Below the pieces are notes generated by a model that had not been told where the DNA came from, did not search any database, and saw only the letters and a list, made by a program, of their open reading frames with translations. A DNA stretch of 64,000 nt from Escherichia phage SUT_E1620: the sequence record OQ939939. The stretch is one strand, 5' to 3'. The position numbers were made by a program, and so were the translations under genes. How positions within the stretch are numbered: the first letter of the stretch is position 1; every line of letters starts with the position of its first letter. Below are positions 1 to 64,000 of the stretch, piece after piece.

Positions 1-1
1 T

Positions 2-1054
2 ACTAATGAAACTACTTCAGGTATAGCGGTTTTTAGTAATAGAAATACGGAAGGGACTCAACTTTCCTATTCTAGAATGTACCATGAAATTCAGAGTGGT
101 GTTGGTAAAACTACTATTCAGACTACAAGAGAGGGCGGGGCGACTAACTATTTCCAAATTGATGAGTATGGTAATATTGGGAATATTAACTCAATTATTG
201 CATATGGATATATGGGATTAGGTGCTGCTAATGCTATGGGAAATGCCTCTATTGCGATTGGTGACTCTGACTCTGGGCTAAAATGGAATAGTGATGGTAA
301 CATAAGTACCATAGCAGATGGTGTAAAAATAGCCACATGGACACCTCATGGATTTTATACACATAAAATAATAAGCTCAGATGTTGCTAATACCGAAAGA
401 GGGATGTATGTAAACGGGGTTAGGACTACCGGTGCCTCCGCTCTTGTAGCTGGGGTTGTAGAAGCTGGATCTCATGTTGGTTGGAGAGATAGAGCTTCAG
501 GTATGCTTGTTGAATTGAATACTAGAGGAGCTGCTGCCAATATCTGGAAAGCAACTAGATGGGGTGATCAACATGCTGGTGCATCTGACATCGTTATTTA
601 TGATGATGGATCTCCTTATTATAGAACTCTTGTAGGCGGTGGTGAATTTGGGTTCAATGGCCTTGGACAAGCTACCTGTACTTCTTGGATTAGTACATCT
701 GATATTAGGCTTAAGGCACAGCTAAAAGAGATAGTATCTGCTAAAGATAAGGTAAAATCCCTACAGGGGTACACTTATTTTAAACGTAATAGTTTGGTTG
801 AAGATGAGCATTCTTTTTATTGTGAAGAGGCAGGATTAATCGCACAGGATGTTCAAACTGTACTACCGGAAGCTGTATATAAAATAGCTAACTCAGATCT
901 TCTCGGTGTTAATTACTCTGGTGTTACCGCATTATTGGCTAACGCAGTAAAAGAGATGTTGGCGGATGCGGAGGCTCAGGAAGCTCGTATCAGTAATCTA
1001 GAGGAAGAACTGGCAGAGTTAAAAGCTCTAGTAGCCACTCTGGTAAATAAGTAA
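2..1054 (+). CDS. Tail fibre protein, C-terminal part (5'-truncated by window edge) with C-terminal intramolecular chaperone (peptidase S74-like) domain
   Basis: Frame is open from window position 2 (track ORF 77..1054 is the in-window Met). Gly/Ala-rich fibre-like repeats; C-terminal coiled-coil tail (EEELAELKALVATLVNK) resembling autoproteolytic chaperone domains of L-shaped tail fibres. Confidence 0.7.
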   Translation, partial: TNETTSGIAVFSNRNTEGTQLSYSRMYHEIQSGVGKTTIQTTREGGATNYFQIDEYGNIGNINSIIAYGYMGLGAANAMGNASIAIGDSDSGLKWNSDGNISTIADGVKIATWTPHGFYTHKIISSDVANTERGMYVNGVRTTGASALVAGVVEAGSHVGWRDRASGMLVELNTRGAAANIWKATRWGDQHAGASDIVIYDDGSPYYRTLVGGGEFGFNGLGQATCTSWISTSDIRLKAQLKEIVSAKDKVKSLQGYTYFKRNSLVEDEHSFYCEEAGLIAQDVQTVLPEAVYKIANSDLLGVNYSGVTALLANAVKEMLADAEAQEARISNLEEELAELKALVATLVNK

Positions 1055-1097
1055 GAGTATAGGGGAGTAATTCTCCCCTATTTACTAAGGAAATACT

Positions 1098-3392
1098 ATG
1101 TCACGTAATTTAATGCCTAAATCTGGCGCAATGGCGCCATACATTGTAGTTAATAGAGACGCTGCTGTTGCTGGTGTTTTCTCTATTGACGGAGAAGCTG
1201 GCGCTGTTGTACTTACTTCTAAGTACTTACAAATCTCTAAATATAATTTAGATCAGCAAGCTCTAGCTACTCGTCTTACTGGAATAGATAGCTCTATTCA
1301 AAGTAATACTGAAGCTATTGGAAATATTAATACTGCAATTGGTAGTATTAATAGTAGTCTAAGTGCCAAAGCGGCTAAGGGTGCTAATAATGATATTACA
1401 GAATTAAATGCACTTACTAAGGCTATTACTGTATCTCAAGGTGGTACAGGTGCTACTTCTCCAGATGGAGCACGTTTAGCACTAGAATTAAATCATCTCA
1501 CTAAGTCAACAGATGTCTCATATATGGGATCTCCTGATGGTTCAAAGTTACTTTATATTAGTAATGAGGGGGCTTGGGGAGTTACTGCTGAGGGTGGTGG
1601 CACTAACTATGCACTACCTATTACTCAAGGTGGTACAGGTGCTTTAAGTGCAGCAGAGGCACTAGTTAAGCTAATGGATGGTAAACCATTACCATTAGCT
1701 GCAGATGGGCAAGCTCCTTATGATGCTGTAACTGTAAGGCAACTATCTAATATTTCTGGTGGCGGAAATGCTAGCATGAGTGGAGTTATGAATAACTTCA
1801 TAGGTGCTGTTGAGTGGTTTAATGGTAACCGTACTAAGCTACCTGCCGGCTATATACCAGCAGACGGTCAATTAGAAAGCCGTACCGATCCTAAGACTAG
1901 GGATCTATGGGCGGCAGTTTCAGGTGGATTATTCGTAAGTGTTAGTGATACAGAGTGGATAACTAACTCCTACGGTCAGGATTACCAAAAAACAGGGAAT
2001 AGAGGTGCATATTCTACAGGAGATGGCTCTACTAACTTCCGTGTACCTGATTTAAACGGCGTTAGAAGAAATGGGGATACTATGGATGGAATTCCTTTTG
2101 CAGGATATGATACCCCTTATGCAGCATTCCTTCGTGGTGACGGTGGTGGTAGTATTAATGGAGTATTTGCCTCTGGGGCGCTAAATATGAGTGCTGCCCC
2201 TAATATAATAGGTAACTTTTCTGTAAGAGTACCAAATAACCATGGAATGTACGCTACTGGTATTTTCTCGGGTATAAATCATACAGGATGGCCTGATGCT
2301 CCAGATGCTAGTTATTCTGGAGGAAGTGGAACAGCGGATTTTGTAGATACTCAGAAGTATGGATATTCTCTAAATGCTGCAGCAGGTAGCCCAGTATATG
2401 GAAGAGATGGTACATCAGAGGTACGCCCTACTGCTGTTACTGGTCTTTGGATTATCCGTGCTAACGGTTCTTTTAACGCTGCTGGTTCACAGTATCATGT
2501 TATTAATGGAGACTCTACACGCCCTGCTGATGGAACTACTACTTATGGTGGCTTTGCGTATAGTGACTACAGAATAGGGGAAACAGTTAATCACTCAGCT
2601 TTAATAGTAAGTGCCAAAAGATTTGGTAATCCTTATAGTGTTGCTGTTCTTCAGTCCTATAATGATGAGACAGGGGATCTTGCCAACCTAGAGGTACAAT
2701 CTAATGGTGTTGTTAACTTACCTACTTCGATTAATAATAAATCCTGGATACAAGCTTTTGGTGCCAACGGCCTGCATTTAGATGCTGCTACTACTGCTCA
2801 AGATCTACATACTATGCCTGGTGGAGGTTGTGGTGTATCTCAAGCAGAGAGAAATGCTATCGAGTTGAATAATAACCCAGGTGCTGTAGGTTCTGGTGGT
2901 TATGTTAACTGGCTGCAAGGATGGTGGTATGACGATAGGTTCCAGTTCGGTGCTATTCGTAGTGGTTCTACTGTATTGGATGCTGTAGCCTTATCTACAT
3001 ATTCTAATGCATTGGGGTTAAAACAGTGGTTCTTTAGGGCTAATGATGGTAGGATTGCTTCCACTGCAGGTACTATTGCTATTGAAGGTTCAGATATCAA
3101 ACTTAAGGAGAATATAGTTAGAGCACCAGAAGGGGCCTTAGATAGAATAACTAAAATCACCCCTAGAGAGTTTGACTGGAAAGCTGGAGGTAGGCATGAT
3201 AGAGGATATATTGCTCAGGAATTACGTGATGTAGATCCTACCTATGTATATTCATCAACTGTTGGGGAAGGAGAAGAGGTATTAAACGTTAGTACATCTG
3301 CTTTGATTTCTGACTTAATAGCTGCTGTTACAACTCTTAAACAAGAGTTGGATTCTGCCAAATTAGAAATTAAAAAGCTAAAAGCTAAATAA
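1098..3392 (+). CDS. Tail fibre protein (764 aa) with C-terminal intramolecular chaperone domain
   Basis: RBS AAGGAAA upstream; repeated QGGTGA motifs; C-terminal REFDWKAGGRHDRGYIAQEL plus coiled coil, similar to the end of the upstream ORF; strong terminator follows. Confidence 0.75.
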   Translation: MSRNLMPKSGAMAPYIVVNRDAAVAGVFSIDGEAGAVVLTSKYLQISKYNLDQQALATRLTGIDSSIQSNTEAIGNINTAIGSINSSLSAKAAKGANNDITELNALTKAITVSQGGTGATSPDGARLALELNHLTKSTDVSYMGSPDGSKLLYISNEGAWGVTAEGGGTNYALPITQGGTGALSAAEALVKLMDGKPLPLAADGQAPYDAVTVRQLSNISGGGNASMSGVMNNFIGAVEWFNGNRTKLPAGYIPADGQLESRTDPKTRDLWAAVSGGLFVSVSDTEWITNSYGQDYQKTGNRGAYSTGDGSTNFRVPDLNGVRRNGDTMDGIPFAGYDTPYAAFLRGDGGGSINGVFASGALNMSAAPNIIGNFSVRVPNNHGMYATGIFSGINHTGWPDAPDASYSGGSGTADFVDTQKYGYSLNAAAGSPVYGRDGTSEVRPTAVTGLWIIRANGSFNAAGSQYHVINGDSTRPADGTTTYGGFAYSDYRIGETVNHSALIVSAKRFGNPYSVAVLQSYNDETGDLANLEVQSNGVVNLPTSINNKSWIQAFGANGLHLDAATTAQDLHTMPGGGCGVSQAERNAIELNNNPGAVGSGGYVNWLQGWWYDDRFQFGAIRSGSTVLDAVALSTYSNALGLKQWFFRANDGRIASTAGTIAIEGSDIKLKENIVRAPEGALDRITKITPREFDWKAGGRHDRGYIAQELRDVDPTYVYSSTVGEGEEVLNVSTSALISDLIAAVTTLKQELDSAKLEIKKLKAK

Positions 3393-3396
3393 AATA

Positions 3397-3428
3397 AAAC
3401 CCCAGTGGACAATCCACTGGGGTTTTTT
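3397..3428. terminator. Bidirectional rho-independent terminator
   Basis: CCCCAGTGG-ACAATC-CCACTGGGG hairpin flanked by A-run upstream and TTTTTT downstream; sits between convergent genes. Confidence 0.85.
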
Positions 3429-3429
3429 A

Positions 3430-3702
3430 TTACTCTTTACTGCCTGCGATAATACCTAAGTTATATACGGCAAGCATAGCCCTAAGGGTAGGATCTTGAG
3501 ACTCAGAACACAGTTTAATAAAACCTTCTTCATCCCATTGCTCTACATTGCCAAACATATCCACTTTTAATACTACCTTATCAAGGGTAGGGGGTGCTAC
3601 AATCACATCATAGAAATTCGGGTGTTGATTAACATCAATCTCTATTTGATTAGGATCAGCAAAATTATTTACTTCCTGAGCTTCCAAAGCCGCCTTCTCC
3701 AC
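3430..3702 (-). CDS. Hypothetical protein (90 aa)
   Basis: Six-frame ORF; overlaps start of downstream dUTPase gene in operon-like fashion. Confidence 0.5.
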   Translation of the reverse strand: MEKAALEAQEVNNFADPNQIEIDVNQHPNFYDVIVAPPTLDKVVLKVDMFGNVEQWDEEGFIKLCSESQDPTLRAMLAVYNLGIIAGSKE

Positions 3703-4111
3703 GATTAGTCTCCTCTAGTTCGTCAACGATTTCAAAATGATGAGTTGAGTAGTGTGGTAGTACCACTAACTGACAAAGTCTCTCGAAATTCTCCAGAGTT
3801 TGCATTTCAGAACCATAGTTATAAAGGTTCATCTTAATAGTACCACGGTAGTCTGAGTCGATCACTCCTGCGGTGTTTGCGATCATTAGTTTACGCTTAC
3901 CTAAAGAGCTGCGAGGAACTACCAAACCAAACCAACCTCGCGGAATTTCCACCGCGACACCGGTGTCAATCATAAGGGATTTGCCTGGTGCAATAGCACG
4001 TAAATCTGCCGCAAGGTTAGTACCAAAGAATGCACGCAGATCCATACCTGCGGCATCATCAGAACCAATCCTCGGCATGCAATCTGGATGAGTTAGTTTA
4101 ATTTTAATCAT
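3665..4111 (-). CDS. dut: dUTP pyrophosphatase (dUTPase)
   Basis: 148 aa; dUTPase motifs AGMDLRA, PRSSLG, GVIDSDYRG, RGEGGFGSSG. Confidence 0.9.
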   Translation of the reverse strand: MIKIKLTHPDCMPRIGSDDAAGMDLRAFFGTNLAADLRAIAPGKSLMIDTGVAVEIPRGWFGLVVPRSSLGKRKLMIANTAGVIDSDYRGTIKMNLYNYGSEMQTLENFERLCQLVVLPHYSTHHFEIVDELEETNRGEGGFGSSGSK

Positions 4112-4983
4112 TGTCCTGCGATCTCCAAAATATCTTTCGTAAACTTATCTAATACGTCTTGACCCACAGCAGCAATAGCATCTACACAATAGGTCGGTAA
4201 ATCAACCAGAATCAGATTTCGGAAAAGCAACTCCTCCGATGCGTTCAGATTCTGTATATATTTCTGTTTCCCAGGCAGAGGGAGTTGATCAATAATATCC
4301 AGAACATTACCAAATTCACGGATAATATTATAACCACGTTTTGCACCGATGCCTTCAACACCACGGATGTTATCACCAAGATCTCCCATAATTGCTTTCA
4401 GAGAGATAAACTGATCTACATCGTCAACGTTATGATGTTCATACATATCACGAAGATGGTACTCACGACGTGTGGTGAAGGAGAAGCGAGAAACTCGATC
4501 AGTTAATAGAGTATCCCAGTCACCATCAGTAGAGATCAGCCAAACGTGATCATATAAATGACCAATGAGCTTAACAACATAAGCTGCCATATCGTCTGCT
4601 TCTACACCACGAATAGTGAAAGTTGGGAATGTGGTTTCACACAACTCGAAAGCATCACGAAGATACTCGAAGAACTGTTCATCTAGTGCTTTCTCTTCTT
4701 CTGTACGTTGAGCATACTTTTCATCACGGTTGCCCTTATAATCAGGAAGGTGCTCTAAACGGAATACAGACTTTCCTTTATCACCGAGAACGATTGTAGT
4801 TCTAGCTGAGTAGGATTTTGCGAGAGATTGAATTGTAGAAACATAACTTGAAGCGAAGGGTTTCTTACTATTATTATGTTTGAAGCGGAAGCCTAAGTTA
4901 GTTCCATCAACAATCATTAGGTTGCGACGAGAAGCCAGCTCAGCTTCTTCCTCTTCAATAAATTTTCCCCAGGATTTACTCAT
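4108..4983 (-). CDS. Flap endonuclease / 5'-3' exonuclease (T5 D15-like)
   Basis: 291 aa; PIN-like N-terminal and helix-3-turn-helix region (GIGAKRG); length and position match T5 D15. Confidence 0.85.
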   Translation of the reverse strand: MSKSWGKFIEEEEAELASRRNLMIVDGTNLGFRFKHNNSKKPFASSYVSTIQSLAKSYSARTTIVLGDKGKSVFRLEHLPDYKGNRDEKYAQRTEEEKALDEQFFEYLRDAFELCETTFPTFTIRGVEADDMAAYVVKLIGHLYDHVWLISTDGDWDTLLTDRVSRFSFTTRREYHLRDMYEHHNVDDVDQFISLKAIMGDLGDNIRGVEGIGAKRGYNIIREFGNVLDIIDQLPLPGKQKYIQNLNASEELLFRNLILVDLPTYCVDAIAAVGQDVLDKFTKDILEIAGQ

Positions 4984-5465
4984 TATTTAATTAAGTCCTC
5001 AACAGATGCGTGATGTAACCACGGTTCGAATAACCCGATTACGATTTCTATGTCTTTCTTATTTAACACCATATGGGTACGACTCATTAAGTTGTCGACC
5101 ATAGGGTCTGAGCTATCCAAAGCAATTAACCACTGTCCTCTGTCTTTCTTGAATATTAAGGCTGGTTTGGAGTTCATCTGTTCACCTTCACGGGAACACT
5201 GCTGCCACCACTTCTCTAGAGTGGATTCACCAACGTTAAATAAATTACTTGATATGTTATCATCTTTATACCACTTAACTTCGAAGCAGTATTTACTAAT
5301 GTGTCCGCTTTGTGGTGGAAGGTAGATGTCACCCTTCAGTCCATGGCTCTGGCCAAAAGCACCAGAACCTGGAACACGTTCCCACTCAAGACCTGTACGT
5401 TCACGTAGTATATCTCTTACCTGATATTCCCCACGTTTACCTTTCTCTCTACTATCTACGGCCAT
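4983..5465 (-). CDS. Hypothetical protein (T5 D14-like position)
   Basis: 160 aa ORF, start overlaps stop of upstream gene; synteny with T5 recombination cluster. Confidence 0.55.
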   Translation of the reverse strand: MAVDSREKGKRGEYQVRDILRERTGLEWERVPGSGAFGQSHGLKGDIYLPPQSGHISKYCFEVKWYKDDNISSNLFNVGESTLEKWWQQCSREGEQMNSKPALIFKKDRGQWLIALDSSDPMVDNLMSRTHMVLNKKDIEIVIGLFEPWLHHASVEDLIK

Positions 5466-5468
5466 GTT

Positions 5469-7307
5469 TTATTCTAAGTAGGAAAATCCTTCTGCATCTT
5501 TTTTAACAGTAATCTTATGGGCTAATGGATGCGTATGCCCATGAGAAACAATGATAGAATTCAGACTATCTTCCTCATTTAATAATTCAACGAGAGTATC
5601 AAGTCCTTTCGTATCAATAAAGCTAATAACTTCGTCAAGGAACAGAAGATTAATATTAACTTTACTAATAGATGTTAACAGCATTCGAATAGCTAACAGA
5701 GTTGCTAGGTTAATTCTACTCTGCTGACCAGTAGAGCAGTTCTCCATACTGGTACGGTTTCCATCATTGAAGATTACTACTTGTAATTTAGTTTCATCAA
5801 GCTCAAATCCAAGTGCGAACTTACCACCAGTCATAATAGAAAGATATTTATTAATCAATTCCTCAAATACTTTCACACTATGTTCTAGTTTATATCCTAC
5901 CAGATTTTTCAATGCAGCAATCAGAATATCAAGATCAGCAACAGCTTCTGATACTCCATCCAGTTTGGACGTTATCTCAGACATTTCTGCCTCAGCTTTT
6001 TCAATCTGTTCTAGTTTCGCTTTATACTTTGCATTGGCTAACTCGACATTTGCATTATGCTCTTTGGCAATTGCAACTTTAGAACGTCCATCAGCGATTT
6101 CCTGTTCTAATTGTCGGATTTGCACCTGTAGGATTTGCACATTGAGTTCTTCAAAAGAAGCGTCACTCATTGAATTTTTGAACTCGTCTCTAGCTGCTAC
6201 TGCCTTATCCAAAGCATCCTTAGCTCTAGTATACGCAGTGTACTCGACTTGTTCTTTCTTCAACTGCTCCAATGTAGCTTCAAGAGATTGTTTCTCTTTG
6301 AACAGAGGATCGTATTCTGTTCTAGCCATATCCATTGCTTTTTGAGCAGCAGTTGTATCAAGATGCGTACCACAAGTAGGACATTCAGTATTTGAAGCCT
6401 CTTGCTTAAACTTCTGATAACGTTTCTTGACTTCTCCCGCACGTGAGGTAACAATCGTTAAGTCACGCGTAACACTTGAGATCTCTTCAGATTGGTCAGT
6501 GGGCGCAGGGAAATTTTTGAAAGGCTCGAAAGATTGTTCGGCAACTTGTACAGCTTTGTCCAAATTACGGAGTTTAGTAATATTAGCCTCTTGTGACTTG
6601 GCTAATGCCGCCTTAATTTTCGATTCAGTAAGTTCTTGTGCTAACGGTTCTTCATCAAATTCTGGAACTTCAACTGGCTCCTGTAAACTTCCGAGATTAC
6701 CTTTTCCATTGAGGATCTTCGTAATTACGGCCATCTGGCCTTGCAAGTTACTTAACGTACTTGCCACTTCTTTACGATCAGCCTTAATAGTTTCTGACAT
6801 CTCTTTATACTGTTCCTGATTGAACAGATTAACAAGAAAAGCTTTACGTGTTGCATCAGTTGCTTTGAGGAAGTCTAGATTGGAACCAACAGATTGATAG
6901 ATTAGTTTAGTGAATGTTTGGAAGTCACCACCCATAATCTCTTCAATCATCTTGTACGTTTGAGTTGCTGTGTGTCCACTGATATCTTCTCCATTCTTAA
7001 TCAGTGTAACCTTAGCAGTTGATTTAACTACTTTATGCAATTCATACTCATCTTCATCTTTCGAGAAGTAAGCATGCATATCATACTCTTTCTTCGGAGA
7101 ACCCCAAGAGAATAGGGCGTCCTTCTTGATACCACGTGAGTTCTTGTTATAAAACAATTCCTCAATAACAGTAGCAATAGTGGACTTCCCTAGACCGTTT
7201 CCTCCGATTAACTGAGTAACTGGATTCTTATCGAAATGAATTACGATATCCTTACCGTAAGACATAACGTTGCTGAATTTTAGTGTCTTAATTATAATCT
7301 TTGACAT
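5469..7307 (-). CDS. SbcC/Rad50-like ATPase (recombination nuclease subunit)
   Basis: Walker A GGNGLGKST near N-terminus, long central coiled coil, C-terminal signature/D-loop region (LLFLDEVISFID). Start placed at internal Met (MSKIIIKTLKF) to avoid overlap with SbcD-like gene. Confidence 0.8.
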   Translation of the reverse strand: MSKIIIKTLKFSNVMSYGKDIVIHFDKNPVTQLIGGNGLGKSTIATVIEELFYNKNSRGIKKDALFSWGSPKKEYDMHAYFSKDEDEYELHKVVKSTAKVTLIKNGEDISGHTATQTYKMIEEIMGGDFQTFTKLIYQSVGSNLDFLKATDATRKAFLVNLFNQEQYKEMSETIKADRKEVASTLSNLQGQMAVITKILNGKGNLGSLQEPVEVPEFDEEPLAQELTESKIKAALAKSQEANITKLRNLDKAVQVAEQSFEPFKNFPAPTDQSEEISSVTRDLTIVTSRAGEVKKRYQKFKQEASNTECPTCGTHLDTTAAQKAMDMARTEYDPLFKEKQSLEATLEQLKKEQVEYTAYTRAKDALDKAVAARDEFKNSMSDASFEELNVQILQVQIRQLEQEIADGRSKVAIAKEHNANVELANAKYKAKLEQIEKAEAEMSEITSKLDGVSEAVADLDILIAALKNLVGYKLEHSVKVFEELINKYLSIMTGGKFALGFELDETKLQVVIFNDGNRTSMENCSTGQQSRINLATLLAIRMLLTSISKVNINLLFLDEVISFIDTKGLDTLVELLNEEDSLNSIIVSHGHTHPLAHKITVKKDAEGFSYLE

Positions 7308-8265
7308 ATTTAGCAGCTCTAGCCAAGATTCTATCAATGTCGTCTTGAGACAGCTTTTCAACTTCACGGAAGTAAAGCTCAAGCTCGCCTAACATATCAA
7401 GATCAACAAGATTTAACTTAGCATCTTTAGTAACTCGATGGTTAATCTTTTTATCTAAGAGATCAGAATCTTTAATAGACTTTAACTGAACGACGTCACC
7501 AGTGACTTCATAAATTACACGGTCATAGTCACTAGGCTCCATTTCCTCACCAACTCCGATTGTTTTACGAATCAGTTGTGGTAAGTCACCAAGTTCAATC
7601 CATTCTACTTTTAATGTGTCGGTATCAATGATAAAACAACCATTTGTACCTTTTGTTCGTTCTCTATGGAACGATGTAGTTAATGGAGATCCTGGATAAA
7701 GAAGTCTAGTAGAACCAACAGTTTGACTATTAGTATAAGAATGTAAATCGCCAGCAATTACAGTGTCATAACAGTTATACCTCGTTAGATCAATCTCTGG
7801 TTTTACATGTGGAGGGATTTCACCACGAACATGCGTGAAACATAGTTTTGATTCAGATGGTTTCCACTTTGGTTTGTGGATTTCATCATAAGGGATAATA
7901 TCAAATTCAGGAGAACGATATGGTTTAGTAATGACTTCCCAATTTCCGTTTGTTACTTTATTAATAACTCCTGCATAATGATACAGACATGAAATAGTTT
8001 TAGTTAACATTTCATGGTTCCCAGTGAAGATCTTGCCTGAATGGTCAAGTCTTGACATGAACTGTTCAAGAAGTTCTATTTCTTCCGACGATGGGTCGGC
8101 AACATCAAGAATATCACCACCAGCAATATGCAGATCACAGTTATGATTATGGAATATGTCATTTAACCGTTCTCCTAGCATCAGGAAGCGACGCTTCTGC
8201 CATTCCTTTGGAACTTTATCTTGTCCTAATTTGATATGATGATCAGCACTAAATAGTATTCTCAT
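7288..8265 (-). CDS. SbcD/Mre11-like metallophosphoesterase nuclease
   Basis: Calcineurin-like motifs ADHH, GGDILD, GNHE; adjacent to SbcC-like ATPase. Confidence 0.8.
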   Translation of the reverse strand: MRILFSADHHIKLGQDKVPKEWQKRRFLMLGERLNDIFHNHNCDLHIAGGDILDVADPSSEEIELLEQFMSRLDHSGKIFTGNHEMLTKTISCLYHYAGVINKVTNGNWEVITKPYRSPEFDIIPYDEIHKPKWKPSESKLCFTHVRGEIPPHVKPEIDLTRYNCYDTVIAGDLHSYTNSQTVGSTRLLYPGSPLTTSFHRERTKGTNGCFIIDTDTLKVEWIELGDLPQLIRKTIGVGEEMEPSDYDRVIYEVTGDVVQLKSIKDSDLLDKKINHRVTKDAKLNLVDLDMLGELELYFREVEKLSQDDIDRILARAAKYVKDYN

Positions 8266-8270
8266 AAGTT

Positions 8271-8296
8271 AAAAAGAAAGGGAGCCGTAGCTCCCC
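8271..8296 (-). terminator. Rho-independent terminator (minus strand)
   Basis: GGGAGCCGTAGCTCCC hairpin followed on minus strand by T-run (plus-strand AAAAAGAAA). Confidence 0.7.
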
Positions 8297-8304
8297 TTGG
8301 TTTA

Positions 8305-9078
8305 TTAGTCGTCCAGATCGCTAGCAGCTTCAGCGTCGATGCCTTTCTGAGAACCAGCATCACCACCAGACTTAGCGTCACCGCCGTCTTGCTTCTCACG
8401 ACCTTCCATGAAGGCGAGAATAGCTTCTTTCTGCTCTTCATAGGACGGAACCGGGTAGGTTTCTTCCAGAGAAGGAACTTTTTCGAACTTGATGAACTCA
8501 CCAGTATCATCACACATAGCTTCACCGAGGATATCAACATCAGCGGCGTGCAGTTTAGACTCAGCACTGGTAGGATCTTTCAGTTTCATCTGGAACTGCA
8601 TTGCTGCGATCTGCTGTACATCGTACTCAGTATCGAAGCCTTTACCTTTCTTCTCGATAGAAATATCGATATCGAATGGATCTGCCAGTTCAAGCTGCTT
8701 CATGATAGACTGGATGCCTTTCAGGATAGTAGCTTTAACTTCCATAACTTTCAGTTTGTTATCGGAACGGTCGATAACGAAAGCAATGTAGTTTTTCTTC
8801 GGTTTCAGCGGAACACGATTACCATCTTTGTCCAGCTCTTTCTCGAAGAAGCCCATTTCGTGAATCGGGTCAGCTTTACCGCGAACGAAGCTCTCTTTAG
8901 TACGGTTGAAACGCAGACACTCAAACGGAGCTGCATTACCATCTTTGTTAGTCAGCCAGTAGACATAACGTGGAAGAACACCAGAAACGATACGAACACG
9001 AGTTACACCGTTGTTGAATTTCAGGAAGTCGATTTTATCGTTAGAACCGCCAGTAGTTTCGCCCCAAGACTTAGCCAT
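8305..9078 (-). CDS. Putative abundant DNA-binding protein (possible ssDNA-binding protein), acidic C-terminal tail
   Basis: 257 aa; host-optimal codon usage (CTG, CGT, GGT, ACC) suggesting high expression; acidic C-terminus DAEAASDLDD as in SSB-type proteins. Functional call is inference. Confidence 0.45.
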   Translation of the reverse strand: MAKSWGETTGGSNDKIDFLKFNNGVTRVRIVSGVLPRYVYWLTNKDGNAAPFECLRFNRTKESFVRGKADPIHEMGFFEKELDKDGNRVPLKPKKNYIAFVIDRSDNKLKVMEVKATILKGIQSIMKQLELADPFDIDISIEKKGKGFDTEYDVQQIAAMQFQMKLKDPTSAESKLHAADVDILGEAMCDDTGEFIKFEKVPSLEETYPVPSYEEQKEAILAFMEGREKQDGGDAKSGGDAGSQKGIDAEAASDLDD

Positions 9079-9433
9079 ATTTTATTTCCTCTTTAAAGAT
9101 TATCTTCGATTTATTGATTGCAATTAGTGGGTTAGTGTCGATTACAGAACGTGGTATCCATATGGGGACATATTGCATGTCTAAACTCGGATCGTTTGTA
9201 AACTTATATTCGGCATAATTTCGTAGACTTAGAATTCCTAGATATTCTGCCAGTTGTCTATTAGACAATTTGTAAGGGTTATCAACAATAGTTGATTCAT
9301 TCAAGATGAATGAAGAACCGACCAGTAACTGGTGAGCATCAGGCTCTGCAAGCATTCTATTAAATAGCTTGACAATCAGGTCGGAGTTTCCTCTAGCTAA
9401 GAGGTAAATTCTCTCGTAATCAAAGAATTTCAT
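9071..9433 (-). CDS. Hypothetical protein (120 aa)
   Basis: ORF downstream of two consensus minus-strand promoters. Confidence 0.55.
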   Translation of the reverse strand: MKFFDYERIYLLARGNSDLIVKLFNRMLAEPDAHQLLVGSSFILNESTIVDNPYKLSNRQLAEYLGILSLRNYAEYKFTNDPSLDMQYVPIWIPRSVIDTNPLIAINKSKIIFKEEIKYG

Positions 9434-9449
9434 TTTTGTCTCTCATCAA

Positions 9450-9495
9450 TTTATGTATATATTATACATTAAATAGGGAGGATTTGACAAGTACA
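9450..9495 (-). promoter_or_regulatory. Sigma70-type early promoter (minus strand)
   Basis: Reverse complement reads TTGTCA-N18-TATAAT followed by conserved CATAAATTGATGAGAGA box and start codon. Confidence 0.6.
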
Positions 9496-9554
9496 ATTTT
9501 TATTTTTCTGCTTCGGACTTTCTTATCAATCCGAAACTTTCTCTCTCAAATTTA

Positions 9555-9595
9555 TGTGTATATTATACAATAATTATGAGCAGTTGCCAAATGCA
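9555..9595 (-). promoter_or_regulatory. Sigma70-type promoter embedded in 3' end of helicase gene (minus strand)
   Basis: Reverse complement TTGGCA-N17-TATAAT plus conserved downstream box; -35 lies in last codons of ORF 9574..10926. Confidence 0.55.
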
Positions 9596-10926
9596 ATTTT
9601 AGCTAATTGTACTGCTTTCTCCGGAGTCATAGTAATAGTTTTCCATGCATTATTGCGATACACGGCCATACGTCCAGAAGCCTGTCTTAAACCAGTACCT
9701 CCTTTCATAATTAAATCTACAACAATCGGATCTAGCTTTCCGTCAACAATACGTTGAACGCGGCCTGCTAACTGTTCTATGAGAGATTCATTATTAATGA
9801 GACTTCCCATTATTAAACAAGACAGCTCGTTAAGAGAAATACCTTCTGAGAAGATACTCTGAGCTGCTGCAAGCACACAGGGTCCGCCCTCCGCTACATC
9901 TTTCTGGATTCTCAATCGGTCATCCAAAGGAGTTGCACCTATAATCTCATAGGTTGTAACACCACGTTGAGCGAGAGCTTCTAGTATTGTTTGAATTAGT
10001 TCTGTTCTATCACTTACAAAGAGAACCTTATGCCCCATAGACACATATAAATGTGCTAAGTTTATAATAGTTTCCCGATATTCAGGATGATTATACACAT
10101 CGTTAGCACGTAATGCCCACGGTACGTTCTGGTTTCCTGATAATTCTACAGGCACGGAGTACCTATGGATTGTGGGTGGAACAGTATTATTAACCGGAGG
10201 ACTAAAGATCTTATATCCAAAGAAGTCTTTGAACATAACTTGTAGCCCATCTTTACGTTTTAATGTACCTGATAGACCGATCTTGTAGCGAGCACATGAG
10301 ATCTCTAGGAAATTAGTGAAAGTTGTAGCTACACAGTGGTGAACTTCATCAACTATAACAGTACCGAATACCTTAGAAAGATTATTCGCATGTTTGTTCA
10401 CTGTTTGTATATTACTGACCACGATTGGTGGATCAATGTTATACTTTCCAGAACCTATAATACCCGGCTCGAATCCAAACCATTTACGAACTTCTGCAGC
10501 CCACATTTCACGAATGGATGTGTTAGTGCAGATTACCAGAGTTTTCTGGCCAAACTTATATGCAAGAGCTAGAGCTAGGATAGTTTTACCAAATCCAGGC
10601 TTACCATTGATAATACAAGTATCATCGCACTCTTCATATATAGGAAGCTGATCTTCCTCACGTAGCTTGAACTGAGGTTCTGGTATTTCTACCGGAGCTA
10701 ACGTGCGTTTGTCAACTAATTCGTATTTTACTCCCTTAGCATCTAGTAAATCTAGACGCGTAATGGGAATCCACTTAATCTCTTTAGCAACAACACCACT
10801 ATTCTTATACATAATAGGGTATTTACTAGTCATTGTCTCGATGTGATAAGTGGTTTGTTTACTACAGTAATCCCAGAGTTCATCATCGGGCTTGAAATAG
10901 GCTTTATTAGATATAACAACCTTCAT
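9574..10926 (-). CDS. DNA helicase, superfamily 2 (T5 D10-like)
   Basis: Walker A GKPGFGKT, DEAH-like DEVHH, helicase C-terminal motifs (QLAGRVQR). Confidence 0.85.
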   Translation of the reverse strand: MKVVISNKAYFKPDDELWDYCSKQTTYHIETMTSKYPIMYKNSGVVAKEIKWIPITRLDLLDAKGVKYELVDKRTLAPVEIPEPQFKLREEDQLPIYEECDDTCIINGKPGFGKTILALALAYKFGQKTLVICTNTSIREMWAAEVRKWFGFEPGIIGSGKYNIDPPIVVSNIQTVNKHANNLSKVFGTVIVDEVHHCVATTFTNFLEISCARYKIGLSGTLKRKDGLQVMFKDFFGYKIFSPPVNNTVPPTIHRYSVPVELSGNQNVPWALRANDVYNHPEYRETIINLAHLYVSMGHKVLFVSDRTELIQTILEALAQRGVTTYEIIGATPLDDRLRIQKDVAEGGPCVLAAAQSIFSEGISLNELSCLIMGSLINNESLIEQLAGRVQRIVDGKLDPIVVDLIMKGGTGLRQASGRMAVYRNNAWKTITMTPEKAVQLAKIAFGNCS

Positions 10927-11420
10927 AATTTTATTCTAAGTCTAGGAATTTCAGGCTCCTCTTGATGGACTTGATAAATAACAGGGCTATTATTTACCAG
11001 AATATAGCTTATATAAGCTGGAACATAGGATAGCACGAATGGATACGGGACTTTAGCCACATAGCATTGATACTTTCCATTATAAATTCTTGCAGAATGC
11101 AGAACTTTAGATGTGCTAACATCATAGAACGTAGTTTTCTTCCAGTTAATGAGATTTCCATCAGAATCTATGAACTGGCTACGCTTTGACCCAACTAATT
11201 GGGACAACATTGATATTCTACCACGAATAGGATAGAGCTTATAAGGTAATTCTTTCCGCTTCTCAAATAAGGCTAACCTACGTTGAGAGAATGTGCCAGG
11301 CAACTCCCTGTTATCTAACACATATTTATTATATCTTGTTGTAATTATGGAATAATCACCTTCCTGCTCAATTGATACAAACGCCCGTAAAGCATATACG
11401 GGCAATTTGAAATCAAGCAC
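10923..11420 (-). CDS. Hypothetical protein (165 aa)
   Basis: ORF with start/stop overlaps to flanking replication genes. Confidence 0.55.
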   Translation of the reverse strand: MLDFKLPVYALRAFVSIEQEGDYSIITTRYNKYVLDNRELPGTFSQRRLALFEKRKELPYKLYPIRGRISMLSQLVGSKRSQFIDSDGNLINWKKTTFYDVSTSKVLHSARIYNGKYQCYVAKVPYPFVLSYVPAYISYILVNNSPVIYQVHQEEPEIPRLRIKL

Positions 11421-13980
11421 CTAAAATCCTTTTCACATTATCCAGATCTTTACATACAGCAATAAACTTATCATCCTTGTACTTGCTGTGGTCTGGATGC
11501 TCTTTATCCATTGCAGCTAACTTCTTATACTCGAAATCTGCATCGAGTAATACACCCTTAACATAACGAGTATACTCATCATCATCAATACAAGCGATTG
11601 ATGGGTGCTGTTTCTTCATCTTACCACAAGAGTAGTCACGAGAACCACCTTTCTCAGAATCAGAATCAATACCGATTGGGCAGCCAGGGATACTAATACC
11701 ACGATCCTTCTGGATGTTACGAATCAGAATCTCGTTATACTGATCGATCAGATCTTCACGTACAATGGCAACCACGGAGTCGTGAACCAACATGACGATC
11801 TTCATCTCTTTTCCTAGACCCAGGGACAGGATTTCTTCATCAGCATCAATAGCCCCTAACAGGAGACTATCAGAAGATGCAGACTGAATGATTGCGTTAA
11901 ATCCAGAACGGATTTCTTCACCCTGAACACCACGATCTTCGGAATGGATGTTATGCAGACGACGCTTACGACCAAAGTGACTATAGATGAATCCAAAGTT
12001 CTTGATCTGATCGTGGCACTTATCAATCCAACGCTTAAGCTGAGGGAACTGACCGAAGTAAGTTTCGATATAGTCCTTCGCATCTGCAACGGTACATTCA
12101 ACAAACGGTTCGCCTGTCTTAGCGGCCTGTTCCAGAAGAGCTTCGTTAACAGAGTGAGCGACTTTAGCTGGGCCAGAACCATACAGAATACCGAAGGTAA
12201 TTGCCTTAGCAGCCTGACGCAGAGCTGGGAACAACTTCTTAACATCACGCGGTTCACAGGTCAGTTTAAATACCATGTGTGCGATGTTTGAGTGGAAGTC
12301 AGGATATTTATCAGGTTCATTCTTCATGTTGATAAATACTTGTTGCATATTTCTGTCACCAGACAGAACAGCAGCATAGTAAACTTCCGCAGTTGTTAAG
12401 TCCCATGCAATTACACGATATCCAGGAGGAGCTACTACACAACCCTTGATAATAGATTCATCACGTGGTAACTGTTGTAGGTTCAGCTTACCAGAAGAAC
12501 TCAGACGACCAGAAGTAGTCATATGTTCGTGGAAACCGGTACGAATACAACCATCTGCATCGATGCTCAGAAGAATCTTCTCAACATATGTAGAGATCAG
12601 CTTAGTCAGCTTACGAATCTCTAGCAGAGTTTTAGCAATCGGATGCTGAGTAGCCAATTCATTCAGAGCTTCTGCGTTTGTAGAATCTGCACCTGTATCT
12701 GTCAGTTTACCAGTTGGAGTCAGACCAACATAATCAAACAGAAGAACACGAAGTTGCTTAACAGAGTTCGGGTTAAATGCTTCGTTCTGATCTTTCTCTA
12801 GCTGAACGACTTCTGGATAAGTATACAGCTTTTCACGAGCCTTGTTCAGGTTGTGAGTTAACTGATACTGAGCTTCTTTCAAGCGATCAACAGAAATCGG
12901 TACACCTCGATCTTCAACACGTTGAAGGAATACACAACCAGGCATCAGAACGTCATAGTACAGACTGCAAAGCTTTTCATTCTTCTCAATTTTTGGTAAG
13001 AAGAAGTTATGCAGACGCAGAGTAGCATCGGTATCTTTTGCAGCATATGGCCACATAATATCAAATGGAATCAGATCATAGCTGAAATCCTCTTTTTTGA
13101 TCTTATGTGCCTTGCAATAATCATCCTTGAACTTATCCAGTTCAAAGTCGTAATCGCCCATGTCAGTATACTTCATAGCCAGAGATTTCAGGCCGTGGGT
13201 ACCACGACGTTCATCGAGAACATAGTGTTGTAACATGGTATCGTGAAGTCTACGCTCTTTATGTGCTTTCTCGAAGGAAAGTCCTAGATGATAGGAATAA
13301 AAGTGCATATCGAACTTCAAGTTATGGAAAACGATCTGATGATTCTTGCTATCCAGAATTTTCTGGAGATAATGTACAGCTACTTCGGTGATACTGTCAG
13401 AATCAATATAGACACCCTGATACTCTTGGTGAGACATAGAAACACCAAGTAGATAACCATCACGAGCGTACAGAGCTGAGGTTTCGGAGTCGAATGCGAT
13501 AGGACCGATAACCATGTTATACACCATCTTGATGTATTCTTCAGCTTCATCTGGATCAGTAATAGGACGATAATCACCAGCTTTTGCAATCTTCTCACGA
13601 CCATTAATAATATCGTGAATACTTTCTACAGTTGCATCGAAAACTGGTTTCATTTCAGGTTTAAAGTGTAACTGAGCTGGACTAATACTTGCAATCCAAT
13701 TGGCATAGCCGCCATGCTCTACACGTTTACCAGTATAATCACCGATACCTTTCTTACCTGCGAAATACAGGAAAGGTTCAGCACCAACTAGTACAACAAA
13801 ATCGTAATCGTTCGGATCGAACGGGTTATCTGGAGTTCCGATTGTAATATGCTTTTTCAGCAAACGGCCAGATAACTTCTCGTTACACATATGGAATACA
13901 TCAACTTCCTCACCATAAAGCTGGAAGTGTTTATCATAACGAGTGTTATTTAGAGCTTTATCAACTACTGCAATTTTCAA
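11413..13980 (-). CDS. DNA polymerase, family A, with 3'-5' exonuclease domain
   Basis: 855 aa (same length as T5 DNA polymerase); exo motifs (FDSETSAL), polymerase motifs (RxxxKxxxFGxxYG-like KAITFGILYGSG; VHDS). Confidence 0.9.
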   Translation of the reverse strand: MKIAVVDKALNNTRYDKHFQLYGEEVDVFHMCNEKLSGRLLKKHITIGTPDNPFDPNDYDFVVLVGAEPFLYFAGKKGIGDYTGKRVEHGGYANWIASISPAQLHFKPEMKPVFDATVESIHDIINGREKIAKAGDYRPITDPDEAEEYIKMVYNMVIGPIAFDSETSALYARDGYLLGVSMSHQEYQGVYIDSDSITEVAVHYLQKILDSKNHQIVFHNLKFDMHFYSYHLGLSFEKAHKERRLHDTMLQHYVLDERRGTHGLKSLAMKYTDMGDYDFELDKFKDDYCKAHKIKKEDFSYDLIPFDIMWPYAAKDTDATLRLHNFFLPKIEKNEKLCSLYYDVLMPGCVFLQRVEDRGVPISVDRLKEAQYQLTHNLNKAREKLYTYPEVVQLEKDQNEAFNPNSVKQLRVLLFDYVGLTPTGKLTDTGADSTNAEALNELATQHPIAKTLLEIRKLTKLISTYVEKILLSIDADGCIRTGFHEHMTTSGRLSSSGKLNLQQLPRDESIIKGCVVAPPGYRVIAWDLTTAEVYYAAVLSGDRNMQQVFINMKNEPDKYPDFHSNIAHMVFKLTCEPRDVKKLFPALRQAAKAITFGILYGSGPAKVAHSVNEALLEQAAKTGEPFVECTVADAKDYIETYFGQFPQLKRWIDKCHDQIKNFGFIYSHFGRKRRLHNIHSEDRGVQGEEIRSGFNAIIQSASSDSLLLGAIDADEEILSLGLGKEMKIVMLVHDSVVAIVREDLIDQYNEILIRNIQKDRGISIPGCPIGIDSDSEKGGSRDYSCGKMKKQHPSIACIDDDEYTRYVKGVLLDADFEYKKLAAMDKEHPDHSKYKDDKFIAVCKDLDNVKRILGA

Positions 13981-14034
13981 ATTTAGTCTCCTTTTGGTAA
14001 GTAAGTATAACTTCAGTGTTTCTTCTCTAACTTA

Positions 14035-14080
14035 CCAATATATTATACCAAATCTTTGAGCGATTCGGCAACTAAAATTT
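14035..14080 (-). promoter_or_regulatory. Sigma70-type promoter for DNA polymerase gene (minus strand)
   Basis: Reverse complement TTGCCG-N18-TATAAT; -10 overlaps primase stop codon. Confidence 0.55.
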
Positions 14081-14933
14081 CAATACGTTGAGCCAACATA
14101 TCGATCTCTTCTTTATTTAAGTCACCTGGGTCTTTGCCTTCTGGAAGAAGGAAGTTACCAACTACAGGTGTTAAACGTGTTTTTGTACGAATTAGCTTCG
14201 CTAGTGCTTGGGCAGCTTTATTACCAGAGGCATCATTATCTAGCAAGATAACAACTACTCTTACTCCAGCAATAATGTAAGGACTGAACTTATCAGCAAT
14301 GTTATCAGATGTAAACTGATGTGTACCAAAGCAGCAAGAAGCATAATCCACACCGTTATCTTCTAGATTTAACATATCAAAGATACCTTCAACTAGAACA
14401 AGAACTGGTGTATTATATCGTACAGGGAAAATCGGTGGTGAAACTTGTTTTGGTTTTACTAAGTATTTAGGAGGGGCAGAACTGTTTATAGAACGTCCCA
14501 GAAATAGGATATTGCGTCCAACAGCATCTGTTATTGGGAATACAATTCTGCCTTCCCAGTCTGCTTGATGTTGGAAAGCAAAATATTTCTTCAAGGTCTT
14601 AGAACTGATACCTCGGAAATCACCTTCGAAAAGGTAAGCAGATTCAGGAATTGCAAGATTCGTAGATCCATTCCTAATCTCTGAAATCTTTTTACGTACT
14701 TGTGACAATCTTGGTGACTGTCTGTACTGAGTCTCATTAAAATAATGGTAAATGCTCGGTATTCCTCTACCGAAGCCACAACTCAAGCAGTGCATAATAC
14801 CTGATTCAGGATCAATACGCAAACTTGGGTGTTTATCATCATGATCTGGATTGAGACAACAGATGAGGATGTCCCCACCTGTGTCTTTGTATTCAATGCC
14901 TTTCAGATCAAGTAGTTCTGTTATTCTACTCAT
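14043..14933 (-). CDS. DNA primase (zinc-binding + Toprim domain)
   Basis: CHC2-like zinc motif (CCLNPDHDDKHPS...CLSCGF), Toprim acidic motif (VLVEGIFDMLNLED). Confidence 0.8.
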   Translation of the reverse strand: MSRITELLDLKGIEYKDTGGDILICCLNPDHDDKHPSLRIDPESGIMHCLSCGFGRGIPSIYHYFNETQYRQSPRLSQVRKKISEIRNGSTNLAIPESAYLFEGDFRGISSKTLKKYFAFQHQADWEGRIVFPITDAVGRNILFLGRSINSSAPPKYLVKPKQVSPPIFPVRYNTPVLVLVEGIFDMLNLEDNGVDYASCCFGTHQFTSDNIADKFSPYIIAGVRVVVILLDNDASGNKAAQALAKLIRTKTRLTPVVGNFLLPEGKDPGDLNKEEIDMLAQRIEILVAESLKDLV

Positions 14934-16402
14934 ATATCGCTGGCCTGTTCACCTGTTGAATTTTCAGCTTTGTCTTTCTTAGCACGTTTAGGTTGAGCTG
15001 GTTTATCCTTTTCAATAGGAATAACGAACTCAGCTTCCATTTGCGCAATATCTTCCATTGCTAGGTTGGTAGTGTTATCCATTCGTAGAGTTTCCCAGTT
15101 CATCTTAGGCATAAACTTCACACTATCAGAGGAACGAGTCTTAACGAAGTCAAACATAATAGCACCTTGACCGTTATCAGCTTTTGCAGCATTAAGATTA
15201 GCAGCCATATCTGCGGAATCAAGAATCCCTTTAGACATACGCGTTCTACCATCTTGGTCAATCTGGTAAGGGGCAACACCAGCCACGTTATGTTTCTGGC
15301 AGATAGATTTGAAAGATGAACTAACAACCATCTGTTCTTTCCAGTCATACATATCAATGGTCTTTGAATCTGGAAGTCTTGTTTGGTTAATATAGTCTAG
15401 AAGAGCTACAGTAACCTTATCACCATACTTAGCAACTAGTTTATTTAATTCTACGTCAACCGTCGTAATAGACAGTTCAGGATCGTAAACGATGATCATA
15501 GGAGTGTGAAGCTCATAGCCTTCAAGGAGTTTACTTTCCATATCATAGAAGTCACTCATTTTAGCCATAGTGTATTGCTTAACGAAGTTATCGAAAAGCT
15601 CTTCACCACCATTAAACATCCTAGCCCTAGTTCTGGCTAATCTCAACAGAGCAGCACCTTCAAGAGTGTTGTTACGCATTGCTAATGCAGATACTCCAGC
15701 TAACATAGCCAGATTACGTCTAAACACTTCGTGCTCTTTCATCTCAATTGAGAAATATGGAGCAATGTCTCCATTCAAATATTGCTGAACCTGTATGTTT
15801 GAACAGATAATGGATTTACCAGTACCACGCCAACCACCAAGCAGTAACGTTTCTGTGCGAGCTAAACCAATTTGAGCGTCGAACTCATTACAAATACCAA
15901 GAGCGATCAAGTTCAGTTTGGTATCTTCTTCTCTCTGGAAAATACGCATTGTGTCTGCGTTGAATACCTTTCCAGTATTCGTTACTTTCTCTTCTAATTT
16001 TAAGTGAAGGGAGGCAACTCGGTTGAGAATTTCTCCCTGATCCAGCATTGTTAAATCTTGAAGCACGTCTGTTTCTAGAAGCTTCAGGAATAGATCCTGT
16101 GTATATTCGGCTTCTAGGACTTCAAGCGCCTGTTCCATGCTCACTTCTGGAATTTGAGTGTTAGCTAAGACGACAAGAGCTTGAGAAAGGCGGGCGTTCC
16201 TATTGGCCTCAAGCATCAGTGCGTCAATGGACGGCATTGCGTTATATTTCTTATAATAATTCTGGACGGCTTGGTAAATTGAGGAGAAAGCGTCATTAAA
16301 ATGATCTTTATGCAGTTTTGAGAATGTTTCCAATGCTATTTGCTTCTGTTCAGAAGCGAGAAGCATCTTCAACACTACAGCTTGCACGTTAAACAAGGTC
16401 AT
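14930..16402 (-). CDS. Replicative helicase, DnaB-like (RecA-fold ATPase)
   Basis: Walker A GGWRGTGKS; start set at internal Met preceded by AAGGAG (track ORF extends to 16453). Confidence 0.75.
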   Translation of the reverse strand: MTLFNVQAVVLKMLLASEQKQIALETFSKLHKDHFNDAFSSIYQAVQNYYKKYNAMPSIDALMLEANRNARLSQALVVLANTQIPEVSMEQALEVLEAEYTQDLFLKLLETDVLQDLTMLDQGEILNRVASLHLKLEEKVTNTGKVFNADTMRIFQREEDTKLNLIALGICNEFDAQIGLARTETLLLGGWRGTGKSIICSNIQVQQYLNGDIAPYFSIEMKEHEVFRRNLAMLAGVSALAMRNNTLEGAALLRLARTRARMFNGGEELFDNFVKQYTMAKMSDFYDMESKLLEGYELHTPMIIVYDPELSITTVDVELNKLVAKYGDKVTVALLDYINQTRLPDSKTIDMYDWKEQMVVSSSFKSICQKHNVAGVAPYQIDQDGRTRMSKGILDSADMAANLNAAKADNGQGAIMFDFVKTRSSDSVKFMPKMNWETLRMDNTTNLAMEDIAQMEAEFVIPIEKDKPAQPKRAKKDKAENSTGEQASDI

Positions 16403-16435
16403 TCTCCTTTGCACGCTTTCGTGCCTTCTAAATGC

Positions 16436-16468
16436 AAAAAGGGGAAGGAGCATAGCCCCCTCCCCTTA
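16436..16468 (-). terminator. Rho-independent terminator (minus strand)
   Basis: GC-rich hairpin (GGGGAAGGAGCATAGCCCCCTCCCC) followed on minus strand by T-run. Confidence 0.6.
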
Positions 16469-16484
16469 GGTTTAATTTACCAGA

Positions 16485-17252
16485 TTATTCAGCAGCCGCA
16501 GCTTTTGCATCCAGTTTAGCACGCTTAGCGGCACCATCATAGTCCTTAGCAACCAGACCACGACGAGACAGCATAGATTTAACACCGCGCTCAGACTTAC
16601 CAGTTTTCTCAGCGATCTCAGCAACAGTCATGTTAGCCAGATCCAGACCTTCTAACAGATCTTCACGAGTTTTAGCACTTGAAGTTTCCTGTACCGGCAT
16701 AGCAGCGATACGACCTTCACGAAGCAGACTCAGAGCTTTACCACGGATCTGCTTAATATTGCGACCGAAGTGAGCAGCGATAGCTTCAATAGTAGCACCA
16801 GCAACAACCTGATTAACGAAATCAGTTTCTTCGTCAGGAGTGAAGGAACGAACAGCAGCAGCTTTTTCGGTTGGCTTAACAGAAGCAGTCATTTCCAGAC
16901 TCAGGATCTTACCCTGTACCTGCTTAGCACCGAACTGACCACCAGCTACAGCAGCAGCGATTTCAGCGTAAGTATACTGACCAGCATGAGCGTTCAGGAA
17001 ATCAACCAGTTCAGCTTCCTGCTCAGGAGTCCACGGGGATTTCTGTACTTCGTTTGCTTTCTGTACTTCGAAACCTTCTTTACGCAGCTTAGAGCCAACA
17101 GAGCGAGCGGTAACGTCTTTACCAGTCTCGGTAGCCAGTTCAGCAGCGATAGCAGCTACTTGTTCTTGAGAGATTACAGCAACACCCAGAGCAGTGGCTT
17201 TTGCTTTCAGAGACTCGGTTACACCTTCTACGTTCCAGTTCAGTTTAGACAT
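16485..17252 (-). CDS. Abundant DNA-binding protein (T5 D5-like position), Ala-rich with internal repeats
   Basis: 255 aa; host-optimal codon usage; duplicated GxKxLSL/HTH-like segments; synteny next to ligase genes. Confidence 0.55.
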   Translation of the reverse strand: MSKLNWNVEGVTESLKAKATALGVAVISQEQVAAIAAELATETGKDVTARSVGSKLRKEGFEVQKANEVQKSPWTPEQEAELVDFLNAHAGQYTYAEIAAAVAGGQFGAKQVQGKILSLEMTASVKPTEKAAAVRSFTPDEETDFVNQVVAGATIEAIAAHFGRNIKQIRGKALSLLREGRIAAMPVQETSSAKTREDLLEGLDLANMTVAEIAEKTGKSERGVKSMLSRRGLVAKDYDGAAKRAKLDAKAAAAE

Positions 17253-18027
17253 TATTATTTTTCTCCAATAGTTCTTTAATCGACAGGATTTCTATCCCAT
17301 TCGTTTCGGCTTTCTTATAAGATGAGGAAGAACGTTTTGATTCATCCTCACAGATTAGGTATTTGACGTCTTTGGTAACGGACTTCTTAACCGTATATCC
17401 TAGACTTTCTAAATAGTTTGTTGCATCCGTTCGATTTGCAAAATCTTGCAAAGATCCGGTAATACAGACCGTGATTCCATTTGGCTGGGCAACTAAATCA
17501 TCTGTAATGATGATATCAGCTTTAGCACCTCGAATACCAGTTGAGAATTTCCACGGTAATTCAATAACATCCTTGCCTTGTGGGGAATTTAGCCAGGTTT
17601 TGTAATTTTCTCCAGCCTTGCCGTCAGCCTTCACATCGTGGAAGCTAGTGCAATTTTGGGACAGTTTCTTTGCTGCAACCTCTCCAATAAGAGGAATTCC
17701 TAAAGAACCGAGAACCGAACCAAAGTCAATGTCTCCGCGAACCTTAGTATTTAACTCGCTAATCAACTTAGCGGCAACCTTGCTACCCACAGCTCCGACC
17801 AAATCTTCTTCGGTCAGGTAAAACAGTTCTGAGATCTTAGTCAGTTCCAGCTTCTCAATAGTTTTCGGGCCAAAGCCCTTTAACTTCATTTTTGTGCAGA
17901 AGTTCTCGATTAACTTACTTGATTGCGCTGGACAGTTGGACTTATTCCTACAGAATAATTGCCCGTTGACAAGATCTAGCTTAGAACCACAAGAGGGACA
18001 TTGTGTTGGAATTTCGATTTTCATCAA
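17245..18027 (-). CDS. NAD-dependent DNA ligase, subunit B (Zn-finger/HhH/BRCT part)
   Basis: Cys4 motif CPSCGSKL...CRNKSNC, HhH-like GIGPKT, C-terminal BRCT-like region. Confidence 0.75.
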   Translation of the reverse strand: MMKIEIPTQCPSCGSKLDLVNGQLFCRNKSNCPAQSSKLIENFCTKMKLKGFGPKTIEKLELTKISELFYLTEEDLVGAVGSKVAAKLISELNTKVRGDIDFGSVLGSLGIPLIGEVAAKKLSQNCTSFHDVKADGKAGENYKTWLNSPQGKDVIELPWKFSTGIRGAKADIIITDDLVAQPNGITVCITGSLQDFANRTDATNYLESLGYTVKKSVTKDVKYLICEDESKRSSSSYKKAETNGIEILSIKELLEKNNNV

Positions 18028-18044
18028 ATTTCTTCCTTATCAAT

Positions 18045-18095
18045 TTATATAAATATTATAGCAAGTATTTAAGCATTTAGCAACTACAATTTTAA
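18045..18095 (-). promoter_or_regulatory. Sigma70-type early promoter (minus strand)
   Basis: Reverse complement TTGCTA-N17-TATAAT plus conserved ATAAATTGATAAGG box immediately before ligase B start. Confidence 0.7.
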
Positions 18096-18226
18096 CTAAC
18101 TTTGCTTACCCTCGCCATAACTTTCTATCCCTCAACTGAATGATAATAGTATATACCTAAGCGGCGAAAATGTCAATAACCACTTTATAATTCCGACACG
18201 GTAAACGGGTAGCAAAGGGTTACGAA

Positions 18227-19198
18227 TTAGTCGTATACTCGCTCTACTATACAAGGGATTACACCACCAGCACGAATCACTCGAATCTGGCAACCGATCT
18301 CTAAATCGAGAGCGTTAATATAATCAACGTTATTAAGAGTTGCTTTAACGATTGTGGCATCATCAATAATCACCGGTTCGAAATAACCAACTGGAGTTAC
18401 TTTACCAGAAGCCCCTACTTGCCATTCAACTTTAACAAGTGTGGTAATTTCGCCTTCTTCATCCTCTTTAATAGCAAATGCACCACGAGGAAATTTATTA
18501 GTCCAACCTTCACGGAAGAATTTATTGTTGTCGTTAATACGAACAACTTTACCGTCCGTCGGAATCCATTTAAAAAAGGAACGAACATTAACAACTGTCA
18601 AGAAGTTCTCATTCTCTAGCCAAAGCATATCTTTTAAATAGGCTTCTGTAATACCGACTGTTTCCGCTGAACACTGGATACCATATGCAACGAAGATTAA
18701 ACCACCTTCACCAATACGTTGCATGAAATCATCACTATCTTTCAGGTTAATAGCACCCGAAGCGTAGTTACGTTTGTTCTCTACTTCTTTAGTAATGAGA
18801 ACTTCACCAGTGATTTGAGTTGGTACTTTTTGGGAAATAGTTTTGGGGATGTTTAGCATTTTAACATTATGCGTTACATCATTCCCTAGAATACCGTTAC
18901 CACGAGTTAACGCTTGAACAAATTCACCATTAATGTATAATAGAGAAATCGCACAACCATCTAACTTATCAGTTTCAACCTGACCTAATGGATTAAACGG
19001 AGCTTTATCACCACGATCGTAATAGACTTTCTGTAAAGAATACATACGATACAAATGAGGAATATCACCTTTCGGCCCGATTTCTTCCTCTAGCGGGAAT
19101 CTTTTAATCAGACGATCATATTCTTCATCGGAAATAAGACTCATTCCCTGGTAGTACGCTTCTTGACAACGTTTGATAAAGTCTTTTACATTATTCAT
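18227..19198 (-). CDS. NAD-dependent DNA ligase, subunit A (adenylation/OB part)
   Basis: KxDG adenylation motif (ETDKLDGC), NAD-ligase N-terminal region. Confidence 0.8.
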   Translation of the reverse strand: MNNVKDFIKRCQEAYYQGMSLISDEEYDRLIKRFPLEEEIGPKGDIPHLYRMYSLQKVYYDRGDKAPFNPLGQVETDKLDGCAISLLYINGEFVQALTRGNGILGNDVTHNVKMLNIPKTISQKVPTQITGEVLITKEVENKRNYASGAINLKDSDDFMQRIGEGGLIFVAYGIQCSAETVGITEAYLKDMLWLENENFLTVVNVRSFFKWIPTDGKVVRINDNNKFFREGWTNKFPRGAFAIKEDEEGEITTLVKVEWQVGASGKVTPVGYFEPVIIDDATIVKATLNNVDYINALDLEIGCQIRVIRAGGVIPCIVERVYD

Positions 19199-19409
19199 CG
19201 TCTGCGATTTCCATTTTGAGTTCTTTGTTATACTGAGCAGCCATACCAGCTAAATCAGCAGCTTCTTTCAACCACGCATCTTTGTACGCTTTCTGGTTTG
19301 GAGTGCCGATACTATCCTGGTAATTGATTCTTGCTATGGAGAGCAAATTAAGTTTTGCTTGAATCTTTGGAAGTGTTATTGTCATTGCCATAATTGATCC
19401 TCTCATCAA
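19191..19409 (-). CDS. Hypothetical protein (72 aa)
   Basis: ORF directly downstream of consensus minus-strand promoter. Confidence 0.6.
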   Translation of the reverse strand: MMRGSIMAMTITLPKIQAKLNLLSIARINYQDSIGTPNQKAYKDAWLKEAADLAGMAAQYNKELKMEIADDE

Positions 19410-19460
19410 TTTATATAAATATTATATATGAAAACTGAGTCGAAAGCAAGTACATTTATA
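19410..19460 (-). promoter_or_regulatory. Sigma70-type early promoter (minus strand)
   Basis: Reverse complement TTGCTT-N17-TATAAT plus ATAAATTGATGAGAGG box. Confidence 0.7.
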
Positions 19461-19476
19461 AAGAAAAAGCCAAGAA

Positions 19477-19785
19477 CTAGGCATTCTTGGCTTTGAGTTC
19501 TTCAGCTCGTTTCTGTACTTCATGCAAGACCTCGGATTCACTGAGGATTTGCGTAAAAGCGTAAAATAGCTGTGATGTAGTTTCTAGGGTATAAGGAAAA
19601 GAGAAGCCGGATTTCGTTGGAAACCACTCTCCAGTAATATCTTGGAGCCAGTAACGAATTCCCATGTATAGATTCCCACGAAATTCAGATACGGTTAGTC
19701 TTACTTGTTCCCCCTCCTTCTCCCAAAGCATGATGGACTGGTCGTCAACGTGTCCTTCATAGTTTTGATTTACCTGATCACTCAT
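19477..19785 (-). CDS. Hypothetical protein (102 aa)
   Basis: Six-frame ORF; terminator downstream of preceding gene. Confidence 0.55.
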   Translation of the reverse strand: MSDQVNQNYEGHVDDQSIMLWEKEGEQVRLTVSEFRGNLYMGIRYWLQDITGEWFPTKSGFSFPYTLETTSQLFYAFTQILSESEVLHEVQKRAEELKAKNA

Positions 19786-19794
19786 TTACATATC

Positions 19795-19826
19795 CCAAAT
19801 ACACAAAAAGCCCCATATAGGGGCTA
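19795..19826 (-). terminator. Rho-independent terminator (minus strand)
   Basis: AGCCCCATATAGGGGCT hairpin followed on minus strand by TTTTTGTGT. Confidence 0.7.
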
Positions 19827-19835
19827 ATTGGTTTC

Positions 19836-20132
19836 TTATCGGCCTACTGGAGAAGCACGATCTAACTCTGACTGGAGGCTCGTCACACGGCGAACTTTCG
19901 CAACAGGAATGAAACGGAAGCTATCATTAGTACGAGAGAAAACGAGGATTTCATCTTCTTTCGGCTTACGGATGTGCTCACGTTTAATACGCTCAGCCAG
20001 GTATTTATCCTGAGCTGGATCAAATTCCATCGTACCCTGAAGGTACGTGGTTCCTTTCTGACGAAGTTTTTCGTAATGAAGATAAAACTCACCAAATTTT
20101 TCGCATTGAGCAATAATTTCAGCTTTATTCAT
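19836..20132 (-). CDS. Hypothetical protein (98 aa)
   Basis: Six-frame ORF. Confidence 0.55.
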   Translation of the reverse strand: MNKAEIIAQCEKFGEFYLHYEKLRQKGTTYLQGTMEFDPAQDKYLAERIKREHIRKPKEDEILVFSRTNDSFRFIPVAKVRRVTSLQSELDRASPVGR

Positions 20133-20168
20133 AACTGTATTCCTTGTGTTGGTGGATTTATCTAAGAA

Positions 20169-20579
20169 TTACTTAGTGATAGCTCGGATAGCTTCTGCCA
20201 GATGAGCAGCTGCTTTACCGGTCAGCTTGTCGATGATTGCGTCGTCCAGGAAGTCCGGTGCTAAGCCAGCATCAGAGAATGCAGAGCGAAGATCGGAGTG
20301 AGCCTGAGCTTTGGAAGTACGAGAACCACCAGAAGCTTTTTCTCCAGTAGATACGCTTGATTTAGCAGTAGAGCCAGCAGCTTTCTTGATATACAGACCT
20401 GCTTTGGTCAGCTTCATACGGAAACCGTTCGGAGTTACACCATTTTCCTGAGCAATTTCGCTAACAATTTCCATGCTAACGCCCGGACGCTCATCTTCTG
20501 GGAATTGCTCCATACGAGCAACGTAGTCGGAAGACATTTTTTCGAACAGTTCATCAGTCCACTGAGTTGGAGTAGTCAT
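20169..20579 (-). CDS. Hypothetical protein (136 aa), likely highly expressed
   Basis: ORF after consensus promoter; host-optimal codon usage. Confidence 0.6.
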   Translation of the reverse strand: MTTPTQWTDELFEKMSSDYVARMEQFPEDERPGVSMEIVSEIAQENGVTPNGFRMKLTKAGLYIKKAAGSTAKSSVSTGEKASGGSRTSKAQAHSDLRSAFSDAGLAPDFLDDAIIDKLTGKAAAHLAEAIRAITK

Positions 20580-20629
20580 ATTTTTCGATTTCCTTAATTA
20601 AGAATTAAACAGAATAGTTCTTTCAAACT

Positions 20630-20675
20630 ATGAGAATATTATATCAAGAATTATAGGATTAAGCAACTGAAATTT
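20630..20675 (-). promoter_or_regulatory. Sigma70-type early promoter (minus strand)
   Basis: Reverse complement TTGCTT-N17-TATAAT. Confidence 0.65.
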
Positions 20676-20686
20676 TTCAGTAACTG

Positions 20687-20941
20687 CTACACATCTAGTT
20701 CAACGATCTCCCAATCGTCGGCCAGAGCTTCGTCTAGAGTTAGCTCAGTGGTTTTCCACGATGCATCGTCTAGCGTGAGTTTAGTGCGTCCATCTTTAGA
20801 CCACCACCAAGTAAATTCTATGATGTCATTATTATAAACATCTACTTTGATAATAGTGGTAGAATAGGTATTATTTTCCCAGCTATCTCGCTGGAGATAT
20901 TTTACGTCTCCAGCTTTTAACAGATCAGTTAGTTTACTCAC
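20687..20941 (-). CDS. Hypothetical acidic protein (84 aa)
   Basis: Six-frame ORF, stop overlaps upstream gene. Confidence 0.5.
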   Translation of the reverse strand: MSKLTDLLKAGDVKYLQRDSWENNTYSTTIIKVDVYNNDIIEFTWWWSKDGRTKLTLDDASWKTTELTLDEALADDWEIVELDV

Positions 20942-21638
20942 GGCGTTTTCCTTTCTCTTTATCGAGTTTCAAGGCAGCTTTAACAGCTTCATTAACCAAT
21001 GTGATAACTTCTTCACGACTCCACTTAAAGCCTAGAGCTTTAACATCAACTCCCAGCTTTTCCAGATGTTTAACAGAAGCTAATTCGTAGTGCATATAGT
21101 GAACGTTCTGTTGTTTACCTTCTGATAACAACCAGACACGATAACAACCAACTGGGTTAGTCATTGCTTTCTTGATTTCACCAATACACTGATAGCCAGG
21201 AACCCAAACAAGTTCACCAACTTCAAATTCTTCTGCCATTGCATCATCAGGAATCAACGGAGGATTCAATGGATCAACAATATCGTTTAAACGAAGCAGA
21301 GCACCATAACGTTCCAGAACAGATTTAATCATCGCTACAGAACGATAGTTACGATCAGCAATTTCTTCAAAAGAATCACCAGAAAGATACTGTTCAATTA
21401 CGTTTGCAAGCTCAACACCTTCAATCAGTGTTCCACGCTTCTTCTTTTTCATTTCCGCAACCTGAACCTGACGATCTCTCCATTCTTCAATCATTCGTTC
21501 CATAGTTGGGTTAGAAGAAACACCGAGCATTTCACATGCTGCTTTCTTAGTACCACCATTCTCCAAATGTTCAATAACCTTTTTAAAGGTTTCATCAGGG
21601 ATTTCATGGATAAGTTTCTTTCTACGAGAACCAGCCAT
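20934..21638 (-). CDS. Hypothetical protein (234 aa), possible HTH regulator
   Basis: ORF after consensus promoter; basic C-terminus. Confidence 0.55.
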   Translation of the reverse strand: MAGSRRKKLIHEIPDETFKKVIEHLENGGTKKAACEMLGVSSNPTMERMIEEWRDRQVQVAEMKKKKRGTLIEGVELANVIEQYLSGDSFEEIADRNYRSVAMIKSVLERYGALLRLNDIVDPLNPPLIPDDAMAEEFEVGELVWVPGYQCIGEIKKAMTNPVGCYRVWLLSEGKQQNVHYMHYELASVKHLEKLGVDVKALGFKWSREEVITLVNEAVKAALKLDKEKGKRRE

Positions 21639-21654
21639 ATTTAAACTCCTCTCT

Positions 21655-21710
21655 CAAATTTATGAATCTATTATACAGAAAATTTTTGCATAAAGCAAGA
21701 AAATTTTTAA
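21655..21710 (-). promoter_or_regulatory. Sigma70-type early promoter (minus strand)
   Basis: Reverse complement TTGCTT-N17-TATAAT plus CATAAATTTGAGAGAG box. Confidence 0.7.
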
Positions 21711-22165
21711 ACTGGATACAGTTCAGCTTTGAAAGCGGCTCTAACCTCTATGGCCTCTTCTAGAGAACTGCACTGTTGGTACTTACGAACACCATGCTTC
21801 TGCATCAACACACAGTATTTTTCACCGCGCATGTAGATATTGGGTTCACCTAACTTATTATCTTTCCGCACGTCTATGTTGTGCATTTGATCAGATCTAT
21901 TGGAATCTTCTAGGTTCTCAATAAAATTACAGTCTTTTATTCTATTCTTGTGGTCTATTTCTTCGGGAATATAGCCCTTATGATATAGAAATACTAGCTG
22001 ATGCTCTCCCCAATGACGACGTTTGAATCCAATTCTGATATACCCTTTGTGCTTACCGCCAGCAAATTGACCTATTAGTCTCTTCTGTGTGGTTTTCTTC
22101 CATTTAAGATGTCCGGTTTCAGGATCATACTCAAAGGCTTCTCTAACTTCCTCTTGAGTTATCAT
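21707..22165 (-). CDS. HNH homing endonuclease
   Basis: Motif LVFLYHKGYIPEEIDHKNRIKDCNFIENL shared with other HNH ORFs in the window. Confidence 0.8.
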   Translation of the reverse strand: MITQEEVREAFEYDPETGHLKWKKTTQKRLIGQFAGGKHKGYIRIGFKRRHWGEHQLVFLYHKGYIPEEIDHKNRIKDCNFIENLEDSNRSDQMHNIDVRKDNKLGEPNIYMRGEKYCVLMQKHGVRKYQQCSSLEEAIEVRAAFKAELYPV

Positions 22166-22377
22166 TTTCTTTAATAAGTTCCCCTAATTCTCTATAAACT
22201 TGGTCGAGTTCAAACCCTATTCGTAAGGATATCCGCACCTTCCGTTGTTTTAGTAACCAAATAGACACATTTGGGATACCTGCTAACCTCGGAGGAACTA
22301 CACGACATAGTTTCTCCGCAGTATCGTAAACAGAAGTTTTACGTTCTTTTATGGGAAACTTCCTTGTTTCCCACTTT

Positions 22378-25290
22378 TTATTCTTCACTATCATTTCTAG
22401 CTCCCAATTCAGCAAGAGCTTCCTCATGCATCTGACGTTCTTCGTCTGTCATAAACTTAACTGGAATCGGCATACATTCGATCTTACAGTAAGTTCTGTA
22501 CCAGTCCACAATCTTTTCCGTATCCAGATCTTTACCGATACCCATCATGCCAAGATACATACGAGCATATTTTGGGTTAGCACTCTGACCTGTCTTAAGG
22601 AAGAAATCCTTCTTCTTATTCTTAAGAGCTTCGATAAACGGTTTGATTGTTACATTTGAACACTTCTTAATATCTTCCCAGAACATGTCGTGCATCTTAT
22701 GGAAGAATGCAGCTCTATCGTTTGGTTTATCCTTGATATACTGTTCAACGTGTTCCACTGTTACATCTTTAATAGAATCCAGATGATAATAGCGAACCAG
22801 AAGTAACTTGGCTTCATAGGCATCTGCATGACGTGGTGCGCAATATTCAGGAGTTGAGTGCAAAATAGCTTTGATTCGCTCTTCTGTATACTCTTTGCCT
22901 GCACCTTCGATAGTCCCCCAGCTTTCACTGAAGATATCAATAGTTGCACCTTGATCGAGAAGATAATAACGCAAAGTACTGGTATAGTTTCTAGATTCCA
23001 GCTCACGACGGCGTGCGTACAGTTGCTGAGCTAACTCAATCCAACCCTCGTCAATATTATATTGCTCGGAACCCGCAGAGAATCCACTCGTAGATTTATC
23101 AATAAAATAATAAATGTTCTGAGCACCACGGTCGCGCCTGATTGCTTGAAAACGCATGTTTGGCGCTTGGTTTGAGGTTCTAGTGATTACGAATACGTTA
23201 TCAAAATAGTTAAAGTCAACACCACTCGTTACAGATGGACTACATAACAAACAATCAATCTGTTGATCAATTAGCTCATTAGTTGTATAATCCAGAATAC
23301 GTCGGATATCTACATCAGACGTAGAGTTTGAGTGAATTTCTTTAACTAACGCACCAGTATTACGACGTAATGCCATTCCTTTTTCATTCAGTTCATCCGG
23401 TCCACAGTCAGATACTAGGATTGACTTCTCACCCATCTCTAGAGATGTTTGAAGTGCAACCCAAATACTGGATTCGTCAGGGAATTCATAAGCGTGAGCT
23501 TTCGCCAGCATTTTACGGTGATGATTATAGAATGCAACTGGTTTATCAAAATCAATCAAAGAACCATAGGCTTCAATCGTTTCTGCACTGATATCACCAT
23601 CAGATAAGATAACAGTTTTAGCAGTAATAAGGATATCACGAAGAACCTGAATACATTCACGACGGTTTTTAACAACCGGAGCGAATAACAGATCATTCAT
23701 TACTGCGTCACATTCATCAATAAAGATCGTATCAATCTGACCCACAAAGCTCTTGAACTTATGGATAGAGTGAATAGTTGAAGACATACGATCAATAGCA
23801 CCACGTTTGAAGTTCAGCATATCAACTGACTTATCATACTGGCCAGCACCGAATTTCTTCGCGTTAGAAGATACAAGTGCCCTAGTATTTGTGATTGCAA
23901 TAAAGTTTCCTGGAAGAACACCTGCATCTAGCCACTTAGTTACTGCTGTAGTTTTACCCGTACCAAGACTTGCCTTAACAAATGTTAAATGTCCTTTTGG
24001 GGGTACAATGTTAATCTTCAGGTATGGAACTTCGGGAGGTGAATCTGTATCCAGACGTTTTAATGGTACGCCTTTTAAGTTGGGCGGAATCTCACGTTTG
24101 GAGTTATTTACAAATGCTTTGAGAGCCTGCTTACGACCGTTATTAAAGTAATCTTGAATATTACGACTATTATCTTTAGTTGCAATATATTCAGATAAAG
24201 CTGGTTTAATCTCACGTTCTAACCACGTAAAGTCAACACCATCTTCTAACGCTCTGTGATAAAGTTTTGGGATAATACGCAGGTACACTCCATCCTCAGC
24301 TTCTTCTAGCTCGCTGATGGTTTCTTCCACTTTATCAGATGCAGCCTTCTTGCCTTTAATTTGGTCAAGTAAGGAGTAGAATTCTTCTTTGAACTCACCT
24401 CTAGTTGTTTCAAAGTCAACTAGGTTATTAGGTAGATTCACCTTCGAACCCTTAACATACACAAGACGTGGTTTATTCTCCGCTTTAAACGGATCGACTA
24501 TACCATCATCAAATAGGGGATCTGCAAAATAGTGAAGCTGAACAGAAGAATAATAAGCTAAGTCAGCAATATCAAAGCCATACTTTTGCTTACTACTGTC
24601 ATTTATAGATGTAAATAAGAACTTTAACTGTCCCTGCGTTACCTTGACATTAGATTCTAGCATTAAGTGCATTCGGATACCTGGTTTTAATCCAGCCGAA
24701 GACGATGCATGGGCAATAAACCCTGCATCAAGAGGAAACATATCCTCACTAATACTATTCAACATCTTAATAATATGACGTGCCATGCCAACAAGATTAA
24801 ACTTGTCATAGCCCCCAGTATCTACAATACCATCCACGTCCATAGCAATAATATGACTAGGATTGGATACGTTAAAGTTTCCTCTGGTACGACGCACATT
24901 ATCTTTTGGAGCTAAACATTTACCACGAATAGCTACAATATGCGGGTCTTTGGTAAGACGACGCATGATAGGTAACATTTCAGCAAGGTTTTGCGGGTCA
25001 AGTTCTTCAAGTACATCAAATTTGAAGGGCATGGAAGCTGGTTTACCTTCTGGATGCTCTTTAGAGAATCGCTTTGCAAAGGTGTAATCTTCCACTTTGA
25101 TCTCTTTCCAGATGCCAGTGGCTTTATCTCTGGAAAATCCTGCGTGACCTTGTAGGATTGAGAACACAACAATACTCCTATGTTGGTTATTCGGATATCT
25201 TTCTTTAGGACTATTCAAAAGAATAGAACAACTATTACTACCATTTACACAAACATTAATCATCATCAAGCAGTATGAATAAGTTATCAT
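22378..25290 (-). CDS. Replication-origin-binding-protein-like ATPase/helicase (large, ~900+ aa); true start uncertain
   Basis: Walker A LGTGKTT, Walker B-like FIDECDA; large size and position as in T5. The first ~60 codons of the track ORF look non-coding. Confidence 0.6.
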   Translation of the reverse strand: MITYSYCLMMINVCVNGSNSCSILLNSPKERYPNNQHRSIVVFSILQGHAGFSRDKATGIWKEIKVEDYTFAKRFSKEHPEGKPASMPFKFDVLEELDPQNLAEMLPIMRRLTKDPHIVAIRGKCLAPKDNVRRTRGNFNVSNPSHIIAMDVDGIVDTGGYDKFNLVGMARHIIKMLNSISEDMFPLDAGFIAHASSSAGLKPGIRMHLMLESNVKVTQGQLKFLFTSINDSSKQKYGFDIADLAYYSSVQLHYFADPLFDDGIVDPFKAENKPRLVYVKGSKVNLPNNLVDFETTRGEFKEEFYSLLDQIKGKKAASDKVEETISELEEAEDGVYLRIIPKLYHRALEDGVDFTWLEREIKPALSEYIATKDNSRNIQDYFNNGRKQALKAFVNNSKREIPPNLKGVPLKRLDTDSPPEVPYLKINIVPPKGHLTFVKASLGTGKTTAVTKWLDAGVLPGNFIAITNTRALVSSNAKKFGAGQYDKSVDMLNFKRGAIDRMSSTIHSIHKFKSFVGQIDTIFIDECDAVMNDLLFAPVVKNRRECIQVLRDILITAKTVILSDGDISAETIEAYGSLIDFDKPVAFYNHHRKMLAKAHAYEFPDESSIWVALQTSLEMGEKSILVSDCGPDELNEKGMALRRNTGALVKEIHSNSTSDVDIRRILDYTTNELIDQQIDCLLCSPSVTSGVDFNYFDNVFVITRTSNQAPNMRFQAIRRDRGAQNIYYFIDKSTSGFSAGSEQYNIDEGWIELAQQLYARRRELESRNYTSTLRYYLLDQGATIDIFSESWGTIEGAGKEYTEERIKAILHSTPEYCAPRHADAYEAKLLLVRYYHLDSIKDVTVEHVEQYIKDKPNDRAAFFHKMHDMFWEDIKKCSNVTIKPFIEALKNKKKDFFLKTGQSANPKYARMYLGMMGIGKDLDTEKIVDWYRTYCKIECMPIPVKFMTDEERQMHEEALAELGARNDSEE

Positions 25291-25654
25291 ACCTCAGTGC
25301 TGCGCTCTCTTAACTCTTATCCAGATCAGAACCTAGGTCATTGGCCGCTAAGCCGATTCTGATTGCCCTCACTATCCTATTGGTAGGTGGCTACTGGACG
25401 TGTCACCATTCGCTGCTCTTTTCGTTCGCACCCCCATATAAAGCTCTGCCTATATAACGAGCTAAATATGCACGGTTTGGATTTACCTTTCCGAATTCAG
25501 GGTACGCAGATCACTTAATTGATAATTAACTAATGCAGTATAAACACTAGTAATAGTTAAAACAACCCTTAATGGGGCAGCCTAACTGTTCCGTATTGCG
25601 GATTGTAAACAAGAAAAATTAGCAAAATCAATTTTTACTAATGTCTCTCATTTA

Positions 25655-25700
25655 TGGGAATATTATACTATAAAATAATACTCCCTTGCAAATGAAATTT
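25655..25700 (-). promoter_or_regulatory. Sigma70-type promoter (minus strand) with ~350-nt leader before origin-binding-protein gene
   Basis: Reverse complement TTGCAA-N17-TATAAT plus CCCATAAATGAGAGA box. Confidence 0.6.
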
Positions 25701-26152
25701 TACTGGATTGATTCCCTACCGTATAATTGACCTCTAAACATCTTGGCCATAGAACATGCAACCTCATAGTTGTCATATGTTCCTTTAACTATACGTTTAC
25801 GGTTAATAGTAAATACTACTTGCCAATTCTTACTACCAGAAGGGTAAACATGCATTCCTTTCTTATATTTGATATTTCTTAGATTACCGGATACTGTTTG
25901 CTCTCTAAGATTTTCAATACGATCATCACCTTTTATAGTATTCACATGATCTACTAAATCAGGTAAGTATCCATGATGCATTAAAAATATTGCTCTATGC
26001 CGAAGCATAGTCCTATTCCCTAGAGATATACGATAATATCCGTTACCCGTAGAAACACAACATTCTTTCCCTGCATTTCTTCCTGTAGTTCTAAATAACT
26101 TACCATCTTCATATCGGAAGTTATCTAAAAGTTCTTGCTGTGTGAATGACAT
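25700..26152 (-). CDS. HNH homing endonuclease
   Basis: Motif HRAIFLMHHGYLPDLVDHVNTIKGDDRIENL; start set at internal Met MSFTQQ. Confidence 0.75.
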   Translation of the reverse strand: MSFTQQELLDNFRYEDGKLFRTTGRNAGKECCVSTGNGYYRISLGNRTMLRHRAIFLMHHGYLPDLVDHVNTIKGDDRIENLREQTVSGNLRNIKYKKGMHVYPSGSKNWQVVFTINRKRIVKGTYDNYEVACSMAKMFRGQLYGRESIQ

Positions 26153-26291
26153 CCTCACCTCCAATACATATATTATTACATAATCCATCCAAATTGTCAA
26201 CGACAATTTATTTTGACTGTCAATCGACTGGAAAGATTACGTAATAATCCGAGCACTAATAGCCCGGATTACAAATTTCAGCTAATAAAAA

Positions 26292-26687
26292 TCATTCATC
26301 ATTTAAGCCCGAAACATAAATCCCAACACGATTTAATTGTTCTTTAGCTTCTGCGAGAATATTTGGAGTGTACTCCCAAATATCATCTTCCACCTGTAAA
26401 AGATGGGGCGAACAACCGTCATCAGGCACACGACATATGGCCAAACCACGTGGATGGAATATAGAGAAGTTTAGGGCAACAATCAAGCCCATGCTGGACA
26501 ATTCATTCCAGTCAGCTTCCCAACCATCATCTTCATTTTCGTCCACAAAGACACCTACACTAGGGTCTGTTACAGAAGTAAACGGAAATGTTACACTAAC
26601 CTTGTCAACCCCCCACCAACGTGCAAGGAGCCCCTCAGCACGCTCTACCAAACTAGGATCTATCTGACGCCAAAATACTTGTTCCAT
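26292..26687 (-). CDS. Hypothetical acidic protein, paralog A of tandem pair
   Basis: Shares DWxELxxMGLxxALNxxxFxP and C-terminal WxYxP...LxRxG motifs with adjacent ORF. Confidence 0.6.
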   Translation of the reverse strand: MEQVFWRQIDPSLVERAEGLLARWWGVDKVSVTFPFTSVTDPSVGVFVDENEDDGWEADWNELSSMGLIVALNFSIFHPRGLAICRVPDDGCSPHLLQVEDDIWEYTPNILAEAKEQLNRVGIYVSGLNDE

Positions 26688-26696
26688 TCTGCCTCC

Positions 26697-27125
26697 TTAA
26701 GCAGTTAAACCTGGGATCATATACCCGAAACGACGAAGTTTCTGAATTCCCTCATTTACTTCCTCGGGCGAATATGACCAGCCCTCACGTTCATTTACCT
26801 GGAAAGCAGGAGCTTCACCAGTGCGATAATTTACAATAAGACGGTGATTTGCAGGCATAAACAGCTTATGGTTCAAGGCAAAAACCAGACCCATTTCATC
26901 GAGTTCTTTCCAGTCTACAATCTCTTCTACTCCCTCCCCTAAATCCACGCTAACTCCAATACACGGAGCTTCCTCTAGCGGGCCTTTAAAGGATAAGAAG
27001 ATATCGTTATTCTCACACCAAATCTTGAGCAGATTGATGGTTTCATTATACATACCATTAGGGAGAGAGCGCCAGAAGTTGAGAAGCATAGGATTTACCT
27101 CTTTCATGAAAATATTATTGAACAT
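26697..27125 (-). CDS. Hypothetical protein, paralog B of tandem pair
   Basis: See paralog A; tandem duplication. Confidence 0.6.
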   Translation of the reverse strand: MFNNIFMKEVNPMLLNFWRSLPNGMYNETINLLKIWCENNDIFLSFKGPLEEAPCIGVSVDLGEGVEEIVDWKELDEMGLVFALNHKLFMPANHRLIVNYRTGEAPAFQVNEREGWSYSPEEVNEGIQKLRRFGYMIPGLTA

Positions 27126-27127
27126 GC

Positions 27128-27667
27128 TTATACCTTAAGTTTCTGAAGAGCCTTACACATTTCAAGATCTGGACTAAATTCCAGCATATAGCTGATAGCA
27201 TTTAAATCTTGAAGGTTTATTCCAGTCCTACCATTTACAATAACAGTAGGAAATTGGTACATCATAGCACCAGCATCATCTAGGACGCACCAATGCTTGA
27301 GCTTATGTTTTTCTACGAAACGTAAGACAGAATTACCTCGAGATAAACCACCTCCAGTAAAATCTGTTGTACCAAGGAAACGATCGATCAAACCGAGCCC
27401 GGTCATAATCTGAACGTTCTCCATCTCGTTTCGTACAGAAAACCATGAAGATACCCCAACAATCATTATTGGAGAAGGTTTAAGGAAGTTCTGAAAAGCC
27501 TGGAGTAATGGCTTATAAACCCAATCACTACCAAAGAATAGCTTTTCACTATCTGGAGCATGATGGTGAGAGATGCTCGAATTGAGCACCCCATCAATAT
27601 CCAGGAAAATTATAGGAGTATTACTTATTTCCACCAGTAGCATCCCACGTCCAGACTTTAACTTCAT
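27128..27667 (-). CDS. HAD-superfamily hydrolase (phosphatase/nucleotidase-like)
   Basis: N-terminal FLDIDGVLN matches HAD motif I (DxDGxx); 179 aa. Confidence 0.65.
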   Translation of the reverse strand: MKLKSGRGMLLVEISNTPIIFLDIDGVLNSSISHHHAPDSEKLFFGSDWVYKPLLQAFQNFLKPSPIMIVGVSSWFSVRNEMENVQIMTGLGLIDRFLGTTDFTGGGLSRGNSVLRFVEKHKLKHWCVLDDAGAMMYQFPTVIVNGRTGINLQDLNAISYMLEFSPDLEMCKALQKLKV

Positions 27668-27806
27668 CAGTAAAAGGAACTGGAACCTTCAGCTCACCTT
27701 TACCCCACATAACAGATAGGAACAGAGAATAAATGGTAATCATACCGATTAGGTTGACAAACCATACTAGACCTTTCCAGATACCCTTAAAAATCTTCTT
27801 TATCAT
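27621..27806 (-). CDS. Small membrane protein (61 aa)
   Basis: Hydrophobic helix WKGLVWFVNLIGMITIYSLFLSVMW; overlaps neighbours in operon fashion. Confidence 0.45.
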   Translation of the reverse strand: MIKKIFKGIWKGLVWFVNLIGMITIYSLFLSVMWGKGELKVPVPFTDEVKVWTWDATGGNK

Positions 27807-28018
27807 TCGTTCTCCTCTAGGAACGCTTTATGTTCCGGTGTGTCGATATAGATTACACAGAAATCATCTGACATATAATCCATTTCCCACAACTCTTCAC
27901 GATAGCACCATGTTTTATCTGGCCATACAATTATATCATCAGGGTGTCTTTTAGGTGATTTGTAAAATCGGGGATCTGATCCCATATCTCCCATTTTACC
28001 CTTATTAGGATGCGACAT
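27803..28018 (-). CDS. Hypothetical protein (71 aa)
   Basis: Six-frame ORF in operon. Confidence 0.45.
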   Translation of the reverse strand: MSHPNKGKMGDMGSDPRFYKSPKRHPDDIIVWPDKTWCYREELWEMDYMSDDFCVIYIDTPEHKAFLEENE

Positions 28019-28847
28019 AAATAGTTCCTTCCATAAAGGCTTCTACTTGACCAATGAAATGCTTGTTACCAAAAACTTCGGCAGCTCCAGCACGCCATAC
28101 AGTAACACCACGTTTCTCATACTCAAGCTGTTCGTCATAACGAACTTGTGGGTTAACAACCATCATCTTAGTTCCACGACATACAGCAGGAAATAGCTCC
28201 CAGTTGAAGTCGATTACTTGGTTGCTACAACCTACTACAATAACCATATCATTGCTAGTAAGTGTATCAAACAGGTTAATCTGACCCATATACCACGGAG
28301 CCGTCTCACCAAAGAATGTTACGTTTGGTTTTACCCATTCGTAATCCTCAGGGGCAATCGCAGTATACCCAACATCTTCGATGATTTGGTTGCGACCCTG
28401 ACGATAGATCACCTCTTTCAAGTACCCGTGAGCGTGAATGATTTCATCACGAGGGATACCAGCACGTTCCAGAAGGTCATCAACGTTAGTAGTGAAGTTC
28501 TTCACGCTATCCGCACCATAACGCTGGAACCATTCTGCAATTCGCAGATGGGCAATGTTAGGCTCAACAGTCTGTAATTCCTGACGACGCATATTGTAGA
28601 ACTCATGAGTCTTGAGATACAGATCGTTACCATCTTCATCAATGCCATGGAAACGAGCACTGAAGTAGTTAGGGTCATCTTCACCACAGAAGCGACGGAA
28701 GCCAGCTTCAAAGTTAGGCAAGCTACATACTTCCTCTAGATCGTACTCATCCCACAAGGATTTCCCACTAGCAGTATCAGTACGGAAAGCACGAACACCA
28801 CTATCTACACTCAAACCTGCACCACTAACAACGATTAGTCTACGCAT
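28005..28847 (-). CDS. Sir2-like (sirtuin-fold) NAD-binding protein lacking the zinc-ribbon module
   Basis: GAGxSxxSGxxxFR (VSGAGLSVDSGVRAFR), TTNVD (cf. TQNID), catalytic-type HG (HAHGY), VVVGCS (cf. VVVGTS); no CxxC pairs. Confidence 0.7.
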   Translation of the reverse strand: MRRLIVVSGAGLSVDSGVRAFRTDTASGKSLWDEYDLEEVCSLPNFEAGFRRFCGEDDPNYFSARFHGIDEDGNDLYLKTHEFYNMRRQELQTVEPNIAHLRIAEWFQRYGADSVKNFTTNVDDLLERAGIPRDEIIHAHGYLKEVIYRQGRNQIIEDVGYTAIAPEDYEWVKPNVTFFGETAPWYMGQINLFDTLTSNDMVIVVGCSNQVIDFNWELFPAVCRGTKMMVVNPQVRYDEQLEYEKRGVTVWRAGAAEVFGNKHFIGQVEAFMEGTIYVAS

Positions 28848-29041
28848 TATACGATTCCTTGCTTGAATCCTTCGATGATATTTTGGAGCAGAATTGCTTC
28901 TTCTGGGCGAACCTTCTCTTGCTTAATAAGCATATCCAAACCAGCAATACAAGTAGCTACCCCAGCATTATATCCAGCATTCCACTGCTCCATGAGCATA
29001 TTTTCTAAATTACTTTTTAGATTCTGATTCAAGAAGTCCAT
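28847..29041 (-). CDS. Hypothetical protein (64 aa)
   Basis: Start at internal ATG (MDFLNQ) preceded by GGAGG. Confidence 0.45.
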   Translation of the reverse strand: MDFLNQNLKSNLENMLMEQWNAGYNAGVATCIAGLDMLIKQEKVRPEEAILLQNIIEGFKQGIV

Positions 29042-29214
29042 AAAGTTTTTCCTCCAATTCCATAATACGATTTTCGTAAGAAGCACGCAGCTTCTCGATG
29101 GACAAAGCACGAACTGTAACTTCATCTGAATTGATCGCTAGCTGAGCTAGATCTTCTGTTTCCATACGTCCGTTGTAAATTAAGCGATACTTAAGATGTT
29201 TTACGTTTTTCATA
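29010..29214 (-). CDS. Hypothetical protein (68 aa)
   Basis: ATG (MKNVKH) preceded by GAGAGGAG directly downstream of promoter. Confidence 0.5.
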
Positions 29215-29229
29215 TTTTCTCCTCTCAAA

Positions 29230-29280
29230 TTTATGAGAATATAATATCAAATAAAAGCGATATAAGCAAGTACTTTATTT
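29230..29280 (-). promoter_or_regulatory. Sigma70-type early promoter (minus strand) for accessory operon
   Basis: Reverse complement TTGCTT-N17-TATTAT plus CATAAATTTGAGAGG box. Confidence 0.65.
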
Positions 29281-29965
29281 ATTTTTCTACCTTCACACAC
29301 CCATTATTAATTAAATACTCTTCCGCGACTGTAGCAGATATATCGAAGAATTCAGTACATCCAGCAAATCCTGTATACTTTAACCTATATCCTGAAAAGT
29401 ATTCATGAGCCTGCTTCTCAATAGCTCTACTTTTAGACTTGGTACCTATATCTACTGAATAGACACCAAAAATATACAAATCCATTATATTGGAACTTTT
29501 AACTATCTCTTTCCTTCGTCTTTCAGGAGAGACACTAATTCCTATTTTAGTTCCCATATTACTACACATAATGTATATAAAACCAGGAACACTCCAATCA
29601 GTATCACATACAGGACATCCAGAATTCTTATTCTTTACATTACCTACTGTAGCTTCCCACGTATGCCCATACTCACATTCAAAAAGGGTTTTAGTAGCAT
29701 TATTTTTATACTCTCCAATAAGGGTTATACCTCTGCCACGTAACTCTTCGTTCACCGAATCTTTGGTAAGCTTTAAAGTACCTGAGCATATTGGACAGCC
29801 AGATTTGCTGTTCCTTACATTATTAACCGTAGCTTCCCACGTATGACCTATATTACATCTGAACGTACCCTTACTAAGGATTCCTGAATACTCGCTTACT
29901 AGCTTAATTCTTCTAGGCTCTAAATCTTTATTGATAGTATCTTTATCTAACTTCCTTCGTACCAT
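29279..29965 (-). CDS. Duplicated zinc-ribbon protein with C-terminal T5orf172-like (GIY-YIG-related) domain
   Basis: Two repeats of GHTWEATVxNVxNxxSGCPxC; C-terminal GFIYIMCSNMGTKIGIS resembles T5orf172 domain core. Confidence 0.6.
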   Translation of the reverse strand: MVRRKLDKDTINKDLEPRRIKLVSEYSGILSKGTFRCNIGHTWEATVNNVRNSKSGCPICSGTLKLTKDSVNEELRGRGITLIGEYKNNATKTLFECEYGHTWEATVGNVKNKNSGCPVCDTDWSVPGFIYIMCSNMGTKIGISVSPERRRKEIVKSSNIMDLYIFGVYSVDIGTKSKSRAIEKQAHEYFSGYRLKYTGFAGCTEFFDISATVAEEYLINNGCVKVEK

Positions 29966-29974
29966 TTAGTCCTC

Positions 29975-30020
29975 CTTATACTATTATACACAAATTTTTA
30001 GCTCGAAAGCAAATAAAATA
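29975..30020 (-). promoter_or_regulatory. Sigma70-type promoter (minus strand)
   Basis: Reverse complement TTGCTT-N18-TATAAT. Confidence 0.55.
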
Positions 30021-30047
30021 AAAGCCAGGTCGACTAGCAACCTGGCT
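30011..30047 (-). terminator. Rho-independent terminator after nrdD (minus strand)
   Basis: GCCAGGT...ACCTGGC hairpin followed on minus strand by TTTTATTTTATTT. Confidence 0.75.
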
Positions 30048-30053
30048 GATTCA

Positions 30054-31928
30054 TTATTTAGCGCGAATGTCCTGATGTTTCACTCGACCCATAACCTCAT
30101 GTTGTTTACCTGGGTTAAACGGACGAGCACCTGGATTTCCAAGATATCCACAAACTCGACGAGTTACCTCAAGAGTCTCAGGATCATGATTGCCACAAAT
30201 TGGGCATTTGAAACCATCCTCAGAAGCTATAGTTTCACCCAAGAACCCACATTCCCCACAAGAGTCTACTGGAGTATTAATACCGAAGTAATGAACTTTA
30301 CTTGCAGCATAGTTAATAACCCATTCCAGTGCATCAGGGAATCGTTTCATATCCGGTAATTCCACATAGGAAATGCACCCACCAGAAGCAATAGGAGTAA
30401 AGTTAGACTCATAATCAAACTTCACATTTGGAGCAACCTTACGTTCTACATCAAGGTGATGGGAATTAGTGTAATATCCTTTAGCCAGAATATCTTCATG
30501 CTCTGGGAAATACTCACGGTCTAGGCGACAGAAGCGATCACATAGAGATTCAGATGGTGTAGCATACAGACTATACCCTAATTGAGTCTCTTCCTTCTTC
30601 TGATCAGCACGATCACGCATGTATTGTAGCACACGTTGAACGAACTTGATACAAGACTCAGACATTGTATCTACATCTTTACCAAACATGAGTTGCAACA
30701 TTTCGTGGCAGCCAATATATCCTAGGGATACAGAAGCACGCTTGTAGAAATGATCAAATACATATTCATCTGGCCCCAGACGTAATCCAAAGGCTCCTGA
30801 CATATAGAGGATGGGCGCAGCTTTAGCTTGAATGTATTTTAAGCGATCAACCCTCCACTCCAATGCTTTTAACGCGGTATCCACACGCAGCTCAAGCAGA
30901 TCGAAGAATAGATCAATATTTCCTTCCGCTTCGATAGCGATTCGAGGAAGGTTTACGGAAACAACGCCTAAGTTGTTACGACCAGAAGTTTCACCATCTT
31001 CCGCAGCAGCCAGGAATGAACGACAGCCCATAGAGACTTTGTAGTCCCCCGTAACTTCTACAACCTTATCATAACTGATGTAGTCAGGATACATACGTTC
31101 AGCAGTACATTTCATAGCTAACTTCTTGATATCATAGTTAACATCACCAGGTTTCATGTTTACGCCCTCACGCAAAACAAATACCAGTTTAGGGAAGATA
31201 GCTGTACGTTTATTGATACCCAAACCATCCATACGTACTTCTAGTATTGCTTTCTGTACAAGACGTGCTTCCCAAGAAGTTCCTAGACCAAAACCAAAGG
31301 TAATAAACGGACTTTGACCATTAGAGTTGAACATCGTATTGATTTCATACTCCAGGCCCTGACAGGCATCGTAAACTTCTTTCTCAGTCATTTCCGTAGC
31401 CATTACAGATGCTTTAGCTTCATCCTTAGTCCAACGCTTTGCAAACGCATGATTCTTATCATAAGACTTACGAACATAAGGAGCCAATACTTCATCTAAT
31501 CGGTCTACAGAAGTACCCCCATATTGATGTGAACTAACCTGAGTGATAATCTGAGCTGTGATAGCAGCCGCAGTAGTAATAGAGTTTGGTGTACTGATTT
31601 CAGCATTACCAACCTTCATACCATTCTTCAACATATCTTCCAAAGCAACCAGGCAACAGTTAGTCATACCTAACGCAGCGTAATCAGCATCATGGAAGTG
31701 AATATCACCAATCATGTGAGCATTTCGAATCTGGATTGGCATTTCTTCCAGAATCAGATATTTACTCAATTCCCCTGCAAGCATATCCCTTTGTGTAGGG
31801 AAACGTTCTGAGGGCTTATTGGCATTATTAAACAGCAGCTCTTCATCTGCTGAACCTTCGATAATTTCTTTGCAGTTTCGAATCAAGGACTGCATTCCTT
31901 TATACTTTAGTTCTTCATTGCGATTCAT
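30054..31928 (-). CDS. nrdD: Anaerobic ribonucleoside-triphosphate reductase (class III RNR)
   Basis: 624 aa; C-terminal zinc site CGECGF...CPICG and glycyl-radical motif RVCGYLG. Confidence 0.9.
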   Translation of the reverse strand: MNRNEELKYKGMQSLIRNCKEIIEGSADEELLFNNANKPSERFPTQRDMLAGELSKYLILEEMPIQIRNAHMIGDIHFHDADYAALGMTNCCLVALEDMLKNGMKVGNAEISTPNSITTAAAITAQIITQVSSHQYGGTSVDRLDEVLAPYVRKSYDKNHAFAKRWTKDEAKASVMATEMTEKEVYDACQGLEYEINTMFNSNGQSPFITFGFGLGTSWEARLVQKAILEVRMDGLGINKRTAIFPKLVFVLREGVNMKPGDVNYDIKKLAMKCTAERMYPDYISYDKVVEVTGDYKVSMGCRSFLAAAEDGETSGRNNLGVVSVNLPRIAIEAEGNIDLFFDLLELRVDTALKALEWRVDRLKYIQAKAAPILYMSGAFGLRLGPDEYVFDHFYKRASVSLGYIGCHEMLQLMFGKDVDTMSESCIKFVQRVLQYMRDRADQKKEETQLGYSLYATPSESLCDRFCRLDREYFPEHEDILAKGYYTNSHHLDVERKVAPNVKFDYESNFTPIASGGCISYVELPDMKRFPDALEWVINYAASKVHYFGINTPVDSCGECGFLGETIASEDGFKCPICGNHDPETLEVTRRVCGYLGNPGARPFNPGKQHEVMGRVKHQDIRAK

Positions 31929-31949
31929 TATACCCTCCTTCTCTAACTA

Positions 31950-31995
31950 AGACTACTATTATAACTCATTCGAAGGCGGATGTCAACAATATTTT
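31950..31995 (-). promoter_or_regulatory. Sigma70-type promoter for nrdD (minus strand)
   Basis: Reverse complement TTGACA-N17-TATAAT. Confidence 0.6.
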
Positions 31996-32169
31996 ACTAT
32001 AAAGTTCTGTAACATGATCTGAGTCAAAAAATTTTATTTGCCAACCTCTACTAAAAATAGTATAATCACGCATCCGTGTACGCGATATAAAATGATTATC
32101 TAGTACCATACATCTCCCAATAAAAGCAAGCAAATTTTTTATTTAAATGCAATATCATAGGCTTATTTA

Positions 32170-32215
32170 AAATTGTAGTTGCTTTCTCCCGTATATATTG
32201 GTATAATATATTTGT
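32170..32215 (+). promoter_or_regulatory. Sigma70-type early promoter
   Basis: TTGCTT (32179-32184), 17-bp spacer, TATAAT (32202-32207); second TTGCCA-N17-TATAAT at ~32040-32069. Confidence 0.65.
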
Positions 32216-32280
32216 AAGTTGATAAACAAGATCTTTTTGTTGATCCTCTGTTAGCGAAGTACACTATAGGAGTGTTATTT

Positions 32281-33033
32281 ATGGGAAAAGCACGTCAAAA
32301 AAGAGAGAACCGCAATGGTTCAAGAAAGCGTGGCAACAAGTATGAGAGTAACGTAATTCAAGCAGATTTCTCTGGTGATTACGCCAATCCAGTTGCTAAA
32401 TCCCTAGTTGGTAAAAACCGTGAGCAAAAATCATATATCAATATGATCAAGAACAACACAGTGACTGTGGGTATTGGTGAACCAGGTACTGGTAAAACCT
32501 TTATTCCGTCCGTTCTTGCAGCTCAGGAACTCGTAGACATTCACTCAGATATTGAGCAAGTGATCCTCGTGCGTCCGAACGAACCTCTAGGTAAATCTCT
32601 TGGTATGCTCCCAGGTGATCTGGCAGAAAAGCTAGAGCCTTGGTTGGAACCAATAGCCGATGGCATGAAATGGGCAATCGGTGATCACGCCTACAAAGGA
32701 TATGTCGAACGTCAGAAAATTAAATTCCTGGCTATCGAACATGCCCGTGGCCGAACTTTCAACAACTCCTATGTAATTGTCGATGAAGCTCAGAATATCT
32801 CCGTTGAAGCAATGATCTGTCTTTTGACTCGTGTAGGACAAGATTGTCGTTTAATTATCTGTGGAGATATAGCTCAGAAAGACATCAAGGGTGATTCAGG
32901 TCTAGCACTTCTTATGGAAGTCTATGAGAAGTACGAAAACTCTCCTTTCTCTATGATCGAACTGATCGACAACGTTCGCTCACCAGAGTCTAAAGCATTC
33001 TACGATATCTTTAAGGATATGGGGAAGGTGTAA
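32281..33033 (+). CDS. phoH: PhoH-like ATPase
   Basis: Walker A GEPGTGKT, Walker B VIVDEAQ; ATG at 32281 preceded by AGGAG (track ORF uses upstream GTG). Confidence 0.85.
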   Translation: MGKARQKRENRNGSRKRGNKYESNVIQADFSGDYANPVAKSLVGKNREQKSYINMIKNNTVTVGIGEPGTGKTFIPSVLAAQELVDIHSDIEQVILVRPNEPLGKSLGMLPGDLAEKLEPWLEPIADGMKWAIGDHAYKGYVERQKIKFLAIEHARGRTFNNSYVIVDEAQNISVEAMICLLTRVGQDCRLIICGDIAQKDIKGDSGLALLMEVYEKYENSPFSMIELIDNVRSPESKAFYDIFKDMGKV

Positions 33034-33034
33034 T

Positions 33035-33277
33035 ATGGGAAACGTCGTACATCTGCACCGCAAAACTAAGATCCACCGTACTTCATTGAGTGCTGCTAAT
33101 ATGATTACACGTAAGGAAGGGGAAGAAAGTCCTAAGACTACCCTAGCGTGGAAAATTGTAGCCTCTAATCCAAATCGGCCTTTCAACTATAATGAACTGA
33201 GTACTTCTATAGACATTCTTATGGCTAAGGAAATACGACAGAAACTAACTGATATGACCGATAAACTTAAATGGTAA
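33035..33277 (+). CDS. Hypothetical protein (80 aa)
   Basis: ORF overlapping phoH stop; terminator follows. Confidence 0.5.
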   Translation: MGNVVHLHRKTKIHRTSLSAANMITRKEGEESPKTTLAWKIVASNPNRPFNYNELSTSIDILMAKEIRQKLTDMTDKLKW

Positions 33278-33285
33278 GACAGACG

Positions 33286-33318
33286 AGCCTGGGTATGAAA
33301 ATATCCGGGCTCTTTTTA
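33286..33318 (+). terminator. Rho-independent terminator
   Basis: GAGCCTGG...CCGGGCTC hairpin followed by TTTTT. Confidence 0.7.
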
Positions 33319-33400
33319 TCTGTAAAATTGTACTTGCAAAATGACTCAAAACAAAGTAGAATATCTCCTAAATCCTGATAACTACAAAAAGGAAAGCCAA

Positions 33401-35731
33401 ATGAGCCATCGTATAGAAAAAGTAATTAAACGTGACGGTACTGTTCAGGACTTTGCTCCTGAAAAACTCAATGATTGGGCTGCATGGGCATGTAAAGATA
33501 CTGACGTAAGTTGGTCTGCCGTAGTTATGGCTGCCCTGAAAAATCTACCCAAAGGTGTTGTAGACTCCGATACACTCCAAGATGTGTTAATTAAAGCCGC
33601 TGAAGGTCTTATCAAAGACAACCCAGCATATGATACTGTAGCAAAGGAATTACGTCTTGCGCAGATGCGTAAACGCCTATACGATTCCTTTGAACCTCCT
33701 TCTCTGCGTTTCTTCCACGATCATATGGTTCGTGTTGGCGCCTGGGAAGACATGAGTGCATGGATTAGCGATGATCAGTTTGATGCTCTGAATCAAGTTA
33801 TTGATCATGATCGCGATCGTTTATTCACCAGTGGTGGGCTGAAACAGTTCTTCGACAAGTATTCCCGTCGTAATATTGCAACTGGTGAAATTTATGAAAC
33901 CCCGCAGTTTGCTTACATGGGTATGGCAATGGCGATGTTATCTCAACCTAACTGGACAATTCTAGATGCAATCGACCTCTACAATGCAATGTCGCTCCAC
34001 AAAATCAACGTTCCTACGCCGCCACTGGTTGGCCTGCGCTCTAGTGACCGTGGATTTGCTAGTTGCTGTCTCGTGGATTCCACTGACACGCTGGATTCAA
34101 TCGACACAGCCGAGCACATCGTCTTCAAAATGGTCGCAGCCAGAGCGGGAATCGGGTATCATCTTGAAAGCCGATCAATTGCTGATCCGGTGCGAAATGG
34201 GGCATTCCCGCATTCCGGAAAACTGCCATATTATCGACACATTGACCGATCAGTAAAAGCTAACACTCAGCAAACCCGTGGCGGTTCTGCTACTGTGTCT
34301 TATCCATACTTCGATCCTGAAATCATTCAGTTGATGCAGGTTAAGCAGCAACGTGCTACAGACGAGAATAAAATCGATAAGATGGATTACTCTCTGAGCT
34401 TTAACAACCTTCTATTAAAACGTTACCTGAAAAACGAAGATATTACGCTAATGTCCTACTTCTACGCACCAGAAGTTCATGAAGCGTTTTATGGCGAAGA
34501 TGAGGCTAAGTTTGAAGAAATCTACGTGGCAGCGGAGAAACGTGTGGCTTCTCTTACAAAGATCGACCACGAAGGAAAAACAATTCCAGCAGCTCCTAGA
34601 ATCTCTGCAAAAGAAATCCTAGATACTTGGTTACGTATCCGTATGGAAACAGGGCGTATGTATGCTCATCACATTGGTGAATCTAACCGTCATGGTAACT
34701 TCCTTGACCCGATTCGTATGACCAACCTTTGTGTTGAAATTACTCAGCCAACCCGTCCATTCCATCACATTACGGAGCTGTATAAGACCCAAGATCAGTT
34801 AGACGATATGCGTCCAGAAGATATTGGTGAAGTATCTCTGTGTAACTTAGGTGGTGTTGTACTAGGTCGTATGGAATCTCTGGCTGAATGGGAGAAAACT
34901 TGCTACATTCTTCTGAAATTCGTTGATACAATCATCGAGATTCAGGATTACCCATTCCCAACTATGGAGTACACGGCTAAGAAACGTCGTAACGTTGGTA
35001 TTGGTCTGATGAACGCAGCAGGTGCAATGGCAGCAGAAGGTTTGGCTTACGAAGGTGTTGAAGCCCGTAACTGGATTCACCGTGAAGCTGAAAAGCTGTC
35101 CTACTTCCTACATAAAGCCTCTGTACGTCTGGCTAAAGAACAAGGTGCATGTGACTGGTTTAATCGTACTAAGCCTTCGCAAGGAACTCTGGTAATCGAC
35201 ACGTACAAGAAAACTGTTGATGAACTGGTAACTGTAGGTCTAGAAATGGATTGGGAATCTCTGCGTGCAGATATTCTGAAATATGGTATGCGCAACTCTG
35301 TTCTTACTGCTCAGATGCCAGGTGAAAGTTCCTCTGTACTGCTAGGTGTTACTAACTCTATCGAACCGCCCCGTAAGATCGTATCTATCAAGGGTAGTGC
35401 AGTGAATAAAGTAATTGCAATTGCTCCAGGTGCAACTGATTGGGATACATTAATGAGCTATAAACTGGCTTATGATGTAGATCGTATCGAGTGGATCAAA
35501 TGGGTAGCAACCATGCAGAAATTCTTCAGCCAGTCTATCAGTACGAATATGTACTATGACTACACCAAGTTCGAGAATGAAATCATTCCCGGCCCAGTAG
35601 TAGTTCGTGACTTTATGACTGCTGTTAAGTACGGTTGGAAAACTTGGTACTACGCTAACTTCAACACTGAAAATGGTGGTGGAGCTGGTGAAGAAGCAGC
35701 AGGTTGTGCATCAGGTGGTTGTAACCTATAA
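33401..35731 (+). CDS. nrdA: Ribonucleoside-diphosphate reductase large subunit (class Ia)
   Basis: ATP-cone N-terminus (VIKRDGT), active-site NLCVEI, C-terminal Cys pair; start at MSHRIEK with RBS AAGGAAA (track start 33341 lies in promoter). Confidence 0.9.
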   Translation: MSHRIEKVIKRDGTVQDFAPEKLNDWAAWACKDTDVSWSAVVMAALKNLPKGVVDSDTLQDVLIKAAEGLIKDNPAYDTVAKELRLAQMRKRLYDSFEPPSLRFFHDHMVRVGAWEDMSAWISDDQFDALNQVIDHDRDRLFTSGGLKQFFDKYSRRNIATGEIYETPQFAYMGMAMAMLSQPNWTILDAIDLYNAMSLHKINVPTPPLVGLRSSDRGFASCCLVDSTDTLDSIDTAEHIVFKMVAARAGIGYHLESRSIADPVRNGAFPHSGKLPYYRHIDRSVKANTQQTRGGSATVSYPYFDPEIIQLMQVKQQRATDENKIDKMDYSLSFNNLLLKRYLKNEDITLMSYFYAPEVHEAFYGEDEAKFEEIYVAAEKRVASLTKIDHEGKTIPAAPRISAKEILDTWLRIRMETGRMYAHHIGESNRHGNFLDPIRMTNLCVEITQPTRPFHHITELYKTQDQLDDMRPEDIGEVSLCNLGGVVLGRMESLAEWEKTCYILLKFVDTIIEIQDYPFPTMEYTAKKRRNVGIGLMNAAGAMAAEGLAYEGVEARNWIHREAEKLSYFLHKASVRLAKEQGACDWFNRTKPSQGTLVIDTYKKTVDELVTVGLEMDWESLRADILKYGMRNSVLTAQMPGESSSVLLGVTNSIEPPRKIVSIKGSAVNKVIAIAPGATDWDTLMSYKLAYDVDRIEWIKWVATMQKFFSQSISTNMYYDYTKFENEIIPGPVVVRDFMTAVKYGWKTWYYANFNTENGGGAGEEAAGCASGGCNL

Positions 35732-35740
35732 TAAAAACAA

Positions 35741-35768
35741 GGAGATCTTCGGGTCTCCTTTTTTCTTT
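35741..35768 (+). terminator. Rho-independent terminator
   Basis: GGAGATC-TTCG-GGTCTCC hairpin + TTTTTTCT. Confidence 0.8.
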
Positions 35769-35771
35769 GAA

Positions 35772-35815
35772 ATTTTACTTGCTAATCGCTACCAGATTTG
35801 CTATAATATTCCTGA
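35772..35815 (+). promoter_or_regulatory. Sigma70-type early promoter
   Basis: TTGCTA (35779-35784), N18, TATAAT (35803-35808). Confidence 0.65.
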
Positions 35816-35838
35816 AATAGTGAGAAAGAGGAAAATCA

Positions 35839-36984
35839 ATGACTACTTTACTAAACCTGAATTGGGATCATACTAACGCTGACCTTTTCCTGGGCGATTC
35901 TCTTGGTATCGCAGATTACGTTCGTGTAGCACATCCTGAACTTGAGCGTCTAGCACTTCTGCAACGTTCTCAATTTTGGACTGAAACTGAAATCAGTCTG
36001 GAAGCCGATAAGAAACAATGGCCAAACCTTCCGCGTGATATTCAGGAAATTACTCTCCTGAACTTAGCATGGCAGACCCAAACAGATTCTTTCATTAGCC
36101 GTGCTCCTGAAGCAGCTATTATGCCGCTTGTAAGCCGTCCTGAATTGGAGGGTATGCTCAAGCAGTGGAGCTACTTCGAAGATCTGCACAGCCGTGCGTA
36201 TAGTAATATTATTCGTAACGTTCTGACTGATCCAGCAGAATTTATTGATTCTGTAACTAAAAACCAAGAAGCATTTGCACGTATCGCAGATTCTGTTGAA
36301 CTGTTTGATGAATTGTATCTGTTAGGTCAGTATTTCCTTGCAGTACGTAATCATCGTGGTGATAATACTTATCCAGAAACTGAGTTCCCTGAAGTTAAAC
36401 GTGAAACTCAGGCTAAGCTGTTAGATGCTTACTTTGCAATCTACGGTCTGGAAGCAATGCAGTTCTACGCATCCTTTGCATGTACCTTTGCTCTAGCAGA
36501 GAACGATATTCTGCAAGGTATTGCTAAGAACCTGCAATTAATCGCTAAAGATGAAGCTCTACATACTCAAATGTCTAAAGCTATCATCCAGATTATGTTC
36601 CAGCAGTTTGATAAAGATCTGGTAGACGAAGCATTAGCTAAAGCACCAGCACAACTCCTAAAAACTCTGAAAACTGAGATTGAATGGGGCCACTTTATCT
36701 TTAAAGGCCGCAGTCTGATTGGTTTGAACGCAGAATTGCTTGAAGAATACCTTTACTTTGTAGGACGTAACGCATTTATGCACATTGGTGTAGAATGGCC
36801 AAACCACTTACCTGTAATTACTAAGAATCCGATTCCGTGGATCATGAACTGGTTGGATACTACTTCTCTACAACCTGCTCCGCAAGAGATTCAGATTGGT
36901 GCAGCCTACCGCGTAGGTCAAGTCACAGAAACCTCTGCTGATACTCTGAAAGATCTTGGCAACGAATTTGAGGGTATGTTCTAA
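35839..36984 (+). CDS. nrdB: Ribonucleoside-diphosphate reductase small subunit
   Basis: 381 aa; di-iron ligand motifs (ExxH pairs), directly downstream of nrdA. Confidence 0.85.
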   Translation: MTTLLNLNWDHTNADLFLGDSLGIADYVRVAHPELERLALLQRSQFWTETEISLEADKKQWPNLPRDIQEITLLNLAWQTQTDSFISRAPEAAIMPLVSRPELEGMLKQWSYFEDLHSRAYSNIIRNVLTDPAEFIDSVTKNQEAFARIADSVELFDELYLLGQYFLAVRNHRGDNTYPETEFPEVKRETQAKLLDAYFAIYGLEAMQFYASFACTFALAENDILQGIAKNLQLIAKDEALHTQMSKAIIQIMFQQFDKDLVDEALAKAPAQLLKTLKTEIEWGHFIFKGRSLIGLNAELLEEYLYFVGRNAFMHIGVEWPNHLPVITKNPIPWIMNWLDTTSLQPAPQEIQIGAAYRVGQVTETSADTLKDLGNEFEGMF

Positions 36985-37514
36985 TGATAGCAGCAATCTA
37001 TGCAACTGGGCCGAATGGGGAGTTCGGCCTCAATGGTAAACTCCCTTGGGGTTCTTTCAAAGAAGAACTAAATACTTTTTATGCTACTTTGGATTCTCTA
37101 GCACCTGATAATATTATTGTAGGAGCAGGAACTTGGTTAGCCTTCCCTGAGACTCTGCAAAAAAGAATACTAGGAGATTCTGACCTATTTATTTATGCAA
37201 ATAGACCACTACCTAACTCTGTAGGATCAGCTACACGCATAAGCAACATTGGATACCGTCTGCCTGATTTTCTCAAGGAAGAGGTAACTGTAGTATTAGG
37301 GGGAGCAACTCTGCTTCTTGAAATGTATGTCAAAAATCATCTAGATATGGCGTATATCTCTACTATTACTTCAGCCACACCATTATCTGCTGATGTACAT
37401 CTACATCATCATATTACTTTAACTAATTCAATGGCAACTAGAATGGACTATGTGGCAGGACAGAATGCAGATAAAACGCTTTCATTCTTACAAGAATTGG
37501 TGATATTTAAATGA
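36984..37514 (+). CDS. Dihydrofolate reductase
   Basis: 176 aa; N-terminal IAAIxxxGxxG...LPW motif; precedes thymidylate synthase. Confidence 0.75.
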
Positions 37515-38365
37515 AGCAATATATTGAAACTGGAAAACGTATTCTTGAAGAGGGTGTATGGGTAACGAATCCTAGAACAGGGGTTCGTTGCCTAACCATT
37601 ATTGATGCAGACTTTACCTTTAACGTAGGAGCAGGAGAACTGCCGCTAGTAACTACTCGTAAAGCATTTGCTAAACAAGCAATAATGGAAATGATCGGAT
37701 ATCTCCGTGGGTACGACTCAGCAGCACAATTCCGCGCTATTGGTGTTAATACATGGAATGCTAATGCAAATGAAAATATTGCTTGGCTAGGTAATCCATT
37801 CCGTAAAGGCGAGGATGATATGGGACGAGTCTATGGTGTTCAAGGACGTCATTGGACTAATTCTGATGGTATGGTATTTGATCAGTTAGCCAAAGTCTAT
37901 CATAATTTGAAAAGAGGGATTGACGATCGTGGAGAAATTTTAACTTTTTGGAACCCTGGGGAATTTCGTAAAGGATGCCTACGTCCGTGTATGCATACCC
38001 ATCAATTCTCTATTTTAGGTGATACACTATACCTAAACTCTTTCCAGAGGTCTAATGATTTCTTGCTGGGCCAAGTATTTAATATGGTGCAATGCTATGC
38101 ACTTCTAGCTATTATGGCACAGATTACAGGTCTTAAGCCAGGTATTGCTCGTCAAAAGATTATTAATCTTCATATCTATGAAGATCAGTATAATGTTCTG
38201 ATGGAGCACAAGCAATTCGATCGTGAACCTTTTGCATCTCCTACTTTAGAAATCAATCCAAATATTAGAACTTTGGATGATGTATTAACGTGGGTAAGTA
38301 AGGATGATTTTACTGTTCGTGGCTATGAACACCATCCTGCTATTGCATATCCATTTACGGTGTAA
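37511..38365 (+). CDS. thyA: Thymidylate synthase
   Basis: 284 aa; catalytic-Cys region [10 protein letters not shown], conserved N-terminal region. Confidence 0.85.
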
Positions 38366-38368
38366 CAT

Positions 38369-38722
38369 ATGTTAATTATACTATTATTTGTCATATTCTT
38401 TCTAAAACATTTTATGGCCGATTATCCACTCCAAACACCATATATGCTAGGAAAGACGCATAAAATAGGGTGGAAACTTCCATTATTAACCCATTCGCTA
38501 GTACATGCTGGATTAACATTTGCAATTCTAATCCTATTCACATCACCAGGAATGTCTATAGCTTTAGCTATTATGGAATTAATTCTACACTTTATTATAG
38601 ATTATTGGAAAGCACAACGCTGCAAATACGCTATAAGCGATGCTAAGTTTTGGATAGCTTTAGGATTTGATCAGTTACTGCATTATCTGACATACGCCCT
38701 AATAATCTTGATTATAATCTAA
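38369..38722 (+). CDS. Small integral membrane protein (117 aa)
   Basis: Multiple hydrophobic helices; terminator follows. Confidence 0.55.
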   Translation: MLIILLFVIFFLKHFMADYPLQTPYMLGKTHKIGWKLPLLTHSLVHAGLTFAILILFTSPGMSIALAIMELILHFIIDYWKAQRCKYAISDAKFWIALGFDQLLHYLTYALIILIII

Positions 38723-38726
38723 TTCA

Positions 38727-38755
38727 AATAGCCCTTCGGGGCTATTATATTTAAA
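38727..38755 (+). terminator. Rho-independent terminator
   Basis: TAGCCC-TTCG-GGGCTA hairpin followed by TTATATTT. Confidence 0.7.
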
Positions 38756-38800
38756 TTTCATTTGCTTACTGAGTGAAATTCAAATATAATATACTTCTAA
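38755..38800 (+). promoter_or_regulatory. Sigma70-type early promoter
   Basis: TTGCTT (38762-38767), N17, TATAAT (38785-38790). Confidence 0.7.
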
Positions 38801-38820
38801 TTTGACAGAAGGATTTAATA

Positions 38821-39399
38821 ATGACAGCCATAGTAGCATTTAAATATAAAGATAAAGTATACTTAGCTGGTGATCGTATGGGTTCTAATGGCTATACGAA
38901 ACTGCTGGTTAAAAATCCGAAAGTATTCAAAATCTCTGATGATTTGTACTTCGGATACACTAGTTCCTTCTACATGGGACAATTACTAGAGCATAGCTTT
39001 ACTGTACCACCACGTTTAGCAGATATTTCCGATGATAAATATTTATATACGGAAATAGTACCTAAATTACGTGATATGTTTAACCAGAAAGATTTTGGCG
39101 AAAAGAAAAATGAAAAATATGCTGAACCTAATCTGGGACAATTTATTATGCTCTACAAAGGAAGAATCTTTATTTTCCAATCTAATGCTTCTATTCTAGA
39201 AGTTGAACATGCCGGTGTAGGCTGTGGAGGAGAAGATGTACTTTCCAGTATTCGTACAGGTTTAGCTATTGCGGATTGTCGAGCCACAGATTTAGATGTA
39301 GATGATATATTTGAAATCATTGATCTGGCTTTTACGCATTGTGCAGATTATATGTGTGGTGTATCTTCTCAACATGATGTTTTAGTAATTGGAGAATAA
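38821..39399 (+). CDS. Putative Ntn-hydrolase (HslV/proteasome beta-subunit-like peptidase)
   Basis: N-terminus MTAIVAFKYKDKVYLAGDRMGSNG parallels HslV [24 protein letters not shown] (Thr after initiator Met, AGD motif). Confidence 0.5.
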   Translation: MTAIVAFKYKDKVYLAGDRMGSNGYTKLLVKNPKVFKISDDLYFGYTSSFYMGQLLEHSFTVPPRLADISDDKYLYTEIVPKLRDMFNQKDFGEKKNEKYAEPNLGQFIMLYKGRIFIFQSNASILEVEHAGVGCGGEDVLSSIRTGLAIADCRATDLDVDDIFEIIDLAFTHCADYMCGVSSQHDVLVIGE

Positions 39400-39401
39400 A
39401 T

Positions 39402-39671
39402 ATGTCTATTCTTTTATCTGCTTTAGAAGCAAAACAAAATACTATTGCTAGCATTAAAAAGGAAGTAATTGACCTAGAATCACTTATTGCCGTAGAGATT
39501 GACAAAGCTATTAAAGATAAAGAATTTAATTGTCACATCCAGGGATTAACTGAATACTCAGAAAACGCTAGAAATAGCGTCATGCAAAAACTTAGCAAAC
39601 TAGGTTATGTTGTAGAAGCTAAGTATGAACAGCGTGAAGGTTTTTGGCTTGAAATTGATTGGAGCAAATAA
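39402..39671 (+). CDS. Hypothetical protein (89 aa)
   Basis: ORF tightly packed between neighbours. Confidence 0.5.
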   Translation: MSILLSALEAKQNTIASIKKEVIDLESLIAVEIDKAIKDKEFNCHIQGLTEYSENARNSVMQKLSKLGYVVEAKYEQREGFWLEIDWSK

Positions 39672-40147
39672 TGTCGGTTTTCCACATATATACAGATGGT
39701 GCATGTAAAGGCAATCCTGGTTTAGGTGCGTGGGGATTCGTTGTCTATAATGATAATGATGATCGTATTGGCTCTAAATCTGGCTTCAGCCCTAAAACTA
39801 CTAATAACGAAATGGAACTTACTGCAATTGTAGAAGTTCTTCGTTGGTCTACTAAGAAAGATAATCGTCCAGTAATTATCTACACTGATTCTGCTTACTG
39901 CAAAAATGGTATGGAAAGCTGGATGTGGTCTTGGCAGAAGAAAGGCTGGAAGAAGGGAGATGGTGAAACTCCTCTTAATCTAGAACTCTGGCAAGAAGCA
40001 TTTAAACTAACTCAACAGTATATTAACTTCCATGATACCAATCCAACCTTTGTTAAGGTTAAAGGTCACTCAGGTATTCGTGGTAATGAAGAAGTTGATG
40101 CTCTATGCAATACTGTAATTACTGAGCAAGAACTTGCTGAGATGTAA
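39659..40147 (+). CDS. Ribonuclease H
   Basis: HIYTDGACKGNPG, MELTAIVEVL, IYTDSAY and C-terminal GNEEVDAL motifs of RNase HI. Confidence 0.85.
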   Translation: MEQIMSVFHIYTDGACKGNPGLGAWGFVVYNDNDDRIGSKSGFSPKTTNNEMELTAIVEVLRWSTKKDNRPVIIYTDSAYCKNGMESWMWSWQKKGWKKGDGETPLNLELWQEAFKLTQQYINFHDTNPTFVKVKGHSGIRGNEEVDALCNTVITEQELAEM

Positions 40148-40157
40148 TAAATAATTT

Positions 40158-40205
40158 AAAAATTCACTTGCTTAAAGCCCTCGAATTTAGTATAATATTC
40201 GTATT
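40158..40205 (+). promoter_or_regulatory. Sigma70-type early promoter
   Basis: AAAAATTCACTTGCTT (-35 at 40168-40173), N17, TATAAT (40191-40196). Confidence 0.75.
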
Positions 40206-40223
40206 GAAAGTGAGGAGGGCTTT

Positions 40224-40502
40224 ATGCGAATTTACAACTCAAATTCATTAGGATTTAAACCTTTGAGAAAACGCGCACAATCTCCGCGTCAGATCAGAAA
40301 GGCAAATATTGGTGAGCCAGAAACTAGGCTTCCACCACCTCCGGAGCAGCGTCTAGTTTATCTAGATGAAGAATTAGCCGAAAGGGAACGCAAAGCTCAA
40401 GAAGAAATTGAGCGCAAGAAACTGTGTACTGCTCCTGCATATAACAAGGGTGGTTATCAGTACGTTTCCAGTGAGGAACAAGCTAAGATGATCGGCAGAT
40501 AA
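40224..40502 (+). CDS. Hypothetical protein (92 aa)
   Basis: ORF after consensus promoter and GAGGAGGG RBS. Confidence 0.6.
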   Translation: MRIYNSNSLGFKPLRKRAQSPRQIRKANIGEPETRLPPPPEQRLVYLDEELAERERKAQEEIERKKLCTAPAYNKGGYQYVSSEEQAKMIGR

Positions 40503-40509
40503 TTTTTAA

Positions 40510-40560
40510 AAAATTCATTTGCTAAACGCTTCAAAATTTCGTATAATATATCTCATAAAT
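40510..40560 (+). promoter_or_regulatory. Sigma70-type early promoter
   Basis: TTGCTA (40519-40524), N17, TATAAT (40542-40547), downstream CATAAATTGATCAAC box. Confidence 0.75.
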
Positions 40561-40585
40561 TGATCAACAAAAAGGAAAACAAATA

Positions 40586-41101
40586 ATGGCTAAGCAGAAA
40601 AACGCAAAAACTCAGGCAGCTCCGGCAGTTAAAACTTTCGCTCAGACCGAAGCCAATCGTAAGGCTCGTCTGGAACGTCATCTGCGTAAGCATCCTACTG
40701 ATGCTCAGGCTCAGACTGCCCTGAAGTCTGCGGCTCCGGTTCGCCAGAAGCCGAAGGCCAAGAACTCTACTCGCGCAACTGCTAAGCAGGTTGTGTTCAT
40801 CAAGGGTGAAGGTCATAAGTCTGTACCGGTAACTCTGAGCTTTAACGGCGGTGCTGAGATGTTCGCCCGCAACGGTATGGCTCTGAAAGACTACGAAAAA
40901 GCAGTCAATCAGAAGCGTAAGCCAATGGCTGACGTAATGCGTGAATCCCGTGGACAGTTTGGCTCCGTTAAACCGAATATCTTCGGTGTAGAGTACAGCC
41001 GTGACAACGTTCGCGCTCTGTGCTATGGTATCGGTATTAAGTTTACTGGTGCTTCTGATCGTAAATCCGCTAAACCTGCTCGTAAGCGTAAAGCGAAGTA
41101 A
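40586..41101 (+). CDS. Lysine/alanine-rich basic protein, likely highly expressed (unknown function)
   Basis: 171 aa; strong RBS AAAGGAAAAC; host-optimal codons; the 190-aa minus-strand ORF over the same DNA is judged antisense artefact. Confidence 0.65.
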   Translation: MAKQKNAKTQAAPAVKTFAQTEANRKARLERHLRKHPTDAQAQTALKSAAPVRQKPKAKNSTRATAKQVVFIKGEGHKSVPVTLSFNGGAEMFARNGMALKDYEKAVNQKRKPMADVMRESRGQFGSVKPNIFGVEYSRDNVRALCYGIGIKFTGASDRKSAKPARKRKAK

Positions 41102-41107
41102 TGATTG

Positions 41108-41125
41108 ATGGGGCGAAAGCCCCAT
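41108..41125 (+). terminator. GNRA-tetraloop hairpin (weak terminator or processing site)
   Basis: TGGGGC-GAAA-GCCCCA hairpin, weak T-tract; motif recurs at ~41388 and ~43337. Confidence 0.4.
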
Positions 41126-41162
41126 ATATTAACTCTTTCTCTGACTAATTAAGGATATTTTT

Positions 41163-41378
41163 ATGTTCTCTAAGAAACCACGTTCCGTTACTGAAATCGT
41201 TGCTTCCTTTACCACTATTACTGATGAACTTCAAGCTCGTATTGAAGCTGACCAGAAAACTGCTGCTGATATTCAGAAACAGCAAGAAGAACTCGCTCTG
41301 AAACTGGCTGAAACCAATAAGAGTGAAAAATCTGCTCAAACTATTAAGGAAAATATCCTTAAACTGCTGGGCAAGTAA
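41163..41378 (+). CDS. Hypothetical protein (71 aa)
   Basis: ORF with host-optimal codons. Confidence 0.55.
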   Translation: MFSKKPRSVTEIVASFTTITDELQARIEADQKTAADIQKQQEELALKLAETNKSEKSAQTIKENILKLLGK

Positions 41379-41419
41379 TTTAAATCAGGGGGCGAAAGCC
41401 ACTCTTATTTGGAGAAACT

Positions 41420-41632
41420 ATGCGTAACTTCGTTGCAAAGAATGATTTTAACCGTGCTAGCACTCACAAGTCTGCTAGAGACTACACTCGTCTTTCTAAA
41501 CATGAGCTTCTAGAAGAAATCATGGAAGAAAACTGGGATGTTAGTGAAAATGGAACAGACCTGTTTGAAGAAGAGGAACTTCCTCTGAAAGACCCCAAAC
41601 AGTGGGAGTCTATTAAAGAGACAGCTCTTTAA
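41420..41632 (+). CDS. Hypothetical acidic protein (70 aa)
   Basis: ORF with RBS GGAGAAA. Confidence 0.55.
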   Translation: MRNFVAKNDFNRASTHKSARDYTRLSKHELLEEIMEENWDVSENGTDLFEEEELPLKDPKQWESIKETAL

Positions 41633-41662
41633 TAGTTTTCTACAACAATAAAGGACATAATT

Positions 41663-42364
41663 ATGAAATTCAAGCCCTTTGGTATGCTGGACATTGAATC
41701 TCTAGGTACTCCAGGAAATTGCGGTACTACTCATATTGCAATGCCTTCTTTCGCTTTTGTAGCGATGCACGGAATTGATAAAGATCCTGATCTGGTATTC
41801 GTTACTCTAGACGTTCAAGATCAGCTTAATGCGGGTGCTAAGGTAACTGCCTCTACTATTGCATTCTGGATGGATCAAGCTAAAAACAGTCCATCTGCGC
41901 TCCATATTATGGAGGCTCTAAATGGTCGTAATCCTAAACTGATTGCCTTCCGTGATGGTAAGCATCACTGCACTAATGACGTAGGCTCTAATTATGCTGC
42001 CTTCTCTATGGCTCAGAACATTATGGAATTGTCTCTAGGAGATAATGCTCTGTATTACGGCAATGGCCCAGAGTTTGATATGACAATCTACTCTGCAAAT
42101 ACGTTCCATGCCGGAACCAATGAAGAAATAGTTCCGTGGAAATTCTGGAACTTAGGTAACGTTCGATCTTTCCGTAATCAGTGGATGCAAGCTGGTTATA
42201 GCTATAAAGATCTAGAAGCCGAAGGTGCTAGCTGGGCAAAAGCTAAAATGGAAAAAATGGACACCATTCGTTATGGAATCTACCCTGTGAAGCATGATCC
42301 AGCATTCGATGCTTTAGTTGAAAGTTATTGTGTAGCCGTCATGATCGAAAAAATCAAAATTTGA
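41663..42364 (+). CDS. Putative DEDDh-type 3'-5' exonuclease
   Basis: N-terminal MLDIESLG (exo motif I-like DxE), C-terminal HDPAFDAL (motif III-like H...D); weak, by eye. Confidence 0.4.
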   Translation: MKFKPFGMLDIESLGTPGNCGTTHIAMPSFAFVAMHGIDKDPDLVFVTLDVQDQLNAGAKVTASTIAFWMDQAKNSPSALHIMEALNGRNPKLIAFRDGKHHCTNDVGSNYAAFSMAQNIMELSLGDNALYYGNGPEFDMTIYSANTFHAGTNEEIVPWKFWNLGNVRSFRNQWMQAGYSYKDLEAEGASWAKAKMEKMDTIRYGIYPVKHDPAFDALVESYCVAVMIEKIKI

Positions 42365-42410
42365 TTTGCTTTCAGCTCCAAAATTCTGTATAATATATTC
42401 ATAAATTTGA
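42360..42410 (+). promoter_or_regulatory. Sigma70-type early promoter
   Basis: TTGCTT (42366-42371), N17, TATAAT (42389-42394), CATAAATTTGAGAGAAC box. Confidence 0.75.
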
Positions 42411-42434
42411 GAGAACAACAAAAGGAAAACAATT

Positions 42435-42617
42435 ATGCCAGTATCTAAAAACGTCCGTAAAAATGGTAAAGTAGCAAAACGTAACCTGGGTCTACGTCGT
42501 ATGGCTGAACGTCAGTCCGGCATCCAGAAAATCTTTAACGTACTGAATCGCGCCAATCCGAATATTGATAACAGTTCTGATACTGTTCTGCGCACTCTGC
42601 TCGCAATCGGTCTGTAA
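42435..42617 (+). CDS. Hypothetical basic protein (60 aa)
   Basis: ORF after promoter with RBS AAAGGAAAAC. Confidence 0.55.
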   Translation: MPVSKNVRKNGKVAKRNLGLRRMAERQSGIQKIFNVLNRANPNIDNSSDTVLRTLLAIGL

Positions 42618-42668
42618 TAGACCGTTTTTAAAACAAATTCAAATCTCAAACTTCATATAAGGAAGCAA

Positions 42669-43310
42669 ATGATGACTACTCGTATCTCTAAAACTCGTGC
42701 TCTGGCAACTATCAAGTCTCTGGAAGCTAAAATCCGTAAAGCTACTGAACAACAGCTTTTGATTGCTGTTGGTGAAGGTAAAGACAAGAATCAAGTTGTC
42801 GTTGGTGCTGCAATCGAAGTAGATGCTCTGTCTACTCGTATTAAAACTGATTTCCAGTCTCTGCTGGATATGATGACCCAGCGTGATCATCTGAAAGCAG
42901 CGCTGATCAAGAGCAATGCTGAAACTGTTGTAGAGATCGGTTCCCGCTCTATGACTGTTGCGGAAGCAATCGAAGCTAAGCGTTCTATGGAACTCAAAGC
43001 TCAGTTGCTGGCTAACATGCGTAAGCAGTTCCATGCTGCTACTGTTAAGTTTAACACTCAGAAGGCTCAGTTTGATGCCAAGTATGAGCGTTTGCAGGAT
43101 ACCATGGCTACCCGCGATAAGAAGACTTCCGAGGATGAAGTTAAGATGCAGCTTAACCTGCTGGAACTCAAGAACACTCCGTTCCTGATCGATCCGCTGG
43201 AGCTGGAAAAGCTGATCAAGCAACACGACGAAGAATACCAGGACTTTGCAACCAACGTTGACTTTGTTCTGTCTGAGTCCAACGCCTCTACTTTTATCGA
43301 AGTAGAGTAA
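42669..43310 (+). CDS. Hypothetical coiled-coil protein (213 aa), likely highly expressed
   Basis: Host-optimal codon usage; overlapping minus-strand ORFs judged antisense artefacts. Confidence 0.6.
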   Translation: MMTTRISKTRALATIKSLEAKIRKATEQQLLIAVGEGKDKNQVVVGAAIEVDALSTRIKTDFQSLLDMMTQRDHLKAALIKSNAETVVEIGSRSMTVAEAIEAKRSMELKAQLLANMRKQFHAATVKFNTQKAQFDAKYERLQDTMATRDKKTSEDEVKMQLNLLELKNTPFLIDPLELEKLIKQHDEEYQDFATNVDFVLSESNASTFIEVE

Positions 43311-43684
43311 TAATTTAAAAGACTAGTAAATCGGTAGACGAAAGCCCAAGCATCTTACCTCGCAGCAGCGGTTGAAATACGAGGTTAAATAAGACCGCTG
43401 ACCATACTATAAGGTATAATCTATTGGAGATTATGTTTATTACATCAGACATTTAATCTGACACGTAAAAACAAAAGGTCGTTGGTAGTACCAACACAAC
43501 TTCAAAGATCAACGCTCAAGTATGAAAGCTGAAAAGTTAAAAGCACTCAAACTTCTAACCTTCTAAAGCTAAAAGATGCAAAGTATTCGTTGATGATTCA
43601 AACCCTAGATCAAAGGTACATGGCTCATAAGATATGGCCTGTGGCGCCTCTAGGCTGTTTATCGGTTTACTAGTCTCTCAATTT

Positions 43685-43730
43685 AAAAATGTATTTGCTA
43701 ATTAGTTTAGTTTTCTGTATAATATATTTT
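43685..43730 (+). promoter_or_regulatory. Sigma70-type early promoter
   Basis: TTGCTA (43695-43700), N17, TATAAT (43718-43723). Confidence 0.7.
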
Positions 43731-43753
43731 TAAATTGATGAGACGAGGCTCCT

Positions 43754-44071
43754 ATGACTTTACATATTTTGTTTGATGATGTACGTGACTTAAATGGAAT
43801 GGATATCATCATCAGAAACCCTGATGTAGCGTACGAAATGCTCTATCAGTTACAACTCCAGGGTAATTATCTTTATTTAGATAATGACATGGGTAGTAAA
43901 GTAGAAGGCCACCATTTGTTAAGTCGTATCCTAGAAGATAAAGATTTGTACCCTAAAAAGGTGGTTTTAGTCACCAGCAATTCTGTTGCTGCAGAAAATA
44001 TGCGCCAACAGTTAAAAACAGCTGGTTATCAAGAAAACCCCAATCGTATTGAGTACGATTGGCAGGAGTAA
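43754..44071 (+). CDS. Hypothetical protein (105 aa)
   Basis: ORF after consensus promoter. Confidence 0.55.
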   Translation: MTLHILFDDVRDLNGMDIIIRNPDVAYEMLYQLQLQGNYLYLDNDMGSKVEGHHLLSRILEDKDLYPKKVVLVTSNSVAAENMRQQLKTAGYQENPNRIEYDWQE

Positions 44072-44075
44072 ATAA

Positions 44076-44600
44076 ATGGAAATAACCCAGGAAAACCTAT
44101 TATCCTTATTTCACTACAATAGTGAGGAAGGTAGATTGTACTGGAAAGCTAATCCCAATAAAGCCCCTGCATGGAATGCCAAATGGGCGGATAAGCCTGC
44201 TGGGGCTAAAGATGGGAAATCAATAGTAGTGTCCATTGATAATAAATCATACAGACACCATAGATTAGTATTTTTATATCATAAAGGATACTTACCAGTA
44301 CAAGTTGATCATAAAGATAGGACTAGGCATGACACTAATCCTTTCTGCGATAAAATAGAAAATCTCAGAGACGCCACTCATTCACAAAATAATGCTAATA
44401 AAGATATTGGGAAGGCCAATACTTCTGGCTATAAAAATGTGTATAAAACACATCAAGGGTGGAGGGTTATTGTAAAGAAAGATAAAAAGCCTATAGAGGG
44501 CGGAACCTTTCTTAGTCTAAAAGAAGCGGTAGATGTAGCAAATGATTTAAGGTTTGACCTATTCGGTGAATTTGCACTATACCAGCCGTATAAGGAGTGA
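44076..44600 (+). CDS. HNH homing endonuclease
   Basis: Motif HRLVFLYHKGYLPVQVDHKDRTRHDTNPFCDKIENL. Confidence 0.8.
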   Translation: MEITQENLLSLFHYNSEEGRLYWKANPNKAPAWNAKWADKPAGAKDGKSIVVSIDNKSYRHHRLVFLYHKGYLPVQVDHKDRTRHDTNPFCDKIENLRDATHSQNNANKDIGKANTSGYKNVYKTHQGWRVIVKKDKKPIEGGTFLSLKEAVDVANDLRFDLFGEFALYQPYKE

Positions 44601-44604
44601 TACT

Positions 44605-45054
44605 ATGTTGAAAGTATTACTCCTGCTGGCCACTACTATAAGTAGCTTACCTGCTTATGCCACACATGATGCTAAAGAGATAGACTGTATTGCAAAAAAC
44701 ATCTATTTTGAGAGTCGTGGTGAGGGCACTAAAGGAATGATCGCAGTTGCACAGGTTACTAAAAACCGTGTTAACTCTGGTACTTTTCCTGATTCTTACT
44801 GTAAAGTAGTATATCAGTCTAACCAGTTCTCTTGGGTGGCCAAGAGACCAAAAGTTGATAAAACCGATGAGGCTTGGCAAGTTGCTAAGAATTTAGCTAG
44901 AGTGATATACTACGTTGATTTACCACAAGATCCAACACATGGAGCGTTATACTTCCATAGTGGTAAAGATAAACCGTACTGGACAAAGAAGTTTAAGAAA
45001 ACAACGAAGATTCAAGGCCATACGTTCTACAAGCCTGTGGTTAAGAAAACTTAA
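44605..45054 (+). CDS. Secreted cell-wall hydrolase (SleB-like)
   Basis: Signal peptide MLKVLLLLATTISSLPAYA; motif NIYFESRGEGTKGMIAVAQVTKNRV; start set at internal ATG after AAGGAG. Confidence 0.7.
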   Translation: MLKVLLLLATTISSLPAYATHDAKEIDCIAKNIYFESRGEGTKGMIAVAQVTKNRVNSGTFPDSYCKVVYQSNQFSWVAKRPKVDKTDEAWQVAKNLARVIYYVDLPQDPTHGALYFHSGKDKPYWTKKFKKTTKIQGHTFYKPVVKKT

Positions 45055-45100
45055 AAATTCGATTGCTTAAAGCCTTAAATTTCTGTATAATACTTTCATA
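45055..45100 (+). promoter_or_regulatory. Sigma70-type early promoter
   Basis: TTGCTT (45063-45068), N17, TATAAT (45086-45091). Confidence 0.7.
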
Positions 45101-45122
45101 AATTAATGAGAGGAAGCGAAAT

Positions 45123-45293
45123 ATGAAATCAGTTGTAATTATTGGTGTTAATACTCGTGGTATCCGTACTACGAAAACAGTTAAAACTACTAACGTTGCT
45201 GAAATTACTACAAACCCTAAGAAGTTTGATTTCGCTAAAGTCTCGGCAGTTATGACAGAACAATCTTTTAACCAAGCACTGGGAATTAAATAA
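45123..45293 (+). CDS. Small hypothetical protein (~56 aa)
   Basis: ATG after GAGAGGAAG RBS downstream of promoter; below track size cut-off. Confidence 0.35.
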   Translation: MKSVVIIGVNTRGIRTTKTVKTTNVAEITTNPKKFDFAKVSAVMTEQSFNQALGIK

Positions 45294-45736
45294 TGGAAGA
45301 GAATATTCTAGATGTTTTGCGTAGGGCTTTGCAGGAATCTAAGGTTGATGGTTCTGATAAAGAAGTAGCTAAAAGCTACCAGACCATAATCGGAGATCTT
45401 CAGCGTGTTGATAAAGACTTCATTACTTCTGAACAGTTTGTATCTTATCTAAAAGCTCAACTGAAAAGCATTAATCAGACGAAAGCTAAACTTCACGGTC
45501 AAGACCTTGATAATTATAGCTTGCAGTCTGCTCAGTATGAGTATATACTGAACAAATGGCTACAACAGTATCTGCCGCCTCAGTTATCTGATTCTGAGAT
45601 TCGCAAATACTTTGCAGAATTAGTTAAGTTGAACCCTGGGATTACAAAAGGTATGCTGATGAAAGCGATTAAGGAAGAGTTTCCTGGTCGTTACGACGGT
45701 GGCATTGCTGCTCAGGTTGCTGGCGAATTTAATTAA
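45293..45736 (+). CDS. GatB/YqeY-domain protein
   Basis: 147 aa; pattern YLPxQLSxxEI...GITKGMLMKAIKEEFPGRYDGGIAAQVAGE parallels YqeY C-terminal region. Confidence 0.55.
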   Translation: MEENILDVLRRALQESKVDGSDKEVAKSYQTIIGDLQRVDKDFITSEQFVSYLKAQLKSINQTKAKLHGQDLDNYSLQSAQYEYILNKWLQQYLPPQLSDSEIRKYFAELVKLNPGITKGMLMKAIKEEFPGRYDGGIAAQVAGEFN

Positions 45737-45780
45737 AAATTGATTTGCTAAACGCCTCAAAATTCTGTATAATAGATTCA
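45733..45780 (+). promoter_or_regulatory. Sigma70-type early promoter driving ORF-free tract
   Basis: TTGCTA (45745-45750), N17, TATAAT (45768-45773), CATAAATTAGAGAAC box; no ORF for ~830 nt downstream. Confidence 0.7.
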
Positions 45781-46621
45781 TAAATTAGAGAACAGCGAGC
45801 CGATTACGCTGAGTGAGTTTAGTGATTCCTACTAGGATAGCTATTCCACTGAATAGAGTCGGTGAGTTGGAGACTAGTAAGTACTCTGAGAGAGGCTACG
45901 AGCTAACGCTTATTGCTATTGATAGGGAACTGAAAATCTGCGGAAAACTCGGGAGCTGTCCCGAAATCTCGTAAACTCTTCTCTAGTTTATGTTAGTGGG
46001 GTGTCGAACTGACTTATGTGATAACACTGCCGTCCTAGTATAAACGGTAATATCAAACCGTAACTGGTGGAAGATGCAGGTTCGAATCCTGCGGTCGGAA
46101 AGAATCAGATAACTCGGGCTTATACCGGATAAGCATTCGCTGCTGGAGTACATACTATGACGGTTCAGGAGGTACGCCGCCTGATCAGTATTAGGTTAGA
46201 ATCGAAACAGCTAAACCACGAGGAAACCTGACGGCCTCAACCAAACTCGGAACTCGGGATCACTGCCTAGTGTGTGCCCCGTTTAACATAGAGACTAGGC
46301 ATCGAAAATCGGAGGTGTGATTCTACCAGACCGCGTGAATATGAGAGTGGGAAATGCTGGCATGAGAGATGTCACTAATGGTGCCCAATAGTACAGGTAA
46401 TTCGCGATAATTCCTGTTGAGTGGCAGCAGTAGGCTGGGAGTCATGACCTAAGCCTAACCGAGTTCTTCACATACGGAGAACATAACCACAAAGTCACCC
46501 TGACTTAAACTGGAGGATATTGTCTGACGGAAGGGCTGCAGAGCTTAATCTGAGGGGGCTGACCCTACCTACCGTCGGGTATCTTTAAGAGCTTTTATAA
46601 GAGTTCTTAAAAATACCTAAA

Positions 46622-46693
46622 CGGGGTGTAGTCTAAGGGATAGGCAGGAGTCTTCTAAATTCCTTTATGCAGGTTCGAATCCTGTCACCTCGG
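46622..46693 (+). tRNA. tRNA-Arg (anticodon TCT)
   Basis: Hand-folded cloverleaf: acceptor CGGGGTG/CACCTCG, anticodon loop CTTCTAA, T-loop GGTTCGAATCC, 3' GCCA. Confidence 0.75.
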
Positions 46694-46722
46694 CCAATTT
46701 TATTAACTGTTAGGAAAATAAA

Positions 46723-46923
46723 ATGAAAACACGATATATAGTAAAAGTAGTAGGTGAACATTCACAAGTAAATACCACCGATGTTACAGCACTAGCATTT
46801 GAGGTAATCTCCGGTATAGTCATATTTCATAATGGAGATATCAAAGCTCCTGAATTTGCTGTGGATGCTAGCCTGTTTATTTCTGCAACTAAAGTAACTG
46901 TAGTAGCTAACTCTTCTAAATAA
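46723..46923 (+). CDS. Hypothetical protein (66 aa)
   Basis: ORF with RBS AGGAAAA. Confidence 0.5.
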   Translation: MKTRYIVKVVGEHSQVNTTDVTALAFEVISGIVIFHNGDIKAPEFAVDASLFISATKVTVVANSSK

Positions 46924-46934
46924 TAAGGAAATAT

Positions 46935-47879
46935 ATGTTTACTAAAAACACTAAAGAACTGACTTCCGATCAAAAAGTAATTCGTACTATTAAACGTTGG
47001 GGTGTTGGTGCTGTAGTTGGTCTTGGCGCTCTTATTCTGGCTCTCAATTCCTATACAGTTGTTCAGGACGGTACGGTTAAAACTCAGACTTTCCTGGGTA
47101 AAGTTAGTCCTAATCCTGTATTGCCGGGGTTCCATATTGTTAACCCATTTGCTTCTTTTGATACTTTTAGTACGAAAGATATTTCCATGAAACTGGATAA
47201 ACTTCAGGTTCCTAGCCAGGATAAGTTTAAGTCTACTGTTGACATTACCGTTATGTTGCAGTTTGATGGTGCTAAAGCTCCTATGAACCGTGTTAACGCA
47301 GGTACTCAGGATCAAGCTCTGAACAAGTACGTTGAAGAGAAGATGCTGTCTACGATTCGTGAGTTTGGTAAGTCTGTACCAAAAGCACAAGATCTGTTCG
47401 ACGCTAAGATTCAGGCTCAACTGCAAACCGCTATTCAGCAAGAAGTAGAAGAGTACGCGCGCCCTTATGGTTACACCGTTAAGCAAGTATTCCTTCAGGA
47501 TATTACTCTGCCACCGGTAATTATGGAACAGGTACAGAACACCAAAGTTCGTGAAGAACAAGTTAACGCTGCAAAAGCTGAACTGGCTCGTGTTGAACAA
47601 GAAGCACAGCAGAAAGTTAAGCAAGCTGAGGCAGATCGTTCCGCTCGTGAAAATATGGCAGTAGCTAACGAACGTGACGCAGATGCTAAACTGTACGCAG
47701 CTAAGAAAGAAGCTGAAGCTAACGCCGCTCTGCAACGTACCATTACTCCTGAAATGATTCGTTGGAAGCAGCTGGAAGTTGAAATGCTTCGTGCTGAAAA
47801 ATACCAAGGTGGTGTACCGCAGACTGTTGTCGGTACTGGCTACGATGGTCAAATGATCATGGATATGCGTAACAAGTAA
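46935..47879 (+). CDS. SPFH/band-7 (prohibitin-like) membrane protein
   Basis: N-terminal TM helix (WGVGAVVGLGALILAL), SPFH-like core, C-terminal coiled coil; 341-aa minus-strand ORF here judged antisense artefact. Confidence 0.7.
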   Translation: MFTKNTKELTSDQKVIRTIKRWGVGAVVGLGALILALNSYTVVQDGTVKTQTFLGKVSPNPVLPGFHIVNPFASFDTFSTKDISMKLDKLQVPSQDKFKSTVDITVMLQFDGAKAPMNRVNAGTQDQALNKYVEEKMLSTIREFGKSVPKAQDLFDAKIQAQLQTAIQQEVEEYARPYGYTVKQVFLQDITLPPVIMEQVQNTKVREEQVNAAKAELARVEQEAQQKVKQAEADRSARENMAVANERDADAKLYAAKKEAEANAALQRTITPEMIRWKQLEVEMLRAEKYQGGVPQTVVGTGYDGQMIMDMRNK

Positions 47880-47902
47880 TAGTTACACGTAATCTTCGAA
47901 CC

Positions 47903-47938
47903 AAGCCCGCGTTTCCTCCGAGAGCGCGGGCTTTTCTG
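47903..47938 (+). terminator. Rho-independent terminator (first of tandem pair)
   Basis: AAGCCCGCG...CGCGGGCTT hairpin followed by TTCTG. Confidence 0.75.
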
Positions 47939-47954
47939 TATTTAAGGCAAAAGA

Positions 47955-47992
47955 AAAAGCCCCTTACCTTTCGGCAGGGGCTTTTGTTTTTT
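47955..47992 (+). terminator. Rho-independent terminator (second of tandem pair)
   Basis: AAAAGCCCCT...AGGGGCTTTT hairpin followed by GTTTTTT. Confidence 0.8.
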
Positions 47993-48053
47993 GGTTTAGA
48001 ACCATACTCTTGGTGTACAGCAACCACCCATACGGGAGAGAGAGGAATCAAAC

Positions 48054-48350
48054 ATGAAACGCATTGTACTTGCATTGACTCTAGTATCTACTTCTGTATT
48101 TGCTGCTCCGCAACAGGAACTTTGTCAAGTTCAGGTTTGTAATAAGTTAGAACGATTTACTTTGGATATTTGGTCACACATTAAAGATAATATGGGTGAA
48201 CAGTGTTTTGATATTGTTCTGCCAAAAGAGCAGGCTGTTCCTGGTGCTGTTCTTAGCTCAGAGTCACGTTGGTGGCAGGGTTCTTCTATCAACCCAACTA
48301 AGAAGTCAGTGACACGTATCAAACAAGTATATCAGTGCAACGTTCAGTAA
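48054..48350 (+). CDS. Secreted small protein (signal peptide)
   Basis: 98 aa; N-terminal MKRIVLALTLVSTSVFAAPQ signal-peptide-like; RBS GAGAGAGG. Confidence 0.6.
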   Translation: MKRIVLALTLVSTSVFAAPQQELCQVQVCNKLERFTLDIWSHIKDNMGEQCFDIVLPKEQAVPGAVLSSESRWWQGSSINPTKKSVTRIKQVYQCNVQ

Positions 48351-48351
48351 A

Positions 48352-48398
48352 ATTTCACTTGCTTAATGCCGAAATTTTCTGTATAATATATTCATAAA
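48352..48398 (+). promoter_or_regulatory. Sigma70-type early promoter directly upstream of tRNA-Ser
   Basis: TTGCTT (48359-48364), N17, TATAAT (48382-48387); tRNA starts ~15 nt after -10. Confidence 0.75.
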
Positions 48399-48401
48399 TT
48401 T

Positions 48402-48492
48402 GGAAGATTAACCCTAAAGGTAAGGGAGCTGTTTGCTAAACAGCCAGTAGCTGTGGAGACACGGTGTGCCAGTTCGAATCTGGCATCTTCCT
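48402..48492 (+). tRNA. tRNA-Ser (anticodon GCT), long variable arm
   Basis: Acceptor GGAAGAT/ATCTTCC, anticodon stem-loop GCTGT-TTGCTAA-ACAGC, T-loop GCCAGTTCGAATCTGGC, CCA encoded. Confidence 0.75.
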
Positions 48493-48500
48493 CCAAATTT

Positions 48501-48575
48501 GGTTCTCAAGCTCATTTGGTATGAGCCGTCGCCTCATAAGCGAAAGGTAGGTAGGTTCGAATCCTCCGGGAGCCA
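48501..48575 (+). tRNA. tRNA with CAT anticodon (Met, fMet or Ile-lysidine)
   Basis: Acceptor GGTTCTC/GGGAGCC, anticodon loop CTCATAA, T-loop TTCGAAT, CCA encoded. Confidence 0.7.
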
Positions 48576-48595
48576 CCAATTAACTAGGAGACTAT

Positions 48596-48781
48596 ATGTC
48601 TAGATTCTATGAAATGAAGAAAGCATTAGAAGAATGTCGGTGTAAGGATTGTCATGGTGGTGGTAGGCAGGATGATGCAGAACCTGGGGATATTTTCTAT
48701 AGAGAATGGGAATGTCCTACATGTAAAGGTACTGGTATCAACCCTGAATATGCAATTTGTCTAGACATTGAGCGAGGCTAA
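48596..48781 (+). CDS. Small zinc-ribbon protein (61 aa)
   Basis: CxCxxC...CPTC cysteine pairs; RBS AGGAG. Confidence 0.5.
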   Translation: MSRFYEMKKALEECRCKDCHGGGRQDDAEPGDIFYREWECPTCKGTGINPEYAICLDIERG

Positions 48782-48782
48782 G

Positions 48783-49121
48783 ATGGATATTTTTACTACT
48801 CCGGCAATAAACCTTTTAGGTGTTGGCTTGTTCCAAGCTACGGTGTATCGTACTGATGATTCTACTGATGTGGTAACGTTCATCGTACCTGAGTTCTTCC
48901 TAGAAAAGTTCTTTGAAGAGTTTGAGCAGTTCCGTGAAGAACACAATGCTCATTCCGATATGGAAGATCTAGCAGCTATGTTCCCTGCGGTTTACGGCTA
49001 TATCTTTGAAGGTAATGGCCTAGATCTTAATAAATCTGAACTCGTTGAACTTAACTGGGGCATCAATTTTGAAGTTGGCTCTCCATTCCCTCGATATTTC
49101 CAGGGTTTAGAGATTCGCTAA
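48783..49121 (+). CDS. Hypothetical acidic protein (~112 aa)
   Basis: ATG (MDIFTT) immediately after upstream stop; acidic composition. Confidence 0.55.
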   Translation: MDIFTTPAINLLGVGLFQATVYRTDDSTDVVTFIVPEFFLEKFFEEFEQFREEHNAHSDMEDLAAMFPAVYGYIFEGNGLDLNKSELVELNWGINFEVGSPFPRYFQGLEIR

Positions 49122-49129
49122 GATTACAT

Positions 49130-49203
49130 GGGGGTGTAATCGAATTGGCATAGGTACTGGACTTAAAATTCAGGTTTTGTGGGTTCGAATCCCACCACCC
49201 CTA
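49130..49203 (+). tRNA. tRNA with TAA anticodon (Leu-type decoding UUA) but short variable loop
   Basis: Acceptor GGGGGTG/CACCCCT, anticodon stem-loop CTGGA-CTTAAAA-TTCAG, T-loop GTGGGTTCGAATCCCAC, A73, CCA. Confidence 0.6.
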
Positions 49204-49357
49204 CCAAATTAAGGAAATAAAATGAAAGCTATTAAGAAAGCACTACGTAAATTTATGTACTGTCGTTTTCATAGCATCAAGGCTTCAACTAATGGTACGA
49301 CTTACGATCGCTATGATCCTAAGTTTGGCTTACATTCTAAATAACTGGAGATAATAA

Positions 49358-49564
49358 ATGGCTAATCCTGAAATTACGGCACAACGCTTTATGCTGAAAG
49401 GAATTATTGCTGAAGCAGGCATGACAGAAGAAGTTGCAGATTTTCAAAAGCAGTTCCTAAATATTCTCACTCAAGCCAAAGAGCTAGGAGAGAAAGAACA
49501 TGGCGCGGCTATTATGGCAATCACATTGGTTGGGCTTGATCTGGCAGAAGAATCAGGAGTTTAA
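49358..49564 (+). CDS. Hypothetical protein (68 aa)
   Basis: Six-frame ORF with RBS GGAGATAA. Confidence 0.5.
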   Translation: MANPEITAQRFMLKGIIAEAGMTEEVADFQKQFLNILTQAKELGEKEHGAAIMAITLVGLDLAEESGV

Positions 49565-49577
49565 CTCCTCCAAGCAG

Positions 49578-49625
49578 AAATTTTAAAAATGTACTTGCTT
49601 TTTACTTAAGATTTCTGCTATAATA
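49578..49625 (+). promoter_or_regulatory. Sigma70-type early promoter
   Basis: TTGCTT (49595-49600), N18, TATAAT (49619-49624). Confidence 0.65.
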
Positions 49626-49654
49626 GTTATATAAATTGATGAAGGAGTTAACGA

Positions 49655-49930
49655 ATGTCAAAACGTGTTACTGCAACTGGTGTTGAAAGTGCTGTTTGTA
49701 AATCCTGGGGTGGCTGGGAAGGTGAGATTGAATGGCTTTATTTCTACGATGTAGAACTTCTGCCGGAAGTCAAAGCTAAATGTGTGGAAGCTGGTATGGC
49801 TCCTGATGCAAAGGCTGATATCGAAATCACCATGACTAAGCTAGAAGGTCGTGTAATTACGCTCAATGATGATTATGAAGAAGTGTTCGAGCTTCCATTC
49901 AAACTGAGTGTCACTCCTAGCTTCGAGTAA
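49655..49930 (+). CDS. Hypothetical acidic protein (91 aa)
   Basis: ORF after promoter with RBS GAAGGAG. Confidence 0.55.
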   Translation: MSKRVTATGVESAVCKSWGGWEGEIEWLYFYDVELLPEVKAKCVEAGMAPDAKADIEITMTKLEGRVITLNDDYEEVFELPFKLSVTPSFE

Positions 49931-49957
49931 CTGATATAGCACTGAGCAAGTTCTTTA

Positions 49958-50000
49958 AAATTTGACTTGCTCAGTCCTTCAAAACTTGATATAATATTTA
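49958..50000 (+). promoter_or_regulatory. Sigma70-type early promoter upstream of tRNA cluster
   Basis: TTGCTC (49967-49972), N17, TATAAT (49990-49995). Confidence 0.65.
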
Positions 50001-50118
50001 TCTAATTTGGAAACATATCTGAATGAGAAGTAATTAAGCGAGTTGCTTTTAGGGGTAAAGTCAGGAAATCCTGAAATATTCCACCTTGAGTTTAACCGAC
50101 TTACTTTTCATTCAAATA

Positions 50119-50196
50119 TGGGGGATTGGCTCAGTGGCGACGGCGCCTGGCTGTAGACCGGGTATATCACGCGGAGGTTCGAGTCCTCCATCCCCC
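50119..50196 (+). tRNA. tRNA-Tyr (anticodon GTA)
   Basis: Acceptor GGGGGAT/ATCCCCC, anticodon stem-loop CCTGG-CTGTAGA-CCGGG, extended variable region, T-loop GGAGGTTCGAGTCCTCC, CCA. Confidence 0.7.
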
Positions 50197-50207
50197 ACCA
50201 AATTTAA

Positions 50208-50279
50208 TGCACCTATCGTCTAATGGTTAGGACATCAGGATTTCAATCTGAGAATCGGAGTTCAATTCTCCGTGGGTGT
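50208..50279 (+). tRNA. tRNA-Glu (anticodon TTC), isotype tentative
   Basis: Acceptor GCACCTA/TGGGTGT, anticodon stem-loop TCAGG-ATTTCAA-TCTGA, T-loop CGGAGTTCAATTCTCCG, GCCA end. Confidence 0.6.
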
Positions 50280-50291
50280 GCCAATTAATAA

Positions 50292-50359
50292 TTGGGGTAC
50301 GCATAGGTTGCTAGTGGGCCTCCAAAACCCATGAAAAGGTTTCGAATACCTTTACCCCT
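50292..50359 (+). tRNA. tRNA-Trp (anticodon CCA), 5' boundary uncertain
   Basis: Anticodon loop CTCCAAA, T-arm AAGGTTTCGAATACCTT, 3' TACCCCT-G-CCA; short D-arm, position-1 mismatch. Confidence 0.5.
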
Positions 50360-50377
50360 GCCAGATAAGAAAATAGT

Positions 50378-50941
50378 ATGTTTAAGACAATACCTGAATT
50401 TCCTATGTATAAAATTTCTGAAACAGGCAAAGTTTACTCATTGCATGTTAACAGAGAAATAGCTACTTATCTTAACAATAAAGGTTATCCATGTGTTAAG
50501 CTAAGTAAAAATGGTGTTGAGCATACTCTTTTAATATCTAGACTATTATGCAGAGTATTTAAAGATTTAGAAGATCTTTATTCCTCTAAAGAAGTAGACC
50601 ATAAAGATAGAAATCCGGCAAATTTTGAACTAAGCAACCTACAAGTTCTTAGTAAAGAAGAGCACGTAATAAAAACATGTTCTGATAACAATATTAGTAG
50701 AAGAACGGATGTTTGTCCTATTTGTGGTGATACTAAGCATAAATCCTCAAAAGCCTGCTTAAAGTGTACTGCTTCGGCTAGGATTAAGAGTAGAGATATT
50801 ACAAAAGAAGATATAGAGTATTGGGTACGAAACTTCTCCTGGGCTAGAGCTTCAAGAGAACTTGGACTATCTGATAATGGACTCCGAAAGAGATATAAGG
50901 CTCTTGGGGGAGACCCTAAAAATATTTGCACCTTTAGCTGA
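50378..50941 (+). CDS. HNH homing endonuclease with C-terminal DNA-binding module
   Basis: HNH core (EVDHKDRNPANFELSNL), Cys cluster, C-terminal LSDNGLRKRYKALGG shared with ORF 52201..52782. Confidence 0.75.
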   Translation: MFKTIPEFPMYKISETGKVYSLHVNREIATYLNNKGYPCVKLSKNGVEHTLLISRLLCRVFKDLEDLYSSKEVDHKDRNPANFELSNLQVLSKEEHVIKTCSDNNISRRTDVCPICGDTKHKSSKACLKCTASARIKSRDITKEDIEYWVRNFSWARASRELGLSDNGLRKRYKALGGDPKNICTFS

Positions 50942-50999
50942 GATGGATTAGCGCTTGCCTGAAGAGCTTGAGAGGTTGGATCGTTACCAACGGGGTGCA
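50928..50999 (+). tRNA. Candidate tRNA-Phe (anticodon GAA) with non-canonical T-loop and weak anticodon stem
   Basis: 7/7 acceptor pairing GCACCTT/GGGGTGC, D-stem GCTG/TAGC, anticodon loop CTGAAGA, T-stem GTTGG/CCAAC with loop ATCGTTA (54/58 swapped), A73-CCA; anticodon stem has two U-U mismatches. Confidence 0.45.
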
Positions 51000-51019
51000 C
51001 CAATTTGAAGGAGATGCTG

Positions 51020-51292
51020 ATGCATCCTGAAAACTTCTTTATTTACTGTGCGGATAAGTCGCTGAAACGTAGAATTAACAAAGTCTATCATTATCGTGCC
51101 AGTCAACAGCCTTATGTTTACGCTTTTGACGGAGATCACATTCCACTAGATCAATTAGCGTGTGATTACATGGTATTGAAGAACTTTGATGAGACAAAGA
51201 TCTCAAGCGTTCATAATCGACAGAATCCACTAACGTGGAAGTATAAGAAGAAAAAGAAAGGCATCATATTTCTGAAAAATGTAGTTGCTTAA
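51020..51292 (+). CDS. Hypothetical protein (~90 aa)
   Basis: ATG after AAGGAG RBS (track ORF starts at upstream TTG). Confidence 0.5.
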   Translation: MHPENFFIYCADKSLKRRINKVYHYRASQQPYVYAFDGDHIPLDQLACDYMVLKNFDETKISSVHNRQNPLTWKYKKKKKGIIFLKNVVA

Positions 51293-51320
51293 CCGCTTAA
51301 AGTTCTGTATAATTATTACA
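51280..51320 (+). promoter_or_regulatory. Sigma70-type early promoter
   Basis: TTGCTT (51285-51290), N16, TATAAT (51307-51312). Confidence 0.6.
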
Positions 51321-51342
51321 TAAATTGAACTGGAGAAGCAAC

Positions 51343-51567
51343 ATGACTGAACAAGAACTGAAAGAACGTAAGCTGGTAATGCTTCGTTTACTAAACATTT
51401 TCTCTGGTATGGATGGTGGAATTGACTTCATTAATCTACGTTGCTTTGTAGAAGAAGCAGAAGGCGAATCTATCACTAAAATTCTTAAACATATGGGATT
51501 ACTTTTAGATGCTGCTGGTGTAGCTACTGAATATAAACTAGAAGATTTGCCGGAGCGTGTTAAATGA
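51343..51567 (+). CDS. Hypothetical protein (~74 aa)
   Basis: ATG (MTEQELK) after GGAGAAG RBS; track start 51325 lies at the transcription start. Confidence 0.5.
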   Translation: MTEQELKERKLVMLRLLNIFSGMDGGIDFINLRCFVEEAEGESITKILKHMGLLLDAAGVATEYKLEDLPERVK

Positions 51568-51755
51568 AAAAGTTAGTCAAATTTAAGTGTTGTGGTTCTG
51601 AACATATCTTCACACGTTTGCGTGAATTTAAAATGTGTAAGTGTGGTAAATCAGGCTATGATGCTGGAGACGGTTATTACTCCCGTACTCTAGGAGATTT
51701 CAACGATTTAGAATTCGTTGATCTCGAAAAACAAGATAAATCGACCGTTGGCTGA
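51564..51755 (+). CDS. Small Cys-rich protein (63 aa)
   Basis: CCGSEH...CKCGKSG zinc-ribbon-like; 3' end overlaps tRNA-Cys. Confidence 0.5.
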   Translation: MKKLVKFKCCGSEHIFTRLREFKMCKCGKSGYDAGDGYYSRTLGDFNDLEFVDLEKQDKSTVG

Positions 51756-51814
51756 ATGGCTTAGGCGGAGGCCTGCAAAACCTCCTTATGTGAGTTCGAA
51801 TCTCATGCGGTCGT
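51742..51814 (+). tRNA. tRNA-Cys (anticodon GCA)
   Basis: Acceptor CGACCGT/GCGGTCG, anticodon stem-loop GAGGC-CTGCAAA-ACCTC, T-loop GTGAGTTCGAATCTCAT, T73, CCA. Confidence 0.7.
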
Positions 51815-51825
51815 CCAAATTTTTA

Positions 51826-51905
51826 GGGTCGTTAGCCAAGCGGTTTGGCGGTGGACTGTTAATCCATGTCGAAAGACAACGTAGGTTCGAATCCTACACG
51901 GCCCG
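51826..51905 (+). tRNA. tRNA with GTT (Asn) anticodon and a 13-nt hairpin variable arm
   Basis: Acceptor GGGTCGT/ACGGCCC, D-stem GCCA/TGGC, anticodon stem-loop GTGGA-CTGTTAA-TCCAT, variable arm GTCGAAAGACAAC, T-loop GTAGGTTCGAATCCTAC, G73, CCA. Confidence 0.6.
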
Positions 51906-52011
51906 CCATATTCTGTGTAGAGTTAAGTAAACCGGTAGCCAACCAGTTATCATTGCTGATATCGAATTCAGTCACAGATACCATTTTTCATTAACAACTG
52001 AGGAAATAGAT

Positions 52012-52197
52012 ATGACAACTCGTGCAATTGCTCGACTAGAAGCTGATCGTGATAGTCTGATTAATAATATTAAGGTTCGTGATAATATTATTAAGGCTCT
52101 GAAAGCTGAACTTCTTGAAGAACTTCAAGGTCAAGTAGAGCGTCGTGAAGCTCTAAAAGAGGTTGAGGAAGCTATCGAAAAACTCAAAGCTGAGTAA
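52012..52197 (+). CDS. Small coiled-coil protein (61 aa)
   Basis: ORF with RBS GAGGAAATAG. Confidence 0.5.
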   Translation: MTTRAIARLEADRDSLINNIKVRDNIIKALKAELLEELQGQVERREALKEVEEAIEKLKAE

Positions 52198-52200
52198 ATT

Positions 52201-52782
52201 ATGCACGGAATATCCTTACCCATTCCAGGGTTTGAGGAGTACTTAGTAAGTTTGGATGGGTTAGTATTTAGTATCAAATCAAACAAAATACTAACCCCAA
52301 TAACCAGTAATTACGGATACTTATCTATACGTCTCCATAAAAATGGTCAACAGAGAAATACCGGTGTACATAGGATTTTAGCATGTGCATTTAAGAAATT
52401 ACCAAGTCTAGACTCTGAACTAGAAGTTGACCATATTAACACAGACATTACTTATTGGGGTCTTAATAACTTACAAGTGCTCACAAAAGAGCAGCATCTA
52501 GAAAAGACTTTAAAAGATAAAGGATTTAGTAAACTAAACCATGATAATTGTTGTAAGGATTGTGGTAAAGCTATTTCTTTAAAAGCTGAAAAATGTCAGG
52601 AGTGCTCTTCACATAAACCAAAAGATATCTCTATAACTAAAGAAATAATCGAGGTTACAGTAAGAGAGCTAGGCTGGTCAGGTGCAGGGAGAAAGTTAAG
52701 TTATTCAGATAATGGGTTGCGTAAAAGATACACTTCTTTAGGAGGCAATCCTAAAGAACTTAAAAAGTTAAAGGTACTATAG
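52201..52782 (+). CDS. HNH homing endonuclease (paralog of 50378..50941)
   Basis: HNH core (EVDHINTDITYWGLNNL), Cys cluster, C-terminal LSYSDNGLRKRYTSLGG. Confidence 0.75.
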   Translation: MHGISLPIPGFEEYLVSLDGLVFSIKSNKILTPITSNYGYLSIRLHKNGQQRNTGVHRILACAFKKLPSLDSELEVDHINTDITYWGLNNLQVLTKEQHLEKTLKDKGFSKLNHDNCCKDCGKAISLKAEKCQECSSHKPKDISITKEIIEVTVRELGWSGAGRKLSYSDNGLRKRYTSLGGNPKELKKLKVL

Positions 52783-52844
52783 TCTAACGGTTAGGATACT
52801 CCCCTGTCACGGGAGAGGTAGGGTTTCGATTACCCTTAGTACCG
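52773..52844 (+). tRNA. tRNA-Asp (anticodon GTC)
   Basis: Acceptor GGTACTA/TAGTACC, anticodon stem-loop CTCCC-CTGTCAC-GGGAG, T-loop AGGGTTTCGATTACCCT, G73, CCA; first 10 nt overlap HNH gene stop. Confidence 0.75.
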
Positions 52845-52853
52845 CCAAATTAT

Positions 52854-52926
52854 ACATCCATAGCTCAATGGTTAGAGCTACCGCCTCTTAAGCGGAGGGT
52901 TCTAGGTTCAAGTCCTAGTGGGTGTA
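52854..52926 (+). tRNA. tRNA-Lys (anticodon CTT)
   Basis: Acceptor ACATCCA/TGGGTGT, D-stem GCTC/GAGC, anticodon loop CTCTTAA, T-loop CTAGGTTCAAGTCCTAG, A73, CCA. Confidence 0.65.
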
Positions 52927-53141
52927 CCAAACATCAGAGCAGCGTGATGTACTGCAAAGACCCAAAGTCCGGGGGGACTTCTTGATTCAAAGGAGCAGGC
53001 ATTAATTATCATTCTAGCGTGGTGGAGAGGGGACACCAGCTTGCCGAGGGTAGAAGCTCGTTCGATTCGAGTGAAAGAATGGTTCTCGTAAATCCGCACA
53101 AGTGATAGCAGGTTCAAGTCCTGCCTAGATTGACTTATTAT

Positions 53142-53212
53142 GCGTTCGTAGTTAAAAGGTATAATTTTTGGTTGCCAACCAGAAGTTGAGGGTTCGATTC
53201 CCTCCGACCGCA
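53142..53212 (+). tRNA. tRNA-Gly (anticodon GCC)
   Basis: Acceptor GCGTTCG/CGACCGC (one mismatch), anticodon stem-loop TTTGG-TTGCCAA-CCAGA, 4-nt variable loop, T-loop GAGGGTTCGATTCCCTC, A73, CCA. Confidence 0.65.
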
Positions 53213-53459
53213 CCAAATTTAGGTTTCTGCTTCCTAGAGAACGGACTCCTAGATAAACAAGGCGATGAGTTTCCGGCCGGTTCTAGTCGCTGAAAATCCT
53301 CCCGACCAGGTAGGTGTAGGTAAACGAAAGTTTACTTATTGAGTAGGTTCCGATAGATCGGCGGATCTATTCTGGCATTTAAGAGAAGTCTCGCAAACTT
53401 CTTTGTCAGCAGAGCGTTTGAAGCGTGAGGTGGCCTACACAATAAGTAAATTTATTAAA

Positions 53460-53505
53460 AACTCATTTGCTATTTCACTTAATTCTCTGTATAATATATC
53501 TTATA
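53460..53505 (+). promoter_or_regulatory. Sigma70-type early promoter upstream of tRNA-Pro
   Basis: TTGCTA (53466-53471), N18, TATAAT (53490-53495). Confidence 0.7.
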
Positions 53506-53527
53506 AAGTGAGTTAACAAAGAATATT

Positions 53528-53602
53528 CTCCGTGTAGCTCAGTTTGGCCAGAGCGTTCCGTTTGGGGCGGTAGGGTCGGGGGTTCAAATCCTCCCACGGA
53601 GA
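53528..53602 (+). tRNA. tRNA-Pro (anticodon TGG)
   Basis: Acceptor CTCCGTG/CACGGAG, D-stem GCTC/GAGC, anticodon loop TTTGGGG, T-loop GGGGGTTCAAATCCTCC, A73, CCA. Confidence 0.75.
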
Positions 53603-53611
53603 CCAAACAAT

Positions 53612-53686
53612 TGCGGGTTAGATCTCTGGTAGAGATCGCTAGTCTCATAAGCTAGAAAGAGGTAGGTTCGATTCCTACACCCGCTT
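53612..53686 (+). tRNA. tRNA with CAT anticodon (Met, fMet or Ile-lysidine)
   Basis: Anticodon stem-loop CTAGT-CTCATAA-GCTAG, T-loop GTAGGTTCGATTCCTAC, 3' ACCCGCT-T-CCA; 1:72 U-U mismatch. Confidence 0.65.
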
Positions 53687-53710
53687 CCAATTTAATAGAA
53701 GGATTTCGAA

Positions 53711-53874
53711 ATGAAATTATTTCGTTTAAAAGTAAGTGACCTGCGATCTAGCAAAGATCGTAAGAAGTATCCACTAGCCCATTACGGTAAAGATGAAAAC
53801 GAAGTGATGGCGGAATTTGGTATTAATCATCCTTACTTGAAAGTCTACTCTATTAAGGAAGTCTATGCTAATTA
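53711..53874 (+). CDS. Small hypothetical protein (~54 aa)
   Basis: ATG after AAGGA RBS; below track size cut-off; stop overlaps next ORF start. Confidence 0.35.
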
Positions 53875-54338
53875 ATAAAGTTTTAGCTGCCTTAAACCTT
53901 CCTGATAACTTCATTATAGATGATAAGCTCATAAGAGCTTATATGAGCAAATATAACGAAATTTCGGGTAAAGAAGGTAAGTTAAAAACTTCAGAGTTTA
54001 GATTCTGTTATCGAATGGCAGCCTTAAATCTCTTAAAGTATAAAAGGGAGCATAAAATACCTATAACGGAAGGTTTTGTATATGTAATTGGTAATCCAGC
54101 ATGGCCAGGCATGTATAAAATAGGTATGACTATAGATGTGAATGAGAGGTTAGCAAGTTATCAAACTTATTCACCTAATAGAGACTACAAGCTATACCAT
54201 TTCAGATTTTCGTCGGATAAAAGACGTACAGAGAAAGAATTACATAATCTTCTTAAAGATTATAGAGTATCTGGAGAGTGGTTTGAAGTACCTATACTAG
54301 ATGCTTTTAAATTATTAGTAGAAAAATTGGATTGCTAG
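53865..54338 (+). CDS. T5orf172-domain (GIY-YIG-related) protein
   Basis: Core GFVYVIGNPAWPGMYKIGMTIDVNERL; 3' end overlaps tRNA-Lys. Confidence 0.6.
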   Translation: MLINKVLAALNLPDNFIIDDKLIRAYMSKYNEISGKEGKLKTSEFRFCYRMAALNLLKYKREHKIPITEGFVYVIGNPAWPGMYKIGMTIDVNERLASYQTYSPNRDYKLYHFRFSSDKRRTEKELHNLLKDYRVSGEWFEVPILDAFKLLVEKLDC

Positions 54339-54403
54339 CTCAACTGGATAAGAGTAGCGGACCTTTAATCCGTCAGTTCTGGGTTCGAATCCCAGGCAAT
54401 CCA
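54329..54403 (+). tRNA. tRNA-Lys (anticodon TTT)
   Basis: Acceptor GGATTGC/GCAATCC, anticodon stem-loop GCGGA-CCTTTAA-TCCGT, T-loop CTGGGTTCGAATCCCAG, A73, CCA; first 10 nt overlap upstream ORF end. Confidence 0.7.
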
Positions 54404-54410
54404 CCAAACT

Positions 54411-54481
54411 GCTCGGTTAGTTTAATGGGAGAACCCCGTCTTTACACGGCGGTTGCGATAGTTCGATTCTATCACCGAGTA
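54411..54481 (+). tRNA. tRNA-Val (anticodon TAC)
   Basis: Acceptor GCTCGGT/ACCGAGT, D-stem GTTT/GAAC, anticodon stem-loop CCGTC-TTTACAC-GGCGG, T-loop GATAGTTCGATTCTATC, A73, CCA. Confidence 0.7.
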
Positions 54482-54503
54482 CCAATTAACTCAAAATAAG
54501 GAA

Positions 54504-54866
54504 TTGCAAATGCAATTATCAAGCAAGGTTCAAGGCTATTTCGGTCATGTAACAATGGAGTTCGCTATCTCTAAAGGTTGGGATTTCGAGCAAGATCTAG
54601 CTGAGTTCTACAAAGATATTGATCTGAACGTACCATACATGGGACTCTCCACTGGTCAAGTGATCACAGAAGGCGATGTGTTCAAGGCAAGTCAAGGTGA
54701 GGTAACACCTAGTTTTGCCAAGTTCTGGTTAGGACTTACTTTGAAGGAAGATGCACCAGAGGATGGTGTGGTTATACAGAGTATGCACTCTGGAAGCTCT
54801 GATTACTACCTTTTCGTTAGCGACGTTAAGGAACTACAAGAAATCGCTAAAAATGTACTTGCTTGA
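54504..54866 (+). CDS. Hypothetical protein (120 aa)
   Basis: ORF with RBS AAGGAATTG. Confidence 0.55.
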   Translation: MQMQLSSKVQGYFGHVTMEFAISKGWDFEQDLAEFYKDIDLNVPYMGLSTGQVITEGDVFKASQGEVTPSFAKFWLGLTLKEDAPEDGVVIQSMHSGSSDYYLFVSDVKELQEIAKNVLA

Positions 54867-54900
54867 TGCTTAATTTCTTGTTATAATATTTATATAAATT
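54855..54900 (+). promoter_or_regulatory. Sigma70-type early promoter (overlaps 3' end of upstream ORF)
   Basis: TTGCTT (54859-54864), N17, TATAAT (54882-54887), ATAAATTGATGAGGAG box; ~250-nt untranslated leader before tRNA-Ala. Confidence 0.7.
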
Positions 54901-55149
54901 GATGAGGAGAAATCCTCATCAAAGTTCACTAAGGTATTAGCTCGACCTAGGACTGGCTGCCAAAAAGCACAATTGCAATTAGACCCCTAATGGCGGGGGA
55001 TACTTTGCAATAAGTTCTAGATTAGTCCACTAGATTCAGCGGCAACTGAATAGTGTATCGGGTTTGTGAAGAGCGGTTATCCTCTACTGGCTAATGTCTG
55101 AGGGTAATACGCACACCGAGCTAATAGCCTTAGTAAACTTAAAGATTTT

Positions 55150-55220
55150 GGGGATATAGTTTAATGGTAGAACATCTGCTTTGCACGCAGAAGACGAGGG
55201 TTCAACTCCCTCTTTCTCCA
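55150..55220 (+). tRNA. tRNA-Ala (anticodon TGC)
   Basis: Acceptor GGGGATA/TTTCTCC with G3-U70 pair, anticodon stem-loop TCTGC-TTTGCAC-GCAGA, T-loop GAGGGTTCAACTCCCTC, A73, CCA. Confidence 0.7.
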
Positions 55221-55228
55221 CCAAATTC

Positions 55229-55301
55229 GGGGTCATAGGTTATTTGGTTAAACTTACTGCCTTGCAAGCAGTGGAACTCAGTTCAATTCTGAGTGGCTCC
55301 A
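55229..55301 (+). tRNA. tRNA with TGC anticodon (second Ala-type; isotype tentative)
   Basis: Acceptor GGGGTCA/TGGCTCC (G3-U70 present), anticodon stem-loop ACTGC-CTTGCAA-GCAGT, T-loop CTCAGTTCAATTCTGAG, A73, CCA. Confidence 0.55.
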
Positions 55302-55323
55302 CCAAACAAATTAAGGAAATAAT

Positions 55324-55542
55324 ATGGTATTCTTAGCAACCTCTGTAGTTCTTGCAGCTTTAGCACTAGCTATCTATTTTAGAACTGCTAAAGATTTAGC
55401 TAAAGAAAAGAAAACTTTCTTTACTGATTATTCTTGGGGCGCTCCATATACTGTCCGCTTTATCAGCTTAGAAGCTATGCTGATAATGGTATTCAGTGGC
55501 GTAGGTTCCATTGTTGCGGGATTATTATTTATTTCTAACTAA
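55324..55542 (+). CDS. Small membrane protein (72 aa)
   Basis: Two hydrophobic helices; RBS AAGGAAATAA. Confidence 0.55.
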   Translation: MVFLATSVVLAALALAIYFRTAKDLAKEKKTFFTDYSWGAPYTVRFISLEAMLIMVFSGVGSIVAGLLFISN

Positions 55543-55549
55543 ATAAAAT

Positions 55550-55627
55550 GGGGATGTGGCGAAATTGGCAGACGCGCTAGATTTAGGTTCTAGTCTTCGG
55601 GTGTGGGTTCGAGTCCCTCCATCCCTA
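55550..55627 (+). tRNA. tRNA-Leu (anticodon TAG)
   Basis: Acceptor GGGGATG/CATCCCT, anticodon stem-loop CTAGA-TTTAGGT-TCTAG, extended variable region, T-loop GTGGGTTCGAGTCCCTC, A73, CCA. Confidence 0.7.
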
Positions 55628-55646
55628 CCAAACATTGGATTAACTC

Positions 55647-55859
55647 ATGATGAAAACTCCTATAACTGATATCTGGTTAGCTGTTAATACATTAACTAAA
55701 GAGTATGTGTTTATAGAGTATGGTCAGAGGTATGACCAAAAGATGTATAATCTCATACTTCCAGTATCCGCTAATGAAGTTTATGATTTAATCCTGAGAT
55801 CTACGGAAGAGCAAATCGACTTGGTGACGAAAACCGCTTGGAAAGTGGCTGACTTGTGA
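55647..55859 (+). CDS. Hypothetical protein (70 aa); 3' third overlaps tRNA-Ser
   Basis: Six-frame ORF; last ~55 nt coincide with tRNA-Ser(GGA), so coding status uncertain. Confidence 0.4.
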   Translation: MMKTPITDIWLAVNTLTKEYVFIEYGQRYDQKMYNLILPVSANEVYDLILRSTEEQIDLVTKTAWKVADL

Positions 55860-55894
55860 AAGCAGGCTTGAGAGTTCGAATCTCTCTTCTTCCG
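55805..55894 (+). tRNA. tRNA-Ser (anticodon GGA), long variable arm
   Basis: Acceptor GGAAGAG/TTCTTCC, anticodon loop TTGGAAA, ~20-nt variable arm, T-loop GAGAGTTCGAATCTCTC, G73, CCA. Confidence 0.65.
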
Positions 55895-55904
55895 CCAAAC
55901 AACT

Positions 55905-55991
55905 GGAAGGTAGGACATAGTGGTATGTAACAGGTCTTGAAAACCTGCCCGCTGTAGCGATATGGTGATGGTTCGACTCCATTACCTTCTG
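55905..55991 (+). tRNA. tRNA-Ser (anticodon TGA), long variable arm
   Basis: Acceptor GGAAGGT/ACCTTCT, anticodon stem-loop CAGGT-CTTGAAA-ACCTG, ~19-nt variable arm, T-loop GATGGTTCGACTCCATT, G73, CCA. Confidence 0.7.
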
Positions 55992-56359
55992 CCAAATCTT
56001 GAAGTATGCCGGAATCGGTAGACGGGGCTTCCTAAAGGGCGTAAGGGGAACATCCACTCCTCATAAGATACCCGAAAACGAGGCTGAGATAAATGGTCTA
56101 TCTCGTGAAGGTTCAAGTCCTTCTGCTTCTTGATATTCAATGGCTCAAAGAGTAACGGTGCTATTTGATGCTCTTAGTAAGACTTTCCCGACATGCGTTC
56201 GGGAGTAAGCTGCTAAGGCTAGAGTAGAAGAGTTTCGGAGAGCCGCCACAATTGAAAATTCGTACTCGTCTTGAGCTGCGTGCAATAGGAGATAACTTGA
56301 TTAGTATTCTAGAAAATGCTATTTGAGGATGGTTTCGCTAATCCTGCGAGTTTTCAATT

Positions 56360-56433
56360 GTGGCTATATCATAATTGGTTAATGATCCTGATTGTGAATC
56401 AGGCCTATGTGGATTCGAATTCCACTAGCCACC
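56360..56433 (+). tRNA. tRNA-His (anticodon GTG)
   Basis: Acceptor GTGGCTA/TAGCCAC, D-stem TCAT/ATGA, anticodon stem-loop CCTGA-TTGTGAA-TCAGG, T-loop GTGGATTCGAATTCCAC, C73, CCA. Confidence 0.75.
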
Positions 56434-56442
56434 CCAAATATT

Positions 56443-56514
56443 GCGTCCTTATTTCAATGGAAAGAATGTAAAGCTACGAACTTTACGATCGGGGTTCGAT
56501 TCCCTGAGGATGCA
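56443..56514 (+). tRNA. tRNA-Arg (anticodon ACG)
   Basis: Acceptor GCGTCCT/AGGATGC, anticodon stem-loop TAAAG-CTACGAA-CTTTA, T-loop CGGGGTTCGATTCCCTG, A73, CCA. Confidence 0.7.
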
Positions 56515-56541
56515 CCAATTAACTTATATAGGAACTAAAAT

Positions 56542-56742
56542 ATGGCTGATTTCTGCAAAGAATGCTCTATCGATATGTGGGGCAAAGATACTGGTGATCT
56601 TTCTGGTCTGATTACAGAAGCCGAAGTTAAAGAAGGCTATGGTGCTGTTGTAATCTGTGAAGGTTGTGGTATTATTCGTGTTGATCATAATGGTAAACGT
56701 CTAGAAGAACCAGATCCAATTGCCACGGTTCCTGTAGAATAA
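56542..56742 (+). CDS. Small zinc-ribbon protein (66 aa)
   Basis: CKEC...CEGC cysteine pairs; RBS TAGGAACT. Confidence 0.5.
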   Translation: MADFCKECSIDMWGKDTGDLSGLITEAEVKEGYGAVVICEGCGIIRVDHNGKRLEEPDPIATVPVE

Positions 56743-56749
56743 AAATTAT

Positions 56750-56822
56750 CGGGATGTAGATCAATTGGCAGATCGTCGGCCTCTGACTCCGAAGGTTCCA
56801 CGTTCGATCCGTGGCATCCCAG
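56750..56822 (+). tRNA. tRNA-Gln (anticodon CTG)
   Basis: Acceptor CGGGATG/CATCCCA (C1-A72 mismatch), D-stem GATC/GATC, anticodon loop CTCTGAC, T-loop CCACGTTCGATCCGTGG, G73, CCA. Confidence 0.7.
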
Positions 56823-56831
56823 CCAAACAAT

Positions 56832-56904
56832 TGGAGAGTAGTGTAACGGTTAGCACAACGGCCTTTGACTCCGTTAATGGTAGGTTCGATTCCTCCTTCT
56901 CCAG
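56832..56904 (+). tRNA. tRNA-Gln (anticodon TTG)
   Basis: Acceptor TGGAGAG/TTCTCCA (U1-A72), anticodon loop CTTTGAC, T-loop GTAGGTTCGATTCCTCC, G73, CCA. Confidence 0.7.
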
Positions 56905-56913
56905 CCAATTTAT

Positions 56914-56985
56914 GCGTGATTAGTTCAGTGGCTAGAATAACTGGCTTCCAACCAGTAGACACGAGTTCGACTCTCGTATCCCGCA
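56914..56985 (+). tRNA. tRNA-Gly (anticodon TCC)
   Basis: Acceptor GCGTGAT/ATCCCGC (one mismatch), anticodon stem-loop ACTGG-CTTCCAA-CCAGT, 4-nt variable loop, T-loop ACGAGTTCGACTCTCGT, A73, CCA. Confidence 0.7.
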
Positions 56986-57004
56986 CCAAATATAAGGAAA
57001 CGTT

Positions 57005-57226
57005 ATGGACGTTTTTGAGTTTCGTAATAAAAACCCCAATAGACGAGTTTTAATTATTGGTGAAACATATCGAGCTTATGAGCAAGAAGATGGTTCGGTT
57101 TTATTAAATGATGAAAAACAAGGCTATAGCTTTCATCCAGAAGAAACATATGAAGAATTTCGTACTAAGTTTCTTTTACCAGACTGGCTAGCAATAGCTG
57201 AGCAAAGAGAATCCGAAGATGGCTGA
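57005..57226 (+). CDS. Hypothetical acidic protein (73 aa)
   Basis: ORF with RBS AAGGAAACG. Confidence 0.5.
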   Translation: MDVFEFRNKNPNRRVLIIGETYRAYEQEDGSVLLNDEKQGYSFHPEETYEEFRTKFLLPDWLAIAEQRESEDG

Positions 57227-57383
57227 TAATCTAAAGCTAAAAGTAGATAAACGAATGAAGTGCGTTGAGGTTGAGTTAGGAGAAGAACGTTTAAAACTCT
57301 CATTCGAATTTCTACAGCAGTTGGCTATGACAGTAATGTCTGATAAGTCCCCTATATTTGAAAAAGAAATCCCGTTGAAATAA
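57219..57383 (+). CDS. Small hypothetical protein (~54 aa)
   Basis: ATG overlapping upstream stop; below track cut-off; coordinates approximate. Confidence 0.3.
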   Translation: MADNLKLKVDKRMKCVEVELGEERLKLSFEFLQQLAMTVMSDKSPIFEKEIPLK

Positions 57384-57392
57384 TGGGTTTAT

Positions 57393-57464
57393 TGCTCCTA
57401 AAGCATTGCTGGCGATGCAGTTGCCTTGTAAGCATCTGAACCGGGTTCGATTCCTGGTGGGAGC
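57393..57464 (+). tRNA. tRNA-Thr (anticodon TGT)
   Basis: Acceptor GCTCCTA/TGGGAGC, D-stem GCAT/ATGC, anticodon loop CTTGTAA, T-loop CCGGGTTCGATTCCTGG, A73, CCA. Confidence 0.7.
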
Positions 57465-57474
57465 ACCAAATTTA

Positions 57475-57525
57475 AAAAATTCATTTGCCTTCTCTCTTAT
57501 TTCTTGTTATAATATTTATATAAAT
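57475..57525 (+). promoter_or_regulatory. Sigma70-type early promoter
   Basis: TTGCCT (57484-57489), N17, TATAAT (57507-57512), ATAAATTAATGAGAGGG box. Confidence 0.7.
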
Positions 57526-57543
57526 TAATGAGAGGGAAACCAA

Positions 57544-57837
57544 ATGAAACGTTATCTTTCTGTCGTGTTCCAAACTGGTGGTCAACGCTACACTTATGAA
57601 TTTCCTGAGTCCTGGAAAATTAAAGAAGGTGATCAAGTTGTTGTATTAACACCTCGTGAAGGCTTCAAAGTAGTAACGGTTAAACAAGTATTTCCAAAAG
57701 ATCACGAACCATCTAAGTCTATTCAGTACAAGATGATTCATGGTCTAGTTCGTAAAGTACCACGAACTGAGGTAGAAGTAGATAAGACTGGTGAAGCTAA
57801 ATACCAGTATACTTCTTACTTAGATGAAATGATGTAA
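57544..57837 (+). CDS. Hypothetical protein (97 aa)
   Basis: ORF after consensus promoter, RBS GAGGGAAAC. Confidence 0.6.
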   Translation: MKRYLSVVFQTGGQRYTYEFPESWKIKEGDQVVVLTPREGFKVVTVKQVFPKDHEPSKSIQYKMIHGLVRKVPRTEVEVDKTGEAKYQYTSYLDEMM

Positions 57838-57838
57838 T

Positions 57839-57911
57839 GCTCTGATAGTTCAACAGGTTAGAACAGGCGACCGATAATCGTCAAATCTTGGTTCGATCCC
57901 AAGTCGGAGTA
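57839..57911 (+). tRNA. tRNA-Ile (anticodon GAT)
   Basis: Acceptor GCTCTGA/TCGGAGT, D-stem GTTC/GAAC, anticodon stem-loop GGCGA-CCGATAA-TCGTC, T-loop CTTGGTTCGATCCCAAG, A73, CCA; begins 2 nt after upstream stop. Confidence 0.7.
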
Positions 57912-57920
57912 CCAAATTAT

Positions 57921-57993
57921 AGTTAGTTGGCAGAGTGGTTATGCACCTCCTTCATACGGAGCGACTACAGTGGTTCAAATCCACTACTAACTA
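57921..57993 (+). tRNA. tRNA with CAT anticodon (third CAT tRNA)
   Basis: Acceptor AGTTAGT/ACTAACT, anticodon loop TTCATAC, T-loop AGTGGTTCAAATCCACT, A73, CCA. Confidence 0.7.
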
Positions 57994-58033
57994 CCATTAA
58001 AAGAGCTAGAGATAGCTAAATATAGGAGCAGTT

Positions 58034-58228
58034 ATGTTAACAGTTAAAGTAATGGCCACTAATGGTGGTGAAGAAATTCATGATGGTACTAGTGTAGGAT
58101 TTAATCCCAAAAATAAAAGTATTCATATTTCAGGGTTAGATCAACCAATTTTCTTAAAGGAGAATGAAGTCGCCTACGTTATGAACCAAAACGGTAAAAC
58201 TGTTTCCGTTTACCACGGAAAGCAGTAA
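58034..58228 (+). CDS. Hypothetical protein (64 aa)
   Basis: ORF with RBS TAGGAGCAG. Confidence 0.5.
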   Translation: MLTVKVMATNGGEEIHDGTSVGFNPKNKSIHISGLDQPIFLKENEVAYVMNQNGKTVSVYHGKQ

Positions 58229-58599
58229 AGAACAGAGGATTAGGTCTTTGCACCAGATCCTGCTGAGAAGAGAGCCCACATTCTATAAATGGCCGGGCGT
58301 GACAGCAGGAAGTAGACTGCAACTCCATGCTATCCAGGAGTATAAATGTAGAAGCTAAGACTTTAGATAGCCATTGTCTTAGCGTGAGCAATCACGTAGT
58401 TGCAACAGACCTGGAAGATCGCAACGTTAAAATCAAAGTTCCAGTGCTTATTTATCTAATCGAGACCATCAATCTCACCGGAATGCTAGCACCCCAACAG
58501 TAGCTAGTGATTAGATAGTAAGCAAGCCTGCCTTCCAGTTTTTATCTTGCTTCTGGGTTAACAAAAAGCTGAGCCAAATTCTAACATCAGGGAGATCTA

Positions 58600-58968
58600 A
58601 TGAAAGCATATCAAAGTCTTAAGTCTGGCGTAATTAACATTGTTCATAACAATCAGATCATTCAACTATATTCTAAAGATGGTGAACTTAAACAGAAAGT
58701 TCTAGTCGAAGATCTAGAAGGTATCACACCTCACTTTGACCCTGAGGCCTTTCGCATTGTAGATGTGGAAGTGGTTCCTCAAGTCGAGGGTGGTCAGCAC
58801 CTAAATGTCAATGTGTTAAGCCGTGATCAGCTTTTGGATGCACAGAAACATCCTGAAAAATATCCTCAGTTGACCATCCGTGTCTCTGGCTATGCTGTTC
58901 GATTTAACGCATTGACGCGTGAACAACAGAACGACGTTATTAGTCGTACATTTACTCAGGCGATATAA
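58600..58968 (+). CDS. grcA: Autonomous glycyl-radical cofactor (GrcA/YfiD-like) protein
   Basis: C-terminal ~70 aa ([12 protein letters not shown]...[23 protein letters not shown]...RTFTQ) closely matches GrcA/PFL C-terminus as I recall it, including RVSGYAV glycyl-radical motif. Confidence 0.75.
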
Positions 58969-59049
58969 TGGGGTTTGGATACGATTTCTCCCAGCTACGC
59001 AAGGTAGTCGAGCAAACTCCATTTATCTCCCAAGTTTTAGGAGAAATGT

Positions 59050-59343
59050 GTGGATCGAGCATTAAGACGCCATCACCGGCAACGTGTGAAAAACAATCGC
59101 AAAAAGTATTGGACAGTCTTCCCACATGAAGAAAGCCCTAAGCGGTTAGGCATTATCACTACCACTCCTTGCATCTGTTCTTGTTGGATGTGTGGGAATC
59201 CTCGCAAATACTATAAGAATAGTAAAGCAGGCATGAAAATCTCGGAGATTAAAAAGATGGATGCAATGATCTTAGGTATCGGATACGGCGAAGGTATTTC
59301 AAATGATGAATTTGATGGCTTCGTAGGTTTCGGTAAAGGTTAA
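59050..59343 (+). CDS. Basic Cys-cluster protein (97 aa)
   Basis: Motif PCICSCWMCGNP (CxCxCxxC), basic N-terminus; function unknown. Confidence 0.5.
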   Translation: MDRALRRHHRQRVKNNRKKYWTVFPHEESPKRLGIITTTPCICSCWMCGNPRKYYKNSKAGMKISEIKKMDAMILGIGYGEGISNDEFDGFVGFGKG

Positions 59344-59352
59344 TTAATAATA

Positions 59353-59388
59353 AACCCCAGCTATTGAATAAGTAGTCTGGGGTTTTCT
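59353..59388 (+). terminator. Rho-independent terminator
   Basis: AACCCCAG...CTGGGGTT hairpin (large loop) followed by TTTCTTG. Confidence 0.6.
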
Positions 59389-59407
59389 TGTATATAGGAT
59401 TTTCGAA

Positions 59408-59593
59408 ATGAAAATTTTTAAAGTGAACTATAGCGGCCTGTGGTTAAGTGGTACAGCTATTGTTGTTGCGGAAACTGCGGAAGAAGCAATCGAACTGGCT
59501 AGAAATCATAGAAGTTCTATAGAATTCGAGAATGTGACAGTAGAAGAACTCCCTAGCAGTGGGGTAGTATACAACGACAACGGAGATTACTAA
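59408..59593 (+). CDS. Hypothetical protein (61 aa)
   Basis: Six-frame ORF. Confidence 0.45.
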   Translation: MKIFKVNYSGLWLSGTAIVVAETAEEAIELARNHRSSIEFENVTVEELPSSGVVYNDNGDY

Positions 59594-59651
59594 TGTTATA
59601 TTTTGAAGTTCGTCCACATTAAGTTAATTTAAAAGACTTAATGGAGGTAAT

Positions 59652-59999
59652 ATGAGCCGTACATATCGTAAACAATCTGGTGATCAGTGGTGGAAATCTA
59701 AAGCTAAGTATATTCAGGAGTACACGTTCCTTAAAGGGAGTGGCTACTGGATTCGGGTTACTTACGCTAAATCCTGGGATGAAATAGAGCAGGAAATGAA
59801 GGAAGCAACTATCCACAACGAGAAAAAGGATGGTTACAACTGGGATTCTGTTAGCAAGAATGTTAAGTGGCATTCTAACAAAATGGTTCGTCAGGGAAAC
59901 CGTCGTGAGCTTCACCGTGTGATGAAAGATCCAGAAAATTACGACTATAATCGCGATCATGACCTGCGTAAGCGTGGGTTGTGGTGGTGCTACGACTAA
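59652..59999 (+). CDS. Hypothetical basic protein (115 aa)
   Basis: ORF with RBS GGAGGTAA. Confidence 0.55.
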   Translation: MSRTYRKQSGDQWWKSKAKYIQEYTFLKGSGYWIRVTYAKSWDEIEQEMKEATIHNEKKDGYNWDSVSKNVKWHSNKMVRQGNRRELHRVMKDPENYDYNRDHDLRKRGLWWCYD

Positions 60000-60005
60000 G
60001 GAAAT

Positions 60006-60503
60006 ATGGAAACCTGGAAAGACATAACAGGTTTTGAGGGTAAATACCAGATATCTAATAATGGGAATGTCTCTAGTTATTTATCTGGTAAAATTCTCAA
60101 ACCCCAAGTAAATAGACAAGGGTATCTTGTCGTCAACCTATATTATGAAGTAGGTAAAGCTAGAAAATTTAGGATACACAGACTTGTAGCTGAGCACTTT
60201 ATACCTAATCCAGATAATAAACCCTTCGTTAATCATCTGGATGGTGATAAGTCAAATAATGACGAGGATAACCTAGAATGGAGCACCTCGGAAGAGAATA
60301 ATAGACATGCCCGTGAAAATGGTTTAGCTAATTGGGCGAAAGGGGAACAGCATGGTAGGTGTAAACTATCTGATGCAGATATCTTTTGGATAAGAAGTCA
60401 TTATCAGCCAAGAAACCGAGAATTTGGTCAAGCTGCTTTAGCTAGGATGTTCGGTGTAAGTCAACCTCACATATCGTATATAATTAACGGGCATAAAAGG
60501 TAA
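60006..60503 (+). CDS. HNH homing endonuclease with C-terminal HTH
   Basis: N-terminal ITGFEGKYQISNNGNV motif, HNH-like HRLVAEHFIPN...NHLDGDKSNN, C-terminal HTH-like segment. Confidence 0.7.
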   Translation: METWKDITGFEGKYQISNNGNVSSYLSGKILKPQVNRQGYLVVNLYYEVGKARKFRIHRLVAEHFIPNPDNKPFVNHLDGDKSNNDEDNLEWSTSEENNRHARENGLANWAKGEQHGRCKLSDADIFWIRSHYQPRNREFGQAALARMFGVSQPHISYIINGHKR

Positions 60504-60509
60504 AAATGA

Positions 60510-60560
60510 AATAATTCATTTGCTAAAGAACCTCTTTATTGATATAATATTTATATAAAT
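60510..60560 (+). promoter_or_regulatory. Sigma70-type early promoter
   Basis: TTGCTA (60519-60524), N18, TATAAT (60543-60548), ATAAATTGATAGAGAGGG box. Confidence 0.7.
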
Positions 60561-60579
60561 TGATAGAGAGGGCTTTGAA

Positions 60580-60861
60580 ATGAAAACTCGCCTAGACTGT
60601 GCTGTTCATGTACTTGAGCATGATATTATTGGGACTTGTATGTCCTATCATGAAGCAGGCAGAATGATTGTTAAACGTGTTGCTGATGTTTGTAGTTTGA
60701 AAATCACAGAAGATGAAGCAGACGAACTGCTTGGACAGGCAATAGAGAAAACAGAAATTTTCTTATGTGATTCTTGTTCTTGGTGGTGTGAAGCTCACGA
60801 ACATTCTTTCAATGATTATGACATATGCCGTGACTGTAAAGAGGACGATGAAGATGAATAA
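60580..60861 (+). CDS. Hypothetical Cys-rich acidic protein (93 aa)
   Basis: ORF after consensus promoter; CDSCSWWC...CRDC motifs. Confidence 0.55.
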   Translation: MKTRLDCAVHVLEHDIIGTCMSYHEAGRMIVKRVADVCSLKITEDEADELLGQAIEKTEIFLCDSCSWWCEAHEHSFNDYDICRDCKEDDEDE

Positions 60862-61150
60862 GTTTATTATTGCTCTAGTAATTTCAGCAGTTAGTTTCGG
60901 TTCTCTGGCATCTACCAAAGTTTCTATGAAAAATAATAATGTTAGAGTTCAGCAGAACGGTATTACCACTGAATACGGTAAAGTTAGGTCGGTAAAGGAA
61001 CGTAATGGTAATATAGAAATTATGACCAATAAAAATTTCTCAACGCCAGCAGTAACTATTCACCGTAATGGTAATATTACTACTCAACGTTCTAATAACT
61101 CCGATTCCTTCACTTGTCGTTACGACTGTGATGTTGAGATGGAAGAATGA
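60848..61150 (+). CDS. Secreted small protein (signal peptide)
   Basis: Start at MKMNKFIIALVISAVSFGSLAS after AAGAGG RBS (track ORF starts further upstream in overlap). Confidence 0.55.
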   Translation: MKMNKFIIALVISAVSFGSLASTKVSMKNNNVRVQQNGITTEYGKVRSVKERNGNIEIMTNKNFSTPAVTIHRNGNITTQRSNNSDSFTCRYDCDVEMEE

Positions 61151-61671
61151 TTACCCAGGAAAGATTAAAAGAATTACTGATATATGATCCGGAAACAGGA
61201 TTATTCTATAGACGCCTAAAAAGCGGTAGAATAAAACCCATAAATAATAAACCTAATAACTATGGGTATATTCAGATTAGGGTTGGGAATGGATATAGGG
61301 AATTAGCACATAGATTAGCCTTCTTATACATGGAAGGGTATATTCCTGAATTTGTTGATCATATCAATAGAATTAGAGATGATAATCGATGGAGTAACCT
61401 TAGGGATAGTTCTAGACAGGAAAATAACAGGAATAGAGCTGCTACTAGCAACTCAGGATACTTAGGAGTATCTTGGGATATTCACCTCCAGAAATGGAGG
61501 GTTTATACTAATAATGATGAGGGTGCAAGAGTTTATGGTGGTCTCTTCAATCATGAAGACTTAGAATCTGCGGTATACAAAGCCAATGGGCTGCGTCTAG
61601 AACTGCACGGTACTCTCGCAGTTATTGAAGAATTTACAGGCTTTCCAAAAGAAATGGAGAGAAGAACGTGA
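61147..61671 (+). CDS. HNH homing endonuclease
   Basis: Motif HRLAFLYMEGYIPEFVDHINRIRDDNRWSNL and AP2-like segment (YLGVSWD...KWRV). Confidence 0.8.
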   Translation: MITQERLKELLIYDPETGLFYRRLKSGRIKPINNKPNNYGYIQIRVGNGYRELAHRLAFLYMEGYIPEFVDHINRIRDDNRWSNLRDSSRQENNRNRAATSNSGYLGVSWDIHLQKWRVYTNNDEGARVYGGLFNHEDLESAVYKANGLRLELHGTLAVIEEFTGFPKEMERRT

Positions 61672-61961
61672 AAGAGCTAAATCTCAACAGTCTAGTACAG
61701 ATTCCAGCAACTGATGCTGTACTAGAATATCTTAGAAAGGATCATGTTAAATTCTGGACTGATTATAGCTACGAGCATAACTCAGATTTAGCTACTGATT
61801 TTGCAAATAAACGAATAGCTGAGTATACAGATCCTAGAGTTAAGAATGGTGTGATTACTTTACCACTTTGGGATGTGATGGAAAAGTTTGGTAAAGATTT
61901 GTGCCCAGGTTGTGTACCATTGTTTGTTACTATTCTAATTGATGAAAAGGATCTTAAATGA
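61668..61961 (+). CDS. Hypothetical protein (97 aa)
   Basis: ORF overlapping neighbours by 4 nt. Confidence 0.5.
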   Translation: MKELNLNSLVQIPATDAVLEYLRKDHVKFWTDYSYEHNSDLATDFANKRIAEYTDPRVKNGVITLPLWDVMEKFGKDLCPGCVPLFVTILIDEKDLK

Positions 61962-62242
61962 TTATCTCTCCATTTGCTTTGTGGTTTGTTATTGGTGCAG
62001 TTGTCGCGATTTACAGCCTGATTGATGATCTGTATATCTCTAAAAATAAAGATGTTATTCTTTATGTAATAAATAAATATCGTCCGCCAGAGTTAGCAGA
62101 ATTTGATGATGAAAAGATGTTCAAATTCATCATGTCTGGCATGCTTATTATGGACACCTTGTTCGGGCCGGTAGCTACTTATTTCTTCTTCCGTAAAACT
62201 CGTAAGATGAAAAAGTTTCGTGCTGAAATGCAGAGCAAGTAA
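61958..62242 (+). CDS. Small membrane protein (94 aa)
   Basis: Two hydrophobic helices. Confidence 0.5.
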   Translation: MIISPFALWFVIGAVVAIYSLIDDLYISKNKDVILYVINKYRPPELAEFDDEKMFKFIMSGMLIMDTLFGPVATYFFFRKTRKMKKFRAEMQSK

Positions 62243-62358
62243 AGAACTCGCGTAGGACCGAGTTGCGTCACCTGCAACTGTTACGGATAAGGGAGTCGTG
62301 CCCCTTAATGCGGTAAGTGGTGAGTTGGTCGCTGACCTCAACTTTAACTGGAGATATC

Positions 62359-62706
62359 ATGAGCTTTATTTTATTCTTTGTAGCAGCATGGTTTATTATT
62401 GGTTTAGGCTATGCTATTGCAGTTATTCGTCATCTGGATGAATATTCTGCTGAATGGTTTATTAAGTACCTACGTTTAGACGATCAAGAACACGAGTTCG
62501 ACAGTGCTGAGGAAAGACAGGCTGTCCAGTCAATGACTCCCAAAGAATGCTTGCTTTACATGCGTGTAATTGGTTTCTTTGGACTGTTGGTAGCGGGGCC
62601 GCTAGGTCTTACTATTGCTCCCTACAAAGAAGTTGTTGACGACATTAAACTATGGAGAACTGCTGGATCGCTACGTCGTGCTAGAGAATTAAGTAAACAA
62701 GAGTGA
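62359..62706 (+). CDS. Small membrane protein (~115 aa)
   Basis: Start at MSFILFF after GGAGAT RBS; hydrophobic helices. Confidence 0.5.
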   Translation: MSFILFFVAAWFIIGLGYAIAVIRHLDEYSAEWFIKYLRLDDQEHEFDSAEERQAVQSMTPKECLLYMRVIGFFGLLVAGPLGLTIAPYKEVVDDIKLWRTAGSLRRARELSKQE

Positions 62707-62740
62707 TGATAATCACCTCCTAGCAAGAATAATAATGACA

Positions 62741-62777
62741 AAGCCCAGCCTGCAATTTTGCGACTGGGCTATTTTTG
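62741..62777 (+). terminator. Rho-independent terminator
   Basis: AAGCCCAG...CTGGGCT hairpin followed by ATTTTTG. Confidence 0.7.
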
Positions 62778-62784
62778 TAATAAA

Positions 62785-62830
62785 ATTTCAGTTGCTCAGA
62801 TGCCACAAGTATTGTATAATATGTTTATAG
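62785..62830 (+). promoter_or_regulatory. Sigma70-type early promoter
   Basis: TTGCTC (62792-62797), N17, TATAAT (62815-62820). Confidence 0.7.
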
Positions 62831-62851
62831 ATTGAGGCAAAAGGATAATTT

Positions 62852-63550
62852 ATGAGAATCATTTCAAAGTTCAATGATGTATACGATTTGCAGAATAGTT
62901 TATTTGATCCAGATCGTGTCTGGGAGCGTAAAACTGAAGAGCTGCTAGTAAAAGTAACCGACGATGTAGAAAAGAATATTGTTCATAATCGTCAGGTGTT
63001 TCGTGAAGGTTCCTTATCCTTCCGTGGTGATTTCGAATACTCAGTAAATCCGCTGTTTATTGCAGGTGAAGTTTACTGGTTACATGAGCTGTCCTGCTGG
63101 CATCCGGCATTCAGTTTCAAAACGTTCAACATCGATGCTGTATTTGATAAAATGGAAGAAATGGGATTACATGCCCGTTCTTACTTACTAGACAAGAATC
63201 GTGGTGATGTTCGTGAAACCATGCGAGATATGTTGGTTGAAGCAAAACCTAAAGCAGAACGTATCTTATCTGAACTGCGCGTACCAATTGCATATGTGAA
63301 AGGTATTAAGAAGAACGATAACGATGATGTTCGTAACTTCGTAATTCAGACAAACATTCGTTTCCACCAGTCAGGTATTCCGTGGCAGGAAATTGAAAGT
63401 AACTTATACCGTTTACACCAAGTTCTCGAACAGTATATCTTCGGTGTACTAGGAACTGGTGAGCCTGATATGATTACCGTATCAGATAAAGACAGGTTAG
63501 CAGCACATGGATTTGATACAAAAACTTCTTTCAGGAATATGGCAAGGTAA
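62852..63550 (+). CDS. Hypothetical protein (232 aa)
   Basis: ORF after consensus promoter, RBS AAAGGATAA. Confidence 0.6.
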   Translation: MRIISKFNDVYDLQNSLFDPDRVWERKTEELLVKVTDDVEKNIVHNRQVFREGSLSFRGDFEYSVNPLFIAGEVYWLHELSCWHPAFSFKTFNIDAVFDKMEEMGLHARSYLLDKNRGDVRETMRDMLVEAKPKAERILSELRVPIAYVKGIKKNDNDDVRNFVIQTNIRFHQSGIPWQEIESNLYRLHQVLEQYIFGVLGTGEPDMITVSDKDRLAAHGFDTKTSFRNMAR

Positions 63551-63956
63551 GTGGTATATCCTGGGAGCAGGTCTAGCGATAGGCATCGGATTCGGTGCTT
63601 ATCACTTAGTAAATAAGGTTGAGACTCTAGCAGGTGATCTTGCAGTAGCTACTAAAAAGATTACGTCCCTAGAGACTTCCCTTAATAATGTGAAAGCTGA
63701 GAGTGAACTTCGTGAAACTCGTATGAATCAGTATTTCACAATGAATAATGTTTCCCAAGCAGATCTAGACAAGAAAATTAGTCAGCTTGATAAAGCACTT
63801 AGTCGTCAAGACATTATAGCTGCAAAGCCTGGATTGGTTACATTAATTGCTAAAAAGCAGAGTAAGGAGTTCGAGGAAAGATTAGCATGTTTAACTGGAA
63901 ACTTGGAGTACTGCTCGCAGCCGCAATCACAATCACAGGCTGTGCAGAAGAAATAA
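63507..63956 (+). CDS. Hypothetical membrane-anchored coiled-coil protein (149 aa)
   Basis: N-terminal hydrophobic segment then coiled coil; start uncertain (overlaps upstream ORF by 44 nt). Confidence 0.45.
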   Translation: MDLIQKLLSGIWQGKWYILGAGLAIGIGFGAYHLVNKVETLAGDLAVATKKITSLETSLNNVKAESELRETRMNQYFTMNNVSQADLDKKISQLDKALSRQDIIAAKPGLVTLIAKKQSKEFEERLACLTGNLEYCSQPQSQSQAVQKK

Positions 63957-64000
63957 AACCAGAGCCTTCACATGAGTTAAAGCAAGCCCATGTTGACTGG

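What the first reader, a model, noticed from the sequence alone, without database searches (positions are those of the whole stretch)
40510..43310. Block of unknown-function early genes with host-optimised codon usage, including a lysine-rich basic protein
ORFs 40586..41101, 41163..41378, 42435..42617 and 42669..43310 use markedly host-optimal codons (CTG, CGT, CCG, GGT, AAA) compared with neighbouring AT-rich genes, and sit behind consensus strong promoters with AAAGGAAAAC-type RBSs. This predicts very abundant early proteins, and none is recognisable by eye. Abundant early proteins of this kind are candidates for host-takeover or anti-defence factors.
Basis: partly seen in the sequence, partly recalled or inferred. 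Interest (0 to 1): 0.45.

Follow-up and report, generated by a model that had tools for sequence, protein, structure and literature searches.

The report
Abundant early genes plus hidden RNA
The flagged genes of this T5-like phage really are built for very high early expression, and the last one is followed by an unannotated, highly conserved ~355-base structured RNA; this protein–RNA pair recurs in hundreds of phages and bacteria and matched nothing in Rfam or the papers searched.

Summary
The window is a T5-like phage (Epseptimavirus, about 99% identical to Salmonella phage SE3). The four ORFs have E. coli CAI values of 0.50-0.60 against a window median of 0.28, ranking 4, 5, 6 and 8 of 90 genes. 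That is the level of the phage's SSB and its D5-like DNA-binding protein. They lie in two operons behind T5-type early promoters, one of which is the homologue of the annotated T5 promoter P-H207.

Three of the proteins occur only in T5-like phages: the basic 171-aa DUF7022 protein and the 71- and 60-aa ORFs. Their function remains unknown.

The 213-aa protein (the T5.085 homologue, mislabelled "tail fiber") belongs to a very large family without a Pfam model. Its fold resembles the DIP1984/DUF6847 structure 3KDQ. In 75 of 80 bacterial loci and 55 of 56 phage loci the gene is followed on the same strand by one structured RNA.

In the window this RNA spans 43321-43675. It has a closing helix, an H-type pseudoknot, about a dozen A-rich heptads (GNUYAAA) and a covarying 3' domain. 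It is 96% identical to T5, whereas the flanking genes are 71-89% identical. No Rfam family matches it.

My best reading, which is inferred, is a protein-RNA particle that is often embedded in phage tRNA clusters.

The parts
40519..40547 (+). T5-type early promoter (TTGCTA-N17-TATAAT), homologue of the annotated T5 promoter P-H207. It heads operon 1 (171-aa, 71-aa and 70-aa ORFs plus the exonuclease).
   Evidence: pattern occurs 18 times against 0.03 expected. (T5 annotation places 'promoter P-H 207' directly upstream of T5.089). (the aligned promoter stretch is nearly identical to T5).
40571..40580 (+). AAAGGAAAAC ribosome binding site of the 171-aa ORF.
   Evidence: 3 matches against 0.19 expected.
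40586..41101 (+). 171-aa basic protein (pI 10.9, 14% Lys), Pfam DUF7022, T5.089 homologue, CAI 0.603. Conserved N-terminal TEANRKARLERHLRKHP motif and C-terminal FGSVKPNIFGVEYSR.NVRALCYG.GIKFTG motif, with a variable middle insert.
   Evidence: Restricted to T5-like phages. The AlphaFold model is poor (pLDDT 64).
41110..41123 (+). GGGGCGAAAGCCCC hairpin (GAAA loop) after the 171-aa ORF. A similar hairpin lies at about 41388-41402 after the 71-aa ORF.
   Evidence: Read directly from the sequence. Function not tested.
41163..41378 (+). 71-aa helical protein, phrog_2380, CAI 0.545.
   Evidence: No relative found outside close T5-like phages.
41420..41632 (+). 70-aa acidic protein (DUF7230 N-terminus), CAI 0.373. 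Not codon-optimised.
41663..42364 (+). 233-aa Rv2179c-like 3'-5' exo(ribo)nuclease, T5.087 homologue, CAI 0.344.
42366..42394 (+). T5-type early promoter (TTGCTT-N17-TATAAT). It heads operon 2 (60-aa ORF, 213-aa ORF, structured RNA).
   Evidence: T5 annotates a promoter at the same place.
42435..42617 (+). 60-aa very basic protein (pI 11.9), phrog_5252, T5.086 homologue, CAI 0.502. A terminator-like hairpin at 42608-42624 overlaps its stop codon.
   Evidence: Not found outside close relatives.
42669..43310 (+). 213-aa protein (212 aa if it starts at 42672), T5.085 homologue, CAI 0.604. All-helical with short strands, DIP1984-like fold. Invariant residues S82-N83 and D198/L201/S202/S204/N205. 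Member of a family of about 3600 50%-identity clusters with no Pfam model.
   Evidence: (pLDDT 91.4).
43321..43675 (+). Unannotated structured RNA, about 355 nt, co-oriented with and immediately 3' of the 213-aa gene.
43321..43336 (+). 5' strand of the 16-bp closing helix. It pairs with 43660-43675 and includes G-U pairs that would be A-C mismatches on the opposite strand.
43357..43400 (+). H-type pseudoknot. Stem 1 is 43357-62/43380-85 and stem 2 is 43366-73/43393-400, with a conserved GGUUAAA linker.
   Evidence: stem 1. (stem 2 has an entirely different sequence in each lineage but stays complementary).
43500..43583 (+). Array of about 11 A-rich heptads (consensus G-N-U-Y-A-A-A).
   Evidence: autocorrelation 0.469 at lag 7 and 0.443 at lag 14, against 0.30 in shuffles. 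(mode of 12 units across 76 non-redundant loci).
43604..43654 (+). 3' domain. P1 is 43604-08/43650-54 and P1b is 43614-17/43646-49. The hairpin 43622-25/43636-39 has the loop CAUAAGAUAU, conserved among the Gram-negative phage copies.
   Evidence: Covariance-model hits.
43695..43723 (+). Next T5-type promoter, serving the cREC_REC-domain gene at 43754-44071. It bounds the RNA on the 3' side.

Best explanation
SHOWN. The block consists of two early operons of a T5-like phage whose first and last genes are tuned for very high expression.

Operon 2 runs from the promoter at 42366 through the 60-aa ORF and the 213-aa ORF, and does not end at 43310. It continues into a roughly 355-nt structured RNA (43321-43675). 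The 213-aa gene and this RNA form a conserved two-part module. The same protein family is followed by the same RNA architecture in T5-like phages, in roughly 146-kb and jumbo-sized phage contigs, in SPbeta-like prophages and in many Firmicutes chromosomes. That architecture is a closing helix, a pseudoknot, about 12 single-stranded GNUYAAA heptads and a covarying 3' domain.

INFERRED. The protein and the RNA work together as a ribonucleoprotein. Several copies of the elongated helical, DIP1984-like protein would bind the evenly spaced heptads, one site per unit. The pseudoknot, the 3' domain and the closing helix would protect the ends and make the RNA stable. This would explain why the protein gene is codon-optimised to the level of stoichiometric proteins such as SSB.

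In phages the module usually sits inside the tRNA gene cluster, and the RNA's 3' end abuts a tRNA. It is therefore probably released by tRNA-processing enzymes and may act on tRNA or translation-related RNA metabolism.

The other three codon-optimised proteins (the DUF7022 basic protein and the 71- and 60-aa ORFs) are T5-lineage-specific, abundant early proteins. The two basic ones are most likely nucleic-acid binders. Their targets are unknown.
For: Expression tuning
- CAI ranks, and parity with SSB and the D5-like protein.
- Promoters and ribosome binding sites.

The RNA is real
- 74 of 77 bacterial downstream regions are linked by blastn.
- P1 plus P1b are 92.9% paired, against 34-43% when the 3' partners are slid. 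The covariation score is 0.628 against 0.16, and 0 of 500 shuffles reach it. P1b was not used to select the sequences.
- RNAalifold on an unguided MAFFT alignment of 14 Gram-negative phage gaps recovers the closing helix, pseudoknot stem 1, P1, P1b and the hairpin. 18 of 29 pairs show compensatory changes.
- Pseudoknot stem 2 is fully different yet complementary across lineages.
- MFE is -97.8 kcal/mol, z = -5.2.
- The RNA is 96.1% identical between this phage and T5, while the flanking CDSs are 71-89% identical.

The window carries the family
- A bacteria-only covariance model gives a single hit in 128 kb searched, at 43584-43677 on the + strand.
- A second model, trained without the window or its close relatives, gives E = 0.018 at the same place.

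Coupling of gene and RNA
- 75 of 80 bacterial loci and 55 of 56 phage loci have the RNA on the same strand 200-450 nt after the stop codon.
- Starting from an RNA pattern, 22 hits (plus one truncated locus) have the protein upstream. The 9 hits without it are not recognised by the model.
- There is no other conserved neighbour.

Other points
- Heptad periodicity.
- tRNA clustering and abutment in phages.
- Protein fold.
Against: - No binding, expression or processing data exist for the RNA or the protein. The RNP itself is inference from linkage.
- The protein is net acidic (pI 6.0), which is unusual for a protein that coats RNA.
- Its only structural relative (3KDQ, DIP1984/DUF6847) has no known function or RNA link.
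- A terminator-like hairpin (42608-42624) lies between the promoter and the 213-aa gene, so transcription through to the RNA is assumed.
- E-values of the window hit are modest (0.44 and 0.018, with rough calibration). The case rests on position, strand and architecture together.
- P1 was located with a regex that required complementarity, so its '100% paired' figure is partly by construction.
Confidence: 0.5

Rival explanations
1. The RNA is a cis-acting 3' UTR of the 213-aa gene's mRNA. It would be a stabilising or autoregulatory element that the protein may bind to control its own synthesis, not a separate functional RNA.
For: The RNA always lies on the same strand directly after the stop codon. 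No promoter is evident inside the window's gap. High expression of the gene would benefit from a protected 3' end.
Against: It is 300-360 nt long with a pseudoknot, a long-range closing helix and a dozen conserved heptads. That is far more than a 3' stabiliser needs. It is more conserved than the coding sequence it would serve, 96% against 89%. In many phages a tRNA abuts its 3' end, which implies excision as a discrete molecule. In L072 a tRNA lies between the gene and the repeats.
Confidence: 0.2
2. The module is a decoy. The heptads (U-Y-A-A-A, resembling the U33-N34-36-A37 part of anticodon loops that read UUN codons, or the GUUCAAA of T-loops) would mimic tRNA loops. They would soak up a tRNA-directed nuclease or modification enzyme, with the protein acting as scaffold. 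This would be a counter-defence function that fits its place in phage tRNA islands.
For: In about 30 of 53 phage loci the module lies inside a same-strand tRNA cluster. Heptad consensus. Neighbouring genes in the window are RNA-related: an Rv2179c-like exoribonuclease and a cREC_REC domain protein. The resemblance to tRNA loops comes from my own reading and was not tested.
Against: Most bacterial copies sit in ordinary chromosomal contexts. tRNAs are nearby in only 5 of 77, and there are no defence or phage neighbours in most. The heptads lack stems, so they are not stem-loop mimics. PADLOC gives no hit.
Confidence: 0.15
3. Protein and RNA are functionally independent. The RNA is simply one more stable RNA that travels with the gene because both sit in a mobile cassette.
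For: No direct evidence of interaction. Phage tRNA regions collect unrelated small genes and RNAs.
Against: Linkage, order, strand and spacing are kept from Enterobacteria phages to Firmicutes, cyanobacteria-like and archaeal MAGs at 30-40% protein identity, while every other neighbour changes. The RNA was not found without the protein.
Confidence: 0.1
4. The proteins are virion components, as some database labels say ('tail fiber protein' for the 213-aa ORF; 'structural protein' for the 171-aa ORF).
For: The label on PHROG 1491 and several GenBank and UniRef names.
Against: The genes lie in the early region behind sigma-70 early promoters, far from the morphogenesis genes. The 213-aa protein has a DIP1984-like helical fold and bacterial chromosomal homologues. 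A virion mass-spectrometry study of a T5-like phage that I read lists only capsid, tail tube, fibre and pb2 (PMC3326045). No primary evidence for the labels was found.
Confidence: 0.03

Closest known systems
DIP1984 family / Pfam DUF6847 (crystal structure 3KDQ, Corynebacterium diphtheriae)
   Different: The window protein does not reach the DUF6847 or DIP1984_fam HMMs. It is about 60 residues longer, with an internal repeat of the helix-SNAxT-strand unit. DIP1984 itself has no known function and no known RNA partner.
TRAP (trp RNA-binding attenuation protein) with its 11 (G/U)AG repeats
   Same: As a way of working: an RNA presenting about a dozen short, evenly spaced single-stranded repeats, which suggests one protein subunit per repeat.
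   Different: TRAP is a beta-sandwich 11-mer ring with a repeat period of 5 nt in a 5' leader. Here the protein is helical, the period is 7 nt, and the repeats lie in a closed 350-nt RNA 3' of the gene. The oligomeric state is not known.
Type III toxin-antitoxin systems (ToxIN, CptIN)
   Same: A protein gene genetically coupled to a tandem-repeat RNA, found in phages and bacteria.
   Different: There the repeats are 34-45 nt, lie upstream of the toxin and are cut by the endoRNase toxin. Here the units are 7 nt, lie downstream and are flanked by structured domains. The protein fold is unrelated and PADLOC gives no hit.
Large structured RNAs near phage tRNA genes (ROOL, GOLLD) and RNA-protein pairs such as Ro-Y RNA, OLE-Oap and tmRNA-SmpB
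   Same: A stable, ornate RNA of several hundred nt, often next to tRNA genes in phages, closed by pairing of its 5' and 3' ends, and with a dedicated protein gene alongside.
   Different: No Rfam 15 model matches, either at gathering or at permissive thresholds. The heptad array has no counterpart in those RNAs. The partner protein is unrelated.
T5 genes T5.085-T5.090 and promoter P-H207
   Same: Direct orthologues, 71-89% identical at the DNA level, with the same order and promoters.
   Different: In the T5 record the genes are 'hypothetical' or 'tail fiber protein', and the interval holding the RNA carries no feature.

Membership tests
Pfam DUF7022 (PF22887) | Full-length match above the gathering score. 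| tested here: met
   The 171-aa ORF scores 266.4 bits against a cut-off of 27, covering residues 1-169 of the protein and positions 1-166 of 166 in the profile.
PHROG 1491 ('tail fiber protein') | Sequence match to the PHROG profile. | tested here: met
   E = 4.1e-81, full length.
PHROG 1491 ('tail fiber protein') | Being a tail fibre: a late or morphogenesis gene, a fibre-like fold, and virion association. | tested here: not met
   Early region behind an early promoter. Helical DIP1984-like fold. Homologues in bacterial chromosomes without phage genes. Virion association is not testable here.
DIP1984 family / DUF6847 | Match to the family HMM at its threshold. | tested here: not met
   No DUF6847 or DIP1984_fam hit for the 213-aa protein at E <= 0.1 or E <= 1. 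A fragment of 3KDQ hits both models strongly.
DIP1984 family / DUF6847 | Same three-dimensional fold. | tested here: met
T5 early (sigma-70) promoters | -35 TTGCTW, 17-nt spacer, -10 TATAAT, and correspondence to a mapped T5 promoter. | tested here: met
   Copies at 40519 and 42366. 40519 aligns with the annotated P-H207. Timing of transcription is not testable with these tools.
Highly expressed genes by codon adaptation | CAI in the top decile of the genome and comparable to known abundant proteins. | tested here: met
   Ranks 4, 5, 6 and 8 of 90. SSB scores 0.673 and the D5-like protein 0.714. Actual abundance was not tested.
Any Rfam 15 family (tmRNA, ROOL, GOLLD, Y RNA, drum, skipping-rope and others) | Covariance-model score at the gathering threshold over 43311-43753. 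| tested here: not met
   Only tRNAs are found in the window. A permissive scan of the gap gives chance-level miRNA hits in the promoter region only. The same is true for a bacterial copy.
Type III toxin-antitoxin | Repeat RNA upstream of an endoRNase toxin, units of about 34-45 nt, match to known toxin families. | tested here: not met
   The RNA lies downstream and has 7-nt units. No PADLOC hit.
Multi-site RNA-binding oligomer (TRAP-like mode of action) | The RNA carries about 10 or more evenly spaced short repeats. | tested here: met
   Peaks at lag 7 and lag 14. Mode of 12 in-phase units, against 5.1 in shuffles.
Multi-site RNA-binding oligomer (TRAP-like mode of action) | The protein oligomerises and contacts one repeat per subunit. 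| not testable with these tools
   Needs biochemistry or a protein-RNA structure.

The most novel reading that the evidence does not exclude
The T5.085-family protein and its downstream RNA are a previously unrecognised, widespread ribonucleoprotein of phages and bacteria. An ornate RNA displays about twelve tRNA-loop-like heptads and is loaded with multiple copies of a DIP1984-fold protein. Large lytic phages make it at very high levels early in infection from within their tRNA islands. It would manipulate or protect tRNA or translation-related RNA metabolism, for example by titrating a tRNA-directed nuclease or RNA-binding factor.
Probability: 0.2. Interest if true: 0.85.

Novelty: categorically new. 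Interest (0 to 1): 0.65.

Why it matters
T5 is a classic model phage, yet a stretch that is more conserved than its neighbouring genes has carried no annotation. If the protein-RNA pair is a particle, three things follow:

- It gives a first functional handle on a protein family of thousands of clusters with no Pfam model, and by extension on the DIP1984/DUF6847 fold.
- It adds a new class of large structured RNA. That class was not detected by any Rfam 15 model.
- It suggests that phage 'tRNA islands' carry more than tRNAs.

The system is directly testable, because T5 and the BASEL Epseptimaviruses are genetically tractable. The work also corrects a propagated 'tail fiber' mis-annotation. Finally, it shows that codon adaptation within a phage genome picks out stoichiometric proteins.

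Tried and rejected
- Pfam, NCBIfam, PADLOC and PDB-sequence searches of all ORFs gave only DUFs, PHROGs of unknown function and sub-threshold noise such as PilP, Spy and MadC.
- The AlphaFold model of the 171-aa DUF7022 protein was too poor (pLDDT 64, pTM 0.25) to use for fold search. A profile search found no relatives beyond T5-like phages.
- The afdb50 fold library was unavailable.
- Literature searches for T5.085-089, DUF7022, DUF6847/DIP1984, T5 ncRNAs and repeat RNAs returned nothing relevant. The 'septicolysin' hits are plasmid annotation labels only.
- tmRNA or tRNA-like identity of the RNA was rejected. There is no Rfam hit, and ARAGORN calls only the adjacent tRNAs and no tmRNA at the equivalent sites in related phage loci. 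ARAGORN was not run on the window itself.
- A promoter inside the gap was rejected: TTGAAA and TATAAT are 37 nt apart (read).
- A small ORF in the repeat array was rejected: there are stops in all frames.
- My first attempt to count heptads by walking back from P1 failed and was replaced by a longest-chain count.
- The GGTTAA anchor for the pseudoknot also hits the repeats, so only anchors within about 125 nt of the stop codon are meaningful.
- The 190-aa antisense ORF at 40553-41125 is a shadow of the codon-biased sense gene, not a gene.
- No conserved partner genes exist around bacterial homologues.


Full report
**1. What the window is**

The 4 kb around the finding is about 99% identical to Salmonella phage SE3 and Escherichia phage IrmaTschudi (Demerecviridae, Epseptimavirus). 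It matches 444 T5-like phage records.

In IrmaTschudi and in T5 the region lies in the early part of the genome, after nrdA/nrdB, frd, thy and rnh and before the tRNA cluster. The T5 equivalents are:
- 40224-40502 = T5.090
- 40586-41101 = T5.089
- 41663-42364 = T5.087 (exonuclease)
- 42435-42617 = T5.086
- 42669-43310 = T5.085 (annotated 'tail fiber protein')
- 43754-44071 = T5.084

The T5 record places the named promoter 'P-H 207' directly upstream of T5.089, and unnamed promoters upstream of T5.090, T5.086 and T5.084.

**2. Checking the observation**

I called 90 genes in the window with an iterative codon model.

The four named ORFs score 0.603, 0.545, 0.502 and 0.604. The other 86 genes have a median of 0.278 and a mean of 0.302 (sd 0.108). 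The four rank 4, 5, 6 and 8 of 90 (Mann-Whitney p = 7.6e-5).

CTG makes up 71% of Leu codons against 20% elsewhere, CCG 62% against 18%, and GGT 75% against 54%. AGA, AGG and ATA are absent. AAA is the exception, at 45% against 63%.

The genes that outrank them include the phage's single-stranded DNA-binding protein (8305-9078, CAI 0.673) and the D5-like 'putative DNA binding protein' (16485-17252, CAI 0.714). Within this genome, high CAI therefore marks proteins needed in stoichiometric amounts.

The T5-type promoter pattern TTGCTW-N17-TATAAT occurs 18 times in the window against 0.03 expected. Copies lie at 40168, 40519, 42366 and 43695. AAAGGAAAAC occurs at 40571 and 42421. The stretch at 40519 aligns almost base for base with T5's P-H207.

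The layout is therefore two operons:
- P40519, then the 171-aa ORF, a hairpin, the 71-aa ORF, a hairpin, the 70-aa ORF and the exonuclease.
- P42366, then the 60-aa ORF, a terminator-like hairpin and the 213-aa ORF.

**3. The three lineage-restricted proteins**

The 171-aa protein (pI 10.9) is a full-length member of Pfam DUF7022 and phrog_4516. Sequence and profile searches of 5.8 billion proteins find only 34 and 53 clusters respectively, all carrying DUF7022. Those with source names are T5-like phages or enterobacterial isolates, and the rest are unnamed metagenome sequences. tblastn finds it in 533 phage records.

Its N-terminal motif (TEANRKARLERHLRKHP) and C-terminal motif (FGSVKPNIFGVEYSR.NVRALCYG.GIKFTG) are conserved. 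A central beta-hairpin insert is present only in some lineages. The AlphaFold model is poor (pLDDT 64), and no PDB relative exists.

The 71-aa and 60-aa ORFs match only PHROGs of unknown function and were not found outside close relatives. I can say only that these are T5-lineage-specific, probably abundant early proteins. From their charge and disorder, the two basic ones are likely nucleic-acid binders.

**4. The 213-aa protein**

It has no Pfam, NCBIfam or PADLOC hit. It does have full-length homologues at 30-57% identity well outside T5-like phages, including Paenibacillus and Clostridium botulinum.

A profile of 67 members finds 3605 50%-identity clusters at E <= 1e-3 and 1712 at E <= 1e-30, nearly all 200-215 aa long.

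The 'tail fiber' label has no support. The gene is early, the fold is not fibre-like, and 194 bacterial genome loci encode relatives. Their neighbours are heterogeneous, mostly housekeeping genes, with a few SPbeta-like prophages among them.

**5. The unexpected part: a structured RNA just past the finding's end**

In the 77 bacterial loci where I could call the gene, it is followed by a 300-600-nt stretch without ORFs. 74 of those 77 downstream regions are linked to each other by blastn across genera and phyla.

Read directly, they share one architecture:
- a 5' segment that pairs with the extreme 3' end;
- an H-type pseudoknot with a conserved GGUUAAA linker;
- one or two variable hairpins;
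- a single-stranded run of A-rich 7-nt units;
- a 3' domain beginning (U)UCGAU.AAAUCC and ending GGCUG.

The window's own 440-nt 'non-coding' gap has the same layout. The closing helix is 43321-43336/43660-43675. Pseudoknot stem 1 is 43357-62/43380-85 and stem 2 is 43366-73/43393-400. The heptads span 43500-43583. P1 is 43604-08/43650-54, P1b is 43614-17/43646-49, and a hairpin lies at 43622-25/43636-39.

**6. Evidence that this is a structured RNA and not chance**

- On 42 non-redundant sequences aligned by MAFFT, P1 plus P1b are 92.9% paired, against 34-43% when the 3' partners are slid by 1-3 columns. The covariation score is 0.628 against 0.16, and 0 of 500 shuffles reach it. P1 was found with a regex that demanded complementarity, so its perfection is partly by construction. 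P1b was not selected for. It is 81% paired, with UA, AU, GC and CG all frequent at its outer pair.
- RNAalifold on an unguided alignment of 14 gaps from Gram-negative phages independently predicts the closing helix, pseudoknot stem 1, P1, P1b and the hairpin. 18 of 29 pairs show double changes. Several G-U pairs are invariant, and these would be A-C mismatches on the other strand, so the + strand is the RNA strand.
- Pseudoknot stem 2 has an entirely different sequence in each lineage yet stays complementary. Examples are CAGCGGUU/GACCGCUG in the window, UUAGCCAC/GUGGCUAA, UGGGGA/UCCCCA, CGAGGC/GCCUCG, UGCCUGG/CCAGGCA and GCAGGUC/GACCUGC.
- The 355-nt RNA folds to -97.8 kcal/mol, z = -5.2 against dinucleotide shuffles.
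- Between this phage and T5 the RNA interval is 96.1% identical, whereas the surrounding genes are 71-89% identical.
- The repeat region has a sharp 7-nt periodicity. Identity is 0.469 at lag 7 and 0.443 at lag 14, against 0.30 in shuffles. The consensus is G-N-U-Y-A-A-A. The commonest number of in-phase units is 12, against 5.1 in shuffles.

**7. Evidence that the window belongs to the family and that gene and RNA are coupled**

A covariance model of the 3' domain built from bacterial sequences only (R1) gives exactly one hit in the 64-kb window on both strands. It lies at 43584-43677 on the + strand (17.9 bits, E 0.44).

A second model was built from bacterial and non-T5 phage hits, without the window or its close relatives. 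It gives E = 0.018 at the same site, and the only other hit is at E 2.3.

Among 56 phage loci that encode the protein, 55 have an R1 hit on the same strand 200-450 nt after the stop codon. There were only two stray weak hits elsewhere in 715 kb searched. The one locus without a hit (L115) has the element by eye.

In the reverse direction, a short pattern from the RNA's hairpin found 32 places in IMG/VR. Of these, 22 have the protein immediately upstream and one is truncated. The other 9 are not recognised by R1, so they are chance pattern matches.

None of the other genes of the block travels with the pair. No Rfam 15 family matches the RNA at gathering or permissive thresholds, in the window or in bacterial copies. 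I found no paper describing it.

**8. Context in phages**

In about 30 of 53 diverse phage loci the module sits inside a same-strand tRNA gene cluster. In at least ten of them a tRNA starts 0-3 nt after the RNA's 3' end. In L113, for example, the hit ends at 4050 and tRNA-Thr starts at 4053. L114, L116-L118, L120, L148, L156 and L158 are similar. This suggests that tRNA-processing enzymes release the RNA.

In the window the module lies 2.3 kb upstream of the first tRNA. It is flanked by an Rv2179c-like exoribonuclease and a cREC_REC-domain protein. In bacteria, tRNAs are rarely nearby (5 of 77 loci).

**9. Mechanism**

Shown: the genes are tuned for high expression, the RNA is a conserved structured element, and it is tightly linked to the 213-aa gene across very distant hosts.

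Inferred: the two act together as a ribonucleoprotein, with several copies of the protein on the heptad array and the structured ends providing stability. The stoichiometric-level codon optimisation of the protein fits a many-copies-per-RNA model. Its net negative charge (pI 6.0) and the absence of any binding data count against it.

Rivals are a cis-acting 3' UTR, a decoy of tRNA loops for tRNA-directed enzymes, simple hitch-hiking, and the database 'structural protein' labels. I rate these 0.2, 0.15, 0.1 and 0.03.

**10. Verdict**

Its inference of abundance is reasonable, and its anti-defence idea is unsupported.

The block itself consists of already-catalogued hypothetical genes of T5-like phages. 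What is new is that the last gene has an obligate RNA companion that no Rfam 15 model detected and that no paper I found describes. The pair forms a widespread module in phages and bacteria. Its function is unknown, but it is now directly testable in T5.

Noticed in passing
window 40553-41125 (-): A 190-aa antisense ORF is longer than the real 171-aa gene on the + strand. It is a shadow of the strongly biased codon usage and scores worse in the coding model.
   Followed up: partly
window 44076-44600 (+): A 174-aa HNH/homing-endonuclease-like ORF lies between the cREC_REC gene and the SleB-like hydrolase. It is absent at this position in phage IrmaTschudi, where the two genes are adjacent. This looks like a mobile insertion.
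   Followed up: no
window 43754-44071 (+) and 41663-42364 (+): The RNA is flanked by RNA-metabolism-type genes. One is a cyclic-phosphate-processing receiver domain protein (PF20274 cREC_REC, E 1.9e-12). The other is an Rv2179c-like 3'-5' exoribonuclease (PF16473).
   Followed up: no
window 46935-47879 (+): A 314-aa Band_7/SPFH-domain protein has a high CAI (0.530) and lies just inside the tRNA region.
   Followed up: no
window 20169-20579 (-): A 136-aa ORF with no Pfam match has the third-highest CAI in the window (0.645). It is another probably abundant early protein of unknown function.
   Followed up: no
window 41110-41123, about 41388-41402, and 43333-43347: A GCGAAAGC-type (GAAA-loop) hairpin motif recurs after the 171-aa ORF, after the 71-aa ORF and near the 5' end of the RNA. 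These could be processing or stabilising elements.
   Followed up: no
L113, L120, L158 (phage contigs of about 146 kb), about 230-290 nt after the gene's stop codon: An extra GC-rich stem-loop (…GGCUCUUAGGAGGCUGUG…) is inserted in the middle of the heptad array, so the array tolerates a structured insertion.
   Followed up: no
L052 5240-5337 and 5602-5695: There are two tandem hits of the RNA's 3' domain after one protein gene in a Parabacteroides MAG, which suggests a duplicated RNA.
   Followed up: no
L006 7019-7147: A skipping-rope RNA (RF02924, 54 bits) lies about 100 nt beyond the new RNA in Paenibacillus xylaniclasticus. Whether this is coincidence is unknown.
   Followed up: no
L072, 80-155 nt after the gene's stop codon: A tRNA-Gln gene lies between the protein gene and the heptad/3' domain of the RNA in a Neomarinimicrobiota MAG. 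This argues that the RNA is not simply the mRNA's 3' UTR.
   Followed up: partly
L004 8001-9345 (C. botulinum SPbeta-like prophage): The protein-RNA module sits next to an HU-like gene, PhoH/PIN, and YonK/YonJ homologues. YonO-type RdRP-domain neighbours occur in two other bacterial loci.
   Followed up: partly

What the first reader, a model, noticed from the sequence alone, without database searches (positions are those of the whole stretch)
43321..43675. ~355-bp non-coding element bounded by imperfect inverted repeats
GACTAGTAAATCGGTAGAC at 43321 is mirrored by GTTTATCGGTTTACTAGTC at ~43657-43675 (10-bp perfect core GACTAGTAAA/TTTACTAGTC). The interior has no ORF but contains a -10-like TATAAT (~43415), a 15-nt perfect palindrome GTTGGTAGTACCAAC (~43480-43494) and clustered AAAGCT/AAAAG repeats (43500-43590). 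It could be a MITE-like insertion, a structured RNA closed by a long-range stem, or a protein-binding locus such as an origin or partition site.
Basis: seen in the sequence. Interest (0 to 1): 0.5.

Follow-up and report, generated by a model that had tools for sequence, protein, structure and literature searches.

The report
New structured RNA gene, T5-like phage
The "inverted repeat" is the closing stem of an unannotated ~355-nt folded RNA gene that always follows one uncharacterised protein gene, in phage T5 relatives, many other phages and many bacteria, and matches no catalogued RNA family.

Summary
The window is a T5-like Salmonella phage. The two repeat arms (43321-43340 and 43656-43675) form a 20-bp helix, P1, and every "mismatch" in it is a G·U pair on the + strand.

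P1 closes a structured non-coding RNA with these parts:
- a conserved junction;
- an H-type pseudoknot;
- variable hairpins;
- 10-14 tandem 7-nt units (U-N-A-A-R-G-N);
- a conserved 3' stem domain (AAAUCC...GGCUG).

The same architecture, with quite different helix sequences, lies directly 3' of homologues of the 213-aa gene 42669-43310 (T5.085, mislabelled "tail fiber"). A covariance model of the 3' domain found it in 48 of 49 phage loci, 76 of 80 bacterial-genome loci and four cultured phages of other taxa.

In the anchored helices there are 370 Watson-Crick pairs, 66 G·U and 1 A·C. That pattern means selection acts on a + strand RNA, not on DNA.

Rfam 15, ARAGORN, the T5 RefSeq annotation and the literature searches give no name for it. 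The MITE, origin and partition-site readings are rejected.

The function is unknown. My best inference is a ribonucleoprotein or sponge-like RNA whose heptad array is a multivalent binding platform, often placed in phage tRNA islands as GOLLD and ROOL RNAs are.

The parts
42669..43310 (+). Partner protein gene (213 aa; T5.085 / phrog_1491, annotated 'tail fiber protein', which is probably wrong). It always lies immediately upstream of the RNA.
43321..43340 (+). A weaker extension reaches back to 43311.
   Evidence: Pairs with 43656-43675 over 20 bp: 16 Watson-Crick pairs and 4 G·U. T5 shows a G-C to A-U swap at the outer pair. Across 26 members the helix is 98.1% paired, with up to 6 pair types per column.
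43341..43356 (+). J1 junction (AAAGCCCAAGCAUCUU; family consensus AAAAC..AACUUA). It contains the 5' strand of the long-range helix P2 (GCAUCUU, 43350-43356).
   Evidence: Conserved motif immediately after P1 in family members. P2 pairs with AAGAUGC at 43573-43579. Cognate J1/array pairing scores higher than non-cognate (Wilcoxon p = 0.005).
43357..43400 (+). H-type pseudoknot. Stem s1 is ACCUCG 43357-62 with CGAGGU 43380-85. Stem s2 is CAGCGGUU 43366-73 with GACCGCUG 43393-400.
   Evidence: Found at the same position, with unrelated sequences, in all 26 aligned members: for example L031 CCUCC/GGAGG with UGGGGA/UCCCCA. Real score 27.9 against 11.3 for shuffles; 5 of 440 shuffles reach the real score.
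43416..43495 (+).
   Evidence: Sequence. Hairpin 43445-61 shows an A-U to C-G compensatory change within T5-like phages, and a different loop in phage atrejo. In other members this region varies in length and content, and in L037 it holds a whole tRNA-Thr.
43502..43605 (+). Array of about 12 tandem heptads U-N-A-A-R-G-N (UCAAAGA UCAACGC UCAAGUA UGAAAGC UGAAAAG UUAAAAG ...). It ends in the near-invariant unit UCAAACCC (family consensus UNAAAUCC). The 3' strand of P2 lies at 43573-43579.
   Evidence: Mean autocorrelation is 0.445 at lag 7 and 0.428 at lag 14, against about 0.22 at lags 3-4, in 26 members. Substitutions between T5 and the window keep the motif but not any reading frame.
43604..43654 (+). 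3' domain. Helix Pa is CCUAGA 43604-09 with UCUAGG 43649-54. It encloses the bulged hairpin Pb at 43622-43639. The conserved flanks are AAAYCC and GGCUG.
   Evidence: RNAalifold: 5 pairs, 0 broken in 34 sequences, 4 pairs with changes on both sides. The result is the same on 51 sequences. Covariance model R1 gives 50.5 bits, E = 3e-12, and a single hit in the 64-kb window. Pb was seen by eye and is compensated in L031 (GGC/GCC to GAC/GUC), but it was not tested statistically.
43656..43675 (+). A weaker extension reaches 43685.
   Evidence: As for the 5' strand of P1.
43695..43723 (+). Sigma-70-type promoter of the next gene (TTGCTA-17-TATAAT). It marks the downstream limit of the RNA and is not part of it.
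   Evidence: T5 RefSeq annotates a promoter at the equivalent place (43067-43141).

Best explanation
Shown. 43321-43675 is the gene for a ~355-nt structured non-coding RNA read from the + strand. It is co-transcribed with, or placed directly behind, the 213-aa gene 42669-43310.

Its fold has these elements:
- a long closing helix, P1;
- a junction, J1, whose 3' half pairs with the far end of the repeat array (helix P2; moderate support);
- an H-type pseudoknot;
- a variable hairpin region;
- a run of about 12 seven-nucleotide units, U-N-A-A-R-G-N;
- a conserved 3' stem domain, Pa/Pb, flanked by AAAYCC and GGCUG.

The protein gene plus this RNA form a two-part module conserved in T5-like phages, in several unrelated groups of large phages (usually inside or beside tRNA gene arrays), and in many Bacillota chromosomes.

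Inferred. The P1/P2/Pa core and the pseudoknot make a compact, nuclease-resistant frame that displays the heptad array. The array then acts as a multivalent binding platform, one site per 7 nt, in the way CsrB displays GGA motifs. The most likely ligand is an oligomer of the co-encoded protein, giving a dedicated ribonucleoprotein; otherwise it is a conserved host RNA-binding factor. P1 (12-27 bp), downstream tRNAs or a terminator would define the ends of the RNA by RNase III or RNase P processing or by termination.

My sub-confidences are: a real + strand structured RNA family, 0.93; a functional partnership with the upstream protein, 0.6; the heptad array as a multivalent protein-binding platform, 0.35.
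For: RNA rather than DNA, and on the + strand. In the motif-anchored helices P1 and Pa of 26 diverse members there are 370 Watson-Crick pairs, 66 G·U, 1 A·C and 5 other.

Structure.
- P1 is 98.1% paired against 57.8% in shuffles; Pa is 100% against 72%.
- For Pa, RNAalifold finds 0 broken pairs in 34 and again in 51 sequences, with changes on both sides in 4 of 5 pairs.
- The pseudoknot is present in all members: score 27.9 against 11.3 for shuffles, and 5 of 440 shuffles reach the real score.
- P2: cognate pairing exceeds non-cognate, p = 0.005.
- The window RNA folds with z = -5.1.

Heptad array. Periodicity of 7 in all members.

Linkage to the protein gene.
- Covariance model R1 finds one + strand hit 200-340 nt after the partner gene in 48/49 phage loci and none among 13 control loci.
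- It finds the same in 76/80 bacterial-genome loci and in phiPsa374, phiL47, BM15 and Mydo.
- In a protein-independent pattern scan, the three loci that clearly show the RNA hallmarks (L107, L132, L136) all carry the partner gene upstream. L111 has the partner and a weak R1 hit (E = 0.12). L134 gave a weak R1 hit (E = 0.13, Pa-like 5-bp pairing) without a partner gene.
- No other neighbouring gene is conserved.

Transcription unit. A terminator-like hairpin plus U tract follows the RNA in 33/74 bacterial and 12/45 phage loci, against 22/363 control windows. tRNAs lie within 2.5 kb in most phage loci, directly abut the RNA in several, and one is embedded in L037.

No name. Rfam 15 has no match in the window or in 12 other members. 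T5 RefSeq leaves the stretch unannotated. No paper was found.
Against: - There is no expression or end-mapping data. Transcription is inferred from gene order, strand and terminators.
- The partner protein is acidic to neutral (pI 5.2-6.8 in most members). It has no recognisable RNA-binding fold. That weakens the idea that it coats the array.
- Thermodynamic folding does not predict the array to be especially unpaired: mean pairing probability 0.56, similar to other regions. 'Displayed single strand' therefore rests only on my not having found a conserved helix in the array; no alignment-based search for one was run.
- P2 is clear in only about half of the members.
- The pseudoknot stems were located by a pairing search, so their '100% paired' figure is true by construction. 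Only the shuffle control is informative.
- Adjacency was partly built in, because most loci were retrieved through the protein.
Confidence: 0.5

Rival explanations
1. Decoy or sponge for a host factor, acting independently of the upstream protein. The heptads (U-NAR-RG; NAA/NAG triplets, A-rich, partly Shine-Dalgarno-like in high-GC members) would soak up a conserved cellular RNA-binding activity and so protect phage tRNAs or mRNAs. Candidates are a ribonuclease or toxin, the 30S subunit or protein S1, or a tRNA-targeting defence nuclease.
For: Many short repeated motifs is the design of known sponges (CsrB/RsmZ; established knowledge). The RNA sits in tRNA and RNA-repair neighbourhoods in phages: an Rv2179c-like exoribonuclease, cREC_REC and YqeY genes and 27 tRNAs in the window, and tRNA arrays in BM15, Mydo and phiL47. 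The acidic partner protein is a poor candidate for coating RNA. High-GC members have UCAGGA/UGAGGA units.
Against: The near-obligate linkage to one protein family would be left unexplained. The module also occurs at a conserved chromosomal, non-prophage-looking site in Lysinibacillus, where an anti-defence decoy makes less sense. No host factor with a 7-nt register is identified.
Confidence: 0.2
2. Cis-acting 3' element of the partner mRNA or operon. It would be a processing and stability cassette: the long P1 stem as an RNase III site and 3' exonuclease block, separating the upstream mRNA from downstream tRNAs. It would have no trans function.
For: It always begins within a few to about 40 nt of the partner stop codon, with no terminator in between. 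P1 is a 12-27 bp duplex made of the 5' and 3' flanks, as in rRNA and T7 RNase III sites (established knowledge). It is often followed by tRNAs or a terminator.
Against: A processing stem does not need a conserved pseudoknot, conserved junction sequences, a 7-nt-periodic array of 10-14 units and a conserved 3' domain kept across phyla. Ordinary 3' UTR stabilisers are short hairpins.
Confidence: 0.12
3. RNA-only self-assembling particle analogous to the GOLLD and ROOL nanocages. The UUAA/UUUAAA-rich heptads or the conserved loops would mediate contacts between RNA molecules.
For: The genomic habit is the same as for GOLLD and ROOL: phages and prophages, often beside tRNA islands, also non-prophage sites, and a tRNA embedded in a variable region (PMC5737381; PMC12286853). 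Many heptads contain the self-complementary UUAA.
Against: At about 260-400 nt it is smaller than ROOL (about 580 nt) or GOLLD (about 800 nt). It does not match either model. GOLLD and ROOL have no dedicated protein partner, whereas this RNA has one. No oligomerisation evidence can be obtained with these tools.
Confidence: 0.08
4. Two-gene toxin-antitoxin-like or defence/anti-defence cassette in which the repeat-bearing RNA neutralises or regulates the protein (type III-like).
For: The distribution is patchy and mobile-looking: phages plus scattered chromosomal sites, two copies in Paenibacillus xylaniclasticus, and a compact gene + RNA + terminator unit. Type III antitoxins are repeat RNAs (established knowledge).
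Against: The repeats are 7 nt, not 34-45 nt. The RNA is downstream of the protein gene, not upstream and separated by a terminator. The protein is not a recognisable nuclease and has no PADLOC hit. The structured core has no counterpart in type III antitoxins.
Confidence: 0.07
5. DNA-level element: a MITE-like insertion, a replication origin with iterons, or a partition site. These are the reader's other options.
For: Terminal inverted repeats and clustered short direct repeats are also seen in such elements.
Against: The 66 G·U against 1 A·C in the helices shows strand-specific, RNA-level selection. There is a single copy per genome. It is fixed in all 440 T5-like records. It lies at a conserved chromosomal site in Lysinibacillus. 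It is followed by intrinsic terminators on the same strand.
Confidence: 0.02
6. Degenerate relative of tmRNA. The topology is similar: end-pairing helix, long-range helix, first pseudoknot, A-rich unpaired stretch, 3' hairpin; and it follows a protein gene as ssrA follows smpB.
For: The order of elements is similar. From memory there is a local likeness to the E. coli ssrA 5' region and PK1; this was not computed.
Against: ARAGORN finds no tmRNA. The Rfam tmRNA models do not match at E<=10. There is no T-arm, no acceptor stem and no CCA end. There is no conserved tag ORF, because substitutions are non-synonymous in every frame. The partner protein is helical and acidic, unlike SmpB.
Confidence: 0.01

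Closest known systems
GOLLD and ROOL RNAs (Rfam; large 'ornate' RNAs of phages and prophages)
   Same: Structured non-coding RNAs of unknown function. They are encoded by phages and prophages, often next to tRNA islands, and are also found at sites that do not look like prophages. Some carry a tRNA inside a variable region (PMC5737381, PMC12286853). All of this holds here.
   Different: There is no sequence or structure match to either model. This RNA is smaller (about 260-400 nt). It has a 7-nt tandem array and a near-obligate protein-gene partner, which GOLLD and ROOL lack.
OLE RNA with OapA/B/C; also the drum, skipping-rope and DUF3800-I motifs
   Same: A structured RNA class genetically tied to one uncharacterised protein family. 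In the drum, skipping-rope and DUF3800-I cases the RNA ends in an intrinsic terminator (PMC5737381; PMC7936274). Here the RNA is tied to the T5.085 family and often ends in a terminator.
   Different: The RNA and protein families are unrelated. Here the gene order and strand are fixed (protein gene, then RNA). This module is also carried by virulent phages of Gram-negative hosts.
CsrB/RsmZ-type protein-sponge RNAs
   Same: Many copies of a short motif displayed on one RNA. This is a likeness in how it may work, not a tested homology.
   Different: The motif here is U-N-A-A-R-G-N with a strict 7-nt period, not GGA in hairpin loops. Here the array is framed by a conserved pseudoknot and junction core. 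The ligand is unknown.
tmRNA (ssrA) with SmpB
   Same: The element order is alike: terminal helix, long-range helix, pseudoknot, A-rich stretch, 3' hairpin. The RNA gene follows a small protein gene.
   Different: There is no tRNA-like domain, CCA end, tag ORF or SmpB-like partner. tmRNA detectors do not match.
T5 'rnaX' and other T5 stable RNAs of unknown function
   Same: Unexplained non-coding RNAs in the same early/tRNA region of the T5 genome.
   Different: rnaX is a separate locus (T5 40848-41566, equivalent to window ~45740-46620). The element studied here (T5 ~43131-43504) is not annotated at all.

Membership tests
tmRNA | tRNA-like domain: acceptor stem, T-arm and 3' CCA | tested here: not met
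   ARAGORN reports no tmRNA in the window or in 45 related loci. Rfam tmRNA models do not match at E<=10 or E<=5. The 3' end is a 20-bp helix strand with no CCA.
tmRNA | Conserved tag-peptide reading frame after pseudoknot 1 | tested here: not met
   The 7-codon AUG ORF at 43432 loses its start in phage atrejo. Substitutions between T5 and the window in the array change the amino acid in the only open frame.
GOLLD / ROOL | Match to the family covariance model | tested here: not met
   No hit at E<=10 in window 43200-43800. No hit at E<=5 in L048, L045, L062 or L036.
GOLLD / ROOL | Genomic habit: phage or prophage, beside tRNA islands, and also non-prophage sites | tested here: met
   This is a shared habit only, not evidence of homology.
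MITE / small transposable element | Multiple copies, presence/absence polymorphism and target-site duplication | tested here: not met
   One copy in 64 kb. Present at the same site in all 440 T5-like records. The flanks AAAA|GACTAG...CTAGTC|TCTC show no duplication.
Replication origin / iteron or partition site (DNA element) | Selection acts on duplex DNA, so non-Watson-Crick positions in repeats should show no strand bias | tested here: not met
   66 G·U against 1 A·C on the + strand in P1 and Pa across 26 members.
Type III toxin-antitoxin antitoxin RNA | Tandem repeats of about 34-45 nt upstream of an endoribonuclease toxin gene, separated from it by a terminator | tested here: not met
   The repeats are 7 nt. 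The RNA is downstream of the protein gene. The protein is a helical bundle with no nuclease or PADLOC match.
RNase P RNA | Match to the bacterial, archaeal or minimal RNase P models (P4 and the conserved regions CR-I to CR-V) | tested here: not met
   No Rfam hit at E<=10. The GAAAGCC/GGCU likeness to P4 that I recalled from memory is not kept in relatives.
CsrB/RsmZ sponge | Repeated GGA motifs that bind CsrA | tested here: not met
   The heptad consensus is U-N-A-A-R-G-N. GGA appears only in a few high-GC members.
New family proposed here (heptad-array RNA with T5.085-like partner) | P1 closing helix, J1, H-type pseudoknot, 7-nt array, AAAYCC-Pa-GGCUG domain, located directly 3' of a T5.085-family gene | tested here: met
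   The window element has all of these features. Its R1 score is 50.5 bits, E = 3e-12.

The most novel reading that the evidence does not exclude
This is a previously unrecognised, widespread class of structured RNA that works with a dedicated orphan protein as a new kind of ribonucleoprotein. It would be carried by model phage T5, by about 750 cultured phages of unrelated lineages (usually inside their tRNA islands) and by many Bacillota chromosomes. Its 7-nt tandem array would be the working surface, acting on the translation or tRNA apparatus or on phage-host conflict.
Probability: 0.45. Interest if true: 0.9.

Novelty: categorically new. Interest (0 to 1): 0.8.

Why it matters
T5 is a classical model phage, yet this conserved ~355-nt RNA gene and its partner (mislabelled 'tail fiber protein' in hundreds of records) have gone unannotated.

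- Scale. The partner family has about 3,450 clusters at 50% identity and occurs in 749 of 50,697 cultured phage records. The RNA accompanies it wherever I looked.
- A third case. It adds a protein-linked class to the unexplained large RNAs of phage tRNA islands (GOLLD, ROOL). Unlike those, it occurs in genetically tractable systems: T5 in E. coli K-12, Salmonella phages, Bacillus phages and Lysinibacillus. The long-standing question of what such RNAs do could therefore be tested by deletion, pull-down and structure determination.
- An unusual feature. I know of no described bacterial or phage RNA with a strict 7-nt repeat array held in a pseudoknotted frame.
- Practical use. The mislabelled 'tail fiber' annotation should be corrected, and genome annotators need a covariance model for this RNA.

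Tried and rejected
- Rfam 15, at gathering and permissive thresholds, on the window and on 12 other members gave only tRNAs, a group I intron, one skipping-rope RNA beside the element, and noise.
- ARAGORN found no tmRNA.
- Likenesses to the tmRNA 5' region and PK1, to RNase P P4 (GAAAGCC/GGCU) and to the hammerhead core (CUG...GAAA) were recalled from memory. None is supported by the models or conserved in relatives.
- Small ORFs do not hold up. The SD+AUG 7-codon ORF at 43432 loses its start in phage atrejo. The 23-codon frame across the array changes by non-synonymous substitutions.
- TATAAT at 43415 is not a promoter: there is no -35, and it lies in a hairpin stem.
- There are no conserved neighbours beyond the partner gene.
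- Phage K lnc001, an abundant RNA beside tRNA-Met (PMC9241854), is not a member: no R1 hit, and gp233 is unrelated.
- A predicted low pairing probability for the heptad array was not found.
- The supplement of the 10,006-csRNA paper is not held, so I could not check whether a fragment of this RNA is among those candidates.
- The inner hairpin Pb and any tertiary contacts could not be tested, because MAFFT and the covariance-model alignments are out of register there.
- Ideas that the heptads are complementary to, or mimic, anticodon loops (NAA/NAG triplets; Lys/Glu/Gln) or T-loops were considered and left as untested numerology.
Full report
**1. The observation**

The window is a T5-like phage. 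The element is 100% identical to Salmonella phage SE19 (Epseptimavirus) and 92-100% identical across 440 phage records, 437 of which hold at least 80% of it.

Read as RNA on the + strand, every one of the 19 positions pairs, and the three DNA 'mismatches' are all G·U. One more G·U (G43340·U43656) extends the helix to 20 bp, and a weaker extension reaches 43311/43685.

TATAAT (43415-43420), the palindrome (43481-43495) and the AAAG-rich repeats (43500-43600) are also there. The stretch has no + strand ORF of 30 aa or more. It folds far better than shuffles: -100.1 kcal/mol, z = -5.1.

It lies between the stop codon of a 213-aa gene (42669-43310) and the promoter TTGCTA-17-TATAAT (43695-43723) of the next gene. 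In T5 RefSeq the equivalent stretch (about 43131-43504, between T5.085 and an annotated promoter) carries no annotation.

**2. It is one member of a large family**

I searched viral contigs for relatives of the upstream protein. That returned 27 T5-like loci and about 50 loci in which the protein is only 29-42% identical. Almost all of the distant loci also have an ORF-free gap of 300-750 nt right after the gene.

blastn sees almost nothing there. Even so, the sequences share one architecture:
- a 5' arm that pairs with a 3' arm (P1);
- a junction with consensus AAAAC..AACUUA (J1);
- an H-type pseudoknot;
- zero to four variable hairpins;
- 10-14 tandem heptads, U-N-A-A-R-G-N;
- a near-invariant last unit, UNAAAUCC, which enters a stem (Pa) enclosing a hairpin (Pb);
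- GGCUG, followed by the 3' arm.

For example, the window pseudoknot CCUCG/CGAGG + CAGCGGU/ACCGCUG is CCUCC/GGAGG + UGGGGA/UCCCCA in L031.

**3. Tests of the structure**

- P1 and Pa. For 26 diverse members anchored on the conserved motifs, P1 (12 bp counted) is paired in 98.1% of cells, against 57.8% (maximum 64.1%) when partners are shuffled among sequences. Up to six pair types occur per column. Pa is paired in 100% of cells against 72%.
- Pa by RNAalifold. On a MAFFT alignment it recovers Pa with 0 broken pairs in 34 sequences and changes on both sides in four of five pairs. The result is the same on 51 model-aligned sequences.
- Pseudoknot. The pseudoknot finder scores 27.9 on real sequences against 11.3 ± 7.9 on shuffles, and 5 of 440 shuffles reach their own real score.
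- P2. A long-range helix between J1 and a site about 20-45 nt before AAAUCC (window GCAUCUU 43350-56 with AAGAUGC 43573-79) is better for cognate than for non-cognate pairs (p = 0.005). It is clear in only about half of the members.
- Within T5-like phages. The hairpin 43445-61 shows an A-U to C-G swap, and the outer P1 pair shows a G-C to A-U swap.

**4. RNA rather than DNA, and which strand**

In P1 and Pa there are 370 Watson-Crick pairs, 66 G·U pairs and only 1 A·C. On the other strand, G·U pairs would be C·A mismatches. The conserved entity is therefore an RNA transcribed from the + strand, the strand of the flanking genes.

That rules out cruciform, iteron and origin readings. The - strand MFE is lower in the window but does not survive this comparison.

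**5. The heptad array**

The last ~115 nt before AAAUCC have mean autocorrelation 0.445 at lag 7 and 0.428 at lag 14, against about 0.22 at lags 3-4 and 0.24-0.25 at lags 10-11. The units are listed.

The region is A-rich and G-poor. Differences between T5 and the window keep the motif but not any reading frame. I found no conserved helix inside the array, although no alignment-based search for one was run. Thermodynamic folding does not predict it to be unusually open either. 'Single-stranded display' is therefore an inference.

**6. Linkage and distribution**

A covariance model of the 3' domain (R1) gave these results:
- exactly one + strand hit, 200-340 nt after the partner gene, in 48 of 49 phage loci;
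- one hit in the whole 64-kb window;
- none in 13 unrelated control loci.

A DNA-pattern scan that did not use the protein returned mostly chance matches. Three loci showed clear RNA hallmarks (L107, L132, L136), and all three carry the partner gene upstream. L111 has the partner and a weak R1 hit (E = 0.12). One locus without a partner, L134, gave only a weak, probably chance, match.

The protein is also found in at least 189 species-level bacterial genomes, mostly Bacillota: Lysinibacillus, Solibacillus, Paenibacillus, Brevibacillus, Bacillus, Exiguobacterium and clostridia. R1 finds the RNA in 76 of the 80 loci fetched.

In Lysinibacillus the module lies at a conserved chromosomal site, between an MFS transporter gene and a convergent rlmCD-like methyltransferase gene. 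In Paenibacillus xylaniclasticus the RNA is complete and ends in a textbook terminator.

Among cultured phages, the protein is in 749 of 50,697 records: T5-like phages, Otagovirus, 949-like lactococcal phages, Bastillevirinae, Mydovirus, Vibrio, Erwinia, Aeromonas and others. I confirmed the RNA in phiPsa374, phiL47, BM15 and Mydo, where it fills an unannotated 400-490-nt gap, three times within or beside tRNA arrays.

The protein family has 3,450 clusters at 50% identity. No other neighbouring gene is conserved. tRNAs lie within 2.5 kb in most phage loci, some abut the RNA, and L037 has a tRNA-Thr inside it. A terminator-like hairpin plus U tract follows the RNA in 45% of bacterial loci and 27% of phage loci, against 6% of control windows.

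**7. The partner protein**

It has no Pfam, NCBIfam or PADLOC family. PHROG 1491 calls it 'tail fiber', which is very unlikely for an early-region gene that also occurs in bacterial chromosomes.

The AF2 model (pLDDT 85) is an elongated helical bundle with a few short strands. PDB matches are generic coiled coils, and viral matches are uncharacterised ~200-aa proteins. Most members are acidic to neutral. The invariant residues include a C-terminal D-x-x-L-S-E-S-N motif.

**8. What it most likely does**

Shown: a structured + strand RNA family, a fixed protein-gene-then-RNA module, a frequent terminator or tRNA at the 3' side, and a 7-nt array framed by a conserved core.

Inferred: the core (P1/P2/Pa junction plus pseudoknot) protects and positions the array, and the array offers 10-14 equivalent sites to a multimeric ligand. 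That ligand is the co-encoded protein (a dedicated RNP) or a conserved host factor (a sponge). P1 may be an RNase III processing stem.

The rivals are a pure cis 3' element, an RNA-only assembly like GOLLD or ROOL, a toxin-antitoxin-like cassette, a DNA element and a tmRNA relative. They are weighed in the rival list; the last two are effectively excluded.

**9. Comparison with what is known**

The nearest in habit are GOLLD and ROOL: phage and prophage RNAs near tRNA islands that also occur elsewhere, sometimes with an embedded tRNA (PMC5737381, PMC12286853). Neither model matches, and those RNAs have no dedicated protein.

OLE RNA with its Oap proteins, and the drum, skipping-rope and DUF3800-I motifs, are precedents for an RNA tied to one protein family. 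tmRNA shares only the order of elements.

No Rfam 15 family, no annotation and none of the searched papers describe this RNA. The library does not hold subscription journals. I also could not read the candidate lists of PMC10690425, so an earlier unnamed mention cannot be excluded.

**10. Verdict**

The 'structured RNA closed by a long-range stem' reading is right, and the MITE and origin readings are wrong.

The element is a member, and in effect the T5-group founder, of a widespread RNA class with an obligately linked orphan protein that is absent from Rfam 15 and that I could not find described. Its function is still open. Interest is 0.8.

Noticed in passing
window 45737-46621: An ~880-nt, almost ORF-free stretch between the YqeY-like gene and tRNA-Arg. 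It corresponds in position to T5 'rnaX, stable RNA with unknown functions' (NC_005859 40848-41566). This is a second unexplained RNA locus in the window.
   Followed up: no
window 44076-44600: An HNH_3 endonuclease ORF sits between the cREC_REC gene and the cell-wall hydrolase gene. It is absent at that place in T5 and in SE19, so it is probably a homing-endonuclease insertion.
   Followed up: partly
window 41663-42364, 43754-44071, 45293-45736: The RNA's neighbours are RNA-metabolism genes: an Rv2179c-like 3'-5' exoribonuclease, a cyclic-phosphate-processing receiver (cREC_REC) protein and a YqeY-like protein. A 27-tRNA array follows (46622-57996).
   Followed up: partly
window 43678-43695 / 43721-43738: An 18-nt inverted repeat (94% complementary) brackets the promoter of the downstream gene. 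It could be an operator or a 5'-leader hairpin.
   Followed up: no
L037 3229-3305; L046, L060 and L071 variable regions: In one member a complete tRNA-Thr gene sits inside the RNA, between the pseudoknot and the heptad array. Others carry T-arm-like hairpins (GCUGGUUCGAAYCCAGC) at the same place.
   Followed up: partly
L252 4830-4896 and 5192-5254: A Parabacteroides-labelled MAG contig has two 3' domains of the RNA in tandem after one partner gene.
   Followed up: no
L207 5019-5147: In Paenibacillus xylaniclasticus a skipping-rope RNA (RF02924, 54 bits) lies about 100 nt after this RNA. The same genome has a second copy of the module (L212/L204).
   Followed up: no
L219-L238 and other Lysinibacillus loci, ~4000-6400: In 15-17 Lysinibacillus species the module sits at one conserved chromosomal site. 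An MFS transporter gene lies upstream and a convergent 23S rRNA m5U methyltransferase (RlmCD-like) gene downstream, with no phage genes in view.
   Followed up: partly
L062 912-1188; L038 1265-1337: A group I intron (RF00028, 64.8 bits) lies upstream of the partner gene in one metagenomic phage. Another carries a tRNA with anticodon UUA (a putative ochre suppressor).
   Followed up: no
L291 (Staphylococcus phage K 13595-14229): The abundant phage K lncRNA next to tRNA-Met (PMC9241854) occupies a similar genomic setting but is not a member of this family.
   Followed up: yes
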